A stretch of DNA of 64,000 nucleotides from Polyangiaceae bacterium (lineage in GTDB: Bacteria > Myxococcota_A > Polyangia > Polyangiales > Polyangiaceae): contig JANRKO010000023.1 of the NCBI GenBank assembly GCA_033763455.1, positions 128,001-192,000 of the forward strand. The letters run 5' to 3'. The notes below the pieces were generated by a model. It searched no databases, had not been told where the DNA came from, and saw nothing but the letters and a program-made list of their open reading frames with translations. The position numbers and the translations under genes are program-made. Shown here in pieces: positions 1 through 64,000 of this stretch. Numbering within the stretch: position 1 is the stretch's first letter; each line of letters begins with the position of its first letter.

Positions 1-966
1 AATCAAATCTTCCCGCACTTGTTCACGTCCGCCCCCACCCGCTACGGGGAAATCTACCCCAAGATGTATTGGACGCTCCGCAACGCGGGCTTCCGAGGTC
101 CCGCCATGGGTGCGCTCAGCTCGGTCGACCGCGCCCTGGCCGATATCGGAGCGAAACGAGCAAAAAAGCCGCTCCACCGCTACCTCGGCGCAACGAGAGA
201 TTGGACGCATGCCTATGGCTCTGGCGGCAGCACGGCTCTTACCGAGGACGAATTGATAGAAGAGCTGCTCGGGTTCGCTGAAATGGGATTTACAACTGTC
301 AAGATGAAGGTCGGCACCAACCTGGGCACAGAAATGCAACGCGACATCGCGCGCGTTAAAAACGTCCGAAAACATCTGGGAAAAGGCGTACGGCTCGCTG
401 TCGATGCCAACCAAGCTTGGTCTAGCAAGCTAGCGCTACAGTTCATCAACTCGATCGCCGACTGCGACATCGCCTGGTTTGAAGAACCAGTGCACTCGGC
501 TGATCTGATCGCGATTCGTGAGTTTTGTTCCGCTTCTCCGGTGCCCGCGGCGTTTGGCGAATCCGAACGCTCTTCGAAAGTGTACCCCTCACTCGTAGAA
601 GCTGGCGTGAAACATTTGCAGCCTAATCCCCTTGCCTCCACGAGCATTCAGGAGTGGTTTGAGGTTAGGGATCTAGCGGTGAAACACCAACTGCCGATTT
701 CTCTGCCGGGTCAGCCTCAAGTGGGCTGCGTCCTAGCAGCCGCCGCTCCCGAAACAACCCTCAGCGAAATCCTTTTTCCAGTATTGTGGGGTTTCCCTCA
801 GTATTTTTCCAAGGAGCCAAAGCTAGAAAATGGTCGCTTCCTGTTGCCCAGCGATCCAGGCAACCCGCTTGAGGTGGATTTCGACTACCTCGAAGCGAAA
901 GGGCTCATCCGTGAGGACACGATCACGCGCGAGGAAAACGTGCGAAACCTCAGCAAGAGTCCGTAA
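1..966 (+). CDS. Mandelate racemase/muconate-lactonizing enzyme family enolase (probably a sugar-acid dehydratase), likely 5'-truncated by the window
   Basis: Frame is open from position 1; KxK motif (TVKMKVG), metal ligands in DAN, EEP and GE; N-terminal capping-domain helix (ALSSVDRALAD). Confidence 0.85.
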   Translation, partial: NQIFPHLFTSAPTRYGEIYPKMYWTLRNAGFRGPAMGALSSVDRALADIGAKRAKKPLHRYLGATRDWTHAYGSGGSTALTEDELIEELLGFAEMGFTTVKMKVGTNLGTEMQRDIARVKNVRKHLGKGVRLAVDANQAWSSKLALQFINSIADCDIAWFEEPVHSADLIAIREFCSASPVPAAFGESERSSKVYPSLVEAGVKHLQPNPLASTSIQEWFEVRDLAVKHQLPISLPGQPQVGCVLAAAAPETTLSEILFPVLWGFPQYFSKEPKLENGRFLLPSDPGNPLEVDFDYLEAKGLIREDTITREENVRNLSKSP

Positions 967-983
967 CTTCCAACAATAAAGTT

Positions 984-1030
984 GGGCTCGAAGGCGGCGT
1001 GGTTACCACATCCCTGCCGCCTCCGAGCCC
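984..1030. terminator. Strong GC-rich hairpin between convergent genes (probable intrinsic terminator)
   Basis: GGGCTCG-AAGGCGGC...GCCGCCT-CCGAGCCC inverted repeat; on the minus strand it is followed by AACTTTATTGTT. Confidence 0.6.
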
Positions 1031-1246
1031 GGCCCCTCGTTGCTGCCAATGTTCTCTACTCGCTCCGCGGAGAAACCAGGTCCGCTAGCTAGTTGAAACG
1101 TAGCCCAGGCCAGGTTGCTGGAGCTTTTCGGCGCCGTGTCGTTTGCGATTTTTGGGGGCAGCCAGGCCAACTGGCGAACGGCTAGAGGCGAGCACCCCCG
1201 CAGCTCGCAGCTCTCGCAACTGTGATCCCGTGGTGAAGCGTTCAGA

Positions 1247-2671
1247 CTATTCGGCGGCGTTCTTCTCTACCAAACCCCGCAATTCGGTGAGCAACCCATC
1301 GATCACCTTCTTGGCGTCACCAAACAGCATTCGTGTATTTTCCTTGAAAAATAGCGGATTTTGCACGCCCGCGTAGCCGCTCGCCATGCTTCGCTTCATC
1401 ACGATGCTGGTCTTCGCCTTCCAAACTTCCAAGACGGGCATGCCGTAAATGGGGCTCGAAGCATCGTCCAACGCGCCCGGGTTCACGATGTCGTTAGCGC
1501 CAATCACCAAAACAACATCGGTGTGAGGAAAATCTTCGTTGATTTCCTCCATCTCCAACACAATGTCGTAAGGAACTCCGGCTTCAGCCAAAAGCACGTT
1601 CATGTGTCCGGGTAAGCGCCCAGCCACCGGGTGGATGGCAAAACGCACGTTGGTGCCCCGCTGGCGCAGCAAACTTGCCACTTCGTAGAGAGGGTGCTGA
1701 GCCCGAGCCACAGCCATGCCGTAACCCGGAACGATGACCACGCTCTTAGCTTCGAGCAGAAGCTCCGCCGTTTGAGGAACCTCGATGGCCGTTGTCTCCC
1801 CCTCCGGCTCGTCCCCCTTCTTGGCCGGTGCCGCACCCTCATCCGCACCAAATCCACCAAAAATCACACTCCAAATCGAGCGATTCATGGCTTTACACAT
1901 GATGTAGCTGAGGATCGCACCGCTTGAGCCCACGAGCGCACCCGTGATGATCAAAAGATCATTGCTGAGCATGAAGCCCGCTGCCGCTGCCGCCCAACCC
2001 GAATAACTGTTGAGCATGGAGACCACCACGGGCATGTCTGCGCCGCCGATACCCATCACCAAGTGGATACCCAAAACGCACGCAATACCCGTCATGGCGA
2101 GCAACGGCATCAACGCCGCGTGGTCCGCCACACCGACAAATTGAGACCCGAAGTAGACGCTCACAGCGAGCATCCCAAGGTTCAAATAGTGGCGCCCCGG
2201 CAGGAGCAGCGGCTTGCTCCGCACAATGCCCTGGAGCTTGCCGAAAGCCACTATGGATCCGGTGAAGGTAACGGCGCCAACAAACACCCCAACAAAGATT
2301 TCCACCTCGTGGATCACCGCTTCCACGCCTTGGAGATGGGAGTTTGGATCCAGATAGCTTGCGAGCCCCACAAGCACCGCCGCAGCGCCCACAAAACTAT
2401 GAAGCACCGCAACAAGCTGGGGCATCGAAGTCATCCCAACCCGAGAGGCCAAGACAGCTCCAATCAGCGCTCCCACAGCCACCGAACCCACCAACGCCTC
2501 GTAGCGTGTCACGAGTGAACCGGCCGCCGTAACACCCACCGCGGTGAGCATTCCAATGATTCCGAGCCAATTTCCTCGCCGTGCGGTGGCCTGGGCGCTG
2601 AGGCCCGCCAAACTCAAGATGAAGAGCACTCCGGCCGCGATGTAACAGACTGTCACTAAACTTTCAGGCAT
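1247..2671 (-). CDS. pntB: NAD(P) transhydrogenase subunit beta
   Basis: Multi-TM N-terminus, [46 protein letters not shown] 2671 fits the GAGGA RBS; 2677 is the alternative start. Confidence 0.97.
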
Positions 2672-2684
2672 CTTCATTCCTCAA

Positions 2685-4235
2685 TCAGCGGCGGAACATC
2701 TTCAACATTCGTTGTGTCACCAAGAAACCACCGGCGATATTGATCGTCGCCAACAGAATTGCGGCGGCACCGAGCAGCGTCACCGGCGAGCTCAAGTCCC
2801 CGGAGACCTGCAGCATACCTCCCACGATAATGATCCCACTGATGGCATTGGTAACACTCATGAGCGGGGTGTGCAGAGCGGGCGTTACGTTCCAAACCAC
2901 TTGCCACCCGACAAACACCGCGAGCACGAATACCGTGAAGTGCGAGAGAAACGCAGGGGGAGCCACCATTCCAAGGCCCACCAGCGCTGCTGCGGCTAGG
3001 GCAATGAAGAGGCCCGAGCGCCTCGAGTGGTCATCCTTCACCGAAGGTGCCTTTGCCGGCGGGAGCACGCTCATTTTCACAGGCGGTGGCGCAGGCTGCT
3101 CCACTTTTGGCGGCGGCCACTTCTTTTCGCCATTCAAGAGCACGAGGGCGCCGCGCACCACCTGATCGTCCTCATCCACGTGCCAGGTGAGGCCACCGCC
3201 CATATCCGAAAGAAGGTGCAGCAGATTGTTACCGTAGAGCTGACTTGCTGTTGGCGCGAGGCGGCTCGGAAGATCCGAATAACCGATGATAGTGACGCCA
3301 TTGTGTTCGATAACGTGCCCCGGCTTGGTGAGGGCGCAGTTGCCGCCCGTTTCAGCGGCAAGATCCACGATCACCGATCCGCGGCGCATTACGTTGACTG
3401 CTTCTTCTTTAACCAAGAGCGGCGCCGGCCTTCCTGGAATGAGGGCCGTGGTAATTATAATGTCGCAATCGGCAGCTTGCTTCTTAATGAGAGCCATTTC
3501 CGCTTCGATGAAAGCGGGGCTCATCTCTTTGGCGTAGCCGCCCACACCTTCGCCGGATTCGTCGAATTTGAGCTCAACGAACTCCGCACCCATGCTCTGC
3601 ACTTGCTCGCGCACCGCAGGGCGGGTGTCAAAAGCACGAACAATCGCGCCCAAGCCGCGCGCTGCGCCAATTGCCGCCAAACCAGCCACACCGGCGCCAA
3701 TTACGAAAACTTTCGCGGGCGGCACCTTGCCCGCCGCCGTCATTTGGCCGGTGAAGAAGCGGCCGTAAAAGCTCGCTGCTTCAATCACTGCTCGATAACC
3801 CGCAATGTTCGCCATGGAGCTTAGCGCGTCCATCTTTTGCGCTCGTGTAATGCGCGGCACTTGGTCCATCGCGAGCACGGTGGCTTTGCGCTGAGCGAGC
3901 AGCTGGATCAATTCTTCGGATTTGGCCGGCCAAATGAAACTAATGAGAGCTTTGCCTTCAGGCAGAAGTTCCGCCTCATGCACCCCAAGCTTGGGATGGT
4001 GCTCGGGAGGGTTCACCTTCAGCACCAGATCCGCTTTTTGCCAAAGCTCGCGAGTGCCTTCCACAACAGCGGCGCCCACTTGTTCGTACAATGGGTTATC
4101 GAAAGCGGCGCCGTCCCCGGCCCCGGACTCCACGAACACCTCGAACCCAAGCTTCTTTAACTTGACGACTGTTTCGGGCGTGACGGCCACGCGTCGCTCG
4201 CCAGGTCGGATCTCCTTAGGAACTGCTATTTTCAT
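2685..4235 (-). CDS. pntA: NAD(P) transhydrogenase subunit alpha (dI plus membrane part fused)
   Basis: [62 protein letters not shown]. Confidence 0.97.
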
Positions 4236-4483
4236 CGCACTCTCGACTGGGCTGACCGCCGCTACAACGGCCGGAAAAAAAGCTCTCCAACCAATACCCT
4301 AAATTCGGGGCGAATGGACGGGGCGGGGGGCGCATAAGCACGCAGAGGCCCATAAAGTGGCTGCCCGGACGATCAGGCGAGGCGCGGGCGGGAGCGCTCC
4401 GGATGGTCGGGTTGTTGGAGCAGGATGGGCTTTGAGGACCCGTGCGTGACTGCCCCCGCGGTACGCTAGCGAGCCCCTCAGCA

Positions 4484-4894
4484 CTAACGAATCGGGACAA
4501 CCGTCACATTTCGAGCGAACGTCGAGAGCAGAAGCAGGTCGTCCGCATCTCCCGTAGCCACGAGATCACCGCGCCTTGCAGCTGAAGCTATTACTATTGC
4601 GTCCACCGCGTTCGAACCGCCGCTATCCGCTAGCAGGAGCCCTGCAGCTTGCGCGAGCTCGGGGCTTAGCCCTTCGAGAAGCGCGCTATCGAGGAGCGCT
4701 CGGTGTGAGCCGCGCCACCACTCAGCGATCACAGCTGCCGGAATGGTGATGGTTGCTCGCGACAGCCTACAGGCCTTGAGCAAAGCAAGGGCACCCGCGT
4801 GCCGGCGTTCGAGCGCAATCAACACGCCGGTGTCGAACGTCACTCCCCTAGTTGCTCGGCGGATAACCAAACGGCGTGTGGTCTTGCGAGTCAC
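4484..4894 (-). CDS. PIN-domain (VapC-like) toxin
   Basis: FDTGVLIA, PAAVIAE, VDAIVIASA and ATGDADD acidic PIN motifs; GTG start overlaps the antitoxin TGA. Confidence 0.85.
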   Translation of the reverse strand: MTRKTTRRLVIRRATRGVTFDTGVLIALERRHAGALALLKACRLSRATITIPAAVIAEWWRGSHRALLDSALLEGLSPELAQAAGLLLADSGGSNAVDAIVIASAARRGDLVATGDADDLLLLSTFARNVTVVPIR

Positions 4895-5115
4895 AGGGCG
4901 CCAAGCTTTTTGAGCCAGCGATCGACCTCGCGGTCCGGAATTTCCACTCCATTCCCCAACGCTTCCAACGCTCGATCACGCGCTTCTTGACGAGCGGCGT
5001 CAGCGACCACCTCGCTCAGCACGGCGGAGGCGCTCCGTTTAACCCGCTTCGCCCTGGCGTCGATGTACCGAGCTGCGTCCGAATCGAGGGAAAAGCTGCG
5101 CTTCTGCACGGGCAT
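4891..5115 (-). CDS. Ribbon-helix-helix-type antitoxin
   Basis: 74-aa ORF MPVQKRSFSLD...SASAVLSE (beta strand plus two helices), GGAGGT RBS, directly upstream of the PIN gene. Confidence 0.8.
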   Translation of the reverse strand: MPVQKRSFSLDSDAARYIDARAKRVKRSASAVLSEVVADAARQEARDRALEALGNGVEIPDREVDRWLKKLGAL

Positions 5116-5127
5116 GGTCGTACCTCC

Positions 5128-5158
5128 AGGTAAGAAGTATTCATACCATAAGGTAAGA
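5128..5158. promoter_or_regulatory. Putative TA operator
   Basis: AGGTAAGA direct repeats at 5128 and 5151 flank a GTAT-TC-ATAC palindrome (5137-5146) just upstream of the antitoxin. Confidence 0.45.
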
Positions 5159-5196
5159 TTCCACGCAACAGCCCCCACCCATCTAATCCCATTCCC

Positions 5197-6186
5197 TCAA
5201 GGCACCGGGCAAACCCCAAAACCAACGATATCCGTCCCGGCTCCGTTCGCGGCGCATTCGCTAAAGTAGGTCATCCCATCGCAGCCGCAAACGCCGGCCG
5301 GTATTGCGATCGCGGCCGGCACAGCGGGCCCACCCAGAGCGCACACTTGAGGCCGCTTCTTGCAGGTCCCCGCGGCGTCCGGCGTGGTGCACGGTGTATT
5401 CACATCAAAATCACAGTATTCATCGGCAAGGCACGCAGCTCCTGCAATGCCACCACAGATTCTTGTCGGGCATCCGATCTCGGTGCACGAAGCCACGCCG
5501 CCCACACACGAACAGGTGTTGCAGCCATCCGGCGCGGGAATGTTGGTAGTACCATCGGCATAGACGTTATTCCCGATCGTGCACGAGCCCGGAGCTCGGC
5601 ACTCGCCTTTGGCACTAAAGCCCACACCCGCGGCGGCTGCGGCGCAAGCGCTGGGATACGTTTTGCCGTCGCACGCGCACACCGGGTCAAAGATGTCCGG
5701 GCACACCTGAGGGCGTTTGGCGCACGTTGAAGAGGCGTCAGCAGCACCACACAGACCGGTCCCCGCGTAAGCGCAATATTCATCGGGAGCGCAGGTGGAA
5801 CCGGCGAAACCCCCGCACACGACACTGACGCAGGCCGCCAAGGTGCACACGACAGAGCCGTTGGCGCAACTGCAGGTATTGCAGCCGTCAGGAGCTGGAA
5901 AGCTTGAGCCGCTCGGGTATTCAATATTTCCTACGACGCAATTCTTTTGGCCGGGAGTACCCCCGGTTGCCACGTGCCCACCCGTACTCCCAGCACCGCC
6001 AAGGCTCGAGCTACCCCCAGACTTCGCACCACCCAGCGACCCTGAACCCCCCACGGCTGCCACGCCGCCCGAGCCCCCCGACCCTTGCCCGGATGCCGCA
6101 TCGAAGGACCCTCCGCAGGCCAAAAGGCCGCCAAGGGAAACGGCTGAAACTACTAGGGATATGGGCTGACGTGTGGGGCGGCGCAT
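5197..6186 (-). CDS. Cys-rich lipoprotein with alternating pacifastin/VWC-like and Kazal-type protease-inhibitor modules
   Basis: Lipobox LLAC, Gly/Ser linker, 2x APDGCNTCSC..G...CT, 2x Kazal-like (CPDIFDPVCACDGKTYPSAC; VCGCDGMTYFSEC). Confidence 0.8.
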   Translation of the reverse strand: MRRPTRQPISLVVSAVSLGGLLACGGSFDAASGQGSGGSGGVAAVGGSGSLGGAKSGGSSSLGGAGSTGGHVATGGTPGQKNCVVGNIEYPSGSSFPAPDGCNTCSCANGSVVCTLAACVSVVCGGFAGSTCAPDEYCAYAGTGLCGAADASSTCAKRPQVCPDIFDPVCACDGKTYPSACAAAAAGVGFSAKGECRAPGSCTIGNNVYADGTTNIPAPDGCNTCSCVGGVASCTEIGCPTRICGGIAGAACLADEYCDFDVNTPCTTPDAAGTCKKRPQVCALGGPAVPAAIAIPAGVCGCDGMTYFSECAANGAGTDIVGFGVCPVP

Positions 6187-6198
6187 AGAGCCCGTAAT

Positions 6199-6214
6199 AG
6201 CAAGGTTGGTGCCG
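6199..6214 (-). promoter_or_regulatory. Sigma54 -24/-12 promoter for the Kazal lipoprotein
   Basis: Minus strand CGGCACCAACCTTGCT (GG-N10-GC), close to consensus; it implies a nearly leaderless mRNA. Confidence 0.6.
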
Positions 6215-6488
6215 AAACGGCGAGCCCCCTGCGCTAAGGGCGGCCAGTAGGGCTTCGAGCCGGCAACCTAGGGTTTTCACTCGAAAATACCAACGCCGCT
6301 TCAGAACCCATTAGAGCCCACACGCCGTGTGTCTTTCGATTCGAAGTGTGCCGCCTCACCCCCACCTGGCACAAACTAGGGCACGCCGATCCGCCTCGTG
6401 TGTGTCTTCTCGCTCATGGTCGAGAGCACCGGGCCGCCTCCACTCATGGCTCGACGCGCGTACGTCCGCTATTAAGGGGGCCCCACGG

Positions 6489-8894
6489 ATGAGGACTGCG
6501 CCTGCACTGGTACTGGTCGGGCTTCTCGCCGCAGCCGCAACTCCAGGCAACGCCCGAGCAGAGGATGAAACCAACCGAGAGGAGGCCAGCACCGTACCTC
6601 CCAAGCCGCACGTGGAACTCCCAAAGCTTCTAACGGAAGCGGTGGTTCCGTATCCCGAGGGCGGCCGAGGCGACTCGATAGTGATCTTGGCGCTTACGCT
6701 CGATCCCAGTGGGAAAGTGCTGGAAGCTGAAGCTGAAACTGGCGAGGAACCTTTCCGCTCTGCAGCAATTAACGCGGCTCGCACTTTCCAGTTCTCTCCA
6801 GCAACCCGCGGGCACGTTGCCGTTTCTTCAAAGATACGTTTTGAAGTTCTTTTCCGAGAACCCGAAGCCGCGAGTGAGGAGGTCAACGCGCCGTCCGTGA
6901 AAACGGTCGAGGTCCCCACGCCGTCTTCCCCCGAACCGCCCACTCAAGCGCTCGAAGTGGACGTACTTGGCGCGCGCACTGAGCCCACCGTTAGGCGTTT
7001 TTCCCGTGCGGAGGTGCGAGAGCTTCCCGGAGCCTTTGGCGACCCATTTCGCGCGATTGAGGCGCTTCCAGGCGTTACTCCGATATTTTCCGGGGTTCCT
7101 TTCTTTTATGTGCGTGGGGCACCTCCGGGTAACGTCGGATATTTCCTAGACGGCATCCAGGTGCCCCTCTTGTATCACGCAGGCCTCGGCCCTTCGGTTA
7201 TCCACCCGGGGTTGGTGGAAAGCGTTGACCTTTATCCGGGGGCTTACCCGAGCCGCTACGGCCGCTTTGGGGGTGGCATCGTCGCCGGAGAAACGAAAGC
7301 ACCGGAACCTGAGTGGAGAGGTGAAGGCAACATTCGGCTGTTCGATACGGGAGCCCTCGTGGAAGGGCCGTTTGCTAACGGCTATGGCAACGTGCTCGTG
7401 GCCGGCCGCTACTCCTACACAGCCGCGCTGCTTTCGCTGCTAGCCCCCAACACGCGCCTTGAATATTGGGACTACCAGGGGCGCGTGAGTTACGATCTCA
7501 GCAAACGGCGGCGGCTGACGGTATTTACGTTCGGTTCGTTTGATTATTTCGGCCAAGACGGCACCAGCGACGACAGCTTTTTCAGCACGGAATTTCACCG
7601 TGTAGATCTGCGTTACGACGAAAAACCCTCCAAAGCGAGCGAACTGCGCACAGCTGTGACACTCGGGGTTGACCGAACGCGCGGAGGCGACGGTGACGAC
7701 TACGTGATCGATCAGAAGTTCGGAATTCGCAGCGAATACAAGAACCAGCTTTCCAAAAGCGCGCTTTTACGCGCCGGGGTCGACAGCACGCTGGACCATT
7801 ACAGGGTAGAGGTGGCGCAAAGCTCCATGGATTCGGATGGGGCGGCTCCAAGCGAGGGACCGTCCAGGCCGGCGCCCAACCTAAGCGAGCCCGGGACCGC
7901 ACCAGATCCAGTGCAAAGCCCGCTCAATCCCAATCCACCGACATCGAACCCCACCGACGCGGTTCCCACTACTGACAGCAACGAAGATACAAGAGTCAAC
8001 TTTCCGAGTCGAAGCGATGTTGCCATGGGAGTGCACGCAGATGTCGTGTGGAAGGTTGCCCCGCGGGTAACGCTCACTCCTGGCGCGCGCCTCGATTACT
8101 ACAGCTCCGATGGCGCCTCAGCCGTCGCGCTTGAGCCACGAGTGACCGCGCAATATCAGATCAGCCGGGCCCTTAGCCTCACGAACGCGCTCGGCCTGGC
8201 TCACCAGCCGCCCAGCTTTGTGATCCCGCTTCCGGGCTTCCAGTTGGGCGGCCTGCGAGGTGGGCTCCAACGAAGTGTCCAAAGTAGCTTCGGCGGGGAG
8301 TTGGAACTTGGTGATGACCAACAGTTAAGCGTCACTACGTTTCACAACGTATTTTTCAACATGACAGATATTCTAAGCCTGGTGCGCGCAGGCGACCGCT
8401 TAGATCTGGGTTTTGATACCAAAACCACGGGCCAAGCCTACGGCGTCGAAGTTCTCTTCAAACGCGATCTTTCTCGTCATTTAGGCGGATTTGTGAGTTA
8501 CACACTCTCACGCTCCATTCGCTATACGGACATCGGCCGCTTGCCAGCTTCATTCGATCGCACGCACGTCTTCAATGGCGCCCTCGCCTACGATATCGGC
8601 CGCAACTGGCGTGGCGGTGGCAAGCTAACCTTTTACACGGGCTCACCCGGAACCGGCGAATTTACCTTTGAAAAACCGCAGCGTTTGCCGCCCTACTATC
8701 GCCTCGACGTACGTTTGGAAAAACGCTGGCAACTCGATCGCCCCAAGAGCTCGATTTCGTTTGTGCTTGAGGTTTTGAACACGACGTTGAACAGAGAGGC
8801 CATTGATCAATCGTGCGACCCCTTGAATGGGTGCCGTACCGAATACGTGGGGCCGGTGACCATCCCGAGCATTGGTGTAGAAGGCACCTTCTAG
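6489..8894 (+). CDS. TonB C-terminal domain fused to a TonB-dependent receptor (plug + barrel)
   Basis: Signal peptide, TonB_C (YPEG..VILALTLD..G.V...FSPA), plug (PGAFGDPFRAIEALPGV, YVRG), terminal IPSIGVEGTF. Confidence 0.85.
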   Translation: MRTAPALVLVGLLAAAATPGNARAEDETNREEASTVPPKPHVELPKLLTEAVVPYPEGGRGDSIVILALTLDPSGKVLEAEAETGEEPFRSAAINAARTFQFSPATRGHVAVSSKIRFEVLFREPEAASEEVNAPSVKTVEVPTPSSPEPPTQALEVDVLGARTEPTVRRFSRAEVRELPGAFGDPFRAIEALPGVTPIFSGVPFFYVRGAPPGNVGYFLDGIQVPLLYHAGLGPSVIHPGLVESVDLYPGAYPSRYGRFGGGIVAGETKAPEPEWRGEGNIRLFDTGALVEGPFANGYGNVLVAGRYSYTAALLSLLAPNTRLEYWDYQGRVSYDLSKRRRLTVFTFGSFDYFGQDGTSDDSFFSTEFHRVDLRYDEKPSKASELRTAVTLGVDRTRGGDGDDYVIDQKFGIRSEYKNQLSKSALLRAGVDSTLDHYRVEVAQSSMDSDGAAPSEGPSRPAPNLSEPGTAPDPVQSPLNPNPPTSNPTDAVPTTDSNEDTRVNFPSRSDVAMGVHADVVWKVAPRVTLTPGARLDYYSSDGASAVALEPRVTAQYQISRALSLTNALGLAHQPPSFVIPLPGFQLGGLRGGLQRSVQSSFGGELELGDDQQLSVTTFHNVFFNMTDILSLVRAGDRLDLGFDTKTTGQAYGVEVLFKRDLSRHLGGFVSYTLSRSIRYTDIGRLPASFDRTHVFNGALAYDIGRNWRGGGKLTFYTGSPGTGEFTFEKPQRLPPYYRLDVRLEKRWQLDRPKSSISFVLEVLNTTLNREAIDQSCDPLNGCRTEYVGPVTIPSIGVEGTF

Positions 8895-8969
8895 GGGCGG
8901 AGCTACCAAGTACCCACGGCTGGAGGTCTCTTTCGTGAGAGGATCCCCCCGGCAGCCCCCGCCTCAAAT

Positions 8970-10505
8970 TCACATCACTGCGCCAATTTGCCAAGGCACG
9001 AACTCTTGATCCCCGATCCCCAAGAGCTCGCTCTTGGACTTTTCTCCCGATGCCACGCGCAAAATAAGCTCAAATATTTCTTGGCCCTTCGACGCAATGG
9101 TAGCGCCGCCATCGATAATGTCCCCGCAATTGACGTCCATGTCTTCGCGCATACGCTCGAAGAGACCCGTACTGGTAGCAAGCTTGATGCTGGGCGTGGG
9201 CTTGCAGCCGAATACGGAGCCACGCCCCGTGGTGAAGCAAAGGATATTGGCTCCGCTTGCAACTTGGCCTGTTGCCGAACACGGATCGTACCCAGGGGAA
9301 TCCATGAAAACGAAGCCCTTCTGGGTGATTGGCTCCGCATACTCGTAAACGTCCACAAGCGGCGAGGTACCGCATTTAGCGACCGCCCCGAGCGACTTCT
9401 CTAAGATGGTGGTGAGGCCCCCGGCCTTGTTCCCCGGTGAGGGATTATTGTTCATCTCGGCCCCGTGCTTCTTCGTGTAGCTCTCCCACCAAGCTAGGCG
9501 CGCCATCAGTTTCTCGGCCACTTTGGATGTCACCGCGCGGCGAATCAGAAGATGCTCCGCACCGTAAATTTCGGGCGTTTCGCTCAAAATCGCCGTGCCG
9601 CCTTGAGCCACCAATAGATCCACCGCGCGCCCAAGTGCAGGATTTGCAGTAATGCCCGAATAGCCATCCGAGCCGCCGCACTGCAAAGCCAACATCAAGT
9701 GCGAGGCGCTCACAGATTCTCGGCGCGTCTGATTGGCAACTGGTAGCATTTTTTCGATCAGTTGCACCCCGCGTTCAATGGCCTTAAGGGTGCCACCCGC
9801 GTCTTGAATACTGAGCGTTTGCAGTAAATCCCCCGCAATCAGCCCCTGGTGTTCACATAGATCTTTGGGTTGATTCACCTCACAGCCTAGGCCCGCAATC
9901 AAAGCACCGGTGAAGTTGGGATGGCGCGCAAACCCGGCCAAAGTGCGCTGTAGGAGTTCGTAGCCCTCCCCGCTGCCGGCCATGCCGCAGCCCTGGCCGT
10001 GCACGGTTGCCATAACGCCATCTACATTAGGGAAATCAGACAAACCGCGCGTCCGAAAGCGCTCCACAATCCCGGTGGCAACGGCAGCCGAACAATTCAC
10101 GCTGGTTAGCACCGCAAGATAATTACGGGTGGCAACCCTGCCATTGGGCCGCACGATCCCTTGGAAATACGCAGGTGCTGGTGGCTGCACCGAACCAGCT
10201 TTCCCCGATTCCTCTGTGCGTGTGAAATCGAGAGCCAGCGCTCCCATCTCGCAATTGTGGGTGTGCACGTGTTCGCCGGCTGTTATCGGACGGCTCGCAA
10301 AGCCGATAACCTGTCCGTATTTCCTAACGGGAGCACCCAGCGCGATAGCAGCGAGCGCTAACTTGTGGCCTGTAGCGATATCGGCGAGCGCCGTAACGCC
10401 GACCCCAACAACGGTGCCCCGCCCAATGGCGCGGGTGGCGACACCCACGTTATCCGAAGGGTCGAGTTTCAGAACGGATGGTGTTTTCTGGAGATTGGCC
10501 AACAT
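8970..10505 (-). CDS. uxaA: Altronate/galactarate dehydratase family (SAF + GD_AH domains)
   Basis: DNVGVA, GHKLAL, KYGQVIG, HVHTHN, QCGGSDGYSGITANPALG, NNPSPGNKAGGLTTILEKSLG, FTTGRG. Confidence 0.9.
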   Translation of the reverse strand: MLANLQKTPSVLKLDPSDNVGVATRAIGRGTVVGVGVTALADIATGHKLALAAIALGAPVRKYGQVIGFASRPITAGEHVHTHNCEMGALALDFTRTEESGKAGSVQPPAPAYFQGIVRPNGRVATRNYLAVLTSVNCSAAVATGIVERFRTRGLSDFPNVDGVMATVHGQGCGMAGSGEGYELLQRTLAGFARHPNFTGALIAGLGCEVNQPKDLCEHQGLIAGDLLQTLSIQDAGGTLKAIERGVQLIEKMLPVANQTRRESVSASHLMLALQCGGSDGYSGITANPALGRAVDLLVAQGGTAILSETPEIYGAEHLLIRRAVTSKVAEKLMARLAWWESYTKKHGAEMNNNPSPGNKAGGLTTILEKSLGAVAKCGTSPLVDVYEYAEPITQKGFVFMDSPGYDPCSATGQVASGANILCFTTGRGSVFGCKPTPSIKLATSTGLFERMREDMDVNCGDIIDGGATIASKGQEIFELILRVASGEKSKSELLGIGDQEFVPWQIGAVM

Positions 10506-10699
10506 GCGCTTAGGCTCGAAAGCCTAGCTCAAAGCCGAGCTTTTGGTCGCCGGCCTTTCTCGAGAGAAGGTCTCACCTACCAGAGCCGCGGCATTTTGCG
10601 GGGTGCCGGAAGGCGCCGTGCCTCTGCTGTGGGTTGCCGCAAGCCGCGGCCCACGAAAAAAAGCCTACCTCACGCCGTGATTTCCGAGACGGCCAGTGC

Positions 10700-13126
10700 T
10701 CACGCAAGAAAGGCTAACTCAAAGCCCTGACCTCGGTCGTCAAAGGTCAGGGTACCGGCGTCTAGCGCCACTGGTTTTCCATCCAAAGATGCGGAACTTC
10801 CAGAAACGTTTAGCAACACCACGCGAAACTTCTCGCGCGCAAACTCCGGGTAACCGGAGCCGCTGGTCTCCGCCTTGAGAGTGATTTCGGTGCCACGCCG
10901 CTTGAGCGTGAAGCGGGTGCGCAGGCGTGTGTCCGAATTCGCTGCGAAGGTAAGGCCGTCATCCTCCTGAAGCTCGGAAGTAAAAGTGCCGTCTTCAAGC
11001 GGTACGGCCACGAACAGATCTAGCACCTTCGGTGCCAAGCCTGAGGTCGACATCGGAATGTCTTGGTGCGCTGCAATCACATGCCCACCGCGAACTAATA
11101 ATGGGATGTGCTCCATCGGAGCATCTAGCGTTCGATACTGCCCACCTTCATAAGTTTCGCGCGTGTACCAGTCTATCCAGCTGCCAGGAGGAAGGTACAC
11201 GTTGCGCGCCACAACTCCGGGTTGGATGACAGGTGCCACCAAGAGCCCACGGCCAAGCAAAAACTGATCATCGGTTTCGCGCGCTTGCCGATCCTGCTGA
11301 AAGTCAAAGACAAGAGGGCGTTGGATGGGCTCGCCCGTTTCGCTTGAAAGGACGAACGCCGTGTAAATGTAGGGCAACAGCTGATAACGCAGCATGAGTG
11401 CGTCCCGACAGGCTCGCTCCACACCCGGGCCGAAAGACCAGGGATATTGATCATCGAAACGCACGCAATTGTGGCCACGCGCAAACGGGGTGAGCACGCC
11501 GTACTGCATCCAACGCACCATGAGCTCGGGCGTGGGGGTCTGGAAGAACCCTGGAATATCCGCGCCGACAAATGGCTGCCCGGAAAGGCCAAGCCCGTTC
11601 GCCATGGGTAGGCTCATCTCGAGATGGTCCCAGCGTGAAGCGTTATCTCCCATCCAATTGGCACTCACGCGTTGAATGCCAGCAAAGCCCGCTCGACTCA
11701 AGATGAAGGTACGCTCGTTCGGGCGCGCGGCTAAAAGCCCGTCGCGGGTTCCCATTGCCATCAAGAAGCCGTACTGATTGTGAAAACGCTCGTGGGGGTG
11801 GTTGGCTCCATCTCGATCAAAACGCATAGGAAGTGGAGAAATGCTGCCGGTGGCGGGCTCATTCATGTCGTTCCAAATTCCGGCCAACCCACTTTCCACG
11901 TGAGCGGCGTTTAGCTGGCCCCACCAAGCGCGCGCTTCGGGCTTAGAAAAGTCGGGGAAAACAGTACGCCCAGGCCACACCATACCCACGTAGAGCTGCC
12001 CGTTTTCCACCTTGCAAAATAGATTTTGGCTCGCGCCCTCGTCGAAGACTCTGTACCCAGACTCGTGTTTTACGCCTGGATCGATGATCGTTACCATGCG
12101 AAAGCCACGCTCGCGAAGCTCTCCCAGCATTTGATGCGGCGCCGGAAATTTCTCCTTATCCCACGTAAAAACGCGGTACCCATCCATGTAATGGATGTCG
12201 AGCCAGAGCACATCGCACGGTAGCTTGCGCTCACGATACTCATCAGCTAACCGCAAGACATCTGGCTGATGGTAATCGAACCAACGGCACTGATGGTAGC
12301 CAAGGCTCCACAGCGGCGGCAGCTGCATGCGCCCTGTGAGCCAGGTATAGGCCTCCAAGATGCTCTCCATGCCTGGCCCCGCGAACACATATTCGGTGTA
12401 TTGGCCACCTTGGAACTCGTAGGAGTAGTGATCCTTATCGGTGTAATCGAACTTCGCAAGGTAACCGTTGTCCACGAACATCCCCGCAAACCGGGTTCCC
12501 GCGCGATCGGTGACCGCATGATAGTAAAACGGGATCGTCATGTAGTAGGGATCAAACTTCGGGCTAATGAAGTCGGAGTTCTCAACCATGGTGAGCCGGC
12601 TCAACGCCAAGCCATCTGAGGTGGCGATGTCGTAGTTCCACATCACGTACTTCTGCCCGCGTCGATTCAACGGGCCAGTCTTTTCCCCCAGGCCATAAAA
12701 GCTATCGTGCACTCCCCGCTTGCGCGTCACGACGAAGGTATCGTTCAAATACAGGTACGCTTCAGGGCCGTTCTTGCCGTCGGCACTCTCGAAAATCGCG
12801 CTACCGTCGCTGCGGTACGCATGAAATGCAAAGGGCGCCTTTTGCACCACTACCCGGAGCGCTGGGGTGCTGAGCACGAAGCGCTCCCCTTCGTCTGTCA
12901 GAGTAAACGTTACCGGGCTGAATGCTCGCTGGCACACGGCATAGGTAGGCTCTTCGTCAAATTTACCCGCCTGTGAGATCTTGAACCTCACCACATCGTT
13001 GCGCAGCACATCCACGCGAAAAAGCTCTTCTCCTACGCGAAAAAGTGCGCCCTTTGCCGATTGCTCCACCCCGGAGACATTTGCTAACCCGACGAAGTTG
13101 TCCTTAGTAATCCAAGCCTTTGACAT
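10700..13126 (-). CDS. Glycoside hydrolase family 31 alpha-glucosidase
   Basis: FYGLGE, PPLWSLGYHQCRW, catalytic WNDMNEP, WMGDN, GADIPGF, LRYQLLPYIYT. Confidence 0.93.
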   Translation of the reverse strand: MSKAWITKDNFVGLANVSGVEQSAKGALFRVGEELFRVDVLRNDVVRFKISQAGKFDEEPTYAVCQRAFSPVTFTLTDEGERFVLSTPALRVVVQKAPFAFHAYRSDGSAIFESADGKNGPEAYLYLNDTFVVTRKRGVHDSFYGLGEKTGPLNRRGQKYVMWNYDIATSDGLALSRLTMVENSDFISPKFDPYYMTIPFYYHAVTDRAGTRFAGMFVDNGYLAKFDYTDKDHYSYEFQGGQYTEYVFAGPGMESILEAYTWLTGRMQLPPLWSLGYHQCRWFDYHQPDVLRLADEYRERKLPCDVLWLDIHYMDGYRVFTWDKEKFPAPHQMLGELRERGFRMVTIIDPGVKHESGYRVFDEGASQNLFCKVENGQLYVGMVWPGRTVFPDFSKPEARAWWGQLNAAHVESGLAGIWNDMNEPATGSISPLPMRFDRDGANHPHERFHNQYGFLMAMGTRDGLLAARPNERTFILSRAGFAGIQRVSANWMGDNASRWDHLEMSLPMANGLGLSGQPFVGADIPGFFQTPTPELMVRWMQYGVLTPFARGHNCVRFDDQYPWSFGPGVERACRDALMLRYQLLPYIYTAFVLSSETGEPIQRPLVFDFQQDRQARETDDQFLLGRGLLVAPVIQPGVVARNVYLPPGSWIDWYTRETYEGGQYRTLDAPMEHIPLLVRGGHVIAAHQDIPMSTSGLAPKVLDLFVAVPLEDGTFTSELQEDDGLTFAANSDTRLRTRFTLKRRGTEITLKAETSGSGYPEFAREKFRVVLLNVSGSSASLDGKPVALDAGTLTFDDRGQGFELAFLA

Positions 13127-13279
13127 CGCGCGGAGCAGAGCACCCGAAAGCCGAGCGAGCAACGGATTTCTCCGAGCTCAGCGTTCGCTTTCGACACAAG
13201 TAGCACCAATCCGCCACAAATAGGCACATTCTATCGAGCTTGGTAGTCACTCGGGCGCAACGGGCATAAAGGAGCAGTC

Positions 13280-14401
13280 ATGTTTCGCCGTTTGGTCCCG
13301 CTTTTCTTAGCCGCCGCCCTCTTCGCTACCTTTGGGTGGACACTCTACTTCTTGTACCAAAAGTCCAAGGAACGGCCCGTTGTATTTGAAGTGGGCACGC
13401 CCAAGATGGCCTCCATTACCAAAAAGACGGTCGCGGCGGGAGCCATCGTTCCGCGCCGGGAGGTCGCCATAAAGTCTAGAGTTTCCGGCATTATCTCTGA
13501 GCTCTTCGTCAAACCGGGAGATGTGGTGAAAAAGGATGGGGCTCTCGCGCGCATCAAAATCATTCCGAACGTCGTAACGCTCAACAACGCCGAGGCTTCC
13601 GTCTCTTCCGCAAAGATAAGTTTCGAGAATGCCAAGCGCGAACGCGAGCGTTACAAATCTCTACTCGACGACGGGGTGCTCAGCCAGACGGACTTCAACC
13701 GCTACGAAGTTGACTTTCAACTACGCCAGCAGGAGCTGGCAACCGCCACCAGCAACCTCAGCTTGATCAAGGATGGCGCGGCTCGCGGGGCCGGCAGAGT
13801 CTCCAATGAGGTCGTCTCAACCGTTCCGGGCACCGTCATCGAAGTGCCCGTGAAAGAGGGCTCTTCCGTAATTGAGAGCAACAACTTCAACGATGGCACG
13901 ACCATCGCGGCTATTGCCGACATGAACGACATGCTATTTCAAGGTACGGTGGACGAATCTGAGATAGGTAAGCTCAAAGAGGGCATGCCGGTTGACATCA
14001 CGATTGGGGCCATCGAAGGCCAGAAATTCAGTGGGAATTTGGAGTACATTTCACCCAAAGGGGTCGCCAAAGAAGGCACTATTGAGTTCGAGGTAAAAGC
14101 TACGATCAAGCTCGCAGCCGGCCCTTTCATCCGAGCCAACTACAGCGCCAATGCCGACATCATTCTCGACAGACGAGAATCTGTACTTGCCATTGAGGAG
14201 AGCCTGCTCAGCTTTGAGAAAGGCAAGCCTTATGTAGAGGTGGAGGTGGGGCCACAGCGCTTTGAAAGGCGGGCCATAACGCTTGGGCTTTCTGATGGCG
14301 TGAACGTTGAAGTCTTGTCGGGGCTCGACCTAAAGGCGAAGGTGAAGCGACCACAAGCGGTGGCTAGTGATGGGGGGAAAGGCCCCAAACGGGGGCACTG
14401 A
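13280..14401 (+). CDS. Efflux periplasmic adaptor (MacA/HlyD-like)
   Basis: N-terminal TM, lipoyl halves (IKSRVSGII..LFVKPGDVV), alpha-hairpin, VDESEIG, TLGLSDG..VEVLSGL. Confidence 0.9.
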   Translation: MFRRLVPLFLAAALFATFGWTLYFLYQKSKERPVVFEVGTPKMASITKKTVAAGAIVPRREVAIKSRVSGIISELFVKPGDVVKKDGALARIKIIPNVVTLNNAEASVSSAKISFENAKRERERYKSLLDDGVLSQTDFNRYEVDFQLRQQELATATSNLSLIKDGAARGAGRVSNEVVSTVPGTVIEVPVKEGSSVIESNNFNDGTTIAAIADMNDMLFQGTVDESEIGKLKEGMPVDITIGAIEGQKFSGNLEYISPKGVAKEGTIEFEVKATIKLAAGPFIRANYSANADIILDRRESVLAIEESLLSFEKGKPYVEVEVGPQRFERRAITLGLSDGVNVEVLSGLDLKAKVKRPQAVASDGGKGPKRGH

Positions 14402-14405
14402 GAGC

Positions 14406-15377
14406 ATGACCATCGGTCGAGATGTAGAGCTCGCCGTACGGCTCTTACGCCAAGGGGGAGTTGTGGCCTTCCCCACAGAGACAGTGTACGGCCTCGGAGC
14501 TCGGGCTGACAGCACTCAAGCAGTTCGTCGGATTTTCGAAATCAAACAGCGCCCAGCCACGCATCCACTCATTGTTCACATCCGAAGCGCTGCAGAGGTT
14601 TCGCACTTTGCGGTCAGCATTTCGGTGGAAGCTGAGGCTCTGATGGCGGCGTTTTGGCCGGGCCCATTGACACTAGTGTTTCGTCGCCAACCGTGGGTTC
14701 TACTTCAGGTTACGGGTGGACTCGAAACGGTAGCGCTGAGAGTTCCAAACCATCCCGTTGCGCAGGCGCTATTGGAGGAGCTGAACCTCGGCGTGGCGGC
14801 GCCCTCCGCCAATCGCTTCACGGAGGTAAGCCCCACACGGAGCGAACACGTGGAAAAGGATCTGGGCCAAGAGGTGGACTACATCCTCGATGGTGGCCCC
14901 TCGCTCGTGGGTATCGAATCAACGATCGTGGATGTGTCTGGGCCCACGGTTGCGGTGCTACGCCCCGGCGCGGTGACTCAGGAACAACTGGAAACCGTTC
15001 TGAACCGGCCGGTGCCCGTCCTAGTTTCAAACGCGGCAGTCCGGGTGCCGGGGCAGCACCCACTGCACTATGCACCGCGTGCGGAGGTTGTGCTCCTCAA
15101 CGCGAGCACTCTCACGGACGAAGCCGTCGCTCTTTCGAGCCGCGGGGTGCGGGTGGGCGTCTTGTTCAATGGTATTGCCACCCGAGGCTTTCCCTCGTCG
15201 GTGGTCGTGTACGAAGTTAGAGGCGGCACAGAAGGTCTCGCGCGCGAGCTCTATCACGCCCTCCGCCAGCTCGACGACGCTGGTGTTGATGTGATTTTGG
15301 CGTGCGCGCCGGAACTCGGTGGCCTAGGCGTTGCCGTGAATGATCGACTCGCAAAGGCAGCTGGCCCGCGCGCTTGA
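14406..15377 (+). CDS. sua5: L-threonylcarbamoyladenylate synthase (Sua5 type)
   Basis: VAFPTETVYGL, FWPGPLT, AAPSANR, GIESTIVD, PGQHPLHYAP and a C-terminal Sua5 domain. Confidence 0.95.
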   Translation: MTIGRDVELAVRLLRQGGVVAFPTETVYGLGARADSTQAVRRIFEIKQRPATHPLIVHIRSAAEVSHFAVSISVEAEALMAAFWPGPLTLVFRRQPWVLLQVTGGLETVALRVPNHPVAQALLEELNLGVAAPSANRFTEVSPTRSEHVEKDLGQEVDYILDGGPSLVGIESTIVDVSGPTVAVLRPGAVTQEQLETVLNRPVPVLVSNAAVRVPGQHPLHYAPRAEVVLLNASTLTDEAVALSSRGVRVGVLFNGIATRGFPSSVVVYEVRGGTEGLARELYHALRQLDDAGVDVILACAPELGGLGVAVNDRLAKAAGPRA

Positions 15378-15419
15378 CGCCGCAGCGACGCTCCGGCACC
15401 CCAACTGAGAGGAATCACC

Positions 15420-16199
15420 ATGGACACCGAACTGTTCTTCCAAACCGAGACCTATGTGAGTCTGCTTACCTTGACGGCCATGGAAACCGTCCTGGGCATC
15501 GACAACATCGTGTTCATCTCCATCCTCACTGGCCGTTTGCCACAAGAGCAGCAGGCGAAGGCCCGGCGACTCGGCCTTTCGTTGGCGCTCGTGCTTCGGC
15601 TCGGACTCTTGTTGGCTATTTCTTGGGTGATGAGCCTCACCAATCCCCTCTTCGCTATCTGGGGGAAAACGATTTCTGGGAGGGATCTCATCTTGTTGTT
15701 GGGCGGCATTTTCTTAATCGCCAAATCGACCCACGAGATCTACGAGAAGCTGGAAGTGCCGCATGAAGAGGCGGCAGGCACGGCAGCGGGCAAGGCCGCC
15801 GCGTTCGGTTGGATCATCCTTCAAATCCTGTTGCTAGATATCGTCTTTTCGCTCGACTCGGTGGTGACTGCTGTTGGCATGGCCTCACACGTACCCATCA
15901 TGGTCACAGCAATGCTGATATCGGTGGGCATCATGTTGGTGTTTGCAGGGAAGATTGGTGATTTTGTGAACAATCACCCGAGCATGAAGATCCTCGCACT
16001 AAGCTTTCTGTTATTGATCGGTGTCATGCTCACAGCCGAAGGCTGGGGCAGCCACGTGAGCAAGGGCTACGTGTACGCGGCCATGGCGTTTTCGCTCCTC
16101 GTGGAGCTCTTGAACATGCGGTTTCGAGCTCGCAAGAGTCCGGTGGCGCTCCACGCGCGATTCGCGGAAGCCGAAGCTGACCAAGCCCCTCCGCCCTGA
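15420..16199 (+). CDS. TerC family membrane protein
   Basis: LETVLGIDNIVFISIL-like motif (METVLGIDNIVFISI), LDIVFSLDSVVTAVGM, KGYVYAAMAFS. Confidence 0.93.
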   Translation: MDTELFFQTETYVSLLTLTAMETVLGIDNIVFISILTGRLPQEQQAKARRLGLSLALVLRLGLLLAISWVMSLTNPLFAIWGKTISGRDLILLLGGIFLIAKSTHEIYEKLEVPHEEAAGTAAGKAAAFGWIILQILLLDIVFSLDSVVTAVGMASHVPIMVTAMLISVGIMLVFAGKIGDFVNNHPSMKILALSFLLLIGVMLTAEGWGSHVSKGYVYAAMAFSLLVELLNMRFRARKSPVALHARFAEAEADQAPPP

Positions 16200-16200
16200 A

Positions 16201-16542
16201 TCAGGGAGGGGGCGTTTTCGGGTCGGGCTCGGGCTTTGGCTTCTTGGCCTTCGGTTTGCCTTGGGGATCAGTGCGCCGCTCAGGATCATACTTCAGCTTG
16301 CCGTCTTCAACGTACCAACCGGGGGCGAGCTCACCACCGTTCTCGCCAGCCTTGGCGCTTGCGGCCAGCCGATCCTTAGGGTCGATCCCATCCGCGCCAA
16401 TCGGTCGGCCGTCGGCCGTTCGCGGTTGATCCGTTCGATAATCCAAGGATGGAGACCGGGTTAACGGCTTATCTTGGCTTTCACCCGCGCACGCAAGCAG
16501 AGCCACCGGGACCAACACCCAACACCAACCGAAGACGTTCAT
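16201..16542 (-). CDS. Hypothetical lipoprotein
   Basis: ATG with GGAG RBS, hydrophobic signal ending LLAC, Pro/Lys-rich tail. Confidence 0.65.
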   Translation of the reverse strand: MNVFGWCWVLVPVALLACAGESQDKPLTRSPSLDYRTDQPRTADGRPIGADGIDPKDRLAASAKAGENGGELAPGWYVEDGKLKYDPERRTDPQGKPKAKKPKPEPDPKTPPP

Positions 16543-16730
16543 CTCCGCTAAAGTAAACCGCGGCGGGCTTGCCACAAGCTGCAATTCGAGAAGCTGCGTC
16601 GATTCCATCAATCTTCTGTCAGAAATGCGCAAAATTACGCCATCCGGGTCAAACCAACGCAAGAAAATCGCTTGAAAGTCCTGGGGAATCTCAGCCCGGG
16701 TGTTTTACCGAGTGCGCATGGCCACAAAAA

Positions 16731-17792
16731 CTAGCTCCTGCGCGTTCGCCGAGCGCGAACGGCTCGCGCTAAACTCTCGAGCACCGGCTCGGTTTGTGCC
16801 CAGCTGATGCAACCATCGGTGATGCTTTTCCCGTATTCGAGCTCGGCCCGATCGACCATATTTTGGCGCCCGGCTTCGATGAAACTTTCGATCATGACGC
16901 CGAAGACGTTGTTCCCGTGGCTCACCTGCTCAGCGAGAGCTTCAGCTACCACGGGTTGTCGAGAGCAGTCCTTGTTGCTGTTCGCGTGGCTACAATCCAC
17001 CATGACCCCAGCATCGAACCCGGCTTTTTTGAGGTCGGCGCAGGCCTTATTCACGGCTTCCTCGGAGTAATTCGGGCCGGCGCTGCCGCCCCGTAGTATC
17101 ACGTGGCAGTTAGGGTTGCCACGTGTGCTAACAATGGCCGCCAAGCCTTGTTTAGTAACGGATAGGAATCGATGTGGGGCCGCTGAAGAGCGGATGGCAT
17201 CCACGGCGATTTGGATATCACCGCTCGTTCCGTTCTTGAAGCCCACCGGCATGGAGAGCCCGCTTGCCAACTCGCGATGAACCTGGCTTTCGGTGGTTCG
17301 CGCTCCGATCGCACCCCACGATACCAGATCAGCGACAAACTGAGGCGAAATCGGGTCTAGGAATTCAGTGCCGGTGGGTAGTCCCACAGCAAGAACATCT
17401 AGGAGAAACTTGCGCGCTACGCGTAGCCCGCGGTTGATGCGGAAGGTGCCGTCGAGATCAGGATCGTTGATGAGGCCTTTCCAACCAACCGTAGTGCGCG
17501 GTTTCTCAAAGTACGTTCGCATCACGATCAAAAGCTCGTCGCTCACGCGCTCCTGCGCCCGCTTCAGTCGGTCGGCGTAGTCAAGGCCGGCTTCTGGATC
17601 GTGAATGGAGCAAGGGCCCACGACCACCAACAGCCGATCATCCGTTCGCTGAATGATCTTGGCCGCATCGCTGCGAGAACGCGCGACGAGGCTCGCCTCG
17701 ACGTCGCCGAGAGGCAGCTCCTCCATGAGGATCGCGGGAGGCAAGAGTGGGTGGAGGCTTTCGATTCGAACGTCGTCAGTGGGCGAGAACAT
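16731..17792 (-). CDS. aroG: 3-deoxy-7-phosphoheptulonate (DAHP) synthase, class I-alpha
   Basis: VGPCSIHD, YFEKPRTTVGWKGLINDP, AIGARTTESQVHRELASG, DCSHANS, SITDGC. The aroG/aroF/aroH isoform cannot be distinguished. Confidence 0.93.
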   Translation of the reverse strand: MFSPTDDVRIESLHPLLPPAILMEELPLGDVEASLVARSRSDAAKIIQRTDDRLLVVVGPCSIHDPEAGLDYADRLKRAQERVSDELLIVMRTYFEKPRTTVGWKGLINDPDLDGTFRINRGLRVARKFLLDVLAVGLPTGTEFLDPISPQFVADLVSWGAIGARTTESQVHRELASGLSMPVGFKNGTSGDIQIAVDAIRSSAAPHRFLSVTKQGLAAIVSTRGNPNCHVILRGGSAGPNYSEEAVNKACADLKKAGFDAGVMVDCSHANSNKDCSRQPVVAEALAEQVSHGNNVFGVMIESFIEAGRQNMVDRAELEYGKSITDGCISWAQTEPVLESLARAVRARRTRRS

Positions 17793-17906
17793 CAGGAACT
17801 CCGGCGTAGGCCGGCCTGGTGTTTCGTGGCCGGGGCGCCCCGTTTAGCGCGGAGGCCCCAGAGATGCCAGCGACCTGCCCCAAAACAGCCGGGCAAAACC
17901 TAGTGT

Positions 17907-19352
17907 TCAACGTGAGATCACGACGAAGCGCGTGCCACCGTCTCGCCAAACCAAGAGGGCCAACTTGCCCTTGCCTGACTTTAGCGCCCTTCGAAGTTCC
18001 TCCACATTCGGCACGGGCTTGCCTCCCGCCTCGACAATCACATCCCCTTCGCGAAGCCCGGCTTGGCCCGCAGCACTCTGGCCTTCCACCGCTCGCACCA
18101 CCACGCCTCCCCTGACGCTCGCTGGTACCTTCAGCTCCTGCCGCTGCTCTGGAGTTAGAGTTTGGAGAGTCAACCCGTGCAGCGACTCCGGCTGCGATTC
18201 ACCGCGAACTTGCTGGGCCATCTCGGAATCTGAAGGCCTTTCGTCTAGGCGAACCGTGAAGCTGCGACGTTCGGATTTTCGAATAGCTACAAAGGTGGCC
18301 GTGGCTCCCGCCGCGGAAGACGCCACAACGTTGCGCAGTTGCCCGGACGAGGTGACAGGTTGCCCGTTGACTTCGACGATCACATCTCCCCGCTGAATTC
18401 CAGCCTTCTCCGCGGGCCCACCGGCCACAACATCTGCGATCAAAACACCTGTGGTTGTTTTGAGGCTCATAGCTTCGGCCAGATCGCGATCCACATCCTG
18501 GAGCAGCACTCCGAGATAACCTCGAACCACACGCCCCTTAGCGATCAGGCTCTCCGCGATGGGCTTGGCCATGTTGGTTGGGATCGCAAAGCCAATGCCC
18601 ACGCTACCCCCACTTCGAGATAGGATGGCGGTGTTGATACCAACAAGCTGACCCCGTGAGTTCACCAGAGCTCCACCAGAATTTCCTGGATTGATTGCGG
18701 CATCTGTCTGGATAAAATCCTCGAACTCCACAATCCCAAGATCCGCACGGCCCTTGGCGGAAACAATGCCCTTGGTGACCGTTTGGCCTAGGCCGAACGG
18801 ATTGCCAATCGCCAAAACAGTATCACCGAGCCTCAAACTCTGCGAATCCCCAAGTGTGATCGGAATCAAGCCGTCGGAGGTGCCCTTTACTTTGAGCACC
18901 GCGACATCTGTCTTCGGATCCGTGCCAACCAGCTCCACCGCGTACTCGCGCTTGGATGCCGAGGCAATCTTGATCTCAGAAGCCCCATCTACCACGTGGT
19001 TGTTGGTGAGAATGTAACCCTCGCGGAACACTACGCCTGAGCCCAGCCCTTGCTGGCGCTCTTCTCTGTTCGGCCTCGGCCCAAAGAACCGCCGGAAAAA
19101 AGGGTCGTTCATGTAAGGGTGATCTTCAGCACGTACCACCTTGCTGGCCGTTACGCTAACCACTGAAGGCAAGACCTTCTCGACCACGTCGGCTACGGAG
19201 GCTAGCTCTCGGTCCCCGATACCGACCTGCGCCGTTCGGTCGGCGCCAACCCCCGCCCGACCGGAAGGTTCAGCAGTTGGCGTTCGTGACGCTCCGCAGG
19301 CAACCAACAACCCCAATGAGAGAACAGGCAACCATCGATAGAACTTCCGCAT
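17907..19352 (-). CDS. Do/DegQ family serine endoprotease with two PDZ domains (lipoprotein)
   Basis: LVAC lipobox, TNNHVV, DVAVL, QTDAAINPGNSGGAL, two PDZ domains. Confidence 0.95.
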   Translation of the reverse strand: MRKFYRWLPVLSLGLLVACGASRTPTAEPSGRAGVGADRTAQVGIGDRELASVADVVEKVLPSVVSVTASKVVRAEDHPYMNDPFFRRFFGPRPNREERQQGLGSGVVFREGYILTNNHVVDGASEIKIASASKREYAVELVGTDPKTDVAVLKVKGTSDGLIPITLGDSQSLRLGDTVLAIGNPFGLGQTVTKGIVSAKGRADLGIVEFEDFIQTDAAINPGNSGGALVNSRGQLVGINTAILSRSGGSVGIGFAIPTNMAKPIAESLIAKGRVVRGYLGVLLQDVDRDLAEAMSLKTTTGVLIADVVAGGPAEKAGIQRGDVIVEVNGQPVTSSGQLRNVVASSAAGATATFVAIRKSERRSFTVRLDERPSDSEMAQQVRGESQPESLHGLTLQTLTPEQRQELKVPASVRGGVVVRAVEGQSAAGQAGLREGDVIVEAGGKPVPNVEELRRALKSGKGKLALLVWRDGGTRFVVISR

Positions 19353-19400
19353 CCGAATCCTCAATTCTCAGGCGAAACCTAGGCCCCTAGCATCCACGTT

Positions 19401-19416
19401 GGCAAGCCTGGTGCCT
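19401..19416 (-). promoter_or_regulatory. Putative sigma54 promoter for the DegQ-like gene
   Basis: Minus strand AGGCACCAGGCTTGCC (GG-N10-GC), about 50 bp upstream of the ATG. Confidence 0.5.
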
Positions 19417-19486
19417 CGGAGAACACCCCGTGCTGCCGCGCTATTCCCCGCGAATTCATCAACGCGGGCAGCTGCGCGCACTCTGT

Positions 19487-20575
19487 TCAGCCACCAGCGT
19501 GCGGTGCGGCGGCCGCGGGCCCCGCCTTGTTGGCAAGGTAGTCCCCCAGCCGCAGCCCAACCTGCTCAAGCATTCTTCCTACGCTTGCGTCCAGCGACGG
19601 CTCCCCGCCCATGAAACGGAGGACCCCAAACCAGCGATCTTCGGTACGCACCTCCACTAGCAAAACGCGCTCGCTCGCTAGCGCGAGGCCCTCCGCTTCC
19701 AGCTTGAGGTGGGCGAAGAGCAATTGCTGCTCTGCATTCTCCCACTGCGCGGTCACGCCGAAGGCCAGCTCCGCCCCAGGCCCCGTGACGCACCCAAACG
19801 CGAAGGCCTGATCGGCAACGAACTCTGCCTGCCGAAACGCCAAAGCACGACCACCGCTCACCTTCCCTCGCCAAAACTCACCAACCTTGAAGCCTCCGAC
19901 GGGGCACACAATTGCCATGACTCGATCGACAACGGCATCGCTCCCCGAGCCACGCGAAAGCTCGTGATATATGCGTTGCTGAGCGATGAGCAGGCTTTCC
20001 AAACGCTGCACCTTGGCCTCCGCACGAAAAACTTGCTCACGCGAAAGCTCCAAGCGTGTTTTTTCCGCCTTTGACAGGGCTTCCACTTTAGCTAGCGCGC
20101 GATCCGACTCACGAAGCCGAGCCTTTAACAAACCGACATCTTGAAAATGATAACTTATGGCTAAAGCTTCACCCTCAACATCCGTAAGCAACGAGGCAGT
20201 AACGAGCATCAAGTGCTCCACTCGCTGGGAATCAGTGACCGTGAATTCAACGCCCACTTGATCTTCCCCACCCAAACAGTTCTCACGCAGCAGGCTGAGC
20301 CGCAGTTGATCTTCCCCAGCCAAGGCGAGCCCTAGACTTTCACCTATTAGGCGCTCAGCCCGAACCCCTAGCAGCTGTTCGAACGCCGCATTGACGCATA
20401 ACAGAGCGCCAGCAGGTGACTCGACGGCAATGGGCGCCGCGGCATCCAGAAATGCCGATCGCATGAGTTCCGAAGGGCTCAACGCCCCCGGGCGCTCGTG
20501 TATTCCGCTCGGCAAAGCAGCTGAGTCGAGGCCCAATTCCTCGAGTGGTGTCGCGCTTACAATAACCGGTTTCAC
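19487..20575 (-). CDS. PAS domain + coiled-coil + GAF-like protein with no output domain
   Basis: PAS motif (AIAVESPAG..LCVNAAFEQLLG, ...YHFQDV), heptad region and a GAF-like tail (FGVLRFMG). Confidence 0.7.
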   Translation of the reverse strand: MKPVIVSATPLEELGLDSAALPSGIHERPGALSPSELMRSAFLDAAAPIAVESPAGALLCVNAAFEQLLGVRAERLIGESLGLALAGEDQLRLSLLRENCLGGEDQVGVEFTVTDSQRVEHLMLVTASLLTDVEGEALAISYHFQDVGLLKARLRESDRALAKVEALSKAEKTRLELSREQVFRAEAKVQRLESLLIAQQRIYHELSRGSGSDAVVDRVMAIVCPVGGFKVGEFWRGKVSGGRALAFRQAEFVADQAFAFGCVTGPGAELAFGVTAQWENAEQQLLFAHLKLEAEGLALASERVLLVEVRTEDRWFGVLRFMGGEPSLDASVGRMLEQVGLRLGDYLANKAGPAAAAPHAGG

Positions 20576-21124
20576 AAGTGGCCAACCCTCTACAATTCAG
20601 CGTTACTTGCAAGCTGCCTAAGCCGCACACCGCGTGCCGACCCGTCGGCCCGCGGCCCCCAAAGAGCCACCGTAAGGGAAGCAACTATAACACCCGTGCT
20701 GCTCCGCGAAAGCACAAATTCTGCGGAGTGAGAAAGCGGAGCGATTCCGCATGGCTGCCCCATAGCTCGCCACCACCGGCTAGCAATACGGGAGAAACAA
20801 TCCGGAGCGAGCGGAAACGTTCACGCATTTTTTTTCAAACGCCACTTGGCCGCACTAACACCTACACCTCACGCGGCCGCTAAACCCCCACTGAGCAAGG
20901 ACTATTCCAACCTGTGTCATCAAATAAAATCCACGCACTGACGAAACCTGTATGTGCATTACTTGAAACACTGAAAAGCGCTGAACACGCGGCCTACCAT
21001 TGAGGCCACTCAGTTCAACTACATCTTCACATCAACCAGACACTCAGAACAAAACTGAGATAGACGCGTATCAGAAAATAAAGTACGGTGTGCATTCATT
21101 GGCCTTTAAAAGGGAGAAAGTCGC

Positions 21125-21628
21125 ATGCCGAATCAATGTGTCGTCATTGCAGATGGTGCTCGAGCCCGTTTCTTCGCCTTGGAGTCCCGAGGCTTGCCGG
21201 AAATAGAGGGCGGGCCCGCGCTCTACGAGGCGGCGGATCTTGAGAATCCAGCGAAGGCTGGATCCTCGCGCGACAGTGCTCCGCCGAGCGATTCGCGTGG
21301 TCACAGGGGAAGCCCAAGTTCAGGTTCAAGCGATCATCGCGGGCGGCACCAGGCGCAAATGGATAGGCGCTTTGCCAAGCAGGTCGCACAGCGGGCAGCG
21401 GAGCTTGCTTACGGGCGTGGGGCGCATACCTGCATCATCGTTGCGGACCCGAAAACGCTCGGCATGTTACGCCCGGAGCTCAGAGCGTTAGGTAACCAGC
21501 AGGTCAGCTTCACTGAGCTCAGCAAAGATCTGTGCCGTTTGTCGGTGCACGAAATCCAGTCGCATCTTGCGCGGCTTGGGCAGCTGCCGGCTCGCCGAGC
21601 TCCGCGGTCGGTGCGCCCCGCGGCTTAG
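21125..21628 (+). CDS. Host-attachment family protein (baeRF/aeRF1-like fold)
   Basis: CVVIADGARARFF at the N-terminus, RRFAKQVA, IIVADPKTLGMLR, ELSKDL; GGGAG RBS. Confidence 0.85.
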   Translation: MPNQCVVIADGARARFFALESRGLPEIEGGPALYEAADLENPAKAGSSRDSAPPSDSRGHRGSPSSGSSDHRGRHQAQMDRRFAKQVAQRAAELAYGRGAHTCIIVADPKTLGMLRPELRALGNQQVSFTELSKDLCRLSVHEIQSHLARLGQLPARRAPRSVRPAA

Positions 21629-21668
21629 CCGCAATTCCGAGCTTGGATACGCGACATCCCCGAAAGGC

Positions 21669-22472
21669 TCACCGTTCGGGGATGTTAGCCTTCACGTGAG
21701 CAAGCTCCTCCGGGGCAGGCGGCTGTCCACTTTCGATGTTGGCCTTGATGGGCCGAGCGGAAGTTCTGTTGCGGCCTGCGTGTTTGGATTCATAAAGGGC
21801 TGCATCAGCCTCCTTGAGTAGCGTTCGCCAGGTATCAATCGCTGGTGTTGCCTCAGCAATCCCAAGAGATACGGTAATGCGACCGATCTGATCTAGGGGC
21901 GAGGCTGCAAGTTGCACGCGCAGCCTCTCGGCCAACACGAACGCTCCCTGTGCGTCGACGCCGGCCGCGAGAACTGCAAATTCATCACCGCCAAGGCGAG
22001 CCGCAAGATCCGTGGCACGGCAGGTTTCACGGATGGCCCCGGCAATTGCCTTAATTGCCATGTCGCCCGCGGCATGGCCCCAGCGGTCGTTGACCGCCTT
22101 AAGGCCATCCATGTCGATCAAGATGACGCTGACCGGGGTACCATAACGGCGACCCCTAGAAAATTCGGCTTCAAGCCGCATCTCAAAATTTCGGCGATTA
22201 CAGAGACCCGTAAGAACATCCGTAAACGCACTGGATTCCAGCCGATCGGCGGCTCGGCCCAGGAAGTGACCGGCAAGAGCTAACACCACGGAGGTGGAGG
22301 CTGCGGCGTAAGCGTAAAGAGCTGGGTCGCGAGTTAACTCCTCGGCCACAAATGCCGGGCTCGGGACGGCCCTCGCCATGGCTGCACGCAGGATCAAAAG
22401 GCCCGCTGGCGATCCCATCGCCAACGTTAAGCCGAGCCAGGTGTAGGTCCTACGTCGCCGCATCCATGCCAC
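21669..22472 (-). CDS. Membrane-bound GGDEF diguanylate cyclase
   Basis: Two TM helices, TDVLTGLCNRR, DMDGLKAVNDRWGHAAGD, RxxD (RATD), RLGGDEF. Confidence 0.93.
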   Translation of the reverse strand: MAWMRRRRTYTWLGLTLAMGSPAGLLILRAAMARAVPSPAFVAEELTRDPALYAYAAASTSVVLALAGHFLGRAADRLESSAFTDVLTGLCNRRNFEMRLEAEFSRGRRYGTPVSVILIDMDGLKAVNDRWGHAAGDMAIKAIAGAIRETCRATDLAARLGGDEFAVLAAGVDAQGAFVLAERLRVQLAASPLDQIGRITVSLGIAEATPAIDTWRTLLKEADAALYESKHAGRNRTSARPIKANIESGQPPAPEELAHVKANIPER

Positions 22473-22509
22473 ACTGTCCTAGCCCGCACCGTTCTAGGCC
22501 AAGCGTGGC

Positions 22510-23175
22510 TCACTCGCGCGACATGGGTTCAACAAGCGGCATATTGCTATGGGCAGCCGCAGCAACGTTGCGCGGAACGTAGTGGTAAGTGTGGGGACGT
22601 GGATGACGCTCGCTGTGTTGCGCGCACCAAATATCTTTACCCGCGGAGGCACGCCTCACCTCAATGCAACGAGGACAGGGAGGGGCTATCTCAGGCACCC
22701 GAGACTCCGGCTCTTTCCCTCGCACCACTAACACGGGGCAGCTCGCCATGCGCACAACCCCTTCTGCGACGGAGCCCAAGAGCAAACGCTCCACACCGCG
22801 TCGACCATGCGTGCCAACTACAAGCATGTCGCTTTCGAGATCCGAAGCTAGCTGCGCCAGCTGCTCAGCTGGGGCCCCAAGAGCAACGTGGGTAACGACC
22901 CGTTGCAGCCCACCGGCGTCTGTAAGCTCAGCAACCTTGCCTTCGGCATAGCGACGCACCTTCTCTGCGGCCTCGTCAAGGCTCATGGTGAGCACTCCGG
23001 CTTTATCGTCAACAAAAACCCCGACCCCCGCCGTACGAGCTACGTTTACGAAGTGGATTTCAGAGCGTGGCTGACCTTTGGCGAGTGCAAAGGCCTGGGC
23101 CACCGCAAGGTCGCCGAGCTCAGAGTAATCAATTCCGGTTACGATCGTGTATGTGCGGTTGCTCGCTAGCGTCAT
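22510..23175 (-). CDS. Universal stress protein with a C-terminal Cys/His-rich tail
   Basis: IVTGIDYS, VVGTHGRRGVERLLLGSVAEGVVRMASCPVLVV, tail CPRC-x13-CAQH...H. Confidence 0.9.
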   Translation of the reverse strand: MTLASNRTYTIVTGIDYSELGDLAVAQAFALAKGQPRSEIHFVNVARTAGVGVFVDDKAGVLTMSLDEAAEKVRRYAEGKVAELTDAGGLQRVVTHVALGAPAEQLAQLASDLESDMLVVGTHGRRGVERLLLGSVAEGVVRMASCPVLVVRGKEPESRVPEIAPPCPRCIEVRRASAGKDIWCAQHSERHPRPHTYHYVPRNVAAAAHSNMPLVEPMSRE

Positions 23176-23246
23176 GGCCGATGCTCCTCAGAGAAGAAAT
23201 TGGTGCCCGGGCTATTCGTCCGCTATAGGCACGTGCACCTGGCAGG

Positions 23247-23262
23247 TGCACATCACGTGCCA
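23247..23262 (-). promoter_or_regulatory. Sigma54 promoter for the USP gene
   Basis: Minus strand TGGCACGTGATGTGCA. Confidence 0.7.
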
Positions 23263-23349
23263 AAGTGCTTAAACAAGCCACGTTCGAGGGAACACGCGAA
23301 AGCGCTCGGAGTCTCTGCGCCATCGCGCCCCGTTCGCCACCAGAATGCC

Positions 23350-23364
23350 ACGCAGGTTTTGCGT
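23350..23364. promoter_or_regulatory. Enhancer-like palindrome ACGCA-N5-TGCGT
   Basis: Perfect half-site symmetry about 88 bp upstream of the sigma54 element at 23247-23262. Confidence 0.55.
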
Positions 23365-24293
23365 TAGTTTCGCTCGGCATCGCGCGCCATGCGCTCAGGC
23401 AGCGGCGCAAATGTTTGCCCGGATTCGGCGGGCTCGGTATGCACCAACACATCTCGAACATTTGGGAACTGGGCCTTGATCGCGTCAATCACCCAGTGAG
23501 TAACCTCATGCGCTTCCACCACGTTGAGGTGCGGGGCGATCTGTATGTGGAGATCCACATATACAGCACCGGGAACGCCGCGCGTGCGAATTCGGTGGGC
23601 ACTTGCCACACCTGGTACGCTGAGCACCGTGCTTTCAACGCTGTCCCTGTCGAGCTGCGCAGAATCGGCCAAATATCCCCAATTTTTGCGCACAATATCG
23701 ATGCCGGCCCAGCCGATAAAGCCCGCAACCAGAAGCGCCGCGCCAACGTCCGCCCAAGGGTAACCCGAGCGCACCAACACCACCGATGCCAACACCCCCA
23801 ACGTAACGGCTACGTCGCTTTTGGTGTGCGTTGCATCGCTAGCAAGGAAGCTACTGCTCAAGTCCTTGGCCCGCTTCCCTTCATAGGCCGCCACCCCAAT
23901 GTTAACTAAAAGCGTCCCGATGAGCACCACATAGGACGACCTATCCAGCATCGGCGCCACGTTCGCCTCGCCCAACATTCGACCCACAGCGCTGTGCACC
24001 ACGTCGTAAGCCACCAGCATGAGCAAAGCCCCTACAAAACCGGCCGCAGCGAGCTCAATTTTCTGGTGCCCGTAGGGATGACCTCTGTCGGCTGGACGAG
24101 CAGCCCACGCGACGCTCACAATGCCGACGATATTGTTCGACGCGTCCGTCAATGAATGGAAACCGTCAGCGCGGATGGCCAAAGCGGATGCCCAGTACCC
24201 GTACGCGATCTTTCCGACTGCAACAGCTATGTTGAGCCCCAAAGTGACCAAGAGCACATGTCGAACTCCTCGCGCTCGTTGGGCTTCGTCCAT
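23364..24293 (-). CDS. Cation diffusion facilitator (FieF-like) transporter
   Basis: ADGFHSLTD, HPYGHQKIE, SDATHTKSD, C-terminal domain DLHI...AHEV...VLVHTEP. Confidence 0.93.
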   Translation of the reverse strand: MDEAQRARGVRHVLLVTLGLNIAVAVGKIAYGYWASALAIRADGFHSLTDASNNIVGIVSVAWAARPADRGHPYGHQKIELAAAGFVGALLMLVAYDVVHSAVGRMLGEANVAPMLDRSSYVVLIGTLLVNIGVAAYEGKRAKDLSSSFLASDATHTKSDVAVTLGVLASVVLVRSGYPWADVGAALLVAGFIGWAGIDIVRKNWGYLADSAQLDRDSVESTVLSVPGVASAHRIRTRGVPGAVYVDLHIQIAPHLNVVEAHEVTHWVIDAIKAQFPNVRDVLVHTEPAESGQTFAPLPERMARDAERN

Positions 24294-24371
24294 GGGCACC
24301 TGCCTGAATAGCATCGAACCGGGCCGGCCTTACGACAAGCAACGCCGATTTTTCACCCAAAGGCGGCTTAA

Positions 24372-24455
24372 GTGCAGGATTTTCGCAAAACTCGGTGCCG
24401 CGCGAGCGGCTTAAATGGCTTAGGCATGCTCGCCTCGTTCGGCCTGGGTCTTGCA
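24372..24455 (+). promoter_or_regulatory. Enhancer-like site plus sigma54 promoter for the usp-usp-globin kinase operon
   Basis: GTGCA-GGATT-TTCGC (24372-24386) and CGGCCTGGGTCTTGCA (24440-24455, GG-N10-GC). Confidence 0.55.
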
Positions 24456-24486
24456 GATTCGTAGCCACTGGACCCCCACGGAACCC

Positions 24487-24936
24487 ATGCAGTCCATGGA
24501 TCGAATCTTATGTGCAGTAGATTTTTCGGAGGGTGCCCCGTTGGTGCTCAAGCAAGCACTCAACTTGGCTGCGCTGAGCGGTGGGAACGTTGAAGTGGTA
24601 CACGTGTGCAACGTTCCTCCCTATTTCGGGCCTGAGTTGATGGTGTGGGTGGACGCGGGCTCTACTCCCCTTTCCCAAGTCGCTGAAGAAGCGGCACGAG
24701 CACGTCTCGCAGCGCTTCTAGCAGAGCTCACCCCCGAAGAGCGCGCGCGAACTACCACGAGCATCGAATTCGGTCCTCCGGCGGACGCTCTGCTGAGAGT
24801 TGCGAAAGATCGAGAAAGCAACCTCATAGTCATGGGAACGCACGGCCGAACAGGTCTCGGGCATGTAATGCTCGGAAGTGTGGCAGAACGAGTTGTAAGA
24901 AGCTCTCACTGTCCGGTATTGGTGGTGCGCCCCTAA
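24487..24936 (+). CDS. Universal stress protein
   Basis: [43 protein letters not shown]. Confidence 0.93.
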   Translation: MQSMDRILCAVDFSEGAPLVLKQALNLAALSGGNVEVVHVCNVPPYFGPELMVWVDAGSTPLSQVAEEAARARLAALLAELTPEERARTTTSIEFGPPADALLRVAKDRESNLIVMGTHGRTGLGHVMLGSVAERVVRSSHCPVLVVRP

Positions 24937-24975
24937 GCGACCGAAAGTTTAGAGGAAAGGCAATAGGACCGAAGC

Positions 24976-25449
24976 ATGGCAACTAAACTAAGTAAGATCC
25001 TGGTAGCGGTCGATTTCTCAGAGTGTTCTATGCGCGCTCTCGAGAAAGCGAGCGAGTTAGCCCTTGCGTGTGGGGCCAGTGTCGACATCTTGCACGTCTG
25101 GGAAATGCCGAGCTTTCTGCCCCCAACCACGCTAGTGGGCCCAGATCTGGAGATGCAGCAGCCCCTCCTAGAATTGGTGCGGGAACACGCTGCGAACGAG
25201 CTGGCGCGCTTTGGAGCGGATGCTGCCGCGAAAGGGCTGAAGGTGGGAGCCGCAAGGAGCGCCGAGGGGGATCCATGGCGCACGATCGTTTCAACTGCAG
25301 AACATGACCACTACGACCTGATCGCACTTGGAACCATGGGACGCACGGGCCTTATGCACGTAATGCTCGGCAGCGTCGCCGAAAAAGTCGTGCGCCATTC
25401 ATCCGTTCCCGTGCTCACGGTGCGCATGGCAGAGGCTGCGGTCAAATAG
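24976..25449 (+). CDS. Universal stress protein
   Basis: KILVAVDFS, GTMGRTGLMHVMLGSVAEKVVRHSSVPVLTV. Confidence 0.93.
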   Translation: MATKLSKILVAVDFSECSMRALEKASELALACGASVDILHVWEMPSFLPPTTLVGPDLEMQQPLLELVREHAANELARFGADAAAKGLKVGAARSAEGDPWRTIVSTAEHDHYDLIALGTMGRTGLMHVMLGSVAEKVVRHSSVPVLTVRMAEAAVK

Positions 25450-25489
25450 CTGACATCTTGCGCTTTACCCGCAATCCAGAGCTTTTTGC

Positions 25490-26953
25490 ATGGACGTCGC
25501 CCAGTACGAGAGCATCAAAACCTACGTTGGGTTTGGCGAGGATTCCGCCCAGATGCTGCGCGCGTTCCATGCGGTCGCCTCACCTCACTTCGAAGGTATT
25601 ACTGCAGATTTCTACGACACTCTGGAACGGCATCCGGCAGCACGCGGCGCGATTGTGGGTGGCCGTGAGCAAGTTGAGCGTCTCAAGCGAACGCTGGTCG
25701 CTTGGATGCACTCTGTGCTCCTAGGCCCGCATGATGAAGCATACCTGGCACAACATGCGCGCATCGGGCGGGTGCATGTTCAGATCGGGTTGCCACAGGA
25801 ATTCATGCTCACTGCGATGAATCGAATTCGCGAGCAGTTCCTTGCCCACAGCCAACGCGCCCACGCCGGGAGCGCGACCCTTCAGGCCAAAAGCTCGCGC
25901 GCCATTAATCAGGTGCTCGATTTGGAGCTTGCGATCATGCTCGATAGCTATCGGGACGATCTGCTAATGCTGCGCTTGACTAAAGAGCGCCAAGAAGTTG
26001 CTGAGGCCGTGCCTGTGTTCGTGCTCGCGCTCGACGATAACGGGCGAATACAGCTTTGGAACCGCGCACTTGAAGAAGCTACCGGTTTTCCCCGGACCGA
26101 AATGCTCGGAAAGCCCGGAAAAGAGCTTGTGTCGGACGCGGGCGACAGAAAGCTTCCGATAAAATCTGGCGGCCACCGCATCGCCAGGTGGCGCGCAGCT
26201 CCGGGCTCGGGTGGTCTCACGTACGCGATGGGCGTCGACGTGACGAGCGAAGTGGAGATGCAACGGCGAACCTTACGCGCCGAGCGCCTGGCGGCCGTCG
26301 GAACGCTGGCGGCAGGCCTAGCACATGAAGTGCGCAATCCTTTAAATTCTGCAACTCTTCAGCTTCAAGTGCTCAAGCGTCGCGTTGAGCGCGGTGGTCG
26401 GGACGTCGGCACACTGATGCCCGTATGCGAGGTAGTGCTCGATGAGATCCGACGGCTCGATCATCTCGTTACAGACTTCCTTGCATTCGCGCGACCCAGG
26501 CCGCTGGAGCTCCGCCCTGTGGACCCCAACGAAGTGGTAAATTCCGTGTTGACCCTGGTGCGCGCAGAAGCCGAGTCGGCAGGCATTGAGCTCCAGCTGG
26601 AACAGAGCGTGGGGCTCGGCGTAGTCCCCGCAGAATCTGAACGCTTGCGCCAGGTTCTCCTCAACCTCATGCGGAATGCCATCGAAGCGATGGGGGGCCA
26701 TGGCACCCTTCGGATCACCACGCGTGACCCCGATGCCGAGGGGTTTGTACAGATCGAAGTGCACGACACAGGCCCCGGCTTCCCAGAAGATGCACCCGTA
26801 TTCGACGCGTTCTACACGACCAAAGCGGCAGGAACGGGCCTCGGCTTGGCCATCGTCCACAGCATCGTGACCGACCACGGCGGCACTATTTCGGTGACTT
26901 CAGAGCCGGGGAATACCTGCTTCACGATTCGCCTCCCGACCCAAGCGGGCTAG
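25490..26953 (+). CDS. Globin-coupled (protoglobin) PAS histidine kinase
   Basis: Sensor globin (YVGF, DFY with B10 Tyr, RIGRVHV with proximal His), PAS, H-box AHEVRNPL, N/G boxes (NLMRNA, DTGPG, GTGLGL). Confidence 0.92.
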   Translation: MDVAQYESIKTYVGFGEDSAQMLRAFHAVASPHFEGITADFYDTLERHPAARGAIVGGREQVERLKRTLVAWMHSVLLGPHDEAYLAQHARIGRVHVQIGLPQEFMLTAMNRIREQFLAHSQRAHAGSATLQAKSSRAINQVLDLELAIMLDSYRDDLLMLRLTKERQEVAEAVPVFVLALDDNGRIQLWNRALEEATGFPRTEMLGKPGKELVSDAGDRKLPIKSGGHRIARWRAAPGSGGLTYAMGVDVTSEVEMQRRTLRAERLAAVGTLAAGLAHEVRNPLNSATLQLQVLKRRVERGGRDVGTLMPVCEVVLDEIRRLDHLVTDFLAFARPRPLELRPVDPNEVVNSVLTLVRAEAESAGIELQLEQSVGLGVVPAESERLRQVLLNLMRNAIEAMGGHGTLRITTRDPDAEGFVQIEVHDTGPGFPEDAPVFDAFYTTKAAGTGLGLAIVHSIVTDHGGTISVTSEPGNTCFTIRLPTQAG

Positions 26954-26970
26954 CCCAGCGTTGGGGCACT

Positions 26971-27186
26971 ACGCATATTTTGCGCCACGGAACTCCTGCC
27001 TCGCATCGAGTTCGCACTCCATAAAATATCGGATTTTTGGAGGAATCAGCGACCGTTTTGCCTGATTTAGCGAAGCGTGTGCGCATATTTTTCGCGCCAA
27101 CGGGCATGCTTCAGGCGTCCTCGCCGTTCAAATCTGCGCACTTTGCTCTCTGTGACGCTGGTCGAGCAACCGGCACACGCCGTGCA
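26971..27186 (+). promoter_or_regulatory. Two enhancer-like sites plus a sigma54 promoter for the NtrC-like regulator
   Basis: ACGCATATTTTGCGC (26971-26985), GCGCATATTTTTCGC (27081-27095), CGGCACACGCCGTGCA (27171-27186). Confidence 0.65.
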
Positions 27187-27222
27187 TGTGGCGGGCCTAG
27201 AAACCCGGAGCGAGACTCAGCC

Positions 27223-28638
27223 GTGACGACCAAAGGATGCATCCTCATTGTTGATGACGAGGCGAACGCGAGAAGCGCCCTGGCCGAGATCTTGAAGGAG
27301 GAGGGCTACACCGTGGAGACCGCCGCGGATGGCTTCAAGGCACTTGGGCGTTTGACCGATTTCGAGCCCGACGTCGTGCTCACGGATCTGAAGATGCCAG
27401 GGATGGACGGAGTGGAGCTCTTGAGGAAGCTCCGCGAACGCGACCGCGAAGCTGCGGTGGTGTTGATGACTGCCTTTGGGGCTGTGGAAACTGCCGTTTC
27501 GGCCATGCGCGAAGGGGCCGCGGATTATCTTACCAAGCCGCTCAATACCGATGAGCTGTTGATGATCCTGGAGCGCGCCCTCGAACGCCGACGGTTGCGA
27601 CACGAAACTGAGCAACTCAAGACGCAACTCACAGAGCGTTACAATTTCGACAACATTGTCGGTGCTTCCCCCGAGATGCAGCAGGTTTTCAAGAGTATCG
27701 CACAGGTGGCCGGAAGCCGTGCCACTGTGCTGCTTACGGGAGAATCAGGCACTGGAAAAGAGCTTGTGGCGGCGGCTATTCACCATCGCTCACCCAGGCG
27801 TGAGGCGCCGTTCATCAAGCTTCACTGCGCAGCTCTCGCCGAAACGTTGCTTGAAAGCGAGCTATTTGGGCACGAAAAAGGCTCCTACACGGGGGCAGAC
27901 CGGCGACGTGAAGGTCGGTTCGAGCAGGCCAACGGCGGGACACTGTTTTTGGACGAAATTGGGGAGATATCACCATCCACCCAGGTAAAGCTGCTTCGTG
28001 TATTGCAGGAGCGTGAGTTCGAGCGTGTCGGTGGAAATCAAACCATCCAAGTAGACGTACGCGTGATCGCGGCGAGCAACCGCAACCTGAAGCAAATGGT
28101 GGACGAGGGGAAATTCCGCGAAGATCTCTACTACCGGCTCAATGTGATCAACATTGTGCTTCCGCCCCTGCGGAAGAGGCCCACAGACGTTGCAGCGCTC
28201 GCCGCACACTTTCTCAAACGTTTCAGCAAGGAGAACGAAAAGTCAGTCACGCGTATTTCCGACGGTGCGCTCGCTCAGCTGGTTGGCCACTCCTGGCCTG
28301 GGAACGTGCGAGAACTTGAAAACATCATCGAACGAGCGGTGGTCTTGGCAGACGGCCCTGCCATCGAAGTGCACCATTTGCCGCCAGAGATTGCCACCGC
28401 CGCTCGCAATAGCTCCGTTCCGGTCGTCCCAGGCTGCTCACTCGCAGATCTAGAACGGTACGCCATTCTGCAAACGTTGGAGGCCCAAGGAGGCTCAACC
28501 AGCAGAGCCGCCGACATTTTGGGCATCAGTGTGCGCAAGATCCAATACAAACTGCAGGAATACGGAGCCGCGCCCAAGAGCCACTCACCGGCGGTTCACG
28601 CGAGTGATCGTGCCCCAGCCCCGACTATTGGAAAGTGA
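27223..28638 (+). CDS. Sigma54-dependent response regulator (REC-AAA+-HTH; NtrC/AtoC family)
   Basis: [52 protein letters not shown], Fis-type HTH. Confidence 0.95.
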
Positions 28639-29132
28639 ACACGGTTCCACAAATACTTGTCCCAACGGACTTTTCGGCAGGGGCGGAGGTCGCACTGGAT
28701 GAAGCGCTCCGGCTTGCTCAGCTCATTCGGGCCGATGTCGTTTTGTTGCACGTGTTAGCACCCTATGTGAACGCCCCATCCCATTTTTTCTTGCAGGAAG
28801 CCGGAAGCCGCAATGCACGGTTAGCGGCTGACATAGCGCGAGATCACGCTCGCTTCAGGCTCAAGAAGTTAGCCGAGCGAGTTCAAGCGGTAACAAGCAA
28901 GACACCGCAGACGCGCGTGGAGTTTGGAACGCCCGACGAGTTAATTGGGACGCTTGCCGAAGAAGGTGGCTACAGGTTTATTGTACTTGGAACCCACGGG
29001 GCCTCAGACACTCCAGAAACATTGGGTAGTGTCGCTGAACGAGTCCTCACACGCGCGCCCTGCCCTGTGCTGGTGGTGCCGCAGGCCGCTGCGCCGGCCT
29101 TGCTTACGGTGGCTGCGGCTTCAGTGTTCTAG
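28635..29132 (+). CDS. Universal stress protein
   Basis: [12 protein letters not shown]...[23 protein letters not shown] overlap with the regulator. Confidence 0.9.
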
Positions 29133-29231
29133 GGAATACGCAGCAAAAACCACCAAAAGTGGCCGACAGAGCGAAACATCCGTTCGCCTCCTGTGGCGTG
29201 GCTCCGGGGGGATCACTAGACTGCCGACGCA

Positions 29232-30608
29232 ATGGACTGGCTGCTAGAGACTCCCGACGCTTTTGCACAGCACCTTGAGTCACTTGGCACGCGGCGAGCG
29301 TGCTTTGTATTCGGGGCGACACCCCGTGCGTCACATCCTTCGTTGGAGCCGATGCTCGAAGCAATGGTGGCCACCCTTGGCGCCGGGGGCCACGAGGCCG
29401 TCTTCCTTGAGGTAGGAGAGCGCACAGGCGCTCTCTTCGGTGCATTCGTGCACAGAACGCGGCGAGGGCAAGCCGCAGGTGGGCTGCGACACTGGTCCTA
29501 CGGGTCCATTCGCGCTCTACTAAATGACGGCCTGCGGCTATCGAAGGCCATGACACGCAAAAATGCACTCGCGGGCCTTTGGTGGGGCGGCGGCAAAGGG
29601 ATCATCGCGCAGCAGGCCGGCGAGCGCTATCGCGACGCAGATTACCGCGCCCAGCTGTACCAAGAGTACGGCACGTTCGTGACCTCCCTACGTGGCCTAT
29701 ATGTCACCGCAGAAGATGTAGGCACCCAGCCGGCAGACATTGGTAATGTATTCAAAACCACCCGCTTCGTGACGTGTATTCCCCCTTCCCTAGGTGGCTC
29801 GGGCAACCCATCCATTTCGACGGCCACGGGCGTAATTTGTGCGATGGAGGCCGCTCTTGCCCATCAAGGTTTAGGCGATTTGAACGGCAAGCGCGTGGCA
29901 GTTCAGGGCCTTGGAAACGTGGCCTCTTCGCTCATCGAACAGCTGTTGCGCAAAGGTGTCGCGGAGATTGTTGCGGCCGATATTTCTGAGCCACAGGTGC
30001 AAGCTGCCAGAATTCGCTTCGCCAAACATCCGGTTACCATCTCCGCAGTTTTACCCTCAGACACCAGCATCTTGGCAGAGCCTTGCGATATTCTGGCACC
30101 TTCGGCACTTGGCGGGGTGCTGAATGCCATCACGATTCCGCAGATCAGAGCGAAAATTGTCTGCGGTGCAGCGAATAACCAACTCGACGATGAGGAGCGC
30201 GACGCCCAAGCTTTGGCCGATCGCGGCATCGTGTACATTCCGGATTTCGTGGCCAACCGCATGGGCATCGTGCGTTGCGCCAACGAACAGTACGGAACGC
30301 TTCCGGATGATCCGGCAATTCGCCGCCACTTTGATCGAACGTGGGAAAACTCCGTGTACCTAATCACTGAGCAAGTTCTCAACTTTGCTCGGGAGCGCGG
30401 GCTTACGACCTCAGCCGCTGCCAATCAAGTTGCCGACGAAATGAGTGAGGAGCTTCACCCGATCTGGGAACACCGCGGTAAGCTCACGCTCGAAAGCCTG
30501 CTGGACGAGCTCTGGCACCTCGAAGGGGCCATTCCCGATCCGCGTGCTTCGGGGCCCGTACCCACGCTGAAGTCGCCATTTCTAGAGATCATCGAGCCAT
30601 CAGGCTGA
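29232..30608 (+). CDS. Glu/Leu/Phe/Val dehydrogenase family protein
   Basis: GGLRHW, MTRKNALAGLWWGGGK, AEDVG, VQGLGNV, GAANNQL, PDFVAN. Confidence 0.88.
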   Translation: MDWLLETPDAFAQHLESLGTRRACFVFGATPRASHPSLEPMLEAMVATLGAGGHEAVFLEVGERTGALFGAFVHRTRRGQAAGGLRHWSYGSIRALLNDGLRLSKAMTRKNALAGLWWGGGKGIIAQQAGERYRDADYRAQLYQEYGTFVTSLRGLYVTAEDVGTQPADIGNVFKTTRFVTCIPPSLGGSGNPSISTATGVICAMEAALAHQGLGDLNGKRVAVQGLGNVASSLIEQLLRKGVAEIVAADISEPQVQAARIRFAKHPVTISAVLPSDTSILAEPCDILAPSALGGVLNAITIPQIRAKIVCGAANNQLDDEERDAQALADRGIVYIPDFVANRMGIVRCANEQYGTLPDDPAIRRHFDRTWENSVYLITEQVLNFARERGLTTSAAANQVADEMSEELHPIWEHRGKLTLESLLDELWHLEGAIPDPRASGPVPTLKSPFLEIIEPSG

Positions 30609-30641
30609 TTCGGCAGGCCGCAGTTTGCCCAACAAAGGCGT

Positions 30642-32054
30642 TCAATTGCAGCGAAGACCGACGCAGCGCCCGGTGTCGCAGTCCGATGGGAGCAGGCACG
30701 CTTCGCTCCGTGCGCACTTGTGGCAACCCACGCCGCCGCAGTCGACGTCTGTTTCTTCGCCGTTCTTCACGTTGTCGTAACATGTGGATGCCACGCACGT
30801 GCCTCGGCACACGAGTGACGTGCACTCGCGATCCAAGCGACACTCCTTTCCAAGGGCGCAAGGCGCGCAGGCGCCACCACAATCCACGTCTGTTTCGTCC
30901 CAGTTTTTCGTTCCATCTGAACAGGATGGAGCAGCGCATACCTGGACAGTGCAGATTTTCGAAGCGCAATCCTTAACGTTGGCGCACATGCGCGACACCG
31001 CACACGGCGGGCAGGTGCCCCCACAATCCACGTCCGTTTCGTTTAACTGCTTTTGGGAGTCAGCACAGCTCTCTGAACGACACGCGCCGTCAATGCATTT
31101 GCCGCTTACACAATCGGCATCCACCACACAGCGCTCAGCATCGCCACACTTGGGGCAGACGCCTCCCCCGCAATCTGTACCGGTTTCCAGGCTATTTTGG
31201 AGACCATCCGTACAGGATGCTGCGGCGCACGTACCCCCTGCACAAACGCTTGAGGCACACTCTCCTCCGTGACGACACTTTTTGCTGGTGGTGCAGCGAG
31301 TGCAACTCCCACCGCAGTCGACATCGGATTCAGTGCCATTTTGAACGAGATCATCGCAGGCAGGCGGTGAGCACCGGTTGAGCGTACACACCCCACTCTT
31401 GCAATCGGTCGCGAGGTTACACTGGGCGCTTATCGGACACTGCCCGCAAAGGGGGCCCCCGCAGTCAAACCACGATTCGGTTCCATTCTGTTGGCCGTCA
31501 CCGCAGGCAGCAGGACGACACTTTTCGCCCTGGCAAACGTTCGTCTGGCAATCACTGACAGATTTGCAAGGTTGCCCCGCGGGACACGCCGGGCACTTAC
31601 CCGCGCAATCAATACCGACCTCATCACCGTTCTTCACGCCGTCACTGCACGTAGGAACGTCGCATGCGCCTTTGGAGGTGCAGACTCCACTCGCGCAGTC
31701 GCCACCGAAGCGACAAGCGTTACCCTCGGAGCAGGGCGCGCAGTCCGGCCCACCGCAGTCGCGGTCCGTCTCGGTGCCGTTCTTCGTCCCATCTGAGCAA
31801 CTAGATCCCCCTGAATTTCCAGCGGCCCCGGCAATTCCCCCCTGACCTCCAAGCGAGGAAGCTCCCCCCAGGGCGGCCCCACCACCCGCCGCCTGACCAC
31901 CGAGGGCAGACGCCGCGCCGGCGCTCCCACCCACCGCAGCCATATTCAGTTCCACGCGTGCGTCTAGCTTGTAGTTATCTTCTACAAGAATGGGACAACC
32001 CGGCAACAGCAGAGACGCCAACACCGCTGCTAAAACTCCTCGAAGAACACGCAT
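30642..32054 (-). CDS. Cys-rich repeat surface lipoprotein
   Basis: LPGC lipobox, Gly/Ala linker, eight ~47-aa repeats; TGATG coupling to the upstream gene. Confidence 0.85.
   Translation of the reverse strand: MRVLRGVLAAVLASLLLPGCPILVEDNYKLDARVELNMAAVGGSAGAASALGGQAAGGGAALGGASSLGGQGGIAGAAGNSGGSSCSDGTKNGTETDRDCGGPDCAPCSEGNACRFGGDCASGVCTSKGACDVPTCSDGVKNGDEVGIDCAGKCPACPAGQPCKSVSDCQTNVCQGEKCRPAACGDGQQNGTESWFDCGGPLCGQCPISAQCNLATDCKSGVCTLNRCSPPACDDLVQNGTESDVDCGGSCTRCTTSKKCRHGGECASSVCAGGTCAAASCTDGLQNSLETGTDCGGGVCPKCGDAERCVVDADCVSGKCIDGACRSESCADSQKQLNETDVDCGGTCPPCAVSRMCANVKDCASKICTVQVCAAPSCSDGTKNWDETDVDCGGACAPCALGKECRLDRECTSLVCRGTCVASTCYDNVKNGEETDVDCGGVGCHKCARSEACLLPSDCDTGRCVGLRCN
30645..31800 (-). 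repeat. Eight tandem coding repeats C.DG..NG.ETD.DCGG..C..C.....C....DC.S..C....C
   Basis: Counted directly in the translation. Confidence 0.85.
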
Positions 32055-33058
32055 CAGAAGGCCCCCCGCACGCCAACCACTTTACCGTCCGACCACAAGC
32101 CAACTTTGTCTGCGCGAGCCACCGGCTTATCGTCGGTAAGATATAGGAATGCGCCCACCGCAACGCCTACGAGCCCCGTACCATATCCGATAAAGCTTAC
32201 GGTTCGCGTGGTGCGAAAACGTGCAAGCTCATCCGACGCGGAAGCTGGGCATGTTGCGCCACATGCGTCATTCAAATTCCCCTGAGCATTCAACATCATG
32301 AAGCCTGTGACCGCTCCCAGGGCAATGCCGGTGCCTCCCACCCCAAAAGCGACCCAGGCTGCGGTCTTCTGCGGCCCTGCTTCTTTTGGTGGCGGCAAAG
32401 GTGGGGGCGCCCTGGGGGGAACTTGCGCGGCGATGCCTAAAAATAGGCTCTTCTGCTCTCCTTCGCTAACGCCAACCGAAGTCGCTACGAGCACCTCCGA
32501 ACCAAGTTGCACGCGAACGGTGTGCTCACCTGGGTCCACCCATACAGGTTTCTCGCGCTCCGCTTGGGTGAGCGGCTTATCGTCGATGTAGAGGGCAAGC
32601 CTACCATCTTTGGCACCCGAGCCCTGCACCATCAAAGTGATTTTCGGGATCTTGCGATCGAGCTTTTCGATTTCCGCCTTGGCCTCCTCCCGAGCCGCCT
32701 TGAATGCCTCCGGCTCATCTTCGCTTTGCGCTCCAAGGCTTGCGCGCTCGTAACTTGCCCTCGCTGCGACCCAGCGACCCATCGGCTCCAAAGCCCTCCC
32801 CTCCAACAGCGCTAAGGTTGGTGCTGGCATGAGTCGATATGCCTGCGCAAGAAGTGCCTGAGCTTCGGGCCAACGTTGCTCGTGCATGTGTGCCAGCGCG
32901 TCTCGCGCAAGGGCACGCGCTTCTGTGCGTTGGTCTTCTCCCGCGTCAGCTAACGCGATCGAAGACGCGCCGAAGTAGGCCACCCCGAACGTGAACACGA
33001 CTAGGCCGAGACGCCCACGTGCTGGGGAACCAAAAGTCCGGGGGTGATAAGACGGCAT
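32054..33058 (-). CDS. TPR + PEGA-like exported protein
   Basis: Signal peptide, TPR helices (AYRLMPAPTLALLEGRALEPMGRWVAA), PEGA-like VDPGEHTV, hydrophobic hairpin, terminal VGVRGAF. Confidence 0.8.
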   Translation of the reverse strand: MPSYHPRTFGSPARGRLGLVVFTFGVAYFGASSIALADAGEDQRTEARALARDALAHMHEQRWPEAQALLAQAYRLMPAPTLALLEGRALEPMGRWVAARASYERASLGAQSEDEPEAFKAAREEAKAEIEKLDRKIPKITLMVQGSGAKDGRLALYIDDKPLTQAEREKPVWVDPGEHTVRVQLGSEVLVATSVGVSEGEQKSLFLGIAAQVPPRAPPPLPPPKEAGPQKTAAWVAFGVGGTGIALGAVTGFMMLNAQGNLNDACGATCPASASDELARFRTTRTVSFIGYGTGLVGVAVGAFLYLTDDKPVARADKVGLWSDGKVVGVRGAF

Positions 33059-33080
33059 GTCCAGTAATAGGAAGCGGCAC

Positions 33081-34679
33081 TTAGAACCCTAAATCAAAGG
33101 ACCCTGGCTTCTTTTGCGCTTTCTTCTTGGAAGCGTGGCCCGGCCGCGGCGCCGCCTTTCTGCTTGCGGGCTTGGACGCCGGGGCCGCACTCGCCTCGCT
33201 TGGCGGTACTGGGGGCTCTGCTTGAGGGGGCAAGGGCATGGCGGAGGCTGAGGGCATCGCGGACGATGGTGGCCCCGTTGAAGCCGAGGTCGTGGGAACC
33301 GCCGGAGGAGTAACCGGATCTGTGCTTGTAGACACAGATGATGGTTCGGACGCCTGGCGTGTTCCCCACACGTTCAGAACCAACACGGCTACTGCCACCA
33401 CCGCGACACCGGTGGCTATTACTACCGCCAACAGCATCGGCATTCTCGGGGCGACCCTTTGAGGCGCGGCAGCGGGAGTAAGTTCGGTAGCGCCGTGGCG
33501 ACTGCTAGGCGGTACGCCATCTTCCACAGCAAGAGTGACCGGCAGGCCACGGGGTGGGCCCCCCTCACGTCCCGGCGCTGGGCCGGGGGGAAGGAGGGCG
33601 GGATGCGGCACACTCGCTGGAGCCTGGGCGAGTAGGTCGTCGAGCTCGCCGATAACCTTCAACGCTTCTTCATCGCCCGCTGGCATCATCGAGGTCGTGT
33701 CGATCTTGACGCCATCGATTCCCGCTTGCAGCCAGCCAGTTTTGAGCGAGGCGCCAAAAGCATCCTCACGGATACCGCGCTCGTACAACCAGAGCGCCAA
33801 TGATTCGCCGAATACACGCATCGTATCCCAGCGCTCTTGCCTGCGCTTGCGCAAACCACGCTCGATTATGACCCACAGAGCTTTGTCACCGACGTCGTAC
33901 TCAAGAATGGGGCGCACCGGATCGTGCACAATTGCACGCAGCACAGCTAAATAGTTGGAGCCCTCGTGTCCGAACGGGCGGCAGCCCGCCATCAACTCAT
34001 AGAGCACCACACAAAGCGCCCAAACGTCGGTTCGATGATCGATATCAGGCTCTCCGCGGGCCTGTTCCGGCGCCATATAGTCCGGAGTTCCAAGGAGTGC
34101 TCCAGAACGTGTGAGCGTGCCTGTTCCTTCTGAAAAACGGGCAATCCCAAAATCAACGATCTTGGGCTGAAGCCGCCCATATTCGTCGCTCGCAATGAAA
34201 ATATTCTCGGGCTTGATGTCACGGTGCACGATGCCGCGACCGTGCGCAGTTGCCAGTGCATCGGCGATCGGAAGCATCATCTGAAGCGCACGAGTAACCT
34301 CAAGCTTACCCTCGCGCCCCAGAAGAGCTGAAAGGGGCTCCCCCTTCAGTAACTCCATCACAATGAAAGGCGTGTTGTCTTCCATCTGCCCGAAGTCAAA
34401 TACGCGCACGATGGCGGGGTGGTCTAACCGAGCGGCGGCTCGTGCCTCTTGTAACAACCGCTTATGCATGTTGGAGGCATCCGCTCTAGGCATGTCGATG
34501 CGCATGAACTTGATCGCGATGTCGACGTCCAAGACTTCATTTTTTGCCGTCCACACAGAGCCCATGGCCCCTTCGCCAATCTGGCGGATCAACCGATACT
34601 TATTCGCGACCAACTCCCCCGGCCTAAGCGGTGTCGACGACTTAAAGTCCGAAATAGATGAGCCGCTCGCACGCGTCAC
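33081..34679 (-). CDS. Membrane Ser/Thr protein kinase
   Basis: IGEGAMGSV, AIK, HRDIKPEN, DFG, GTPDYMAPE, TM helix, Pro-rich tail ending DLGF. The start is approximate. Confidence 0.93.
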   Translation of the reverse strand: MTRASGSSISDFKSSTPLRPGELVANKYRLIRQIGEGAMGSVWTAKNEVLDVDIAIKFMRIDMPRADASNMHKRLLQEARAAARLDHPAIVRVFDFGQMEDNTPFIVMELLKGEPLSALLGREGKLEVTRALQMMLPIADALATAHGRGIVHRDIKPENIFIASDEYGRLQPKIVDFGIARFSEGTGTLTRSGALLGTPDYMAPEQARGEPDIDHRTDVWALCVVLYELMAGCRPFGHEGSNYLAVLRAIVHDPVRPILEYDVGDKALWVIIERGLRKRRQERWDTMRVFGESLALWLYERGIREDAFGASLKTGWLQAGIDGVKIDTTSMMPAGDEEALKVIGELDDLLAQAPASVPHPALLPPGPAPGREGGPPRGLPVTLAVEDGVPPSSRHGATELTPAAAPQRVAPRMPMLLAVVIATGVAVVAVAVLVLNVWGTRQASEPSSVSTSTDPVTPPAVPTTSASTGPPSSAMPSASAMPLPPQAEPPVPPSEASAAPASKPASRKAAPRPGHASKKKAQKKPGSFDLGF

Positions 34680-34892
34680 GTTTGCGCACCTACATGTGGG
34701 AAGGAAACTCGGGCCACTACTTAGAATAGGACCGAGTGCGGGCGCGGAGAAGCACGAAGCAACGAATCGTCTCAAAAATAAAGCTGCACAGAGGAGCTCG
34801 TCTGTGCATGTGGGAAAGTGCGGGCCAAGGAATGACAGCGGCAACTTGGGCCTGGGCTGCACGCCAGACGACCCTGGTGGGGTGGGCGAGGA

Positions 34893-35795
34893 TTGTGTGA
34901 TAATGGAGTGGTTGTGGCTGCAAGTGCTGGGACTTACACTGAGAGTGCCGCGTGGGTAGGAGCGGGGATATTTGCCACACTGCTTGCGGGCTGCGCAAAC
35001 GCTCGCGCTGAGAACGAAACACACGCGCCAAAGCACGCGTCAGCTACCCGGTTTGGTGTGGAACCTGCCGCCCCACCCGCATGCCCTAAGGAAATGGCGA
35101 AAGTGGGCAAGGCCTGTGTCGACCGCTGGGAGGCACATCTTATGTTTCGTGGCGAAACCGGCACGCTGGAACCTCACCCGCACTTCCTGAGGCCGGCTCC
35201 AGGCGTTAAATACGAAGCTCGCTCAGAACCTGGCGTAAAGCCACAAGGTTACATCAGTCGCACAGAGTCCATCTCGGCCTGCTCGAATGCAGGCAAGCGA
35301 TTGTGTTCTGTATCTGAATGGTATGCGGCGTGCTCGGGCAGCAGACACACCACTTACCCCTACGGGCCGAAGTACGAAAAGCGCGTTTGCAATGTGAGTC
35401 GCCCGCACCTTTTGACCAAGTTCTTTGGGAGCAACGCGCGCGCTTGGAAGTACGACGAGCATTTCAACAACCCAAAGCTCAATCAGCTACAAGGTTGGCT
35501 TGCCAATACGGGTGCTTTTGCTGGCTGCACTAGCGACTACGGAGTAAGCGACATGGTGGGCAACCTTCACGAATGGGTGGCTGATCAGGCAAGTGCTGAG
35601 GCTGTGCGCGAGGTTCCCCTGCGACCAGAAATTCGCCGCGCCTTGGTGCCCCACCGCTCAGGGCGGGGTGTGTTTATGGGTGGGTTCTATAGCACCGGCA
35701 GCGAACACGGCGACGGTTGCACCTTTGTAACCATGGCGCACGAGCCAAGCTATCACGACTACTCAACCGGCTTTCGCTGCTGCAAAGATCTGTGA
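34893..35795 (+). CDS. Formylglycine-generating enzyme (SUMF1/FGE-sulfatase) domain lipoprotein
   Basis: LAGC, CVDRWEA, GKRLCSVSEW, YGVSDMVGNLHEWV, TGFRCC. The start is uncertain. Confidence 0.85.
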   Translation: MCDNGVVVAASAGTYTESAAWVGAGIFATLLAGCANARAENETHAPKHASATRFGVEPAAPPACPKEMAKVGKACVDRWEAHLMFRGETGTLEPHPHFLRPAPGVKYEARSEPGVKPQGYISRTESISACSNAGKRLCSVSEWYAACSGSRHTTYPYGPKYEKRVCNVSRPHLLTKFFGSNARAWKYDEHFNNPKLNQLQGWLANTGAFAGCTSDYGVSDMVGNLHEWVADQASAEAVREVPLRPEIRRALVPHRSGRGVFMGGFYSTGSEHGDGCTFVTMAHEPSYHDYSTGFRCCKDL

Positions 35796-35842
35796 GTGGA
35801 GCCGCCAAGGGAGGGGCACCCTCCACGAAGGCGCTTCTGGAG

Positions 35843-36091
35843 TTAACCGCGATTGCTGCGCTCCATTCGTAGCATCTCCTGGATGCTATCGGAGCGCACT
35901 GCCTCCACCCCTCGGGTACGTTCCCACTGGCGAGCACGCTCCACCGCGTGAGCGCGACCCTCTAATTGGTGTGCCGAAGACGCCTCGTCCGGAGCCCTCT
36001 GGGCCACACGAAAACTTCCACTCTGTGGGGGGAACTGGACGTCCGGCTGTGAAACCGAAGACAAAGCCACTGAACCTTTCAAGCTGCACAT
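35843..36091 (-). CDS. Possible small hypothetical protein
   Basis: The ORF fills an otherwise empty 470-bp gap and has a helical, charged C-terminal half. The start is uncertain. Confidence 0.35.
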   Translation of the reverse strand: MCSLKGSVALSSVSQPDVQFPPQSGSFRVAQRAPDEASSAHQLEGRAHAVERARQWERTRGVEAVRSDSIQEMLRMERSNRG

Positions 36092-36266
36092 CCTTTTAGT
36101 CTGATGGTTCGATGTTACGGGAAGGCTATCAGGATGTGACACTTCCAAGTCGAGATGGCCCACTTAACTGCCAATACCGGCCCTCGAGTACACTTTCTGC
36201 GCTCCAGCCGTGTGCGCCAAAGTAGGCAAACACCTACTGCTTGGGCATTCGGTTCTCGCCGGACCC

Positions 36267-37541
36267 CTAGTGCGAGGCCGCTTGTTCCGCCCGGCGCAGA
36301 TTCTCCGCGGCCAACGAGCGTGGAGCCAGAACTGGAGCTTCCCCTGGGCCGGAGTAATCGACCCAATGCGCTTTCTCTTCTCGCACGTCGAGGTGGACGA
36401 ACGTCGAGTTAGGGTAATAACCCACGCCCACACGATCCAGCGTTAGCAAGTAATCGCGCAGCGCCTCGTTCGGCACGCCGATGATCGTAAAATCGACCGC
36501 GCGCCCCAAGTGGTGCCGGGAGTCTTGAACGAAGGACTTTTCTCGGAGGCCACTGATGATTCGCAACTCTCTGCCACCAAACTTGTCGCTCAATTCGACG
36601 AGCAAGCGCATCAAACGTGGCTCCACCTCTGGCCATGCCGGGCTCGCATTGAGCAAAGCAGATATCTCGGTCCGAGCTTTGGGCAACACTCGGCCGGAAG
36701 GTCCGAAAGCGTAGCCCTTCCACGAGCGAGAGTACCCAGTGAGGGTTACGTAACCGCGCTTGCGCGCGGGCTTCACGTAGGATTTCCAGCTCACCTTCGA
36801 GCCTTTCGCGAGAGCTGCTCGGCGCGGCGCAGTTTTCGCCGAGTTCGTGAAGTTGCCATGGTACATCTGGCGGGCTCGTTCGCCGTCTTTGTCGTCTTTG
36901 GTTGGGATGAGAAGCTTCTGACCGGGACGCAGCTTCACGCCTCTTGAAATCCCCGATGCGTTGCAGATGGCATCCACTGAAACCTGATACCGCTTGGCAA
37001 TCGACCCCAGACGCTGCCCACTGTAGACCGTATGGACTCGAGGAAGGGCCCCGGGTTTCTGCGAGCGTTGGGAATTCCCTTTCGGTGCCAACGGCGCGGA
37101 GACACGGCTTACTTTTGGGGCAGCCTTAAGCTGCTCGGGTGCTACGGCCGTGCCCTCCGAGGGCTGAGCTTCCAACGGAGCATCAGGGGCAGCGGCCTCA
37201 GGTTCCGTCGCTTGAACTTCGCTCGCCTCATCTTCGGATCCGGCAGCGCTTGGCCCAGGTGGTATCGCCACTAAATCATGCTCTGGGTCGCTCGCTTTCT
37301 TCTCTGCCACATTCCCTTTGGCAGGGATGATCAGCTTCTGTCCGACTCGCAAGCGGTCAGCTCTACCAATTTGGTTGGCTTCGCAGAGCGCCTCAACTGT
37401 TACGTGGTAGCGCTTGGCAATCGAACCCAGGCGCTGGCCTGGGTAAACCGTGTGGATCGTCAAGGGCCGCGCATTCCCAGGGAAGGACCAGACGAGCAGC
37501 ACAGGCAACAGCCACGGAACGATCAGGTAGTGGAGGCGCAT
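36267..37541 (-). CDS. LysM x2 + peptidase M15/DUF882 (YcbK-like) cell-wall peptidase
   Basis: Two HTVY.GQRLGSIAKRY LysM repeats; IISGLR, SRHHLGRAVDF, GVGYYP, FVHLDVR. Confidence 0.9.
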   Translation of the reverse strand: MRLHYLIVPWLLPVLLVWSFPGNARPLTIHTVYPGQRLGSIAKRYHVTVEALCEANQIGRADRLRVGQKLIIPAKGNVAEKKASDPEHDLVAIPPGPSAAGSEDEASEVQATEPEAAAPDAPLEAQPSEGTAVAPEQLKAAPKVSRVSAPLAPKGNSQRSQKPGALPRVHTVYSGQRLGSIAKRYQVSVDAICNASGISRGVKLRPGQKLLIPTKDDKDGERARQMYHGNFTNSAKTAPRRAALAKGSKVSWKSYVKPARKRGYVTLTGYSRSWKGYAFGPSGRVLPKARTEISALLNASPAWPEVEPRLMRLLVELSDKFGGRELRIISGLREKSFVQDSRHHLGRAVDFTIIGVPNEALRDYLLTLDRVGVGYYPNSTFVHLDVREEKAHWVDYSGPGEAPVLAPRSLAAENLRRAEQAASH

Positions 37542-37686
37542 GGGGGTGGGTATTACCCGCCAGAAAGACTCAGTGCAAACGGGACCCACGTGTGGCGCGA
37601 GGCCACCCGGCCATCCCGAGAAGGCTCAATTTCGAGCAGAAGCTCAGCAATTGTGCGGCCAGCGCGGGAAGACTAAGCTTCGCAGC

Positions 37687-38838
37687 ATGCGTCTCAGCCA
37701 CCCACTGTCGCTCGCCGCGTGCCTCTTGGCCGTGAGCCTGAATAGCTGTCATCGTACTGAAAGAAATAGTCGAATTGAAGCCTTAAAAGCCCCCACCCCA
37801 CCTGCTGCGCTCCCTCGGGCTCCCGCACCCAAGCCACTGCCGATCCCTCCACTTTCGGCTGGAGCGCGCACGGAGGACGAACAGAATACAATCGCTGTTT
37901 TTCAGAACGCGGCCCCAGCCACCGTGTTTGTGACTCAACACACCTTGGTGACGGACCGTTTCTGGGGCCAGACCTCCGAAGTTGCATCGGGCTCCGGCTC
38001 CGGATTTGTTTGGGATACCGAGGGACACATCGTCACCAATTTCCACGTGGTGGCTAACGCACGCCGTCTCACGGTTACGCTGCAGAATCAGACAACGTTG
38101 GACGCCGAACTGGTAGGAGTGGAACCTCGTCGCGACATCGCCGTGCTAAAGATCAAAGCTCCAGCAGGGTCGCTAACACCTCTAAAAGTGTTGCCAAAGA
38201 ACCACCTCCTTCAGGTAGGACAGAAGGTTATAGCCATTGGGAACCCGTTTGGTCTGGATCATACGCTCACCACAGGGGTGATCAGTGCGCTCGGCCGCTC
38301 GATGCAGGGAGCCGGCGGCGTCACTATCCCAGACATGGTGCAGACTGACGCTGCGATCAATCCTGGCAATTCCGGTGGCCCATTGTTGGATAGCAGCGGG
38401 CAACTGATTGGCATGAACACCGCTATCTATTCTCCGAGTGGAACTTCCGCTGGTATCGGCTTCGCGGTGCCCGTGAGTTCGGTGGCGCGAATCGTCCCGC
38501 AAATCATTAAGACGGGGCGCGCTGAGCAGGTTGGCCTCGGTGTCCAGATTGATCCGAATGGCAGGCTGGAACGCCGTATTGGGATCCAAGGGGTTATTGT
38601 GCTCAGTGTCATAGGAACGGGCCCCGCAGAAAAAGCTGGGATCCAGGGCATTCGTCAGACACCCTCCGGCCCGGAGCTGGGCGACGTGATCGTCAAGATC
38701 GGATCCACCCCGATCCATTCTTACGACGATCTGTATAACGAGCTCGATCGCCACGCAGCAGGCGATGAGGTAGAGATCACCGTGCTGCGCAAAGCTCAGC
38801 TTGTCACGGTGCGACTGAAGCTAGTGGTTGTCTCCTAG
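37687..38838 (+). CDS. Trypsin-like HtrA serine protease with one PDZ domain (lipoprotein)
   Basis: GSGSGFVWD, VTNFHVV, DIAVL, QTDAAINPGNSGGPL. Confidence 0.93.
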   Translation: MRLSHPLSLAACLLAVSLNSCHRTERNSRIEALKAPTPPAALPRAPAPKPLPIPPLSAGARTEDEQNTIAVFQNAAPATVFVTQHTLVTDRFWGQTSEVASGSGSGFVWDTEGHIVTNFHVVANARRLTVTLQNQTTLDAELVGVEPRRDIAVLKIKAPAGSLTPLKVLPKNHLLQVGQKVIAIGNPFGLDHTLTTGVISALGRSMQGAGGVTIPDMVQTDAAINPGNSGGPLLDSSGQLIGMNTAIYSPSGTSAGIGFAVPVSSVARIVPQIIKTGRAEQVGLGVQIDPNGRLERRIGIQGVIVLSVIGTGPAEKAGIQGIRQTPSGPELGDVIVKIGSTPIHSYDDLYNELDRHAAGDEVEITVLRKAQLVTVRLKLVVVS

Positions 38839-39230
38839 CTTGCCGGAGTGGGCTCGTTTTCGGCGAGCTCGTTTTCGGTATTGCCCGGTTCGTCACGGCG
38901 ATTGAGCCGTTCGATTCGACCATCCTTAGCTCGCTTATAGACAAACAAAGGCGCGGGCGGAGCTTCGGGCGCCAACTCTTTTGCCTTCCTCGCGCTCGGC
39001 GGCCGCTCCTTCGGAGCACGTGGCTCCCGCGGTTTGCGAGCACGAGCTTCAGCCGGTTCTCGCTTGGGGCGACGGGTAGCCTTAGGGCCCTTCACCCGCA
39101 CTATCGGATTGGCACGAATACGTTCGAGCTCAGCTGCAATGGTTTGGCGAATAGTCTGATCCACCGCTCGCACCATGTCTTCAATGAACGCGTCCATGCA
39201 CGCGATGATTTGCTGCTGCTCCGGATTCAT
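38835..39230 (-). CDS. Hypothetical basic protein
   Basis: 131-aa ORF with an N-terminal amphipathic helix and an Arg/Lys/Pro-rich middle. Confidence 0.55.
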   Translation of the reverse strand: MNPEQQQIIACMDAFIEDMVRAVDQTIRQTIAAELERIRANPIVRVKGPKATRRPKREPAEARARKPREPRAPKERPPSARKAKELAPEAPPAPLFVYKRAKDGRIERLNRRDEPGNTENELAENEPTPAS

Positions 39231-39333
39231 GTGTTCCGCTCTCTCATGAGTGGCCGCCTCTCGTCAAGCAGAGGAAAGCCTCCCAAGCACCGCCCCGTAG
39301 GACACCGTTTGGTCGCCCCGGCAGCCAGCAAGC

Positions 39334-41079
39334 TCAGGGCACTCGAGAATGCGCGGCGACCGGGAAATACTCCGCCTCGTAGAGCCGCAAGAACCTATCA
39401 AATCCCTCTTGAGCCACGCTCTCGTACACACCCGAGAAGGTACCTTCCGAGAGCTCCAAACCGGCCGCATCTGGCACTTTCCAGGACGAAGACTTGAACA
39501 CCAAGCTCTCCGCAACGTCAGGGATGGTGAACACTGCATTGAACACCAACCCCACACCCACGAACACGCCCCGAGGCTTCCGGCTCAGATAGATCCCCGC
39601 GCCCCCCACCACGTATTCAACTAACAGTGTTGGGACCGGGAACACCACGGGCGTACCCTCTGGCTCATCTACCGGCGGTCCGAGGGCGAACTTAAGCACG
39701 TCTTCGGGAAAGATTTGCTGCCACTTTTGCGCGAGCGCCTGCCCAGCACGAGCCTCCCGTGGCTCGGAACGCTTGGCATCGAAGTACTGAGACGGCAGTG
39801 ACTCCGCCCCCGCGTAGTAGATACTTTTCTCCACCTGCCGATCAGCCGTCGTTAAGCTGGCCCGCAGAACGCGGCGAAAACGCACCAGGACCGTGCCACG
39901 AAACGTCCTGGAGAAATTGAGCAGCTTTCTAACAAATTCGAGGTTATTGGCAGAAAAAACGGCTGACTGCTGATATCGCGCCAATATCGATGCATAAAAG
40001 CGATTCAACGCTTCTTCATATTCCCCTCGAAACAGGGTCTGCTCGCGTTGATACCGTTCATGAAAGGCGACGAGGGCCGTCAGCGTGCCTTCGGCTGCTG
40101 CGCGCTTGAGTTCACCCAAGAGAGCCTGTTTGAGTGCTGCACTGATTTCCGCCTCTATCTTGCTGCCGGCATGCGACTTGGCGAAACCGAGAAGCGCTTC
40201 AGTATTCTTACCCTGCACCGTGGCAAGAAGCTCGGCCCTAGGCAGCAACGTTTCAACGACCACTGGCCGCGCACCACCTCGCAGCAAGTACGTCCGGTAG
40301 GACGCCGGGGTGTTAACCTGAACTGCGTGCTCAAACAACCGAGCTTCGCTCAGTTTGTTCCGAAGCATGAACCCCACGTAGCCCAGCCCAACCGAAACCG
40401 GGAGAGCGACGAGTAACCCCAATGCCACGAAACGTTTTTGCGAGGGGGGCAACAGTGGTGTTTTTGGCGAAAATGGGTTAGAAAAGCCCGTATCGCGCAG
40501 CGGATCTAACGCCGCAAGATCACGCAGGTTCATCGCTTCAAGCGCTGCCGCATAGGAGGCTTGTGAGGAGCGCACTGCCTCAACCAGCTGCTCGGCTCTA
40601 GCCGATGCACCAGCATCGAAATCGCTCAACCCCTCTTTGAACTTCAACCGAAGTACGCTGCCTTTGGCTTCGATGGCCTCAAGCTCATTGAGCGGGGAAA
40701 CCTTAAACGAATCGGTGCGGGCATCCACGACGCCGAATGGAAACAGGTAGCGACCCGGACGGTACGGCAGAAGCTTTGGCGCCATGAACCGAACGCGCGC
40801 CATTAGGAAGCCAACTGCGGCCGTTAGAAGCAGGGCTGAGTAAACTGCCACGGCGGGAAGCGGTGCTATGGCTAACGAGTTCTCTGGATTACCAAAGCCA
40901 ACGGCTCCCGCACCGAAAGCCGCAAGCACTGCGACCACGCTCCCCAAAAAAGGCGCACGCCAACGAGCCTCAGTGGAGGCCGAGAAAATCAACGGCACCG
41001 GCTGCGATAAACCCTTTGCCGAGTGCGTGAACCGATCCTGAACGGCGCGTGATACTTTGAAAAACTCGACGGTTCTCAT
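39334..41079 (-). CDS. Hypothetical membrane protein (3 TM plus a large helical extracytoplasmic domain)
   Basis: Long ORF, three hydrophobic segments, repeated helical motifs (NTPASYRTYL, GTLTALVAF). Confidence 0.75.
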   Translation of the reverse strand: MRTVEFFKVSRAVQDRFTHSAKGLSQPVPLIFSASTEARWRAPFLGSVVAVLAAFGAGAVGFGNPENSLAIAPLPAVAVYSALLLTAAVGFLMARVRFMAPKLLPYRPGRYLFPFGVVDARTDSFKVSPLNELEAIEAKGSVLRLKFKEGLSDFDAGASARAEQLVEAVRSSQASYAAALEAMNLRDLAALDPLRDTGFSNPFSPKTPLLPPSQKRFVALGLLVALPVSVGLGYVGFMLRNKLSEARLFEHAVQVNTPASYRTYLLRGGARPVVVETLLPRAELLATVQGKNTEALLGFAKSHAGSKIEAEISAALKQALLGELKRAAAEGTLTALVAFHERYQREQTLFRGEYEEALNRFYASILARYQQSAVFSANNLEFVRKLLNFSRTFRGTVLVRFRRVLRASLTTADRQVEKSIYYAGAESLPSQYFDAKRSEPREARAGQALAQKWQQIFPEDVLKFALGPPVDEPEGTPVVFPVPTLLVEYVVGGAGIYLSRKPRGVFVGVGLVFNAVFTIPDVAESLVFKSSSWKVPDAAGLELSEGTFSGVYESVAQEGFDRFLRLYEAEYFPVAAHSRVP

Positions 41080-41236
41080 CGTCCACCTAAAATGGCGGAT
41101 CCTGGTCGGTGAGGGCTCCGCACACCCGCAGGGTAGCGGGCAACGTCCGCCGCGGGCAACCCGACGGGCCCCTCTAACCGCCCCGACGCCGAGTCTCGCA
41201 CCCAATTTGCGGCACAAGCTCTACGATTCAGGGCAA

Positions 41237-42427
41237 TTAGGCAATCAACCGGTGCTCCTCTGCATACCACCGCCCACGCGCAACGTCGACACCCGCACGC
41301 TTAAGCGTGTCTTCTTTTTGGGCATCTATCTTGCGGCCCTTGGCCAATTGATTGGCAAAATTCACCGCGACAGCGAGGTGAAGCTCAATGCCTATCGTAG
41401 AGAACTCGGTGTGATGTAACAAGACCGCGTCTACCAGGTCGACCGGGAAGCCCCAAAGCGCAAGTAAGTAGGCCCCCACCTCACTGTGAGTGGTTCCAAA
41501 AAGTTCACGCTCTACACTATGCACCGGCGCTTGCCCGTCGGCGGACGCGCGCAGGACCTCAGCGTACATAGTCGGCACCCGTGCCGCTAAGACGAGCTTT
41601 CCAAAATCATGAAATAGCCCAGCCAAAAACGCGTCATCCTTCTTTGGAGCGCGATCAAACAGATTGCGGGCCACCTGCGCCACGGCGAGGCTATGGCTCT
41701 GCAAACCTTCTAACGAAAACGAACAATGAGCGGGCAGCTTGAAGCTTTCGAAGACCTTTGCGCTCAGCGCGAGCCCTTTGACTGTGTTGAGCCCAACATA
41801 CATTACCGCCTCAGACACACTGTGGATCTTACGCGGCAAGCCAAAGTAAGCGGAGGTTGCAAGGCGCAAGATGGACGCGGAAAGGGCCGGGTCCTGCTCG
41901 ATAACACTGGCAACTTCTCGGGCCGAGGCATCATCCTTCTGCAGCACACGCCGAAGCGCCATCAAGGTTTTGGGCGGAGAAGGCAGAGCATCGCCTTGGC
42001 CTACCACCTTGCGCAGCCAAGGGTCGACCACGAGCTCCCGTATGCGCGCACATTGTCTGAGCTTCATCAGCAGCGCGGTCTCGTCCGAAGCCAATGCCAG
42101 GGTTTGATGAGCTACCGAATTTACGGGGGGTGATTCTACGCCTGCTCCAGCCTGTAAGAACAGTAGTCGCAAGACCTGTGGCTGGCTCGAAGCCACCTTC
42201 CCGAGAAGCTCCGGGCCAGAGCCATCCACCAGCTTCTCCTGAGTCACCACCGCGTCGATCAGCCCTAAGTCGAGAACCCGAAGTGCACCTTCCGTTGTAT
42301 CGGCTGTTACAACCTGAAAGGTCGCGTCCCGTTCGGAGACTTTTTCTCTGAGCTTTTTGGCTCGTTCGCGGTCACTGTCGACGACTAGGATCTTCATTGG
42401 GGAGTTTTGCTGAACCTCGGCAGTCAT
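41237..42427 (-). CDS. Degenerate receiver + HDOD domain protein
   Basis: KILVVDSD; HDOD motifs LPSPP, IEQDPALSASILRLATSAYFG, AGLFHDFGK, HSEVGAYLLALWG. Confidence 0.88.
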   Translation of the reverse strand: MTAEVQQNSPMKILVVDSDRERAKKLREKVSERDATFQVVTADTTEGALRVLDLGLIDAVVTQEKLVDGSGPELLGKVASSQPQVLRLLFLQAGAGVESPPVNSVAHQTLALASDETALLMKLRQCARIRELVVDPWLRKVVGQGDALPSPPKTLMALRRVLQKDDASAREVASVIEQDPALSASILRLATSAYFGLPRKIHSVSEAVMYVGLNTVKGLALSAKVFESFKLPAHCSFSLEGLQSHSLAVAQVARNLFDRAPKKDDAFLAGLFHDFGKLVLAARVPTMYAEVLRASADGQAPVHSVERELFGTTHSEVGAYLLALWGFPVDLVDAVLLHHTEFSTIGIELHLAVAVNFANQLAKGRKIDAQKEDTLKRAGVDVARGRWYAEEHRLIA

Positions 42428-42622
42428 TGGGGTCGGGGTTGCGCCCACTTTCGGGTCTGGCGCACCCGTTCACGATCTTCGAACGGCAGGTCCCACTCAG
42501 TCCTTAGCGCTTTGGTGTGAAAGGCCCTTAAGCGCCTCCGTAGCGTCGCTTTCTGAATGTGGGTGTCTCAGCCCGAGACACCGAGCCTTCGATGCGCTCA
42601 AGCTCAGGTCTCAACCGGCCGT

Positions 42623-44917
42623 ATGGAACCTCACATGCCCCTGCCCGTACTGCCTGGCTTAAAAGAGCGCTCCTTATTCGCTCATCTAGTCCCCGGGCTT
42701 CTCTGCAAGCTTACCTTGGGCGGGAAGTTCCTCGAGGTTTCAGAGGAGCTGGCGACCGTGCTCGGAGCTCCAACCGACACCTGGATCGGTCGCGGACTGG
42801 ATGAAGCGGTAGCGGCAGATGAACGTGAAATCGTACTTTCGGAAGTACAGAGCCTCTCGCTGGGTGCCCCCATCAGCTTCGACACGACGTGCACCCAGGG
42901 AGAAAAGCGCCGGGTGCTGCGTTGGTGGCTCGCGCTCGAGCCCCAGGAGCGGGTCATCCTAGCTGCCGCGTTGGACGTCACCGAGGCAGCTTCGCTCAAA
43001 CACAAGATGCACCTGCAACACGAGGTTCAACAAGCCGAAGTCTCAGCGCAGCGCGATCTTAATCAGTTGAACGCGCGAGTGTTCAACGCACCCGTAGGCA
43101 TCTACCAAACCGACCGGCATGGCCGATTCGTGTTTGTGAACCGTCGTTGGCAGGACCTTACGGGAATGACAGACGAGGAGGCTTTGGGAATTGGTTGGGC
43201 CCGCTCCGTCCACGCAGACGAACGTCACAAAGTGCTTGGCACCTGGCAGAGCATCACTGATCGCGGTGAAGACTTCTCTCAAGAGTTTCGCGTTGTGCGG
43301 CCCGACGGGAGCCTGCGTTGGGTGGTGGCCGAAGCGAGCCCGATGCGCCAAGACGGCCAAATCACTGGATACCTGGGGGTTGTGGCGGACGTAACTGAAC
43401 GAGTCCACGCCCAGCTTGAAGCGGAGCAAAACAAGCTTTTCGTAGAGCGCATTACTGAGTCCACGCCGTACGCGGTCTACCTCTACGATTTGGACCGTCG
43501 TTCTTACCTCTATTCCAACCGAGGCATGGCCAAGATCCTCGGCTATCCTCCCGAAGAAACCGCGCCCGATGTAGCGGCACTCTTTCAGAGCATTATCCAC
43601 CCTGAAGATCTGCCTAGGTTTCGCGACCATTTAGAGCGTTTGCGGGAGGCTCGCGACGGCACCATTGTACCCTTTGAAGGTCGCGTTCAGCATTACGAGG
43701 GGAACTGGCTCTGGTTGTTGTCACGCGACACAGTTTTCAAGCGGGGTTCCGATGGATCGGTAGTTCAGATCTTGGGAACTATCGAAGATACTACTCAGCG
43801 CAAAGAAGCGCAGGAAGAGATCTCAGAAGCGAACCACAAGCTGAAAAGCTGGGCCGAAGAGCTCGAAAGAAAGAACAAAGAAACCGATATCCTGCGCGAA
43901 ATGAGTGAGCTTCTGCAAACCTGCCGCGATGATGAAGAGGCCTTCCAGGTGATTGGCTGCATCATGCGCAAGCTCTTTCCCACCCAGCCCGGAGCACTCT
44001 CCATCCTCTCTTTATCTCGAAAGCGCCTGGAGCAAGTGGTTACCTGGGGCGGCGCAGAGGCGGCCCCCATTGCGCTACGGCCAGTCTATTCACCCGAAGA
44101 TTGTTGGGCGGTTCGTCGAGGCAACGCCCATCGCGTGGACGATCCCTCGCTCGATCTTGTTTGCGCCCATGTCGATGCCGGCCATCTGGGCCCCTACACC
44201 TGCGCCCCCATGATAGCGCGAGGCACCTTGCTCGGCGTATTGCATGTGGCACACCCCGAACAAACGGTGCACGCTGGGCGCCCGCTCATTCTTGCGGTTG
44301 CAGACGGCATTGAGCTCGCGTTAGCAAACGTAAAGCTCAGAATGACGCTGCGCGACCAAGCAATTCGCGAACCCCTCACCGGCCTATACAACCGCAGATA
44401 CATGGAGGAGGGCCTTGATCAGGCCATTTACCGAGCAAAACGTCATTCACAACCACTCACCGTTGTAATGATAGACGTGGATCACTTCAAACGCTTCAAC
44501 GATACTTTCGGACACGACGCGGGCGATCTCCTGCTCAAGGAGCTTGGTCGGGTTCTCAAGCTCCGTGTGCGCCGGGAAGACATTGCTTGCCGTTTTGGTG
44601 GCGAAGAATTTGCCCTCATTCTGCCGGAATGTTCGGTTCCGAACGCTTTAGAGCGGCTAAGGAAACTGACCGCTGAAGTAAAGGCCATGAAGCTCCACCA
44701 CGACGGAAGAGCGCTCGGGACGGTCACGCTCAGCGTGGGCGTTGCGGTATTTCCTGAGCATGGGCAAACACCCGAGCTGTTGCTGCGCCGTGCCGACGAG
44801 GCGCTCTATCAAGCCAAGCTCCAAGGTCGCGACCAAATCCGCGTCGCCTACACGGATCCAAACGTGAGCCCAACGTCCGAGCCGCCCTCTGCGCGCAACC
44901 CGTCGCTGGTGGCGTAG
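42623..44917 (+). CDS. PAS x3-GAF-GGDEF diguanylate cyclase
   Basis: PAS/PAC repeats, GAF (DCWAVRRG), EPLTGLYNRR, DHFKRFND, RxxD (RRED), RFGGEEF. Confidence 0.93.
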   Translation: MEPHMPLPVLPGLKERSLFAHLVPGLLCKLTLGGKFLEVSEELATVLGAPTDTWIGRGLDEAVAADEREIVLSEVQSLSLGAPISFDTTCTQGEKRRVLRWWLALEPQERVILAAALDVTEAASLKHKMHLQHEVQQAEVSAQRDLNQLNARVFNAPVGIYQTDRHGRFVFVNRRWQDLTGMTDEEALGIGWARSVHADERHKVLGTWQSITDRGEDFSQEFRVVRPDGSLRWVVAEASPMRQDGQITGYLGVVADVTERVHAQLEAEQNKLFVERITESTPYAVYLYDLDRRSYLYSNRGMAKILGYPPEETAPDVAALFQSIIHPEDLPRFRDHLERLREARDGTIVPFEGRVQHYEGNWLWLLSRDTVFKRGSDGSVVQILGTIEDTTQRKEAQEEISEANHKLKSWAEELERKNKETDILREMSELLQTCRDDEEAFQVIGCIMRKLFPTQPGALSILSLSRKRLEQVVTWGGAEAAPIALRPVYSPEDCWAVRRGNAHRVDDPSLDLVCAHVDAGHLGPYTCAPMIARGTLLGVLHVAHPEQTVHAGRPLILAVADGIELALANVKLRMTLRDQAIREPLTGLYNRRYMEEGLDQAIYRAKRHSQPLTVVMIDVDHFKRFNDTFGHDAGDLLLKELGRVLKLRVRREDIACRFGGEEFALILPECSVPNALERLRKLTAEVKAMKLHHDGRALGTVTLSVGVAVFPEHGQTPELLLRRADEALYQAKLQGRDQIRVAYTDPNVSPTSEPPSARNPSLVA

Positions 44918-44962
44918 GGCACCGAGCGGTTAACTCCTAGTCTCGAGAAGGAGCTGCCTGCC

Positions 44963-47887
44963 TTATCGACAACGTTTAGACCGCGTTGAGGCCGTCGCGG
45001 TGCGGCCGTTGAGCGACCAAACCAGATTTCCCGAGGTGAAGTCCACGGCAAACGTGTCCACCTGTCGACCAGGCATGAAGAGCGTACTTTGACCGCGATC
45101 GATCGGAGCCGGCGTGAACTTATTCTGTGACCCAATCGGGATGGTGACGGGGAGTAGATTAGGATTCTTGTAGCCGAAATGTGCTGTATAGATGCCGGCC
45201 TGCTCGGTGACACATTCGAGCACGGCACTGACCTTCGCGGTAGGTGCGCTCCCGAGTGTGAAGCGCGCCACCAATGGGTCGTGGTCACTGGCTTGGTCGA
45301 GGAACTCTGCATTCACGTGGACGATGTCAAAGCCCGAAAGTGGGGCGCCGGCCAGGCTCGGGCTCACCAAAATGTGGTCCAGAGCCTGAGAGTTGCCCTC
45401 GAAGACGTAGGTGTAGCGTTCTCCGGGAGGTAGATTTTCCACGAGCGGGCTGAGACCCACCGATTTGAGCACCGACATGGGAGCCGAGAATTCAAAGTCG
45501 TTGATGTCCCCTGCGACTAGGACAGCCGCCTGTGGATCAATGGCCATGAGCGACTGGACGAAAGTGGCGACGACGGTGGCTTGCCCGATGCGCTGCGCTT
45601 CGGAGCTCAATGTTGGAGGCTGAAAGCGCCCGAAAAGGCCCTGGTCGCCACCTTTCGAGTTGAAGTGATTAGCCACCAGAAAAAGCTTCTTTCCATTGAA
45701 CTGGAACTCACCGACGAGCGGCTTGCGGCTGCTGGAGAAAGCTGTGTTGAGTGGATCGATACGGCCTGGACTAAAGGTAAGCTCTGGCATCCCGGCGTTG
45801 TTGAACGCCGTGGTCGCCGTAGTAGCACTAGCGCCAGGGCGATCGACGAAGCTCAAACCACGGTCCGTTCGGAAAAGGAAAGCCACCCGAATGTTGCCTC
45901 CGGGCTCTCCGCCATCCTTGTTATTTTCTGGGTCAATCGAGCGGTAGTCGTAAGTTGGTCCACCCGCAGCCTGGATGGCGCCAATAAGTGCTGCAAACGT
46001 CTGCGTGGCCTCAACCGTCCCGTCGTTGATGGGTCCGTTGTTGTCCTGCACTTCTTCGAGTGTCAGCAGATCTGGCGCACCAAGGTTATTTACTATCAAG
46101 CCTGCCAGCCGTTGGAACTTCTCTGCAGGGTCGAGCGCATCGAGGTTTTCCACGTTGAACGATGCCACGGTCAATTGCTGGGCCAAAGGGGCACCGAAGC
46201 TGACTGTTTCTTGAGTCAGGCCGCCACTGGTCAGGCTCGGCAGGGTGGTAGCCAGGAGCTTGAAGTTGCCAAAAGAGTAATCCAGAATGCCTTCAACCGT
46301 ACCCAGGAACCGATCGGCGACATTGGCGTCAGGCAGAACAATGCTGTTCGGCAGAGCATCGGATAGGAAGACTCGCTCGGGATTGAAATCCGCGCTGGCG
46401 ATCACGATCCCTCCGCGCCCTGTAAGGGTTGCAGCGGAAGCACCGCCATCGGCAAGCAGCGCGATTTCCTTGTTCTGACTTGCCCCGGATCCGAAGGTTC
46501 GCGTGGGGCCCGCGACCTGCGCGTTGGCGATCTCGACGCGCATGCCCTCAAGGCTTTCGTAGAAGTCAATCCCGTCCGCAGCAGGGTCGAACACGGCGGA
46601 AGAAGTTTCGACGCTGCCAGCGCCGTCGTCGTCGATCACGGAGGCGGGAACGATGCGTCCACCTTGACCCAGCCGAACGGGTGCGGGCAGCGCATTGCCG
46701 TTCGTGAGCACGGTGATAGTCGTGGGACGGTTGACCTCCGTGATCGTGAGGTTGTGGTAGGCGCTGCTCGTGGTGGAACAGCTCGGTGTGCATCCGGGAC
46801 GAAACTCTGTGATGGGCCCCGTTACGAGCACTGAATCACCCACGTTCACACCAGGAGCGCTCCCTGTGAACACCAGAATCCCTTCTGACGTGGCGTCGTC
46901 GGAGTCGTGGGACGGATCTTGAAGGTAGAAACCGTTGTTGGTAAGCGCCGTAACGATGCCGGGGAGATTGGTCACGCTCTGGCCGTTGCGTGGGGAAAGG
47001 TGCGACGCGCCCTGAACATCTCGAATGCGGAGTGGGCCGGAGCTTGGGGCGCCGCCCGAGCTCGTGCCACCTGAACTTGTACCGCCCGTCTCGCTGCCCG
47101 CGGCTCCCCCTTGCCCCGCTTGACCTGCTCCCCCGCCATTGCCGCCTGAACCGGATCCCCCGGATCCGCCTCCTGGATTGGAGCACGCGGAAAGCGGCGA
47201 GGACGAATTACGCGGTTCCACAGCCCCCACCGAGAAGTCCGCGGCATTGTTATTCGTGTCCACACAGCCGCCACCGAGGCGCTGGACCGACGTACTGTTG
47301 CTGGTGGCCGGAGTTGGGCTCCCGCCTTCGGAGAAGTTGGCCGCACCGTAGCCCACAAGGTCGATGACCTGAGCCATTTGGGCGGCGGAACACGGAGTCG
47401 AACTTCCATTAAATCCGAGCGATGAAGCGGTGTTGACGAGTGCCACTTTTCCGCCGGTAGCACTCATAGCGATGGGCGACGCGTCAACTAGATCGGGCGT
47501 GGGGAGCGCGGCGGCTCCGAGAGTCGATCCAACTGCTTCCTGGATGAGATAGGATTGCCCTGGTGCCAGCATCACCGCCGGGAGCTCAGTGAGCTGGGTG
47601 GTGGTGCTGCCAAAGTTGCCCGTGCCGCTGGCGCTTGCGTACTGGACGGACCAACCCGCGAGGTTCACCGGAACGCTGCCTCGGTTGAATAACTCAATGA
47701 AATCATGAGTATAAGGCCCGCCGGCGTTACCACCGCCGCCAAACACTTGCCGGATGACGACGTCTGAGCTGACCGCGAGGTCAAATGACCTGGACGCGGA
47801 ACGCTCAGACTCGGTAGCGGAGCATGCCGCCAGAACCATGCCCAAAGCTGTGATCCCAAAAACCGCGCGATATACCCGTGCCTGCAT
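44963..47887 (-). CDS. Extracellular nuclease lipoprotein (lamin-tail domain + OB fold + EEP endonuclease/phosphatase + C-terminal beta domain)
   Basis: LAAC lipobox; LTD (VVIRQVFGGGGN..DFIELFN); IRDVQGASHLSP; FYESLEGM; SFNVENL, EEVQD, NHFNSK, GDIND, SDHDP. Confidence 0.9.
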   Translation of the reverse strand: MQARVYRAVFGITALGMVLAACSATESERSASRSFDLAVSSDVVIRQVFGGGGNAGGPYTHDFIELFNRGSVPVNLAGWSVQYASASGTGNFGSTTTQLTELPAVMLAPGQSYLIQEAVGSTLGAAALPTPDLVDASPIAMSATGGKVALVNTASSLGFNGSSTPCSAAQMAQVIDLVGYGAANFSEGGSPTPATSNSTSVQRLGGGCVDTNNNAADFSVGAVEPRNSSSPLSACSNPGGGSGGSGSGGNGGGAGQAGQGGAAGSETGGTSSGGTSSGGAPSSGPLRIRDVQGASHLSPRNGQSVTNLPGIVTALTNNGFYLQDPSHDSDDATSEGILVFTGSAPGVNVGDSVLVTGPITEFRPGCTPSCSTTSSAYHNLTITEVNRPTTITVLTNGNALPAPVRLGQGGRIVPASVIDDDGAGSVETSSAVFDPAADGIDFYESLEGMRVEIANAQVAGPTRTFGSGASQNKEIALLADGGASAATLTGRGGIVIASADFNPERVFLSDALPNSIVLPDANVADRFLGTVEGILDYSFGNFKLLATTLPSLTSGGLTQETVSFGAPLAQQLTVASFNVENLDALDPAEKFQRLAGLIVNNLGAPDLLTLEEVQDNNGPINDGTVEATQTFAALIGAIQAAGGPTYDYRSIDPENNKDGGEPGGNIRVAFLFRTDRGLSFVDRPGASATTATTAFNNAGMPELTFSPGRIDPLNTAFSSSRKPLVGEFQFNGKKLFLVANHFNSKGGDQGLFGRFQPPTLSSEAQRIGQATVVATFVQSLMAIDPQAAVLVAGDINDFEFSAPMSVLKSVGLSPLVENLPPGERYTYVFEGNSQALDHILVSPSLAGAPLSGFDIVHVNAEFLDQASDHDPLVARFTLGSAPTAKVSAVLECVTEQAGIYTAHFGYKNPNLLPVTIPIGSQNKFTPAPIDRGQSTLFMPGRQVDTFAVDFTSGNLVWSLNGRTATASTRSKRCR

Positions 47888-48009
47888 GATGAGTAATCCT
47901 CTCTGTGACCTGGGGCGCACAGCCGCAACGAGTGTTGCGGTCTGACGCTATGGGTAAGACCTATACTTCAGGGCGCGCGCGCTTCGTAAAACGTTCTCGC
48001 AATGATGCT

Positions 48010-48025
48010 GTGACTTGTGTGTGAT
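48010..48025 (-). promoter_or_regulatory. Pho-box-like direct repeat upstream of the nuclease
   Basis: Minus strand ATCAC-ACACAA-GTCAC, 11-bp period. Confidence 0.55.
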
Positions 48026-48190
48026 TCGCGAGCTCGGAAAGAGAGCTCGGCCGGCTGGCGCGTTCGCTGCTTCTCAGCGATTAGACTGAAACATCCCTAG
48101 CTTTGCATGGGGTGAGTGTTTCATTCGTGTGCAGTGGGCTCATCCAGACGCCGCGATGTTAAAAGGTATTGGCCTCGGGCAGCGACTGAA

Positions 48191-48556
48191 TCAGCGCGTG
48201 CCCACTAGGACGCTGAGCATGAATCTGAGCATCCCGGGGTCCCCCTTGCAGACGTAGCCCGCCGCCCCGGTTTGCTCGACCGCCAACCGCAAGGAATCCT
48301 CGTCATTCGACGAGTAGAGTACGACGCGGGCAATCGTCTCCTTGATGAGCAGGGGGGCCAGACGATCGCCGCTCAAGCCGGGCATGTTGATGTCAACCAG
48401 CACCACGTCTGGCATGAACTCGTTTACCGCCCTGGTCGCACCAAAGGGACTGCCGTAAGTCTTTACTTCGTACCCCTCAAGGGTCAGCAATTCTCGCACC
48501 ATGTAGAGATGATTCTCATCATCATCGACTACAAGAACCCTTCCTCTTGCGATCAT
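48191..48556 (-). CDS. Single-domain response regulator
   Basis: VVDDD, phosphoacceptor LVDINMP, SS, VCKG; ATGA overlap with the kinase. Confidence 0.92.
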   Translation of the reverse strand: MIARGRVLVVDDDENHLYMVRELLTLEGYEVKTYGSPFGATRAVNEFMPDVVLVDINMPGLSGDRLAPLLIKETIARVVLYSSNDEDSLRLAVEQTGAAGYVCKGDPGMLRFMLSVLVGTR

Positions 48557-49776
48557 AGCAATTCCTTCGTCGCTCCAAGTTTTGATCCTAGTGGAAGCCG
48601 TAAGGTAACGGTGGTTCCGGAATTGACCTGGCTGGTAAGGCTGAGCTTGCCACCCAAGAGCGCGGCGAGCCCACGGCTGATCACGAGCCCAAGTCCTGTA
48701 CCATCGCGGCTCCTCGTCCTCACGTCACCCACCTGGCTGAAAGCTTGAAACAGCCCACGCTGCTCCTCCTCGGAGATGCCAACCCCCGAATCCGAAACCA
48801 CAAACACCACCTCCCCTTCTTCTTCCCAGAGCTGTAGTCGGATCACCCCTTTTGACGTGAACTTCACGGCGTTGCTCACCAGGTTAGACAATATCTGACG
48901 GAGCTTGGTGCTATCTGTATACAACGCAACATCCACTGGCGCATCCACCACCACCTGAACGGGCAGGTCACCTATGAGCACCCGCGCGACTTCTGCTGAC
49001 TCGGTGAGGAGCGAAAGTGAGCTCACGAGTTCCACTCGAACCTCTACCTTGCCAGCTTCAAGCTTAGCATGGTCCAGAACACTATTGATCACCGCTCTTA
49101 GGTGGCTGGCGCTCGACTTTAGAACACGGACATGTTCGCCGAGCCTGTCCCCCTGGGCGTGGGCGTGGGCGCTTTCTATCAATTCTGATAGGCCAACGAT
49201 GGTGTTGGTTGGGGAACGGAGCTCATGAGTTACGTGGGCTAAGAAGCTCGACCTAAGGGCGGACATGCGCTCTACCTCTCGGCGCCGGGCCTCGGCGATG
49301 GCGTTAGCCTGTCGCACGCGGGCGAGATCATCGCTCAGGTGAAGGACGAGGCGTTTTATCGATAACATGCCAATATAGCGCCCATTTTTGTCCACGACGA
49401 TCAGGTCGTCATAGGCGTCTTGTTCTGGACGGGAAAACGCCAACGCCAACGCTTCATCGGCCGTGACGGCGGGGGAAATCTGGCATGCGTCCGTCTGAGT
49501 CAGTTCCCGAATCGGGCGGGCCCCGAACAGGGCATGACCGAAGCGCGTGAAAAGCTTCTGTGAAAGCTTGTTTCGGGTGACGAGGCCCAGGGGGATTCCG
49601 GCGCTCACGACTGCTAGCGCCTCCCACGAAGTCTCTCGAAACCAGCGTTCGGAAACTTCGTTGACTGTCAGTGCCGGTGGCAGCGTGGGCGTCTCCGTGA
49701 CGAGGCCTAGCAAACTGGGCTCACCCGGGGAATCGTGATGGATGTCGACGGCTGCGTTCACGAGGAGCCCAACCAC
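48553..49776 (-). CDS. Soluble CBS-pair histidine kinase
   Basis: CBS-like motifs (ALAVVSAGIPLGLVTR; DDLIVVDKNGRYIGMLSI), H-box THELRSP, NLVSNAVKFT, DSGVG, GTGLGL; no TM segment. Confidence 0.85.
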   Translation of the reverse strand: MVGLLVNAAVDIHHDSPGEPSLLGLVTETPTLPPALTVNEVSERWFRETSWEALAVVSAGIPLGLVTRNKLSQKLFTRFGHALFGARPIRELTQTDACQISPAVTADEALALAFSRPEQDAYDDLIVVDKNGRYIGMLSIKRLVLHLSDDLARVRQANAIAEARRREVERMSALRSSFLAHVTHELRSPTNTIVGLSELIESAHAHAQGDRLGEHVRVLKSSASHLRAVINSVLDHAKLEAGKVEVRVELVSSLSLLTESAEVARVLIGDLPVQVVVDAPVDVALYTDSTKLRQILSNLVSNAVKFTSKGVIRLQLWEEEGEVVFVVSDSGVGISEEEQRGLFQAFSQVGDVRTRSRDGTGLGLVISRGLAALLGGKLSLTSQVNSGTTVTLRLPLGSKLGATKELL

Positions 49777-49807
49777 ACAAGGTGCCTGAAGAGGTCGGAC
49801 GAGGGAG

Positions 49808-49823
49808 GTGACATCCTTGTGAC
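49808..49823 (-). promoter_or_regulatory. Pho-box-like direct repeat upstream of the CBS kinase
   Basis: Minus strand GTCAC-AAGGAT-GTCAC, exact, 32 bp upstream of the annotated start. Confidence 0.65.
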
Positions 49824-49860
49824 GAGCTTTGGCATCGGCCGTTGTTTGAGTTGGACGGCC

Positions 49861-51408
49861 TTAGGTCCTCGTCCCATTCCCCAGATTTTCTGCCGTTTTC
49901 TGGAGCAAGGCGCGATCCTCCTCGCGCAGGATGAGCCTCGGGATCTTGTTCTGCCCACCCAGCTTGCCACGTGTTCGCATCCATTCGTGAAATGTCCCGC
50001 GAGGCACGACGCGTACGTCGGGAGCGTGCAACCCGTGCGAGGTGCCGCGGTGCACCTCATAATCGTCGTTCTGGGCGGCAATGTCGCAGTCGATCACCTG
50101 CGCGAAGCGGACAAGATCGGGCGTGGGCCCCTCCAGTTCTAGCCAATACACATGGCGCGCAGCACTGCTGCCATCGATTCCAACCTCAGTGGTGAGAGTG
50201 AAATCAACGAGACGCGCTGCTAGTTCCCTGGATGCACGGAGCACGGCACGTTCGAGCTCGCCTTGGGAAACATGTTCCCCCTGCACATTCACGAACGCCG
50301 CCGTCCGACCCTCGAACAACACTCGGTGGGGAAACACGCTGGTGAAACGCAGACAATCCCCAATGAGATAGGCGAAAATGCCGGACATCGTGGTGACCGC
50401 GATGGCGTACACGGCGTTCTTTTCCACCTCCCACAACGTGTAGCGACGGGGATTCTCCAACCCCACGTCCGCCTCCGGGACAAATTCGTAGAAGATGCCG
50501 TTGTCGGGCAAAAGCAGCATCGAAGGGTCGCGGGGGTCGTCCTGAACTCCGAGGATTCCGCCTTCTGTGGCACTATAGGTTTCCACGTAGGGCACGCGTC
50601 GACCCAAGCGCGCCTCAATGAGCCCCCGATAGGGTTCGTAAGCCACTCCACCCCCCGTTAGAAAGCTCAAGTTGGGCCAAACGTCGCAAATGGTGTCTGC
50701 TCCCTTGCCCCGTAGCTTTGCCTCGCCCAGTACTCTATCGAACAACCCTGGGAACCACGCGGGCGTTCCCACCAGCATCCGCACATCTTCCGCAACCGCT
50801 TCGCGGGCGGCTTCTCGGATCTTATCGTCCCAATTGGCAATGCCACGTGTGGTTGCGCTGGGGAGATACTTTCCATGCAACGCCCGAGGCACGTGACGCG
50901 CCATGACGCCCGTGTTATCGCCCACCAAAACACCGCAGGCTCGCTCTTCTAGCTTGGGTGAGCCGCCCAGCATCAGCACTTTGCCATCCAACAACTTTGA
51001 ATCACGCGTCCATGACAAGTAGGAAGCGATCGGTTCAAACCCTCCGCGTTGCTGCTGGCGCACTGAATCCGCGGATATCGGCAGGTACTTGTTACCCGCA
51101 GTAGTACCGCTTGTCATGCCAAAGTAGCGAATCTTTCCGGGCCAAGTAACGTTCTTATTGCCGGCAAGGGCTTGCTCAAACCAAGGCTTCAAGTCCTCGT
51201 AGCGCCGTAAGGGCACGCGCGCCTGAAAGCTTTTGACACTACTGATGCCCGAAAACCCATAGCGTTGACCGAACGACGTCATTTCTGCCCGACGCACGAG
51301 CGATGCGAGGGACGCTTCTTGGGCTCTGCGTGGATTTCTTGCAGCCAATCGTCGTTGTGCGGCTCGGGCGTGTCCCGCCAACACCAACCCACGACCGAGG
51401 ATGCTCAT
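49861..51408 (-). CDS. GH3 family acyl-acid amido synthetase-like protein
   Basis: FQARVPLRRYE, WPG, TSGTTAGNKYLPIS (P-loop), ETYSATEG, FYEFVP, YLIGD, GQNKIPRL. Confidence 0.9.
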   Translation of the reverse strand: MSILGRGLVLAGHARAAQRRLAARNPRRAQEASLASLVRRAEMTSFGQRYGFSGISSVKSFQARVPLRRYEDLKPWFEQALAGNKNVTWPGKIRYFGMTSGTTAGNKYLPISADSVRQQQRGGFEPIASYLSWTRDSKLLDGKVLMLGGSPKLEERACGVLVGDNTGVMARHVPRALHGKYLPSATTRGIANWDDKIREAAREAVAEDVRMLVGTPAWFPGLFDRVLGEAKLRGKGADTICDVWPNLSFLTGGGVAYEPYRGLIEARLGRRVPYVETYSATEGGILGVQDDPRDPSMLLLPDNGIFYEFVPEADVGLENPRRYTLWEVEKNAVYAIAVTTMSGIFAYLIGDCLRFTSVFPHRVLFEGRTAAFVNVQGEHVSQGELERAVLRASRELAARLVDFTLTTEVGIDGSSAARHVYWLELEGPTPDLVRFAQVIDCDIAAQNDDYEVHRGTSHGLHAPDVRVVPRGTFHEWMRTRGKLGGQNKIPRLILREEDRALLQKTAENLGNGTRT

Positions 51409-51429
51409 GGTGTCCTCATAAGCGGTGTG

Positions 51430-52872
51430 TCAGGCGCGAGCGACAATGCCCGGGGCCTTCACTTTCGCCAGCGCGAAGATAGTGTTGATGGGGTTTACCC
51501 CAAGGGCAGTTGGGAAAACGCTGGCATCACAAACAAATAGATTGTCAAAACCGTGTACGACCAGGCTGCTATCCACTGCGCCCAACTCCGGATCGTCCGA
51601 CATAGGATTTCCGCCCTGAGGGTGGGAACTTCCGCAGGAAATCTCCCCGATAGAACGGAACAAGCGTGGTGTACGTCTCAGCTCCTCGGCATCCGCAAAG
51701 GATCGGAGTCGGTGCGTCGGCATCGCGACGGACCTGGCGCCTGCGGCAAATAGCACCTGGGCGGCCTGCCGGTTCGCTTGCTCAAGGTTGGCAAGGTCAG
51801 CCGAGGGCATCTTGAATAAGATTTCTTCACCTTGAGTAAAGCGGCTTAGGCGCACCCTACCGACCGGCGCCGTCGGAACGATACAGCCAACATACGCAAG
51901 ATGGCGCAAGCGCTGCATTTGTCGTCCGTGATCGCCACCCCAGCCGGCGGTCGTGAGGGCTGCGCTCATTGGCGGATTGTGGGTGGCCTCCAGGAGCCAA
52001 TTCGGCGTTCTCACACAGGCGGTCATTTGATCGCCATCGAAACCGTCGAGCTCGTCCTCGAAGTCCCCGGCGAGCGCTGTCGCGGCGTTGAACGAAACCC
52101 GCGTACCAATGTGTTTCGTCACACCACTTGCCAATAACAGGCCGCTCGAGCCGATAGCACCACCTGCCACGACGACCACCCGAGCCTGAACCAGGAGTTC
52201 CTCGCCGCCACGACCCACGCGCACTCGCACCCCTCGCACGGCACCCGCTCGATGTTCAAGCTTTTCCGCAAGGGCTTCGGGCAACACCTCCGCACCTGCC
52301 GATTCTGCTTGAGCTAAATAGGTCAGATCCGCGCTCTTTTTTGTCCCGAAGGTGCATCCCACGTTGCACTGGCCGCATCCGAGGCATCCCCCAACGGCCT
52401 TCTGCATCCAGCTCGGCGAAAGGCCCAGCTGGTCCGCCCCCTCAAAGAACCGGCGTGAGCTCTTCGTTATCGTATTGCGGGAGGCTTGGCGGACCTCAAG
52501 CTCCTCCTCTACTTCGGCATAGGCCTCATTCATGGAGCCCGTTGCAATATTGGCTCCAAGCCCACGCCATTGCGCGAACACAGACGGATCCGCACGTAAC
52601 ATGACCATGTTCGAAAGCACGGAAGAGCCACCGACCACGGTACCTTGAAGAACGAAGAGGTCCATCGAAGCATTGAGCTGCATGCCCCCATCCTTGTAGA
52701 GGCTAGGGATCATCCGCAGCTCATTGTGCGTCATATCCGCCGGACGCATGCGCGGACCGCGCTCCAAAACGAGCGTTCGTAGCCCCTTGCGCGCTGCCTC
52801 TAGAGCAACAACAGAGCCCCCTGCACCCGAACCCACGACACACACATCGACGCAACGCCTACGCATAGGCAC
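51430..52872 (-). CDS. GMC family FAD oxidoreductase (long-chain alcohol oxidase/cholesterol oxidase-like)
   Basis: VVGSGAGG, LERG, VGGSSVLS, CLGCGQCNVGC, SSHPQGG, LFVCDASVFPTALGVNP. Confidence 0.9.
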   Translation of the reverse strand: MPMRRRCVDVCVVGSGAGGSVVALEAARKGLRTLVLERGPRMRPADMTHNELRMIPSLYKDGGMQLNASMDLFVLQGTVVGGSSVLSNMVMLRADPSVFAQWRGLGANIATGSMNEAYAEVEEELEVRQASRNTITKSSRRFFEGADQLGLSPSWMQKAVGGCLGCGQCNVGCTFGTKKSADLTYLAQAESAGAEVLPEALAEKLEHRAGAVRGVRVRVGRGGEELLVQARVVVVAGGAIGSSGLLLASGVTKHIGTRVSFNAATALAGDFEDELDGFDGDQMTACVRTPNWLLEATHNPPMSAALTTAGWGGDHGRQMQRLRHLAYVGCIVPTAPVGRVRLSRFTQGEEILFKMPSADLANLEQANRQAAQVLFAAGARSVAMPTHRLRSFADAEELRRTPRLFRSIGEISCGSSHPQGGNPMSDDPELGAVDSSLVVHGFDNLFVCDASVFPTALGVNPINTIFALAKVKAPGIVARA

Positions 52873-53368
52873 TTACCGACGGCGGGGTACGCACGACACT
52901 GAGCGCAGCGCGCTTGCGCTGAAATCTCGGCCTATTGGGCACATCCACGAATTGTGTGGCGCCCTTGGCGGCCTCGTCCCCATACACACCCATGAACACC
53001 AAGTAACGAACCTTGGCGCAGAGGCGGTACACGCGGTGCCCGTGTTCAAACTTATGGTAGAGGAACGCACGGCGCTCGCTCACGCCCATTTGCGACAGGC
53101 GAGACCCCGTGGAGACTACCGGCAGGAGCTCAAGCGTGGCGAGCAGCGCCCGAACGCGAAACGCTCGACGTGAGTTCCCGCAGATAAGAAATGTCTCCAC
53201 ATTGTCGGCAATTTGCTCTTTGCTAATCGCGACTGGGCTTCCTTCGTGGAGTGCTTCGGCGATGGCGGTCAAGACTTTCCACTCCCAGTTGGAAAGCGCG
53301 CGCCCCGGATCTACCCGAGGCAGAGTTCGGTACACTAATTCTTCGAGAGGCAAGGTAATGAACGGCAC
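52859..53368 (-). CDS. Hypothetical helical protein, probable small subunit/partner of the GMC enzyme
   Basis: Overlaps the GMC start; the helical pattern (..ERRAFL....LVFMGVYG) resembles gluconate-2-dehydrogenase subunit-3-like partners. Confidence 0.65.
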   Translation of the reverse strand: MPFITLPLEELVYRTLPRVDPGRALSNWEWKVLTAIAEALHEGSPVAISKEQIADNVETFLICGNSRRAFRVRALLATLELLPVVSTGSRLSQMGVSERRAFLYHKFEHGHRVYRLCAKVRYLVFMGVYGDEAAKGATQFVDVPNRPRFQRKRAALSVVRTPPSVSAYA

Positions 53369-53581
53369 AAGACATTCTTGCGAATGACCTCGTCAAATTC
53401 GCTACGATTGTGAAAACTCCTGAAGACGCGCTCCTGGTGTAGCGCCTTGTGCTTGGTGGCCGGGAGCTCGTCGGAACTGGGAGGCGGCAGGAGTGGGCGC
53501 GAGTTAAGGGGTAGGATCTGCGATTGGGTCCGTGTGTGTTTTCTGCACACCCTGGTTCAGCGCCTTCGAAGCACTTCAGAA

Positions 53582-53599
53582 CTGTGACGAATGTGTCAT
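53582..53599 (+). promoter_or_regulatory. Pho-box-like repeat in the divergent promoter
   Basis: CTGTGAC-GAAT-GTGTCAT (11-bp period), with TACATT downstream; also readable as ATGAC-N6-GTCAC on the minus strand. Confidence 0.55.
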
Positions 53600-53644
53600 A
53601 ACTGAGGCAAAATCCTAGGGCTGCCCTTCGCGCTTGCTACATTT

Positions 53645-54928
53645 GTGTTTGTGGTCAAGCGCTTCTTGTTTGGGATCCTCGGTGCGGCATCGTTCAGCTA
53701 CGCGTGGAATGGCACGGTCGCTCTCTGGCTAGGTCGTTACGATCAGGTCACGTGGGAAGTTGAGAATCCGGAAGTGCCAGCTCCCCCTGGAAACTCGGGT
53801 CCTTATCGAGTGAGGGTCGTGGACACGCGTCGGGTTGTCCCGAGCGAAGGCATGAATCCAGACGTTAACGTGCAGAACGCCAACAACAACTTGCATGCTG
53901 TCCGCCATACGGATGGGCGCGTTTACCTTGCCTGGCGAAGCGCGCCCACGCACTTCGCCAGCGAGTTCGCTGAGATCATCGTCGCGAGTAGCGAGGATGA
54001 GAAAAACTGGCGCAACGAGGCGTCATTTTCGATGTCCACGGATCTCCGCGAACCTCAGCTTGCGTCCCTCAATGGTAGGCTCCACTTGTACGTCTCGAAG
54101 TTGGGCGCAAACGCATTCGACTTCGCCCCCGCGGGGGTTTACGTGGCAACTCGCAGCGAATCCGGAGTTTGGAGCAAGCTTTCCGAGCTCGGCTTACCGG
54201 GGCAAATTGCCTGGAGTGTGCGTTCGCAGGGATCGTTCGCCCTGATGTCAGCCTACAAGGGCGGTGAGAATATGTACGCGCTTTTTCCGGAACCACTCAG
54301 CGTGAATCTTCTCGCGAGCTCAGACGGGGTGTCATTTCGGCCGTGGTACCCCGGCTCGGCCCCCTTTTACCAGGGAGGCGCGTCGGAGACGGATTTCGCT
54401 GTGACCGATTCAGGTAGCTTCCTTACGGTCATGCGCAACGAAGCCGGAGACGCCACAGGTTTCGGATCTATTGTGTGCGAGCGCGCGCGTCCGAAGGCCG
54501 GTGTGGCACCCATATGTCGATCGGATCCCAGGAAGTTCGATTCTCCGCGACTCTTTCGCTTTGCTCGGGAAACGTACCTCATCGCGCGGCGCAATGTCAC
54601 CGATACGGGGGTTTTCGATCAGCCTCCCGGATTCTTCAACCGCGGGCCCCTGCGCCGTGGGGTGAATCAGTTGAAATACATTGTAGAGCGCAAGCGGTGC
54701 TCCGTTTGGCATTACGTGGCGCAGGAACAACGTTTCACGTTCGAGCTCGATTTGCCCTCGCGAGGTGATACGTGCTTTGCCTCGATTCTTCGGGGAAGTA
54801 ACCCTTCAGAAGTGGTGGTGTACGACTACAGTTCCGACATCCAAGGTCCGGATGTACCGTGGACGGTCGGGCAACGTTCCCCCACGTTTATCTATCGGCA
54901 CGTCCTTGATTTCCATCCACCACCGTGA
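53645..54928 (+). CDS. Exported sialidase-like/BNR beta-propeller hypothetical protein
   Basis: N-terminal hydrophobic helix; Asp-box-like SSEDEKNW and SSDGVSF; DLREP, ASETDF, LPSRGDTCF. Confidence 0.65.
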   Translation: MFVVKRFLFGILGAASFSYAWNGTVALWLGRYDQVTWEVENPEVPAPPGNSGPYRVRVVDTRRVVPSEGMNPDVNVQNANNNLHAVRHTDGRVYLAWRSAPTHFASEFAEIIVASSEDEKNWRNEASFSMSTDLREPQLASLNGRLHLYVSKLGANAFDFAPAGVYVATRSESGVWSKLSELGLPGQIAWSVRSQGSFALMSAYKGGENMYALFPEPLSVNLLASSDGVSFRPWYPGSAPFYQGGASETDFAVTDSGSFLTVMRNEAGDATGFGSIVCERARPKAGVAPICRSDPRKFDSPRLFRFARETYLIARRNVTDTGVFDQPPGFFNRGPLRRGVNQLKYIVERKRCSVWHYVAQEQRFTFELDLPSRGDTCFASILRGSNPSEVVVYDYSSDIQGPDVPWTVGQRSPTFIYRHVLDFHPPP

Positions 54929-54972
54929 CGGCTTGCCCGCCTGAGGCGGTGAGGTCTACCTGCCTTGCGTTC

Positions 54973-54988
54973 GGCATACGGTCGTCAC
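54973..54988 (+). promoter_or_regulatory. Degenerate Pho-box-like repeat
   Basis: GGCAT-ACGGTC-GTCAC upstream of beta-helix lipoprotein 1. Confidence 0.4.
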
Positions 54989-55024
54989 GTGGCTGCCTTG
55001 CAAGGATGCCAAGATCCGCAGGCC

Positions 55025-56614
55025 TTGACCCATAGCTCCGATAGCTTAGTTCCGTTGCCCCACCGCCTACTAGGTTTGGGTTTGGTGGCTTTCAGCCTGC
55101 TGGCGTCGCGGTGCACTCGGCTAGAGAGCGCTTCCGACTTTTTCCCTCAAGCCGCCTCGGCTGGCGGCATCGCCGGAGCGAACGGGCCGGGAGTCATGGG
55201 CGGAACTGGGAACGTTGGCATAGGTGCCGGTGGAATGGCCCAAGGTCTGCCGATAGGAGGAGGGAACTCGGTGGGAGGAAGCGTCTCTGGCGGAGCGAGT
55301 GGCGGCCCGAATGGGCTGTCTGGCGGAGCAGGAGCGAACGGAACCGGGGGTGCCGCGAACGCGAGCTGCCCGCCCGTCCCCGAAAGAGTGCGGGTGGAGC
55401 TCGGAGGGCCGGCTGGCCTCGATATCGCCGAAGACACGACCTGGACCTGCCGGAACCTGTACGTGCTCATGGGGCAAGTGTTTGTGCGCGCTGGTTTCAC
55501 ATTACGCATAGAGGCTGGAACTGTCGTCCAAGCTGCCCATCCTCAGGCATTCTTGCTTTCGGTGCGGGGTGGTCGTATCGAGGCCTTCGGCACCGAGCAG
55601 GCACCGATTCTGTTCACAAGTGGCAAAGTAGTCGGCACGCGTGCAGCGGGCGATTGGCGCGGCTTGATCTTGATTGGCGGCGCCCGCACCAATCAGGCAC
55701 CCAATTCCACCGTCCACGATACGGTCGGGGACGCGCGCGCGCAGTACGGCGGTGGCCCATTGGGCCCCGGGAGCGGCAGCTGCGGCATCTTGCGTTACGT
55801 GCGGGTGGAGTATGCAGGCGGGAACATTGGCGACAACGCCTTGCCGGCGGCAGGGCTGACTCTCGCTGGCTGCGGTAGTGAAACCATCGTTGAGAATGTG
55901 CATGTACATCGCTCGGGCGATGGCATCGGATTACTGGGTGGAACAGCACCGCTGCGCAAAGTGATCGTAAGCGGTGCCCTTGACGATGGAATCGAATGGG
56001 TGTCCGGCTACACGGGCAGCATGCAATATGTGGTGGTGCAAATGTATGGGGCCTTCTCCACAGCGCTCACCAGCAACAACTCCGAGAGCAACCCTTCTGC
56101 GGATCCCGCGTCGGAGCCCACGATCTTCAACGCTACCTTGGTAGGCAACCCTCAAAGTCCGCTCACGAGTGACCAGGAAACCGGAGTTGCCTTTGCTTTC
56201 GGTGGCGGTGGGTACCTACGAAATTCTGTAGTGCTCGGGTTCAGGAAATGGGCGAGCGACGTGTTGGGTGGCGAATCGACGGCGCTGGCCACATCCGGCA
56301 AGCTCGACGTCAGCCATTCGATTTTCTTTGGAAACAGCGATCCAGCATTCCCTGGCACGGCCGACGATCTGTTCGACGAGACCGCATTTTTCACTGACGA
56401 AAGCCGCAAGAATCGCTTTGTGGATCCACAGCTCGTACGGCCCCAGGATGAGCTCGCACCAGACTTCTCACCCATGAGCTCGGAAGTCGACCAACTCCCG
56501 GCACAAATCCCGACCGACCTTGATTCGCTCGCCGTGTTTCGTGGAGCACTTCCAGTGCAGGTCTTTGGGGCGACGGACTGGACGAAGGGCTGGACCGCCT
56601 TCCCACGTAACTAG
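55025..56614 (+). CDS. Right-handed beta-helix lipoprotein, paralogue 1
   Basis: Signal ending in Cys, Gly-rich linker, LRIEAGTVV, GTEQAPILFTS, GDWRGLILIG, LRYVRVEYAG, DDGIEW, C-terminal WTKGWTAFPRN. The start is approximate. Confidence 0.75.
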   Translation: MTHSSDSLVPLPHRLLGLGLVAFSLLASRCTRLESASDFFPQAASAGGIAGANGPGVMGGTGNVGIGAGGMAQGLPIGGGNSVGGSVSGGASGGPNGLSGGAGANGTGGAANASCPPVPERVRVELGGPAGLDIAEDTTWTCRNLYVLMGQVFVRAGFTLRIEAGTVVQAAHPQAFLLSVRGGRIEAFGTEQAPILFTSGKVVGTRAAGDWRGLILIGGARTNQAPNSTVHDTVGDARAQYGGGPLGPGSGSCGILRYVRVEYAGGNIGDNALPAAGLTLAGCGSETIVENVHVHRSGDGIGLLGGTAPLRKVIVSGALDDGIEWVSGYTGSMQYVVVQMYGAFSTALTSNNSESNPSADPASEPTIFNATLVGNPQSPLTSDQETGVAFAFGGGGYLRNSVVLGFRKWASDVLGGESTALATSGKLDVSHSIFFGNSDPAFPGTADDLFDETAFFTDESRKNRFVDPQLVRPQDELAPDFSPMSSEVDQLPAQIPTDLDSLAVFRGALPVQVFGATDWTKGWTAFPRN

Positions 56615-56681
56615 CGCCCCCTCCCTTCGTCCTAGGAAACGTGAACGCAACGCTCGAAAGACCGCGAGGCGTTGACTGCTC

Positions 56682-56697
56682 GTCACACCGAAGTCAC
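56682..56697 (+). promoter_or_regulatory. Pho-box-like direct repeat upstream of beta-helix lipoprotein 2
   Basis: GTCAC-ACCGAA-GTCAC, exact, 29 bp before ATG 56726. Confidence 0.65.
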
Positions 56698-56725
56698 CTG
56701 CGTGAGGGATGTTCCTGCGACGCAA

Positions 56726-58435
56726 ATGAAAAACTCCGCTTCCCTCAAGGCGATCGGTGCGACATGCGCCGTTCTGGCGATCCTTACTTCCTGCAAACGG
56801 GAGGACGGTGCCGCGCCTTCTGGCTCAGGCGGCGCATCAGCCATGACGGGTGGTAGCGTAAACGGGGCGGGTGGTGCGAATTCGGGTGGTACAAGCGCCG
56901 CTGGCAGTGGCGGGCTAGGTGGAATGCCAGGCCAAGGTGCGGGCGCCGCTGGCGCACCCGTATCGGGTGGCAGCGCCGGGATGGGCCAGGGCGGCCAGGC
57001 GGGAATGAACCCAGGCTCAGCGGGGCAAGCGGGCAGCGCGGGAGCGCCTAGCTCGAAGTGCGGACAGGAGAGCGCACGACCCGTAGTAGAGATCGATGCC
57101 GATCTGACTTCGTCGAGAACTTGGACGTGCGACAAGATTTACCTTTTGAACCGGCCTATCAACGTGGTGGGCACGGTGGAGTCCCGAACCGTGCTAACAA
57201 TCGAGCCAGGTACGCTCATCCGCGGGGCCAAGGGGGTTATGGGTCAGGTGCTCCCTGGTGCTCTTATCGTGACGCGCACCGGCCAGTTGATTGCGGACGG
57301 CACCCGAGAGGAGCCGATCGTGTTCACGAGCAACGTTCCGGTAGGTCAGAGAAGCCCTGGGGATTGGGGGGGCGTCATCTTGCTCGGGCGAGGGCCAAAC
57401 AACGTCGGTGAAACCAACGTGGAAGGTGTCCCTCAGGGCGAAGTCACCAAGCACGGTGCGCCGTTGGGAAGTGCTGACCACGCGTGGAATTGCGGCGTCA
57501 TGCGTTTCGTTCGCATCGAGTTTTCTGGATTCATATTGACCGGATCCAAGGAAATCAACGGCCTTACTCTGGGTTCGTGCGGGTACGAAACCACGATCGA
57601 CCATATCCAGGTACATCGTGGCTCGGACGATGGCGTAGAGCTGTTTGGCGGAGTGCCTGACCTCAAGCATGTGGTAATCACCGGGGCGCAGGATGACTCC
57701 CTCGACTGGGACCAAGGCTATTCGGGTCGTATCCAGTACTTGGTGGCTCAGCTTCACCCCGGCGATGCGGACAAAGCCATCGAAGCTGACAACAACGAGA
57801 AAGCGCCTCTGGCAGTGCCGATTTCCACACCGCGCCTGTTCAATCTGACGCTCATCGGGGTCAATCTTGGCGGAGCGCTGCCCACCAGCAGCGTAGGCAT
57901 CACGCTGCGAAATGGCAGTCACGGGAGCATTCGGAACAGCATCATCATGGGTTTTGATGCTGGTGCGCTCGACGTCGCTGGCAATGAATCTGAAGCCGCA
58001 CTTCAAACGGCAAGGCTGTCGGTCGAAAACTCGATCTTCGTGGGGGTGCCCGGCAAGCTATTTCCGACCGGGAGCGACGACAAGGCCGACAACGATCTGA
58101 TCGAGTCGGATTTTTTCGCGAAGTTCGCGTTCAGCAATCGTTCATTCGCTGACGCTGCCGAAGCCTCAGCCGCGTCCCTGCTGCCTGATCCATTCCATCT
58201 GTCGTCCCCCAATTGGGTTCCGATCAGCAATTCTCCCGCGGCCAGCATGGCCGAGGCACCGAGCGAGCTTCCTCTAGAAGGCTATGCGGGAGCCGGTGCG
58301 GGTGGTGCCGGCGGCGCGGGGGCGATTACCCCACAGCGCCCCCCATTTTTCGACCTTGAGGCCACCTTTGTTGGGGCGTTCGAGCCTGGTGGAAACAATT
58401 GGGCCGAGGGCTGGACGGCATTCCCGCCCAACTGA
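56726..58435 (+). CDS. Right-handed beta-helix lipoprotein, paralogue 2
   Basis: LTSC lipobox, Gly-rich linker, LTIEPGT, GTREEPIVFTS, GDWGGVILLG, EINGLTLG, DDGVELFGG, DDSLDWDQGYSG, IEADN, WAEGWTAFPPN. Confidence 0.8.
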   Translation: MKNSASLKAIGATCAVLAILTSCKREDGAAPSGSGGASAMTGGSVNGAGGANSGGTSAAGSGGLGGMPGQGAGAAGAPVSGGSAGMGQGGQAGMNPGSAGQAGSAGAPSSKCGQESARPVVEIDADLTSSRTWTCDKIYLLNRPINVVGTVESRTVLTIEPGTLIRGAKGVMGQVLPGALIVTRTGQLIADGTREEPIVFTSNVPVGQRSPGDWGGVILLGRGPNNVGETNVEGVPQGEVTKHGAPLGSADHAWNCGVMRFVRIEFSGFILTGSKEINGLTLGSCGYETTIDHIQVHRGSDDGVELFGGVPDLKHVVITGAQDDSLDWDQGYSGRIQYLVAQLHPGDADKAIEADNNEKAPLAVPISTPRLFNLTLIGVNLGGALPTSSVGITLRNGSHGSIRNSIIMGFDAGALDVAGNESEAALQTARLSVENSIFVGVPGKLFPTGSDDKADNDLIESDFFAKFAFSNRSFADAAEASAASLLPDPFHLSSPNWVPISNSPAASMAEAPSELPLEGYAGAGAGGAGGAGAITPQRPPFFDLEATFVGAFEPGGNNWAEGWTAFPPN

Positions 58436-58467
58436 GCTGCAGCACACGGTCGGAGCCGCGACCGCAG

Positions 58468-59514
58468 CTAGAAGCTCGCGCTGCAGTGCACGGTGGTCGC
58501 TCCGAGCATGCATCCGAAGCGGGATGAAGCTCGCTCCGCAGATGGCGGAGACGACAAGAGAAGCGTGACGAGGCCCCCCGCCATCAACGCACCGCCTGCC
58601 CCATAGAGAATCAGCATACGCTGTTCCGACCTGTTCATGTCGCGCTCGATCCCGGCGCACTGGTCACCGCGGGAACGCCCAAGGGGTGCCTCGCAAGCCG
58701 CGCTGTTCCACTGGCTGGCCTTGTCTTCACGGTCCAAATGAAACGGCACAGCGGCACCCGCTCCGACGGCGCCGAGGGTCAAAACCACACTCCCGAGAAA
58801 CCGACCGGTCGAGCCTTTGGCCCCGCTGGGTTCTTTTTCTAGGGCAGTTTTGATTGGTTCGCGCGATGTTTGCCGCGGGGGTAATTGGATGGGTCGAGCC
58901 GCGGTGCCCACGGTGCGCAGCGCATTTCCGTGCTCATCCAACAACACAAGTAAGAATTCTCGCGGAGCGTTCTTACTGGGAATGGAAACGATTACAGGCT
59001 CTCCCTTAACGACCTTGACCTTCGTCGCAGTATACCGCCCACCTGCGCGGCGGGAGCGAACTCCAAGCGCGCGCACCATATCTGCAGGATCGGTCACTTC
59101 AACGATCAGCTGTTTTTGATCGTCGCTAAACGTGGCTCGAGCATCCAGCTTCTCGTCAATGCTCTTCCAGAACCCGAGGGCTTCGGCATACGGTCCACGC
59201 AGCTTCGGCGATAGGCTCTTCTCAAGACGCGTGTCGGGGTTGATACCAATGAGCGCCGTAAAAGCGGCTTTGGCCTCGTCCTCCTCACCCAGAGCTGCGG
59301 CGGACATGGCAAGTAGGAAATACAAGCGCTCGGTGTCACGCGGCTTGTGGGAACCGCGCGATAACGCCTCCTTGGCCACTTCCCGCGTTCGCGAAAAATC
59401 AACCTCCCGATAGGCTGTTTCTGCCTGCTGAATCGAGGCCGGGCTCTTGGCCCAAGCGGCGTTGGCAGTTGCCAGAAATAAGCACAAAACACTCAGCCTT
59501 ATGAGTACACACAT
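58468..59514 (-). CDS. TPR-containing exported protein
   Basis: Signal peptide, TPR helices (LYFLLAMSAAALG..DEAKAAF), LSPKLRGP, C-terminal hydrophobic hairpin ending in F; starts 1 bp after the kinase stop. Confidence 0.75.
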   Translation of the reverse strand: MCVLIRLSVLCLFLATANAAWAKSPASIQQAETAYREVDFSRTREVAKEALSRGSHKPRDTERLYFLLAMSAAALGEEDEAKAAFTALIGINPDTRLEKSLSPKLRGPYAEALGFWKSIDEKLDARATFSDDQKQLIVEVTDPADMVRALGVRSRRAGGRYTATKVKVVKGEPVIVSIPSKNAPREFLLVLLDEHGNALRTVGTAARPIQLPPRQTSREPIKTALEKEPSGAKGSTGRFLGSVVLTLGAVGAGAAVPFHLDREDKASQWNSAACEAPLGRSRGDQCAGIERDMNRSEQRMLILYGAGGALMAGGLVTLLLSSPPSAERASSRFGCMLGATTVHCSASF

Positions 59515-59515
59515 G

Positions 59516-61330
59516 TTAGTCCAATCCGAAACGGCGAGTGACATTTTGCCCAGGCCTTACGACAACAGGGTACGTCGCGCTGAGCCCGAGTTCCGGGTTC
59601 TTGAGGTGTATTTGGTACGTTCCTGCATCGAGCTTCAAGCCGATGATCGGGGTAGCTCCCAGTGACTTCCCGTTGATCGTCACATACGACCAAGGTGTGG
59701 AATCAATCGTCACGAGGCTTGGAACCGGCTCCGGCGCGCTTGCTCCAGCAACACTTGAACCCGGAGGTACGGTGCTAGCAGGCTGGCGCACATCCGAGGC
59801 TGACTCGCTTGCTGTGTCCTCTCTCTTTTTGCGCTTCAGGCGCGGCGCGGTAGTCGCCGTGGGCACGACGCGCTGAGTACCTGGGGTGGTGTATTCAGGC
59901 ACCGGGGGCAAAAGCTTGGGCGCAGTTGTAAACAGTGGGGCCGGAGGAGCCGCCGACCGCACTTCGGCTGCTTTTTGGCTAACGGACGGTACTGCGCCAC
60001 TGGCCTGCTTTGCGTGCTTTTCCACGCCGGAAGTCGCAAGCACAGCACCAGCGGCGAGCAAGAGCACTCCTCCCAGAAGGACCCAGAAGCCACGCCGCCG
60101 CCCCTTTTGGCTCTCCCTACTAGCGACCTCTAGTACCGGCGGAGCCAGTAGCGCGGAGGGTGATGGTGTCGAAACGAGGGTGGGCACGGGCCGGGGAGGG
60201 CGGGGTGGCGGGACCGAGCGAGGCGCCTCCGGGCGAGTCAACAAGCGACGAATTCTCGTATTTTCGTCGTCCATGAAATCTGCGAACAGCGTGGAGAGCC
60301 AATGGGAGAGTGCCAACCTGGAAGAGGTACGCGTCTGCCCGGCAAGCCAATCTTCTAGCTCTTCCTGCATCTCGCTCGCGGACTGGTACCGCTTGGCAAT
60401 GTTTCGCTCCAAAGCCTTGAGTGCAATGGCCGAAAGCGCTTCGGGGATCTCCGCGCGGAAGTAGCTAGGACTAGGCACTTCCAGGGTCAACGACCGCTGC
60501 AACGTCGCAGCATCGGTGCTTCCCTTAAAGAGTCGGCGCATCGCCAAGCACTCCCAGAGCACTACTCCCATGCTCCAGATATCAGCGCGATGGTCGACGT
60601 GTTCTCCCACGGCCTGCTCCGGGGAGATGTACCCAAACTTCCCCTTCACAAGACCGGTTTGCGTTCTGGATTCCTGCGTCGTTGCCTTGGCTATGCCGAA
60701 GTCCAGAAGCTTTACGACGCCGTCATAGGTAACGAAGATGTTTTGTGGCGAAACGTCGCGATGGATCAACCCCAACGGCTGCCCGTCGAGACCTTTGGCT
60801 GCATGGGCGTAGTGCAAACCGGATAGCGCATCGGCCACGAGCCGTGCCACCAGCGCACAGGGCATCAGCGGGGAGCCTTGTTGTGAGGCGCGCCGCACAA
60901 TTCGATTAAGAGGCTGCCCGCGGAGGTACTCCATCGCGAGATAGGGTTGCCCGTTGAAGCTACCTGCCGTGTAGGTTTGTACCACGTGTGGATGGGTGAG
61001 TTGTGCTGCCAAGCGCACCTCATCGAGAAACATTTTGACGATTTCCGGTTCATCATTCATGTGATGAATGAGCTTCTTGATCGCGAGCAATTGCCTTGCT
61101 CCGCCGGGCCCCGCGGCAACTGCCAAGTACACCTCGGACATTCCCCCATGCCCGAGTTTCTCCACCACCGTGTATCCGGCCATCTCCACTGGAGTCGCCA
61201 ATACGCTGCGCCCGGACCGCTCCGAATTCGGCACCAGACTCACGCCTGAATCTGTGGGTAGTTCGGAGAACGTGGGCTCAGAGCTGTCAGGCGAAAGCGG
61301 ATAAAGCGGATTGGACACAGCGTGAAGCAT
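59516..61330 (-). CDS. Membrane Ser/Thr protein kinase with a C-terminal PEGA domain
   Basis: LGHGGMSEVY, AIK, HRDVSPQN, DFG, GKFGYISPEQ, TM helix, IDSTPWSYVTING..LGATP. Confidence 0.93.
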   Translation of the reverse strand: MLHAVSNPLYPLSPDSSEPTFSELPTDSGVSLVPNSERSGRSVLATPVEMAGYTVVEKLGHGGMSEVYLAVAAGPGGARQLLAIKKLIHHMNDEPEIVKMFLDEVRLAAQLTHPHVVQTYTAGSFNGQPYLAMEYLRGQPLNRIVRRASQQGSPLMPCALVARLVADALSGLHYAHAAKGLDGQPLGLIHRDVSPQNIFVTYDGVVKLLDFGIAKATTQESRTQTGLVKGKFGYISPEQAVGEHVDHRADIWSMGVVLWECLAMRRLFKGSTDAATLQRSLTLEVPSPSYFRAEIPEALSAIALKALERNIAKRYQSASEMQEELEDWLAGQTRTSSRLALSHWLSTLFADFMDDENTRIRRLLTRPEAPRSVPPPRPPRPVPTLVSTPSPSALLAPPVLEVASRESQKGRRRGFWVLLGGVLLLAAGAVLATSGVEKHAKQASGAVPSVSQKAAEVRSAAPPAPLFTTAPKLLPPVPEYTTPGTQRVVPTATTAPRLKRKKREDTASESASDVRQPASTVPPGSSVAGASAPEPVPSLVTIDSTPWSYVTINGKSLGATPIIGLKLDAGTYQIHLKNPELGLSATYPVVVRPGQNVTRRFGLD

Positions 61331-61570
61331 GGCGAAACCCGCTCCCACTCCGTGTTACTTCTTTGGGAAAGAGACAAGGCGGACGTGTGACAGGCCGGCC
61401 TGCTCGCCAGGCCCGTCCCGGGAGTTTTCACAATCGTAGCGAATCTGACCTCCTACGCAGGACCCGCGCCGCGAAACGGCAGTGTGCGATGGGTCGCTCG
61501 CGCCGAGAGCCAGGGATGGCGACTATCGTCGGGGAGTGCGCGCCAAACGTTGAGCAGCCGAGATCAGAAG

Positions 61571-62989
61571 TTAATCAGAAAGCCACTCGGTGTGCACAAA
61601 GGGACCATTCGGATCATCTTTGCGCTGATAAGTGTGCGCGCCGAAAGCATCTCGCTGAGCCTGCGTGAGGTTCTGGGGGAGATCCAGAGTGCGGTAGCTG
61701 TCGTAATACGCGAGGCTGGAAGCCATGCCCGGAACCGGCACGCCGTTAAGCAAGGCTAAGCTGAGCACATTGCGCCACGGAGCCTGACGCGCTGTTACCC
61801 ACTCGGAAAATTGAGGATCTAGCAGCAAGTTTGAAAGCTCCGGGTTCCTTTCATAGGCTTTCATAATGGTGTCGAGAAAGCGGGCCCGAATAATGCAACC
61901 ACCTTTCCAAATGCGAGCGATTTCTCGCAGATTGATGGCCCAACCGTACTTTTTCGCACCCGCGCTGATGAGCGCCATACCTTGAGCATAGGCGCCAATC
62001 TTGGCGGCATAGAGCGCATCGTGCACCGAGCTTATGAATTCCGACTTCGGCAGAGTGTTAGTACGCCTCGGGCCAGCCAACACCAAACTGGCTCGTGCGC
62101 GTTCATCTTTCATGCTGGAAAGAACGCGTGCGTCAATCGACGCCGCAATGGACGGGATCGCTACCCCAAGCTCGAGAGCAACCTGCGCCGTCCAGCGCCC
62201 CGTGCCTTTTTGCCCGGCCTTATCCAAAACCGCATCTACCAAGGCGCCGTTCGTCTTGGTGTCCTTAACCTTGAAAATCTTGGCAGAAATTTCGATCAGG
62301 AAGGACTCAAGCGGGCCGCGATTCCACTCAGTGAAGATGTCTCCGATCTCCACGGCCGTAAGCCCAAGCACGCCGCGCAATAGATCATACGCTTCCGCGA
62401 TGAACTGCATGTCCGCATATTCAATACCGTTGTGAACCATCTTGATGAAATGGCCCGCTCCATCTGAGCCACAATGCGTGACACAAGCGCCGTCGTCTGA
62501 TTTTGCCGCAATTGCCTCAAAAACGGGGGCTACCAATGCGTAAGCCTCCGCATCTCCCCCGGGCATCAGCGAGGGCCCGTGGCGCGCGCCATCTTCCCCA
62601 CCCGAGACGCCGGAGCCCATGAAACGTAAGCCTGCCTCGCGGTACATCGCCTCTCGACGGCGCGTGTCGTCGAAAAGGGAGTTGCCCCCGTCAATCACGA
62701 TGTCACCCGGGGAAAGGAGGGGCTTTAGCTGCTCAAGCACTATATCCACGGGCTTCCCCGCTTGGATCATCATCATGATTTTGCGTGGCCGCTCCAAGGC
62801 CTGAACCAACTCCGCCAACGTGGCTGTTGGGATCAACCGCCCTCCGGACTCGGCCACCGCAGACGCTGTGAGTGCGGGCTCCAAGTTCCAGACGACGACG
62901 CGAAACCCGTGATCAGCAATGTTGAGCGCCAGATTGCGCCCCATTACCGCCATCCCAATCATTCCAAACTGCCCAAGCGTGTCTGTCAT
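61571..62989 (-). CDS. gndA: NADP-dependent 6-phosphogluconate dehydrogenase
   Basis: GMAVMGRNLALN, DGGNS, GVSGGE, KMVHNGIEYADMQ, GQKGTG, QAQRDAFGAHTY. Confidence 0.97.
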   Translation of the reverse strand: MTDTLGQFGMIGMAVMGRNLALNIADHGFRVVVWNLEPALTASAVAESGGRLIPTATLAELVQALERPRKIMMMIQAGKPVDIVLEQLKPLLSPGDIVIDGGNSLFDDTRRREAMYREAGLRFMGSGVSGGEDGARHGPSLMPGGDAEAYALVAPVFEAIAAKSDDGACVTHCGSDGAGHFIKMVHNGIEYADMQFIAEAYDLLRGVLGLTAVEIGDIFTEWNRGPLESFLIEISAKIFKVKDTKTNGALVDAVLDKAGQKGTGRWTAQVALELGVAIPSIAASIDARVLSSMKDERARASLVLAGPRRTNTLPKSEFISSVHDALYAAKIGAYAQGMALISAGAKKYGWAINLREIARIWKGGCIIRARFLDTIMKAYERNPELSNLLLDPQFSEWVTARQAPWRNVLSLALLNGVPVPGMASSLAYYDSYRTLDLPQNLTQAQRDAFGAHTYQRKDDPNGPFVHTEWLSD

Positions 62990-63045
62990 GGCTTTCTCCT
63001 TCAGCAATTTCTACGCTAACGGTGGCTGGCGCGGCGTACGCGGCG

Positions 63046-64000
<955 letters not shown>

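Follow-up and report, generated by a model that had tools for sequence, protein, structure and literature searches.

Our analyses indicate that the direct repeat GTCAC-N6-GTCAC is most likely the PHO box of this Myxococcota bacterium, and that three units of the analysed 64 kb stretch of DNA (the window) are probably induced by phosphate starvation. These units encode an extracellular nuclease, a pair made up of a CBS-domain histidine kinase and a stand-alone receiver, and a beta-helix lipoprotein (lipoprotein 2). Our computations established the identity of the motif and its enrichment, located it at pho genes of this genome and of relatives, and revealed a footprint in one promoter and a link between one protein family and pho loci. 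In the mechanism that we propose, scarce phosphate would switch on the three boxed units, and the repeat would be the binding site of either or both PhoB-like response regulators whose genes adjoin pstSCAB-phoU. The ExeM/Xds-like nuclease would free phosphorus from DNA, and the cytoplasmic kinase and the receiver would add a second tier of signalling, produced only during starvation. Lipoprotein 2, a putative surface protein of family PF28492 and probably of the ElpS family, would be made under the same condition.

The GTCAC-N6-GTCAC word in the window and the genome

Five boxes had been claimed in the original prediction, and all five sequences were found in the window: two exact copies, one with a single mismatch and two with two mismatches. 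The exact copies are Box 2 (49808-49823, minus strand), 31 bp 5' of the GTG start of the kinase gene, and Box 5 (56682-56697, plus strand), 28 bp 5' of ATG 56726 of lipoprotein 2. They are less than 7 kb apart, each is oriented to its gene, and both lie in short intergenic gaps as claimed, one of 84 bp (49777-49860, after a GH3 gene) and one of 111 bp (56615-56725, given that lipoprotein 2 starts at ATG 56726 and not at TTG 56672). The statement that less than one exact copy is expected per 64 kb by chance also held, with a mean of 0.16 in 100 shuffles of the window against the two copies seen; at least two copies, in any position, were reached in 1 of the 100.

Throughout the genome of 6.56 Mb, the exact word was found 17 times, which is not above chance (about 16 expected at the window shuffle rate), and the signal of the motif is visible only in intergenic DNA. 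There, 8 of the 17 copies were located where 0.92 were expected from simulated intergenic DNA (maximum of 3 in 60 runs), an enrichment of about 9-fold, with intergenic status taken from crude ORF calls and intergenic DNA making up 9.5% of the genome. Correction of the lipoprotein 2 start adds the site at 56682 as a ninth intergenic copy. About one intergenic exact copy is expected by chance, and four of the nine are away from known pho genes.

Five of the eight intergenic copies are located at pho genes. They precede pstSCAB-phoU, the genes of two PhoB-like regulators (C64:14345-15043 and C64:21654-22358; best NCBIfam match PhoB, 262 and 258 bits), a TonB-ExbB-ExbD-receptor operon, and an operon of a phosphate-selective porin and pstS. 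Four of these boxes are in the pst-pho locus on contig C64; the fifth, at the porin-pstS operon on contig C27, belongs to a run of three tandem units (C27:88910-36). Both intergenic enrichment and presence at pst and pho promoters of the same genome, on which the original prediction had staked itself, were thus observed, the latter at the promoters of pstS, the phoU operon and the PhoB-like regulators. No intergenic box with at most one mismatch was found at phoX, at the alkaline-phosphatase gene or at a third pstS, and the GTCAC word is accordingly an incomplete descriptor of the regulon. Two one-mismatch matches 5' of the phosphatase cluster fall inside a called ORF, probably spurious. All 11 pstS loci retrieved from ten relatives have a box with at most one mismatch, and in 8 of the 11 it is on the pstS strand, 160-200 bp before the PstS match. 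Taken together, the sequence comparisons support the identification of the word as a PhoB-type PHO box marking phosphate-starvation genes.

The classical PHO box of PhoB/PhoP consists of two 11-nt direct repeat units, CTGTCAT-N4-CTGTCAT in Escherichia coli (PMC4415409). The box described here resembles it in its direct repeats with an 11-bp period and GTCA core, its orientation to the gene, its promoter position at pstS, the phosphate porin and the regulator's own genes, and its occasional three tandem units, such as those on C27. It differs in that the conserved unit is GTCAC, with the two preceding bases little conserved, and in that two PhoB-like regulators, whose binding is predicted, are encoded at one locus. 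Furthermore, the distance from box end to start codon is short at several boxes, only 25-31 bp: three genuine sites have 25, 26 and 27 bp, the exact window sites 28 and 31 bp, and all of them are oriented to their gene. Because the window boxes end 28-31 bp before start codons, the box may take the place of the -35 element, and the transcript may have no leader or almost none, with transcription starts that are themselves predicted. A promoter scan, uninformative for activator-dependent promoters, found no sigma-70-like promoter in 47800-57000. Among the sequencing runs listed for the stretch no RNA run appeared, only DNA runs from sediment and soil metagenomes.

The nuclease, the kinase-receiver pair and lipoprotein 2

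The nuclease gene (44963..47920, minus strand, start possibly at ATG 47889) encodes an ExeM/NucH/Xds-like extracellular protein of 985 aa, with Pfam matches to LTD (residues 51-164, 1.4e-12) and Exo_endo_phos (residues 586-880, 3.4e-09). It shares with Xds of Vibrio cholerae, ExeM of Shewanella and NucH a large size, predicted secretion, a lamin-tail domain at the N-terminus and an EEP nuclease domain. It differs from them in falling below the cut-off of the ExeM/NucH model (NCBIfam NF033681, 159.2 bits versus 300), and we regard it as a divergent relative for that reason. In V. cholerae, xds is reported to be induced via PhoB at phosphate limitation, with DNA as a phosphate source (PMC6746945). 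Box 1 (48010-48025, minus strand, ATCAC-N6-GTCAC, one mismatch) is oriented to the nuclease gene, 89 bp 5' of GTG 47920. Of the 11 genome copies of its ATCAC/GTCAC variant, 5 are intergenic, one of them at the porin-pstS promoter, and the flank GTCACA of Box 1 is of the type found at genuine pho boxes. In the orthologous promoter of one relative (G002) the box is kept as ATCACAC(A/G)CAAGTCACAG, within a conserved island of about 45 bp. Box 1 is likely to be a PHO box.

A second likely PHO box, on the evidence of its exact match and position, is Box 2. The genes behind it encode a cytoplasmic CBS-domain histidine kinase of 407 aa (48553..49776, minus strand; Pfam CBS, HisKA and HATPase_c) and a stand-alone receiver-domain response regulator of 121 aa (48191..48556, minus strand; Pfam Response_reg, 9.7e-17), and overlap by 4 bp. 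No orthologue of the kinase was found in the five relatives searched.

Box 5, likewise a likely PHO box, precedes the gene of lipoprotein 2 (56726..58435, plus strand, 569 aa), which has a signal peptide, the lipobox LTSC and the Pfam domain PF28492 (Beta_helix_4). Its structure model (pLDDT 80) has a right-handed beta-helix core, for which a search of the PDB returned only generic pectate-lyase-like beta-helix enzymes (E ~1e-3), so no function follows from the fold. Conservation in orthologous promoters, proposed as a check, was found for the nuclease box in G002 but not for Box 5: the lipoprotein 2 orthologues in relatives G001 and G003, 56-58% identical, follow another gene and lack a box with at most one mismatch. 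The gene descriptions given in the original prediction stand, by Pfam for the lamin-tail and EEP nuclease and for the CBS histidine kinase and receiver, and by structure models for the sialidase-like propeller and the right-handed beta-helix lipoprotein.

The two weaker boxes and the reach of the regulon

It had also been proposed that all five boxed units form one Pho-type regulon. This proposal can be retained for the nuclease, the kinase-receiver pair and lipoprotein 2, each of which is supported by more than its motif, but Box 4 is at chance level and the regulator of Box 3 is uncertain. We consider it unlikely that the regulon extends to the full set of five, with the beta-propeller gene and beta-helix protein 1, and perhaps to the GH3 operon as well. 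Boxes 3 and 4 belong to the two-mismatch class, which has 3729 sites genome-wide, 454 of them (12%) intergenic, which puts one in roughly every 1.4 kb of intergenic DNA; no rarity of this class relative to chance was found in the whole genome. Four more such sites are in the window's intergenic DNA outside the island. The weak boxes were ranked by mismatch class only.

Box 3 (53584-53599, plus strand) reads GTGAC-N6-GTCAT, with two mismatches to the GTCAC core, and lies 45 bp 5' of GTG 53645. As judged from promoter alignments, it is a real conserved cis element, with an uncertain regulator. It forms the core of the element TGTGACG(A/G)ATGTGTCAT, which is kept amid unalignable flanks in the orthologous promoters of two congeners (G001 and G002). 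In G001, the element extends upstream, giving four units spaced by exactly 11 bp (GCGAC, GACAC, GTGAC, GTCAT). This conservation favours membership of the regulon, as do the presence of GACAC in the pstS boxes of relatives and the intergenic position of 3 of the 6 genome copies of the GTCAC/GTCAT variant. Against membership, none of the ten one-mismatch copies that have GTGAC in the distal position is intergenic, and Box 3 is a near-palindrome (9/10) as much as a direct repeat, with a spacer that is also conserved, which would fit another regulator. Moreover, nothing close to the element occurs elsewhere in the genome, and it is absent 5' of eight more distant homologues of the gene. The product (53645..54928, plus strand, 427 aa) is an uncharacterised, membrane-anchored, six-bladed sialidase-like beta-propeller (AlphaFold pLDDT 89) with 808 homologues and no Pfam match. 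Its top Foldseek matches are Dfer_1899 (E 1.8e-12) and sialidases, with a TM of about 0.5. An identity as phytase or PhoX was considered and rejected, the listed matches being mainly sialidases and one uncharacterised protein.

Box 4 (54973-54988, plus strand, GGCAT-N6-GTCAC, two mismatches) is, by its sequence class, at chance level. The gene to which it had been assigned encodes beta-helix protein 1 (54965..56614, plus strand; start uncertain, probably near 55076-55085), a PF28492 paralogue with 37% identity to lipoprotein 2 and the atypical lipobox ASRC. No orthologue was found in G001-G003.

The GH3 gene (49861-51408) has all three GH3 domains, and its only NCBIfam match is OlsH (E 1.2e-107), although it scores below the cut-off of that model (NF052613, 360.6 bits versus 620). 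OlsH of Singulisphaera is described as a GH3-like lyso-ornithine lipid synthetase, ornithine lipid being phosphorus-free, and its homologues outside the planctomycetes may use other amino acids (PMC12493201). The resemblance would suit a Pho regulon. The gene differs from olsH in that its neighbours encode a GMC oxidoreductase and an uncharacterised protein of 169 aa, not the OlsI hydrolase. It has no supported PHO box upstream, none being found within 200 bp of the operon start.

Alternatively, the window boxes might be operators at which a different member of the OmpR/PhoB family, one with a similar half-site, responds to a signal other than phosphate, which we regard as improbable. The genome encodes at least eight full-length OmpR/PhoB-type regulators, and several PhoR-PhoP pairs have been reported in Myxococcus (PMC4415409). 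In addition, the exact window boxes share flanks (GCTCGTCACA ... GTCACCT) unlike those of the five genuine boxes of this genome: all five genuine boxes are followed by A, the exact window boxes by C, and the latter have the left flank GCTC, a combination that could mark a paralogous regulator. The ten core bases are nevertheless the same as in the pst boxes, the nuclease box has the genuine flank, and the genes present, for an Xds-like nuclease and for an ElpS-like lipoprotein with a paralogue in the pst locus, suit phosphate scavenging. That the boxes are functionless chance occurrences is highly improbable: the intergenic expectation of about 0.9 exact copies per genome, the chance-level genome total and the lack of the box at lipoprotein 2 orthologues would fit such a reading, but two neighbouring exact copies that are intergenic, gene-oriented and spaced from the start like genuine sites, their rarity in shuffles, and the phylogenetic footprint at the nuclease gene speak against it.

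The PF28492 family and its probable kinship with ElpS

The link of lipoprotein 2 to phosphate starvation extends to its family. PF28492, a precomputed assignment for the window lipoprotein and its homologues, is estimated to occur in about 13,000 stretches of the genome collection. In the source genome, a paralogue (C64:6868-8406) lies within the PHO-box-led TonB-ExbBD-receptor operon beside pstSCAB-phoU. Of 79 family loci from many phyla, 61 have a homologue of the receptor of this operon, which is directly upstream in 46; a TonB-dependent receptor is directly adjacent at 55. Genuine phoB-phoR genes are adjacent at six gammaproteobacterial loci, and pst genes are present at four loci. Neither window lipoprotein copy has a TonB receptor beside it.

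ElpS (CC0170) of Caulobacter crescentus probably belongs to PF28492. This lipoprotein of the cell surface is produced when phosphate is scarce and is reported to raise the activity of extracellular phosphatase; its gene lies next to that of the TonB-dependent receptor CC0171 and to a cluster for type II secretion (PMC2996285). We draw the link to PF28492 from the published description of ElpS and from synteny in Sphingomonas, where a homologue has the lipoprotein-receptor-T2SS (gsp) order described for elpS; the search with this homologue had only Sphingomonas proteins among the 120 matches listed. Common to ElpS and the PF28492 proteins are a lipoprotein of about 50-60 kDa, the lack of an earlier domain assignment, a usually adjoining TonB-dependent receptor and the link to phosphate starvation. 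The two window copies differ in having neither an adjacent receptor nor a T2SS cluster. Outside subscription journals, no publication besides the ElpS work was found that connects a lipoprotein and receptor of this kind with the Pho regulon.

Tentatively, and with considerably less confidence than we place in the PHO box itself, the PF28492 lipoprotein and a TonB-dependent receptor with a carboxypeptidase-regulatory domain could constitute a PhoB-controlled outer-membrane module for the capture and import of a phosphorus compound, with receptor-less copies of the lipoprotein and with the CBS pair as a second layer. If so, the module would be common to Myxococcota, Gemmatimonadota, Acidobacteriota, Gammaproteobacteria and others, with ElpS its only studied member, and the family would have spread to receptor-less copies in the source genome. 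The Pho response would, in addition, switch on a CBS-kinase/receiver pair as an energy- or nucleotide-sensing layer. With the family recurring in several phyla beside TonB-dependent receptors and phoBR/pst genes, the older ElpS observation becomes a hypothesis open to test, that of a dedicated phosphorus-uptake module.

The present analysis predicts a likely role in phosphate starvation for a divergent extracellular nuclease and for a very widespread, uncharacterised protein family. It also provides a computationally tested PHO-box definition for an uncultured lineage of Myxococcota, in which phosphate control has been little studied.

The GTCAC repeat as a PHO box

The window corresponds to C23:128001-192000 of a draft genome of 6.56 Mb (59% G+C, 92 contigs), which its protein neighbours assign to Myxococcota. 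In this genome the exact word GTCAC-N6-GTCAC occurs 17 times, which is chance density overall. Crude ORF calls put the genome at 90.5% coding, with 619 kb of intergenic DNA, and on these calls eight of the 17 copies are intergenic, the expectation being 0.92 (sd 0.86, maximum 3; first-order simulation, 60 runs). Phosphate genes adjoin five of the eight. On contig C64, exact boxes lie upstream of pstS (pstS-pstC-pstA-pstB-phoU, 15176-19730), of two PhoB-like regulators (14345-15043, and together with a kinase at 19765-22358) and of tonB in a divergent unit encoding TonB, ExbB, ExbD, a TonB-dependent receptor and a beta-helix lipoprotein (14107-6868), each oriented toward its gene. On contig C27, a phosphate-selective porin O/P gene with a second pstS downstream has ATCAC-N6-GTCAC-N6-GTCAC in front of it. 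A box with at most one mismatch was present at 11/11 pstS loci of ten relatives of the same family, in eight of them on the pstS strand and 160-200 bp before the PstS match. The boxes at these relatives' loci lead us to regard the word as the PHO box of the family, as the literature defines it, with two direct repeat units of 11 nt (PMC4415409), and the Pho-type character that the original prediction gave the motif is thus upheld.

The expected genome-wide association was found at pstS and the phoU operon, but not throughout: in this genome, no intergenic box with at most one mismatch accompanies phoX, the alkaline phosphatase gene or the third pstS. We therefore conclude that the ten-base word detects strong sites only, and that sequence alone is insufficient for judging weak matches. 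The same three genes have sites with one good proximal unit (e.g. cagaacGTCAC), and the two one-mismatch matches upstream of the phosphatase cluster sit inside a called ORF which is itself probably spurious. Genome-wide, one-mismatch sites are only slightly enriched between genes (35/245, 14%), and two-mismatch sites show no intergenic enrichment (454/3729, 12%), occurring about once per 1.4 kb of intergenic DNA.

Three further sites were observed. Three tandem near-units (GTAAC, GTCAC, GGCAC) lie at C25:1887-1913, approximately 390 bp upstream of the alkaline-phosphatase gene cluster. At C20:88570-88596 (L044 4571-4597), the tandem units GACAC, GTCAC and GTCAC are located within about 900 bp lacking a convincing ORF, between the end of lon and tRNA-Val, and may drive a small RNA or small protein. 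An exact box at C33:124946-124961 (L045) lies 75 bp upstream of the gene for a membrane protein of 182 aa; genes for a type III polyketide synthase and a methyltransferase come next, a set reminiscent of phenolic-lipid synthesis.

The five boxes of the island

The gene descriptions in the original prediction hold for the lamin-tail and EEP nuclease, the CBS kinase with its receiver, the GH3/GMC enzymes, the beta-propeller protein and the right-handed beta-helix lipoprotein. All five boxes it listed were found as written, but three are weaker when compared with the GTCAC core. The window has two copies of the exact word, at 49808-49823 (-; box 2, kinase and receiver) and 56682-56697 (+; box 5, lipoprotein 2); shuffled windows contained 0.16 on average, and two were reached in one of 100 shuffles. 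Box 1 (48010-25, -; ATCAC-N6-GTCAC, nuclease) has one mismatch, and boxes 3 (53584-99, +; GTGAC-N6-GTCAT, beta-propeller) and 4 (54973-88, +; GGCAT-N6-GTCAC, beta-helix protein 1) have two each. The base composition of the island is ordinary, and because its genes are patchy even inside the genus, we consider it accessory. Signalling genes flank it, namely an HDOD protein and a PAS-GAF-GGDEF cyclase (39334-44917) on one side, and a TPR protein and a PEGA-domain serine/threonine kinase (58468-61348) on the other.

Boxes 2 and 5 are intergenic, the latter because lipoprotein 2 most likely starts at ATG 56726 (MKNSASLK...LTSC, signal peptide and lipobox). Both point toward the downstream gene and end 31 and 28 bp before its start codon. 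For the boxes of the two C64 regulators and tonB the corresponding distances are 27, 25 and 26 bp, and for those of the porin and pstS 41 and 56 bp. We infer that the geometry of boxes 2 and 5 fits a box standing at the -35 position, with a transcript that is leaderless or almost so. The flanks common to both are unlike those of the boxes at phosphate genes. The CBS histidine kinase gene, which overlaps the 121-aa receiver gene by 4 bp, has no orthologue in the five relatives searched, the single match spanning the kinase core only.

Conservation in orthologous promoters, proposed as a check, was seen for boxes 1 and 3 but not for lipoprotein 2, whose orthologues in relatives G001 and G003 (56-58% identity) have a different upstream gene and no box; this absence counts against the Pho reading, or at least shows that the regulation is not ancient. 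Upstream of the orthologue's operon in both relatives, GAAAC-N6-GTCACAATCG is conserved (L047 10440-10455, L048 9243-9258) and points away from the operon.

The only nuclease orthologue found, in relative G002 (about 70% identity, fragmented and carrying two stops), has ATCACACGCAAGTCACAG at the place of box 1, inside a conserved block of about 45 bp, the rest of the spacer having diverged. The ATCAC/GTCAC variant is intergenic in 5/11 copies in the genome studied, two of the five being one repeated sequence. The nuclease resembles Xds and ExeM in domain architecture, with a score below the NCBIfam cut-off of the ExeM/NucH model. The xds gene is reported to be PhoB-induced (PMC6746945), and a Caulobacter PhoB-regulon study also names exonucleases and TonB-dependent receptors (PMC11208175).

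The beta-propeller protein is predicted to be six-bladed and sialidase-like (pLDDT 89). In its orthologous promoters in G001 and G002, TGTGACG(A/G)ATGTGTCAT is invariant, spacer included, amid unalignable flanks, so that box 3 is a real cis element. It is also a 9-of-10 palindrome, has no further copy in the genome studied and was not found upstream of eight more distant homologues; its continuation in G001 as four units with an exact period of 11 bp favours a PhoB-type array. Box 4, with an uncertain gene start and no orthologue of beta-helix protein 1 for comparison in G001-G003, is at chance level.

In the single Pho regulon of five units originally proposed, three are credible Pho targets, namely the nuclease, the kinase/receiver pair and lipoprotein 2, whereas box 3 is without an assigned regulator and box 4 drops out. 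Under phosphate limitation, the PhoB-like regulators would occupy the GTCAC repeats and bring in RNA polymerase, whereupon the nuclease would be secreted, the lipoprotein displayed, and the cytoplasmic CBS kinase and receiver synthesised; judging from its CBS domain only, this pair might tie the response to a signal such as an adenine nucleotide or something similar. In kind, the island represents known biology in a new lineage.

Between boxes 2 and 3 lies an operon (49861-53368, -) encoding a 169-aa protein of unknown function, a GMC oxidoreductase and a GH3-like enzyme, with no supported PHO box upstream. The sole NCBIfam match of the GH3-like enzyme is the lyso-ornithine lipid synthetase OlsH (361 bits, cut-off 620), and it may make a phosphorus-free N-acyl amino acid lipid.

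PF28492 lipoproteins and pho loci across phyla

The most interesting by-product is a cross-phylum link of PF28492 lipoproteins, a TonB-dependent receptor and pho loci. The beta-helix lipoproteins of the window carry Pfam family PF28492 (Beta_helix_4), for which we surveyed 79 related loci from many phyla; as related loci are non-independent, the counts overstate. A homologue of the C64 receptor was present in 61 (directly upstream on the same strand in 46, directly downstream in nine, farther away in six); 18 had no receptor match, some of them on short contigs. Four loci contain pst genes (L117, L116, L123, L072). In six gammaproteobacterial loci phoB-phoR adjoin the PF28492 gene, two scoring above curated cut-offs and the remaining four being 54-93% identical to those two, and 13 further loci have a regulator 39-45% identical to PhoB. 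The phoB/beta-helix spacers read in three of these six loci (L103, L106, L123) contain E. coli-type PHO boxes, and exact GTCAC boxes lie just upstream of tonB in three Myxococcota loci, on the strand of the divergent side.

In the C64 locus (C64:6868-14149, L041), the PHO-box-led operon comprises tonB, exbB, exbD, a receptor with a carboxypeptidase-regulatory domain and the PF28492 lipoprotein, and behind it lies a gene for an Rhs/FG-GAP repeat protein of 2135 aa; the operon diverges from a PhoB-like regulator and pstSCAB-phoU. In Sphingomonas, genes for a TonB-dependent receptor and a gsp type II secretion cluster come after that of a PF28492 member. This gene order corresponds to the one reported for Caulobacter elpS (cc0170), cc0171 and the T2SS; ElpS, a putative member of the family, is described as a surface lipoprotein produced under phosphate starvation (PMC2996285; PMC7777525). 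The PF28492 domain occurs fused to a serine/threonine protein kinase domain in some Myxococcota (P0082, P0103, P0110, P0116, P0119), which suggests that it can serve as an extracellular sensor module.
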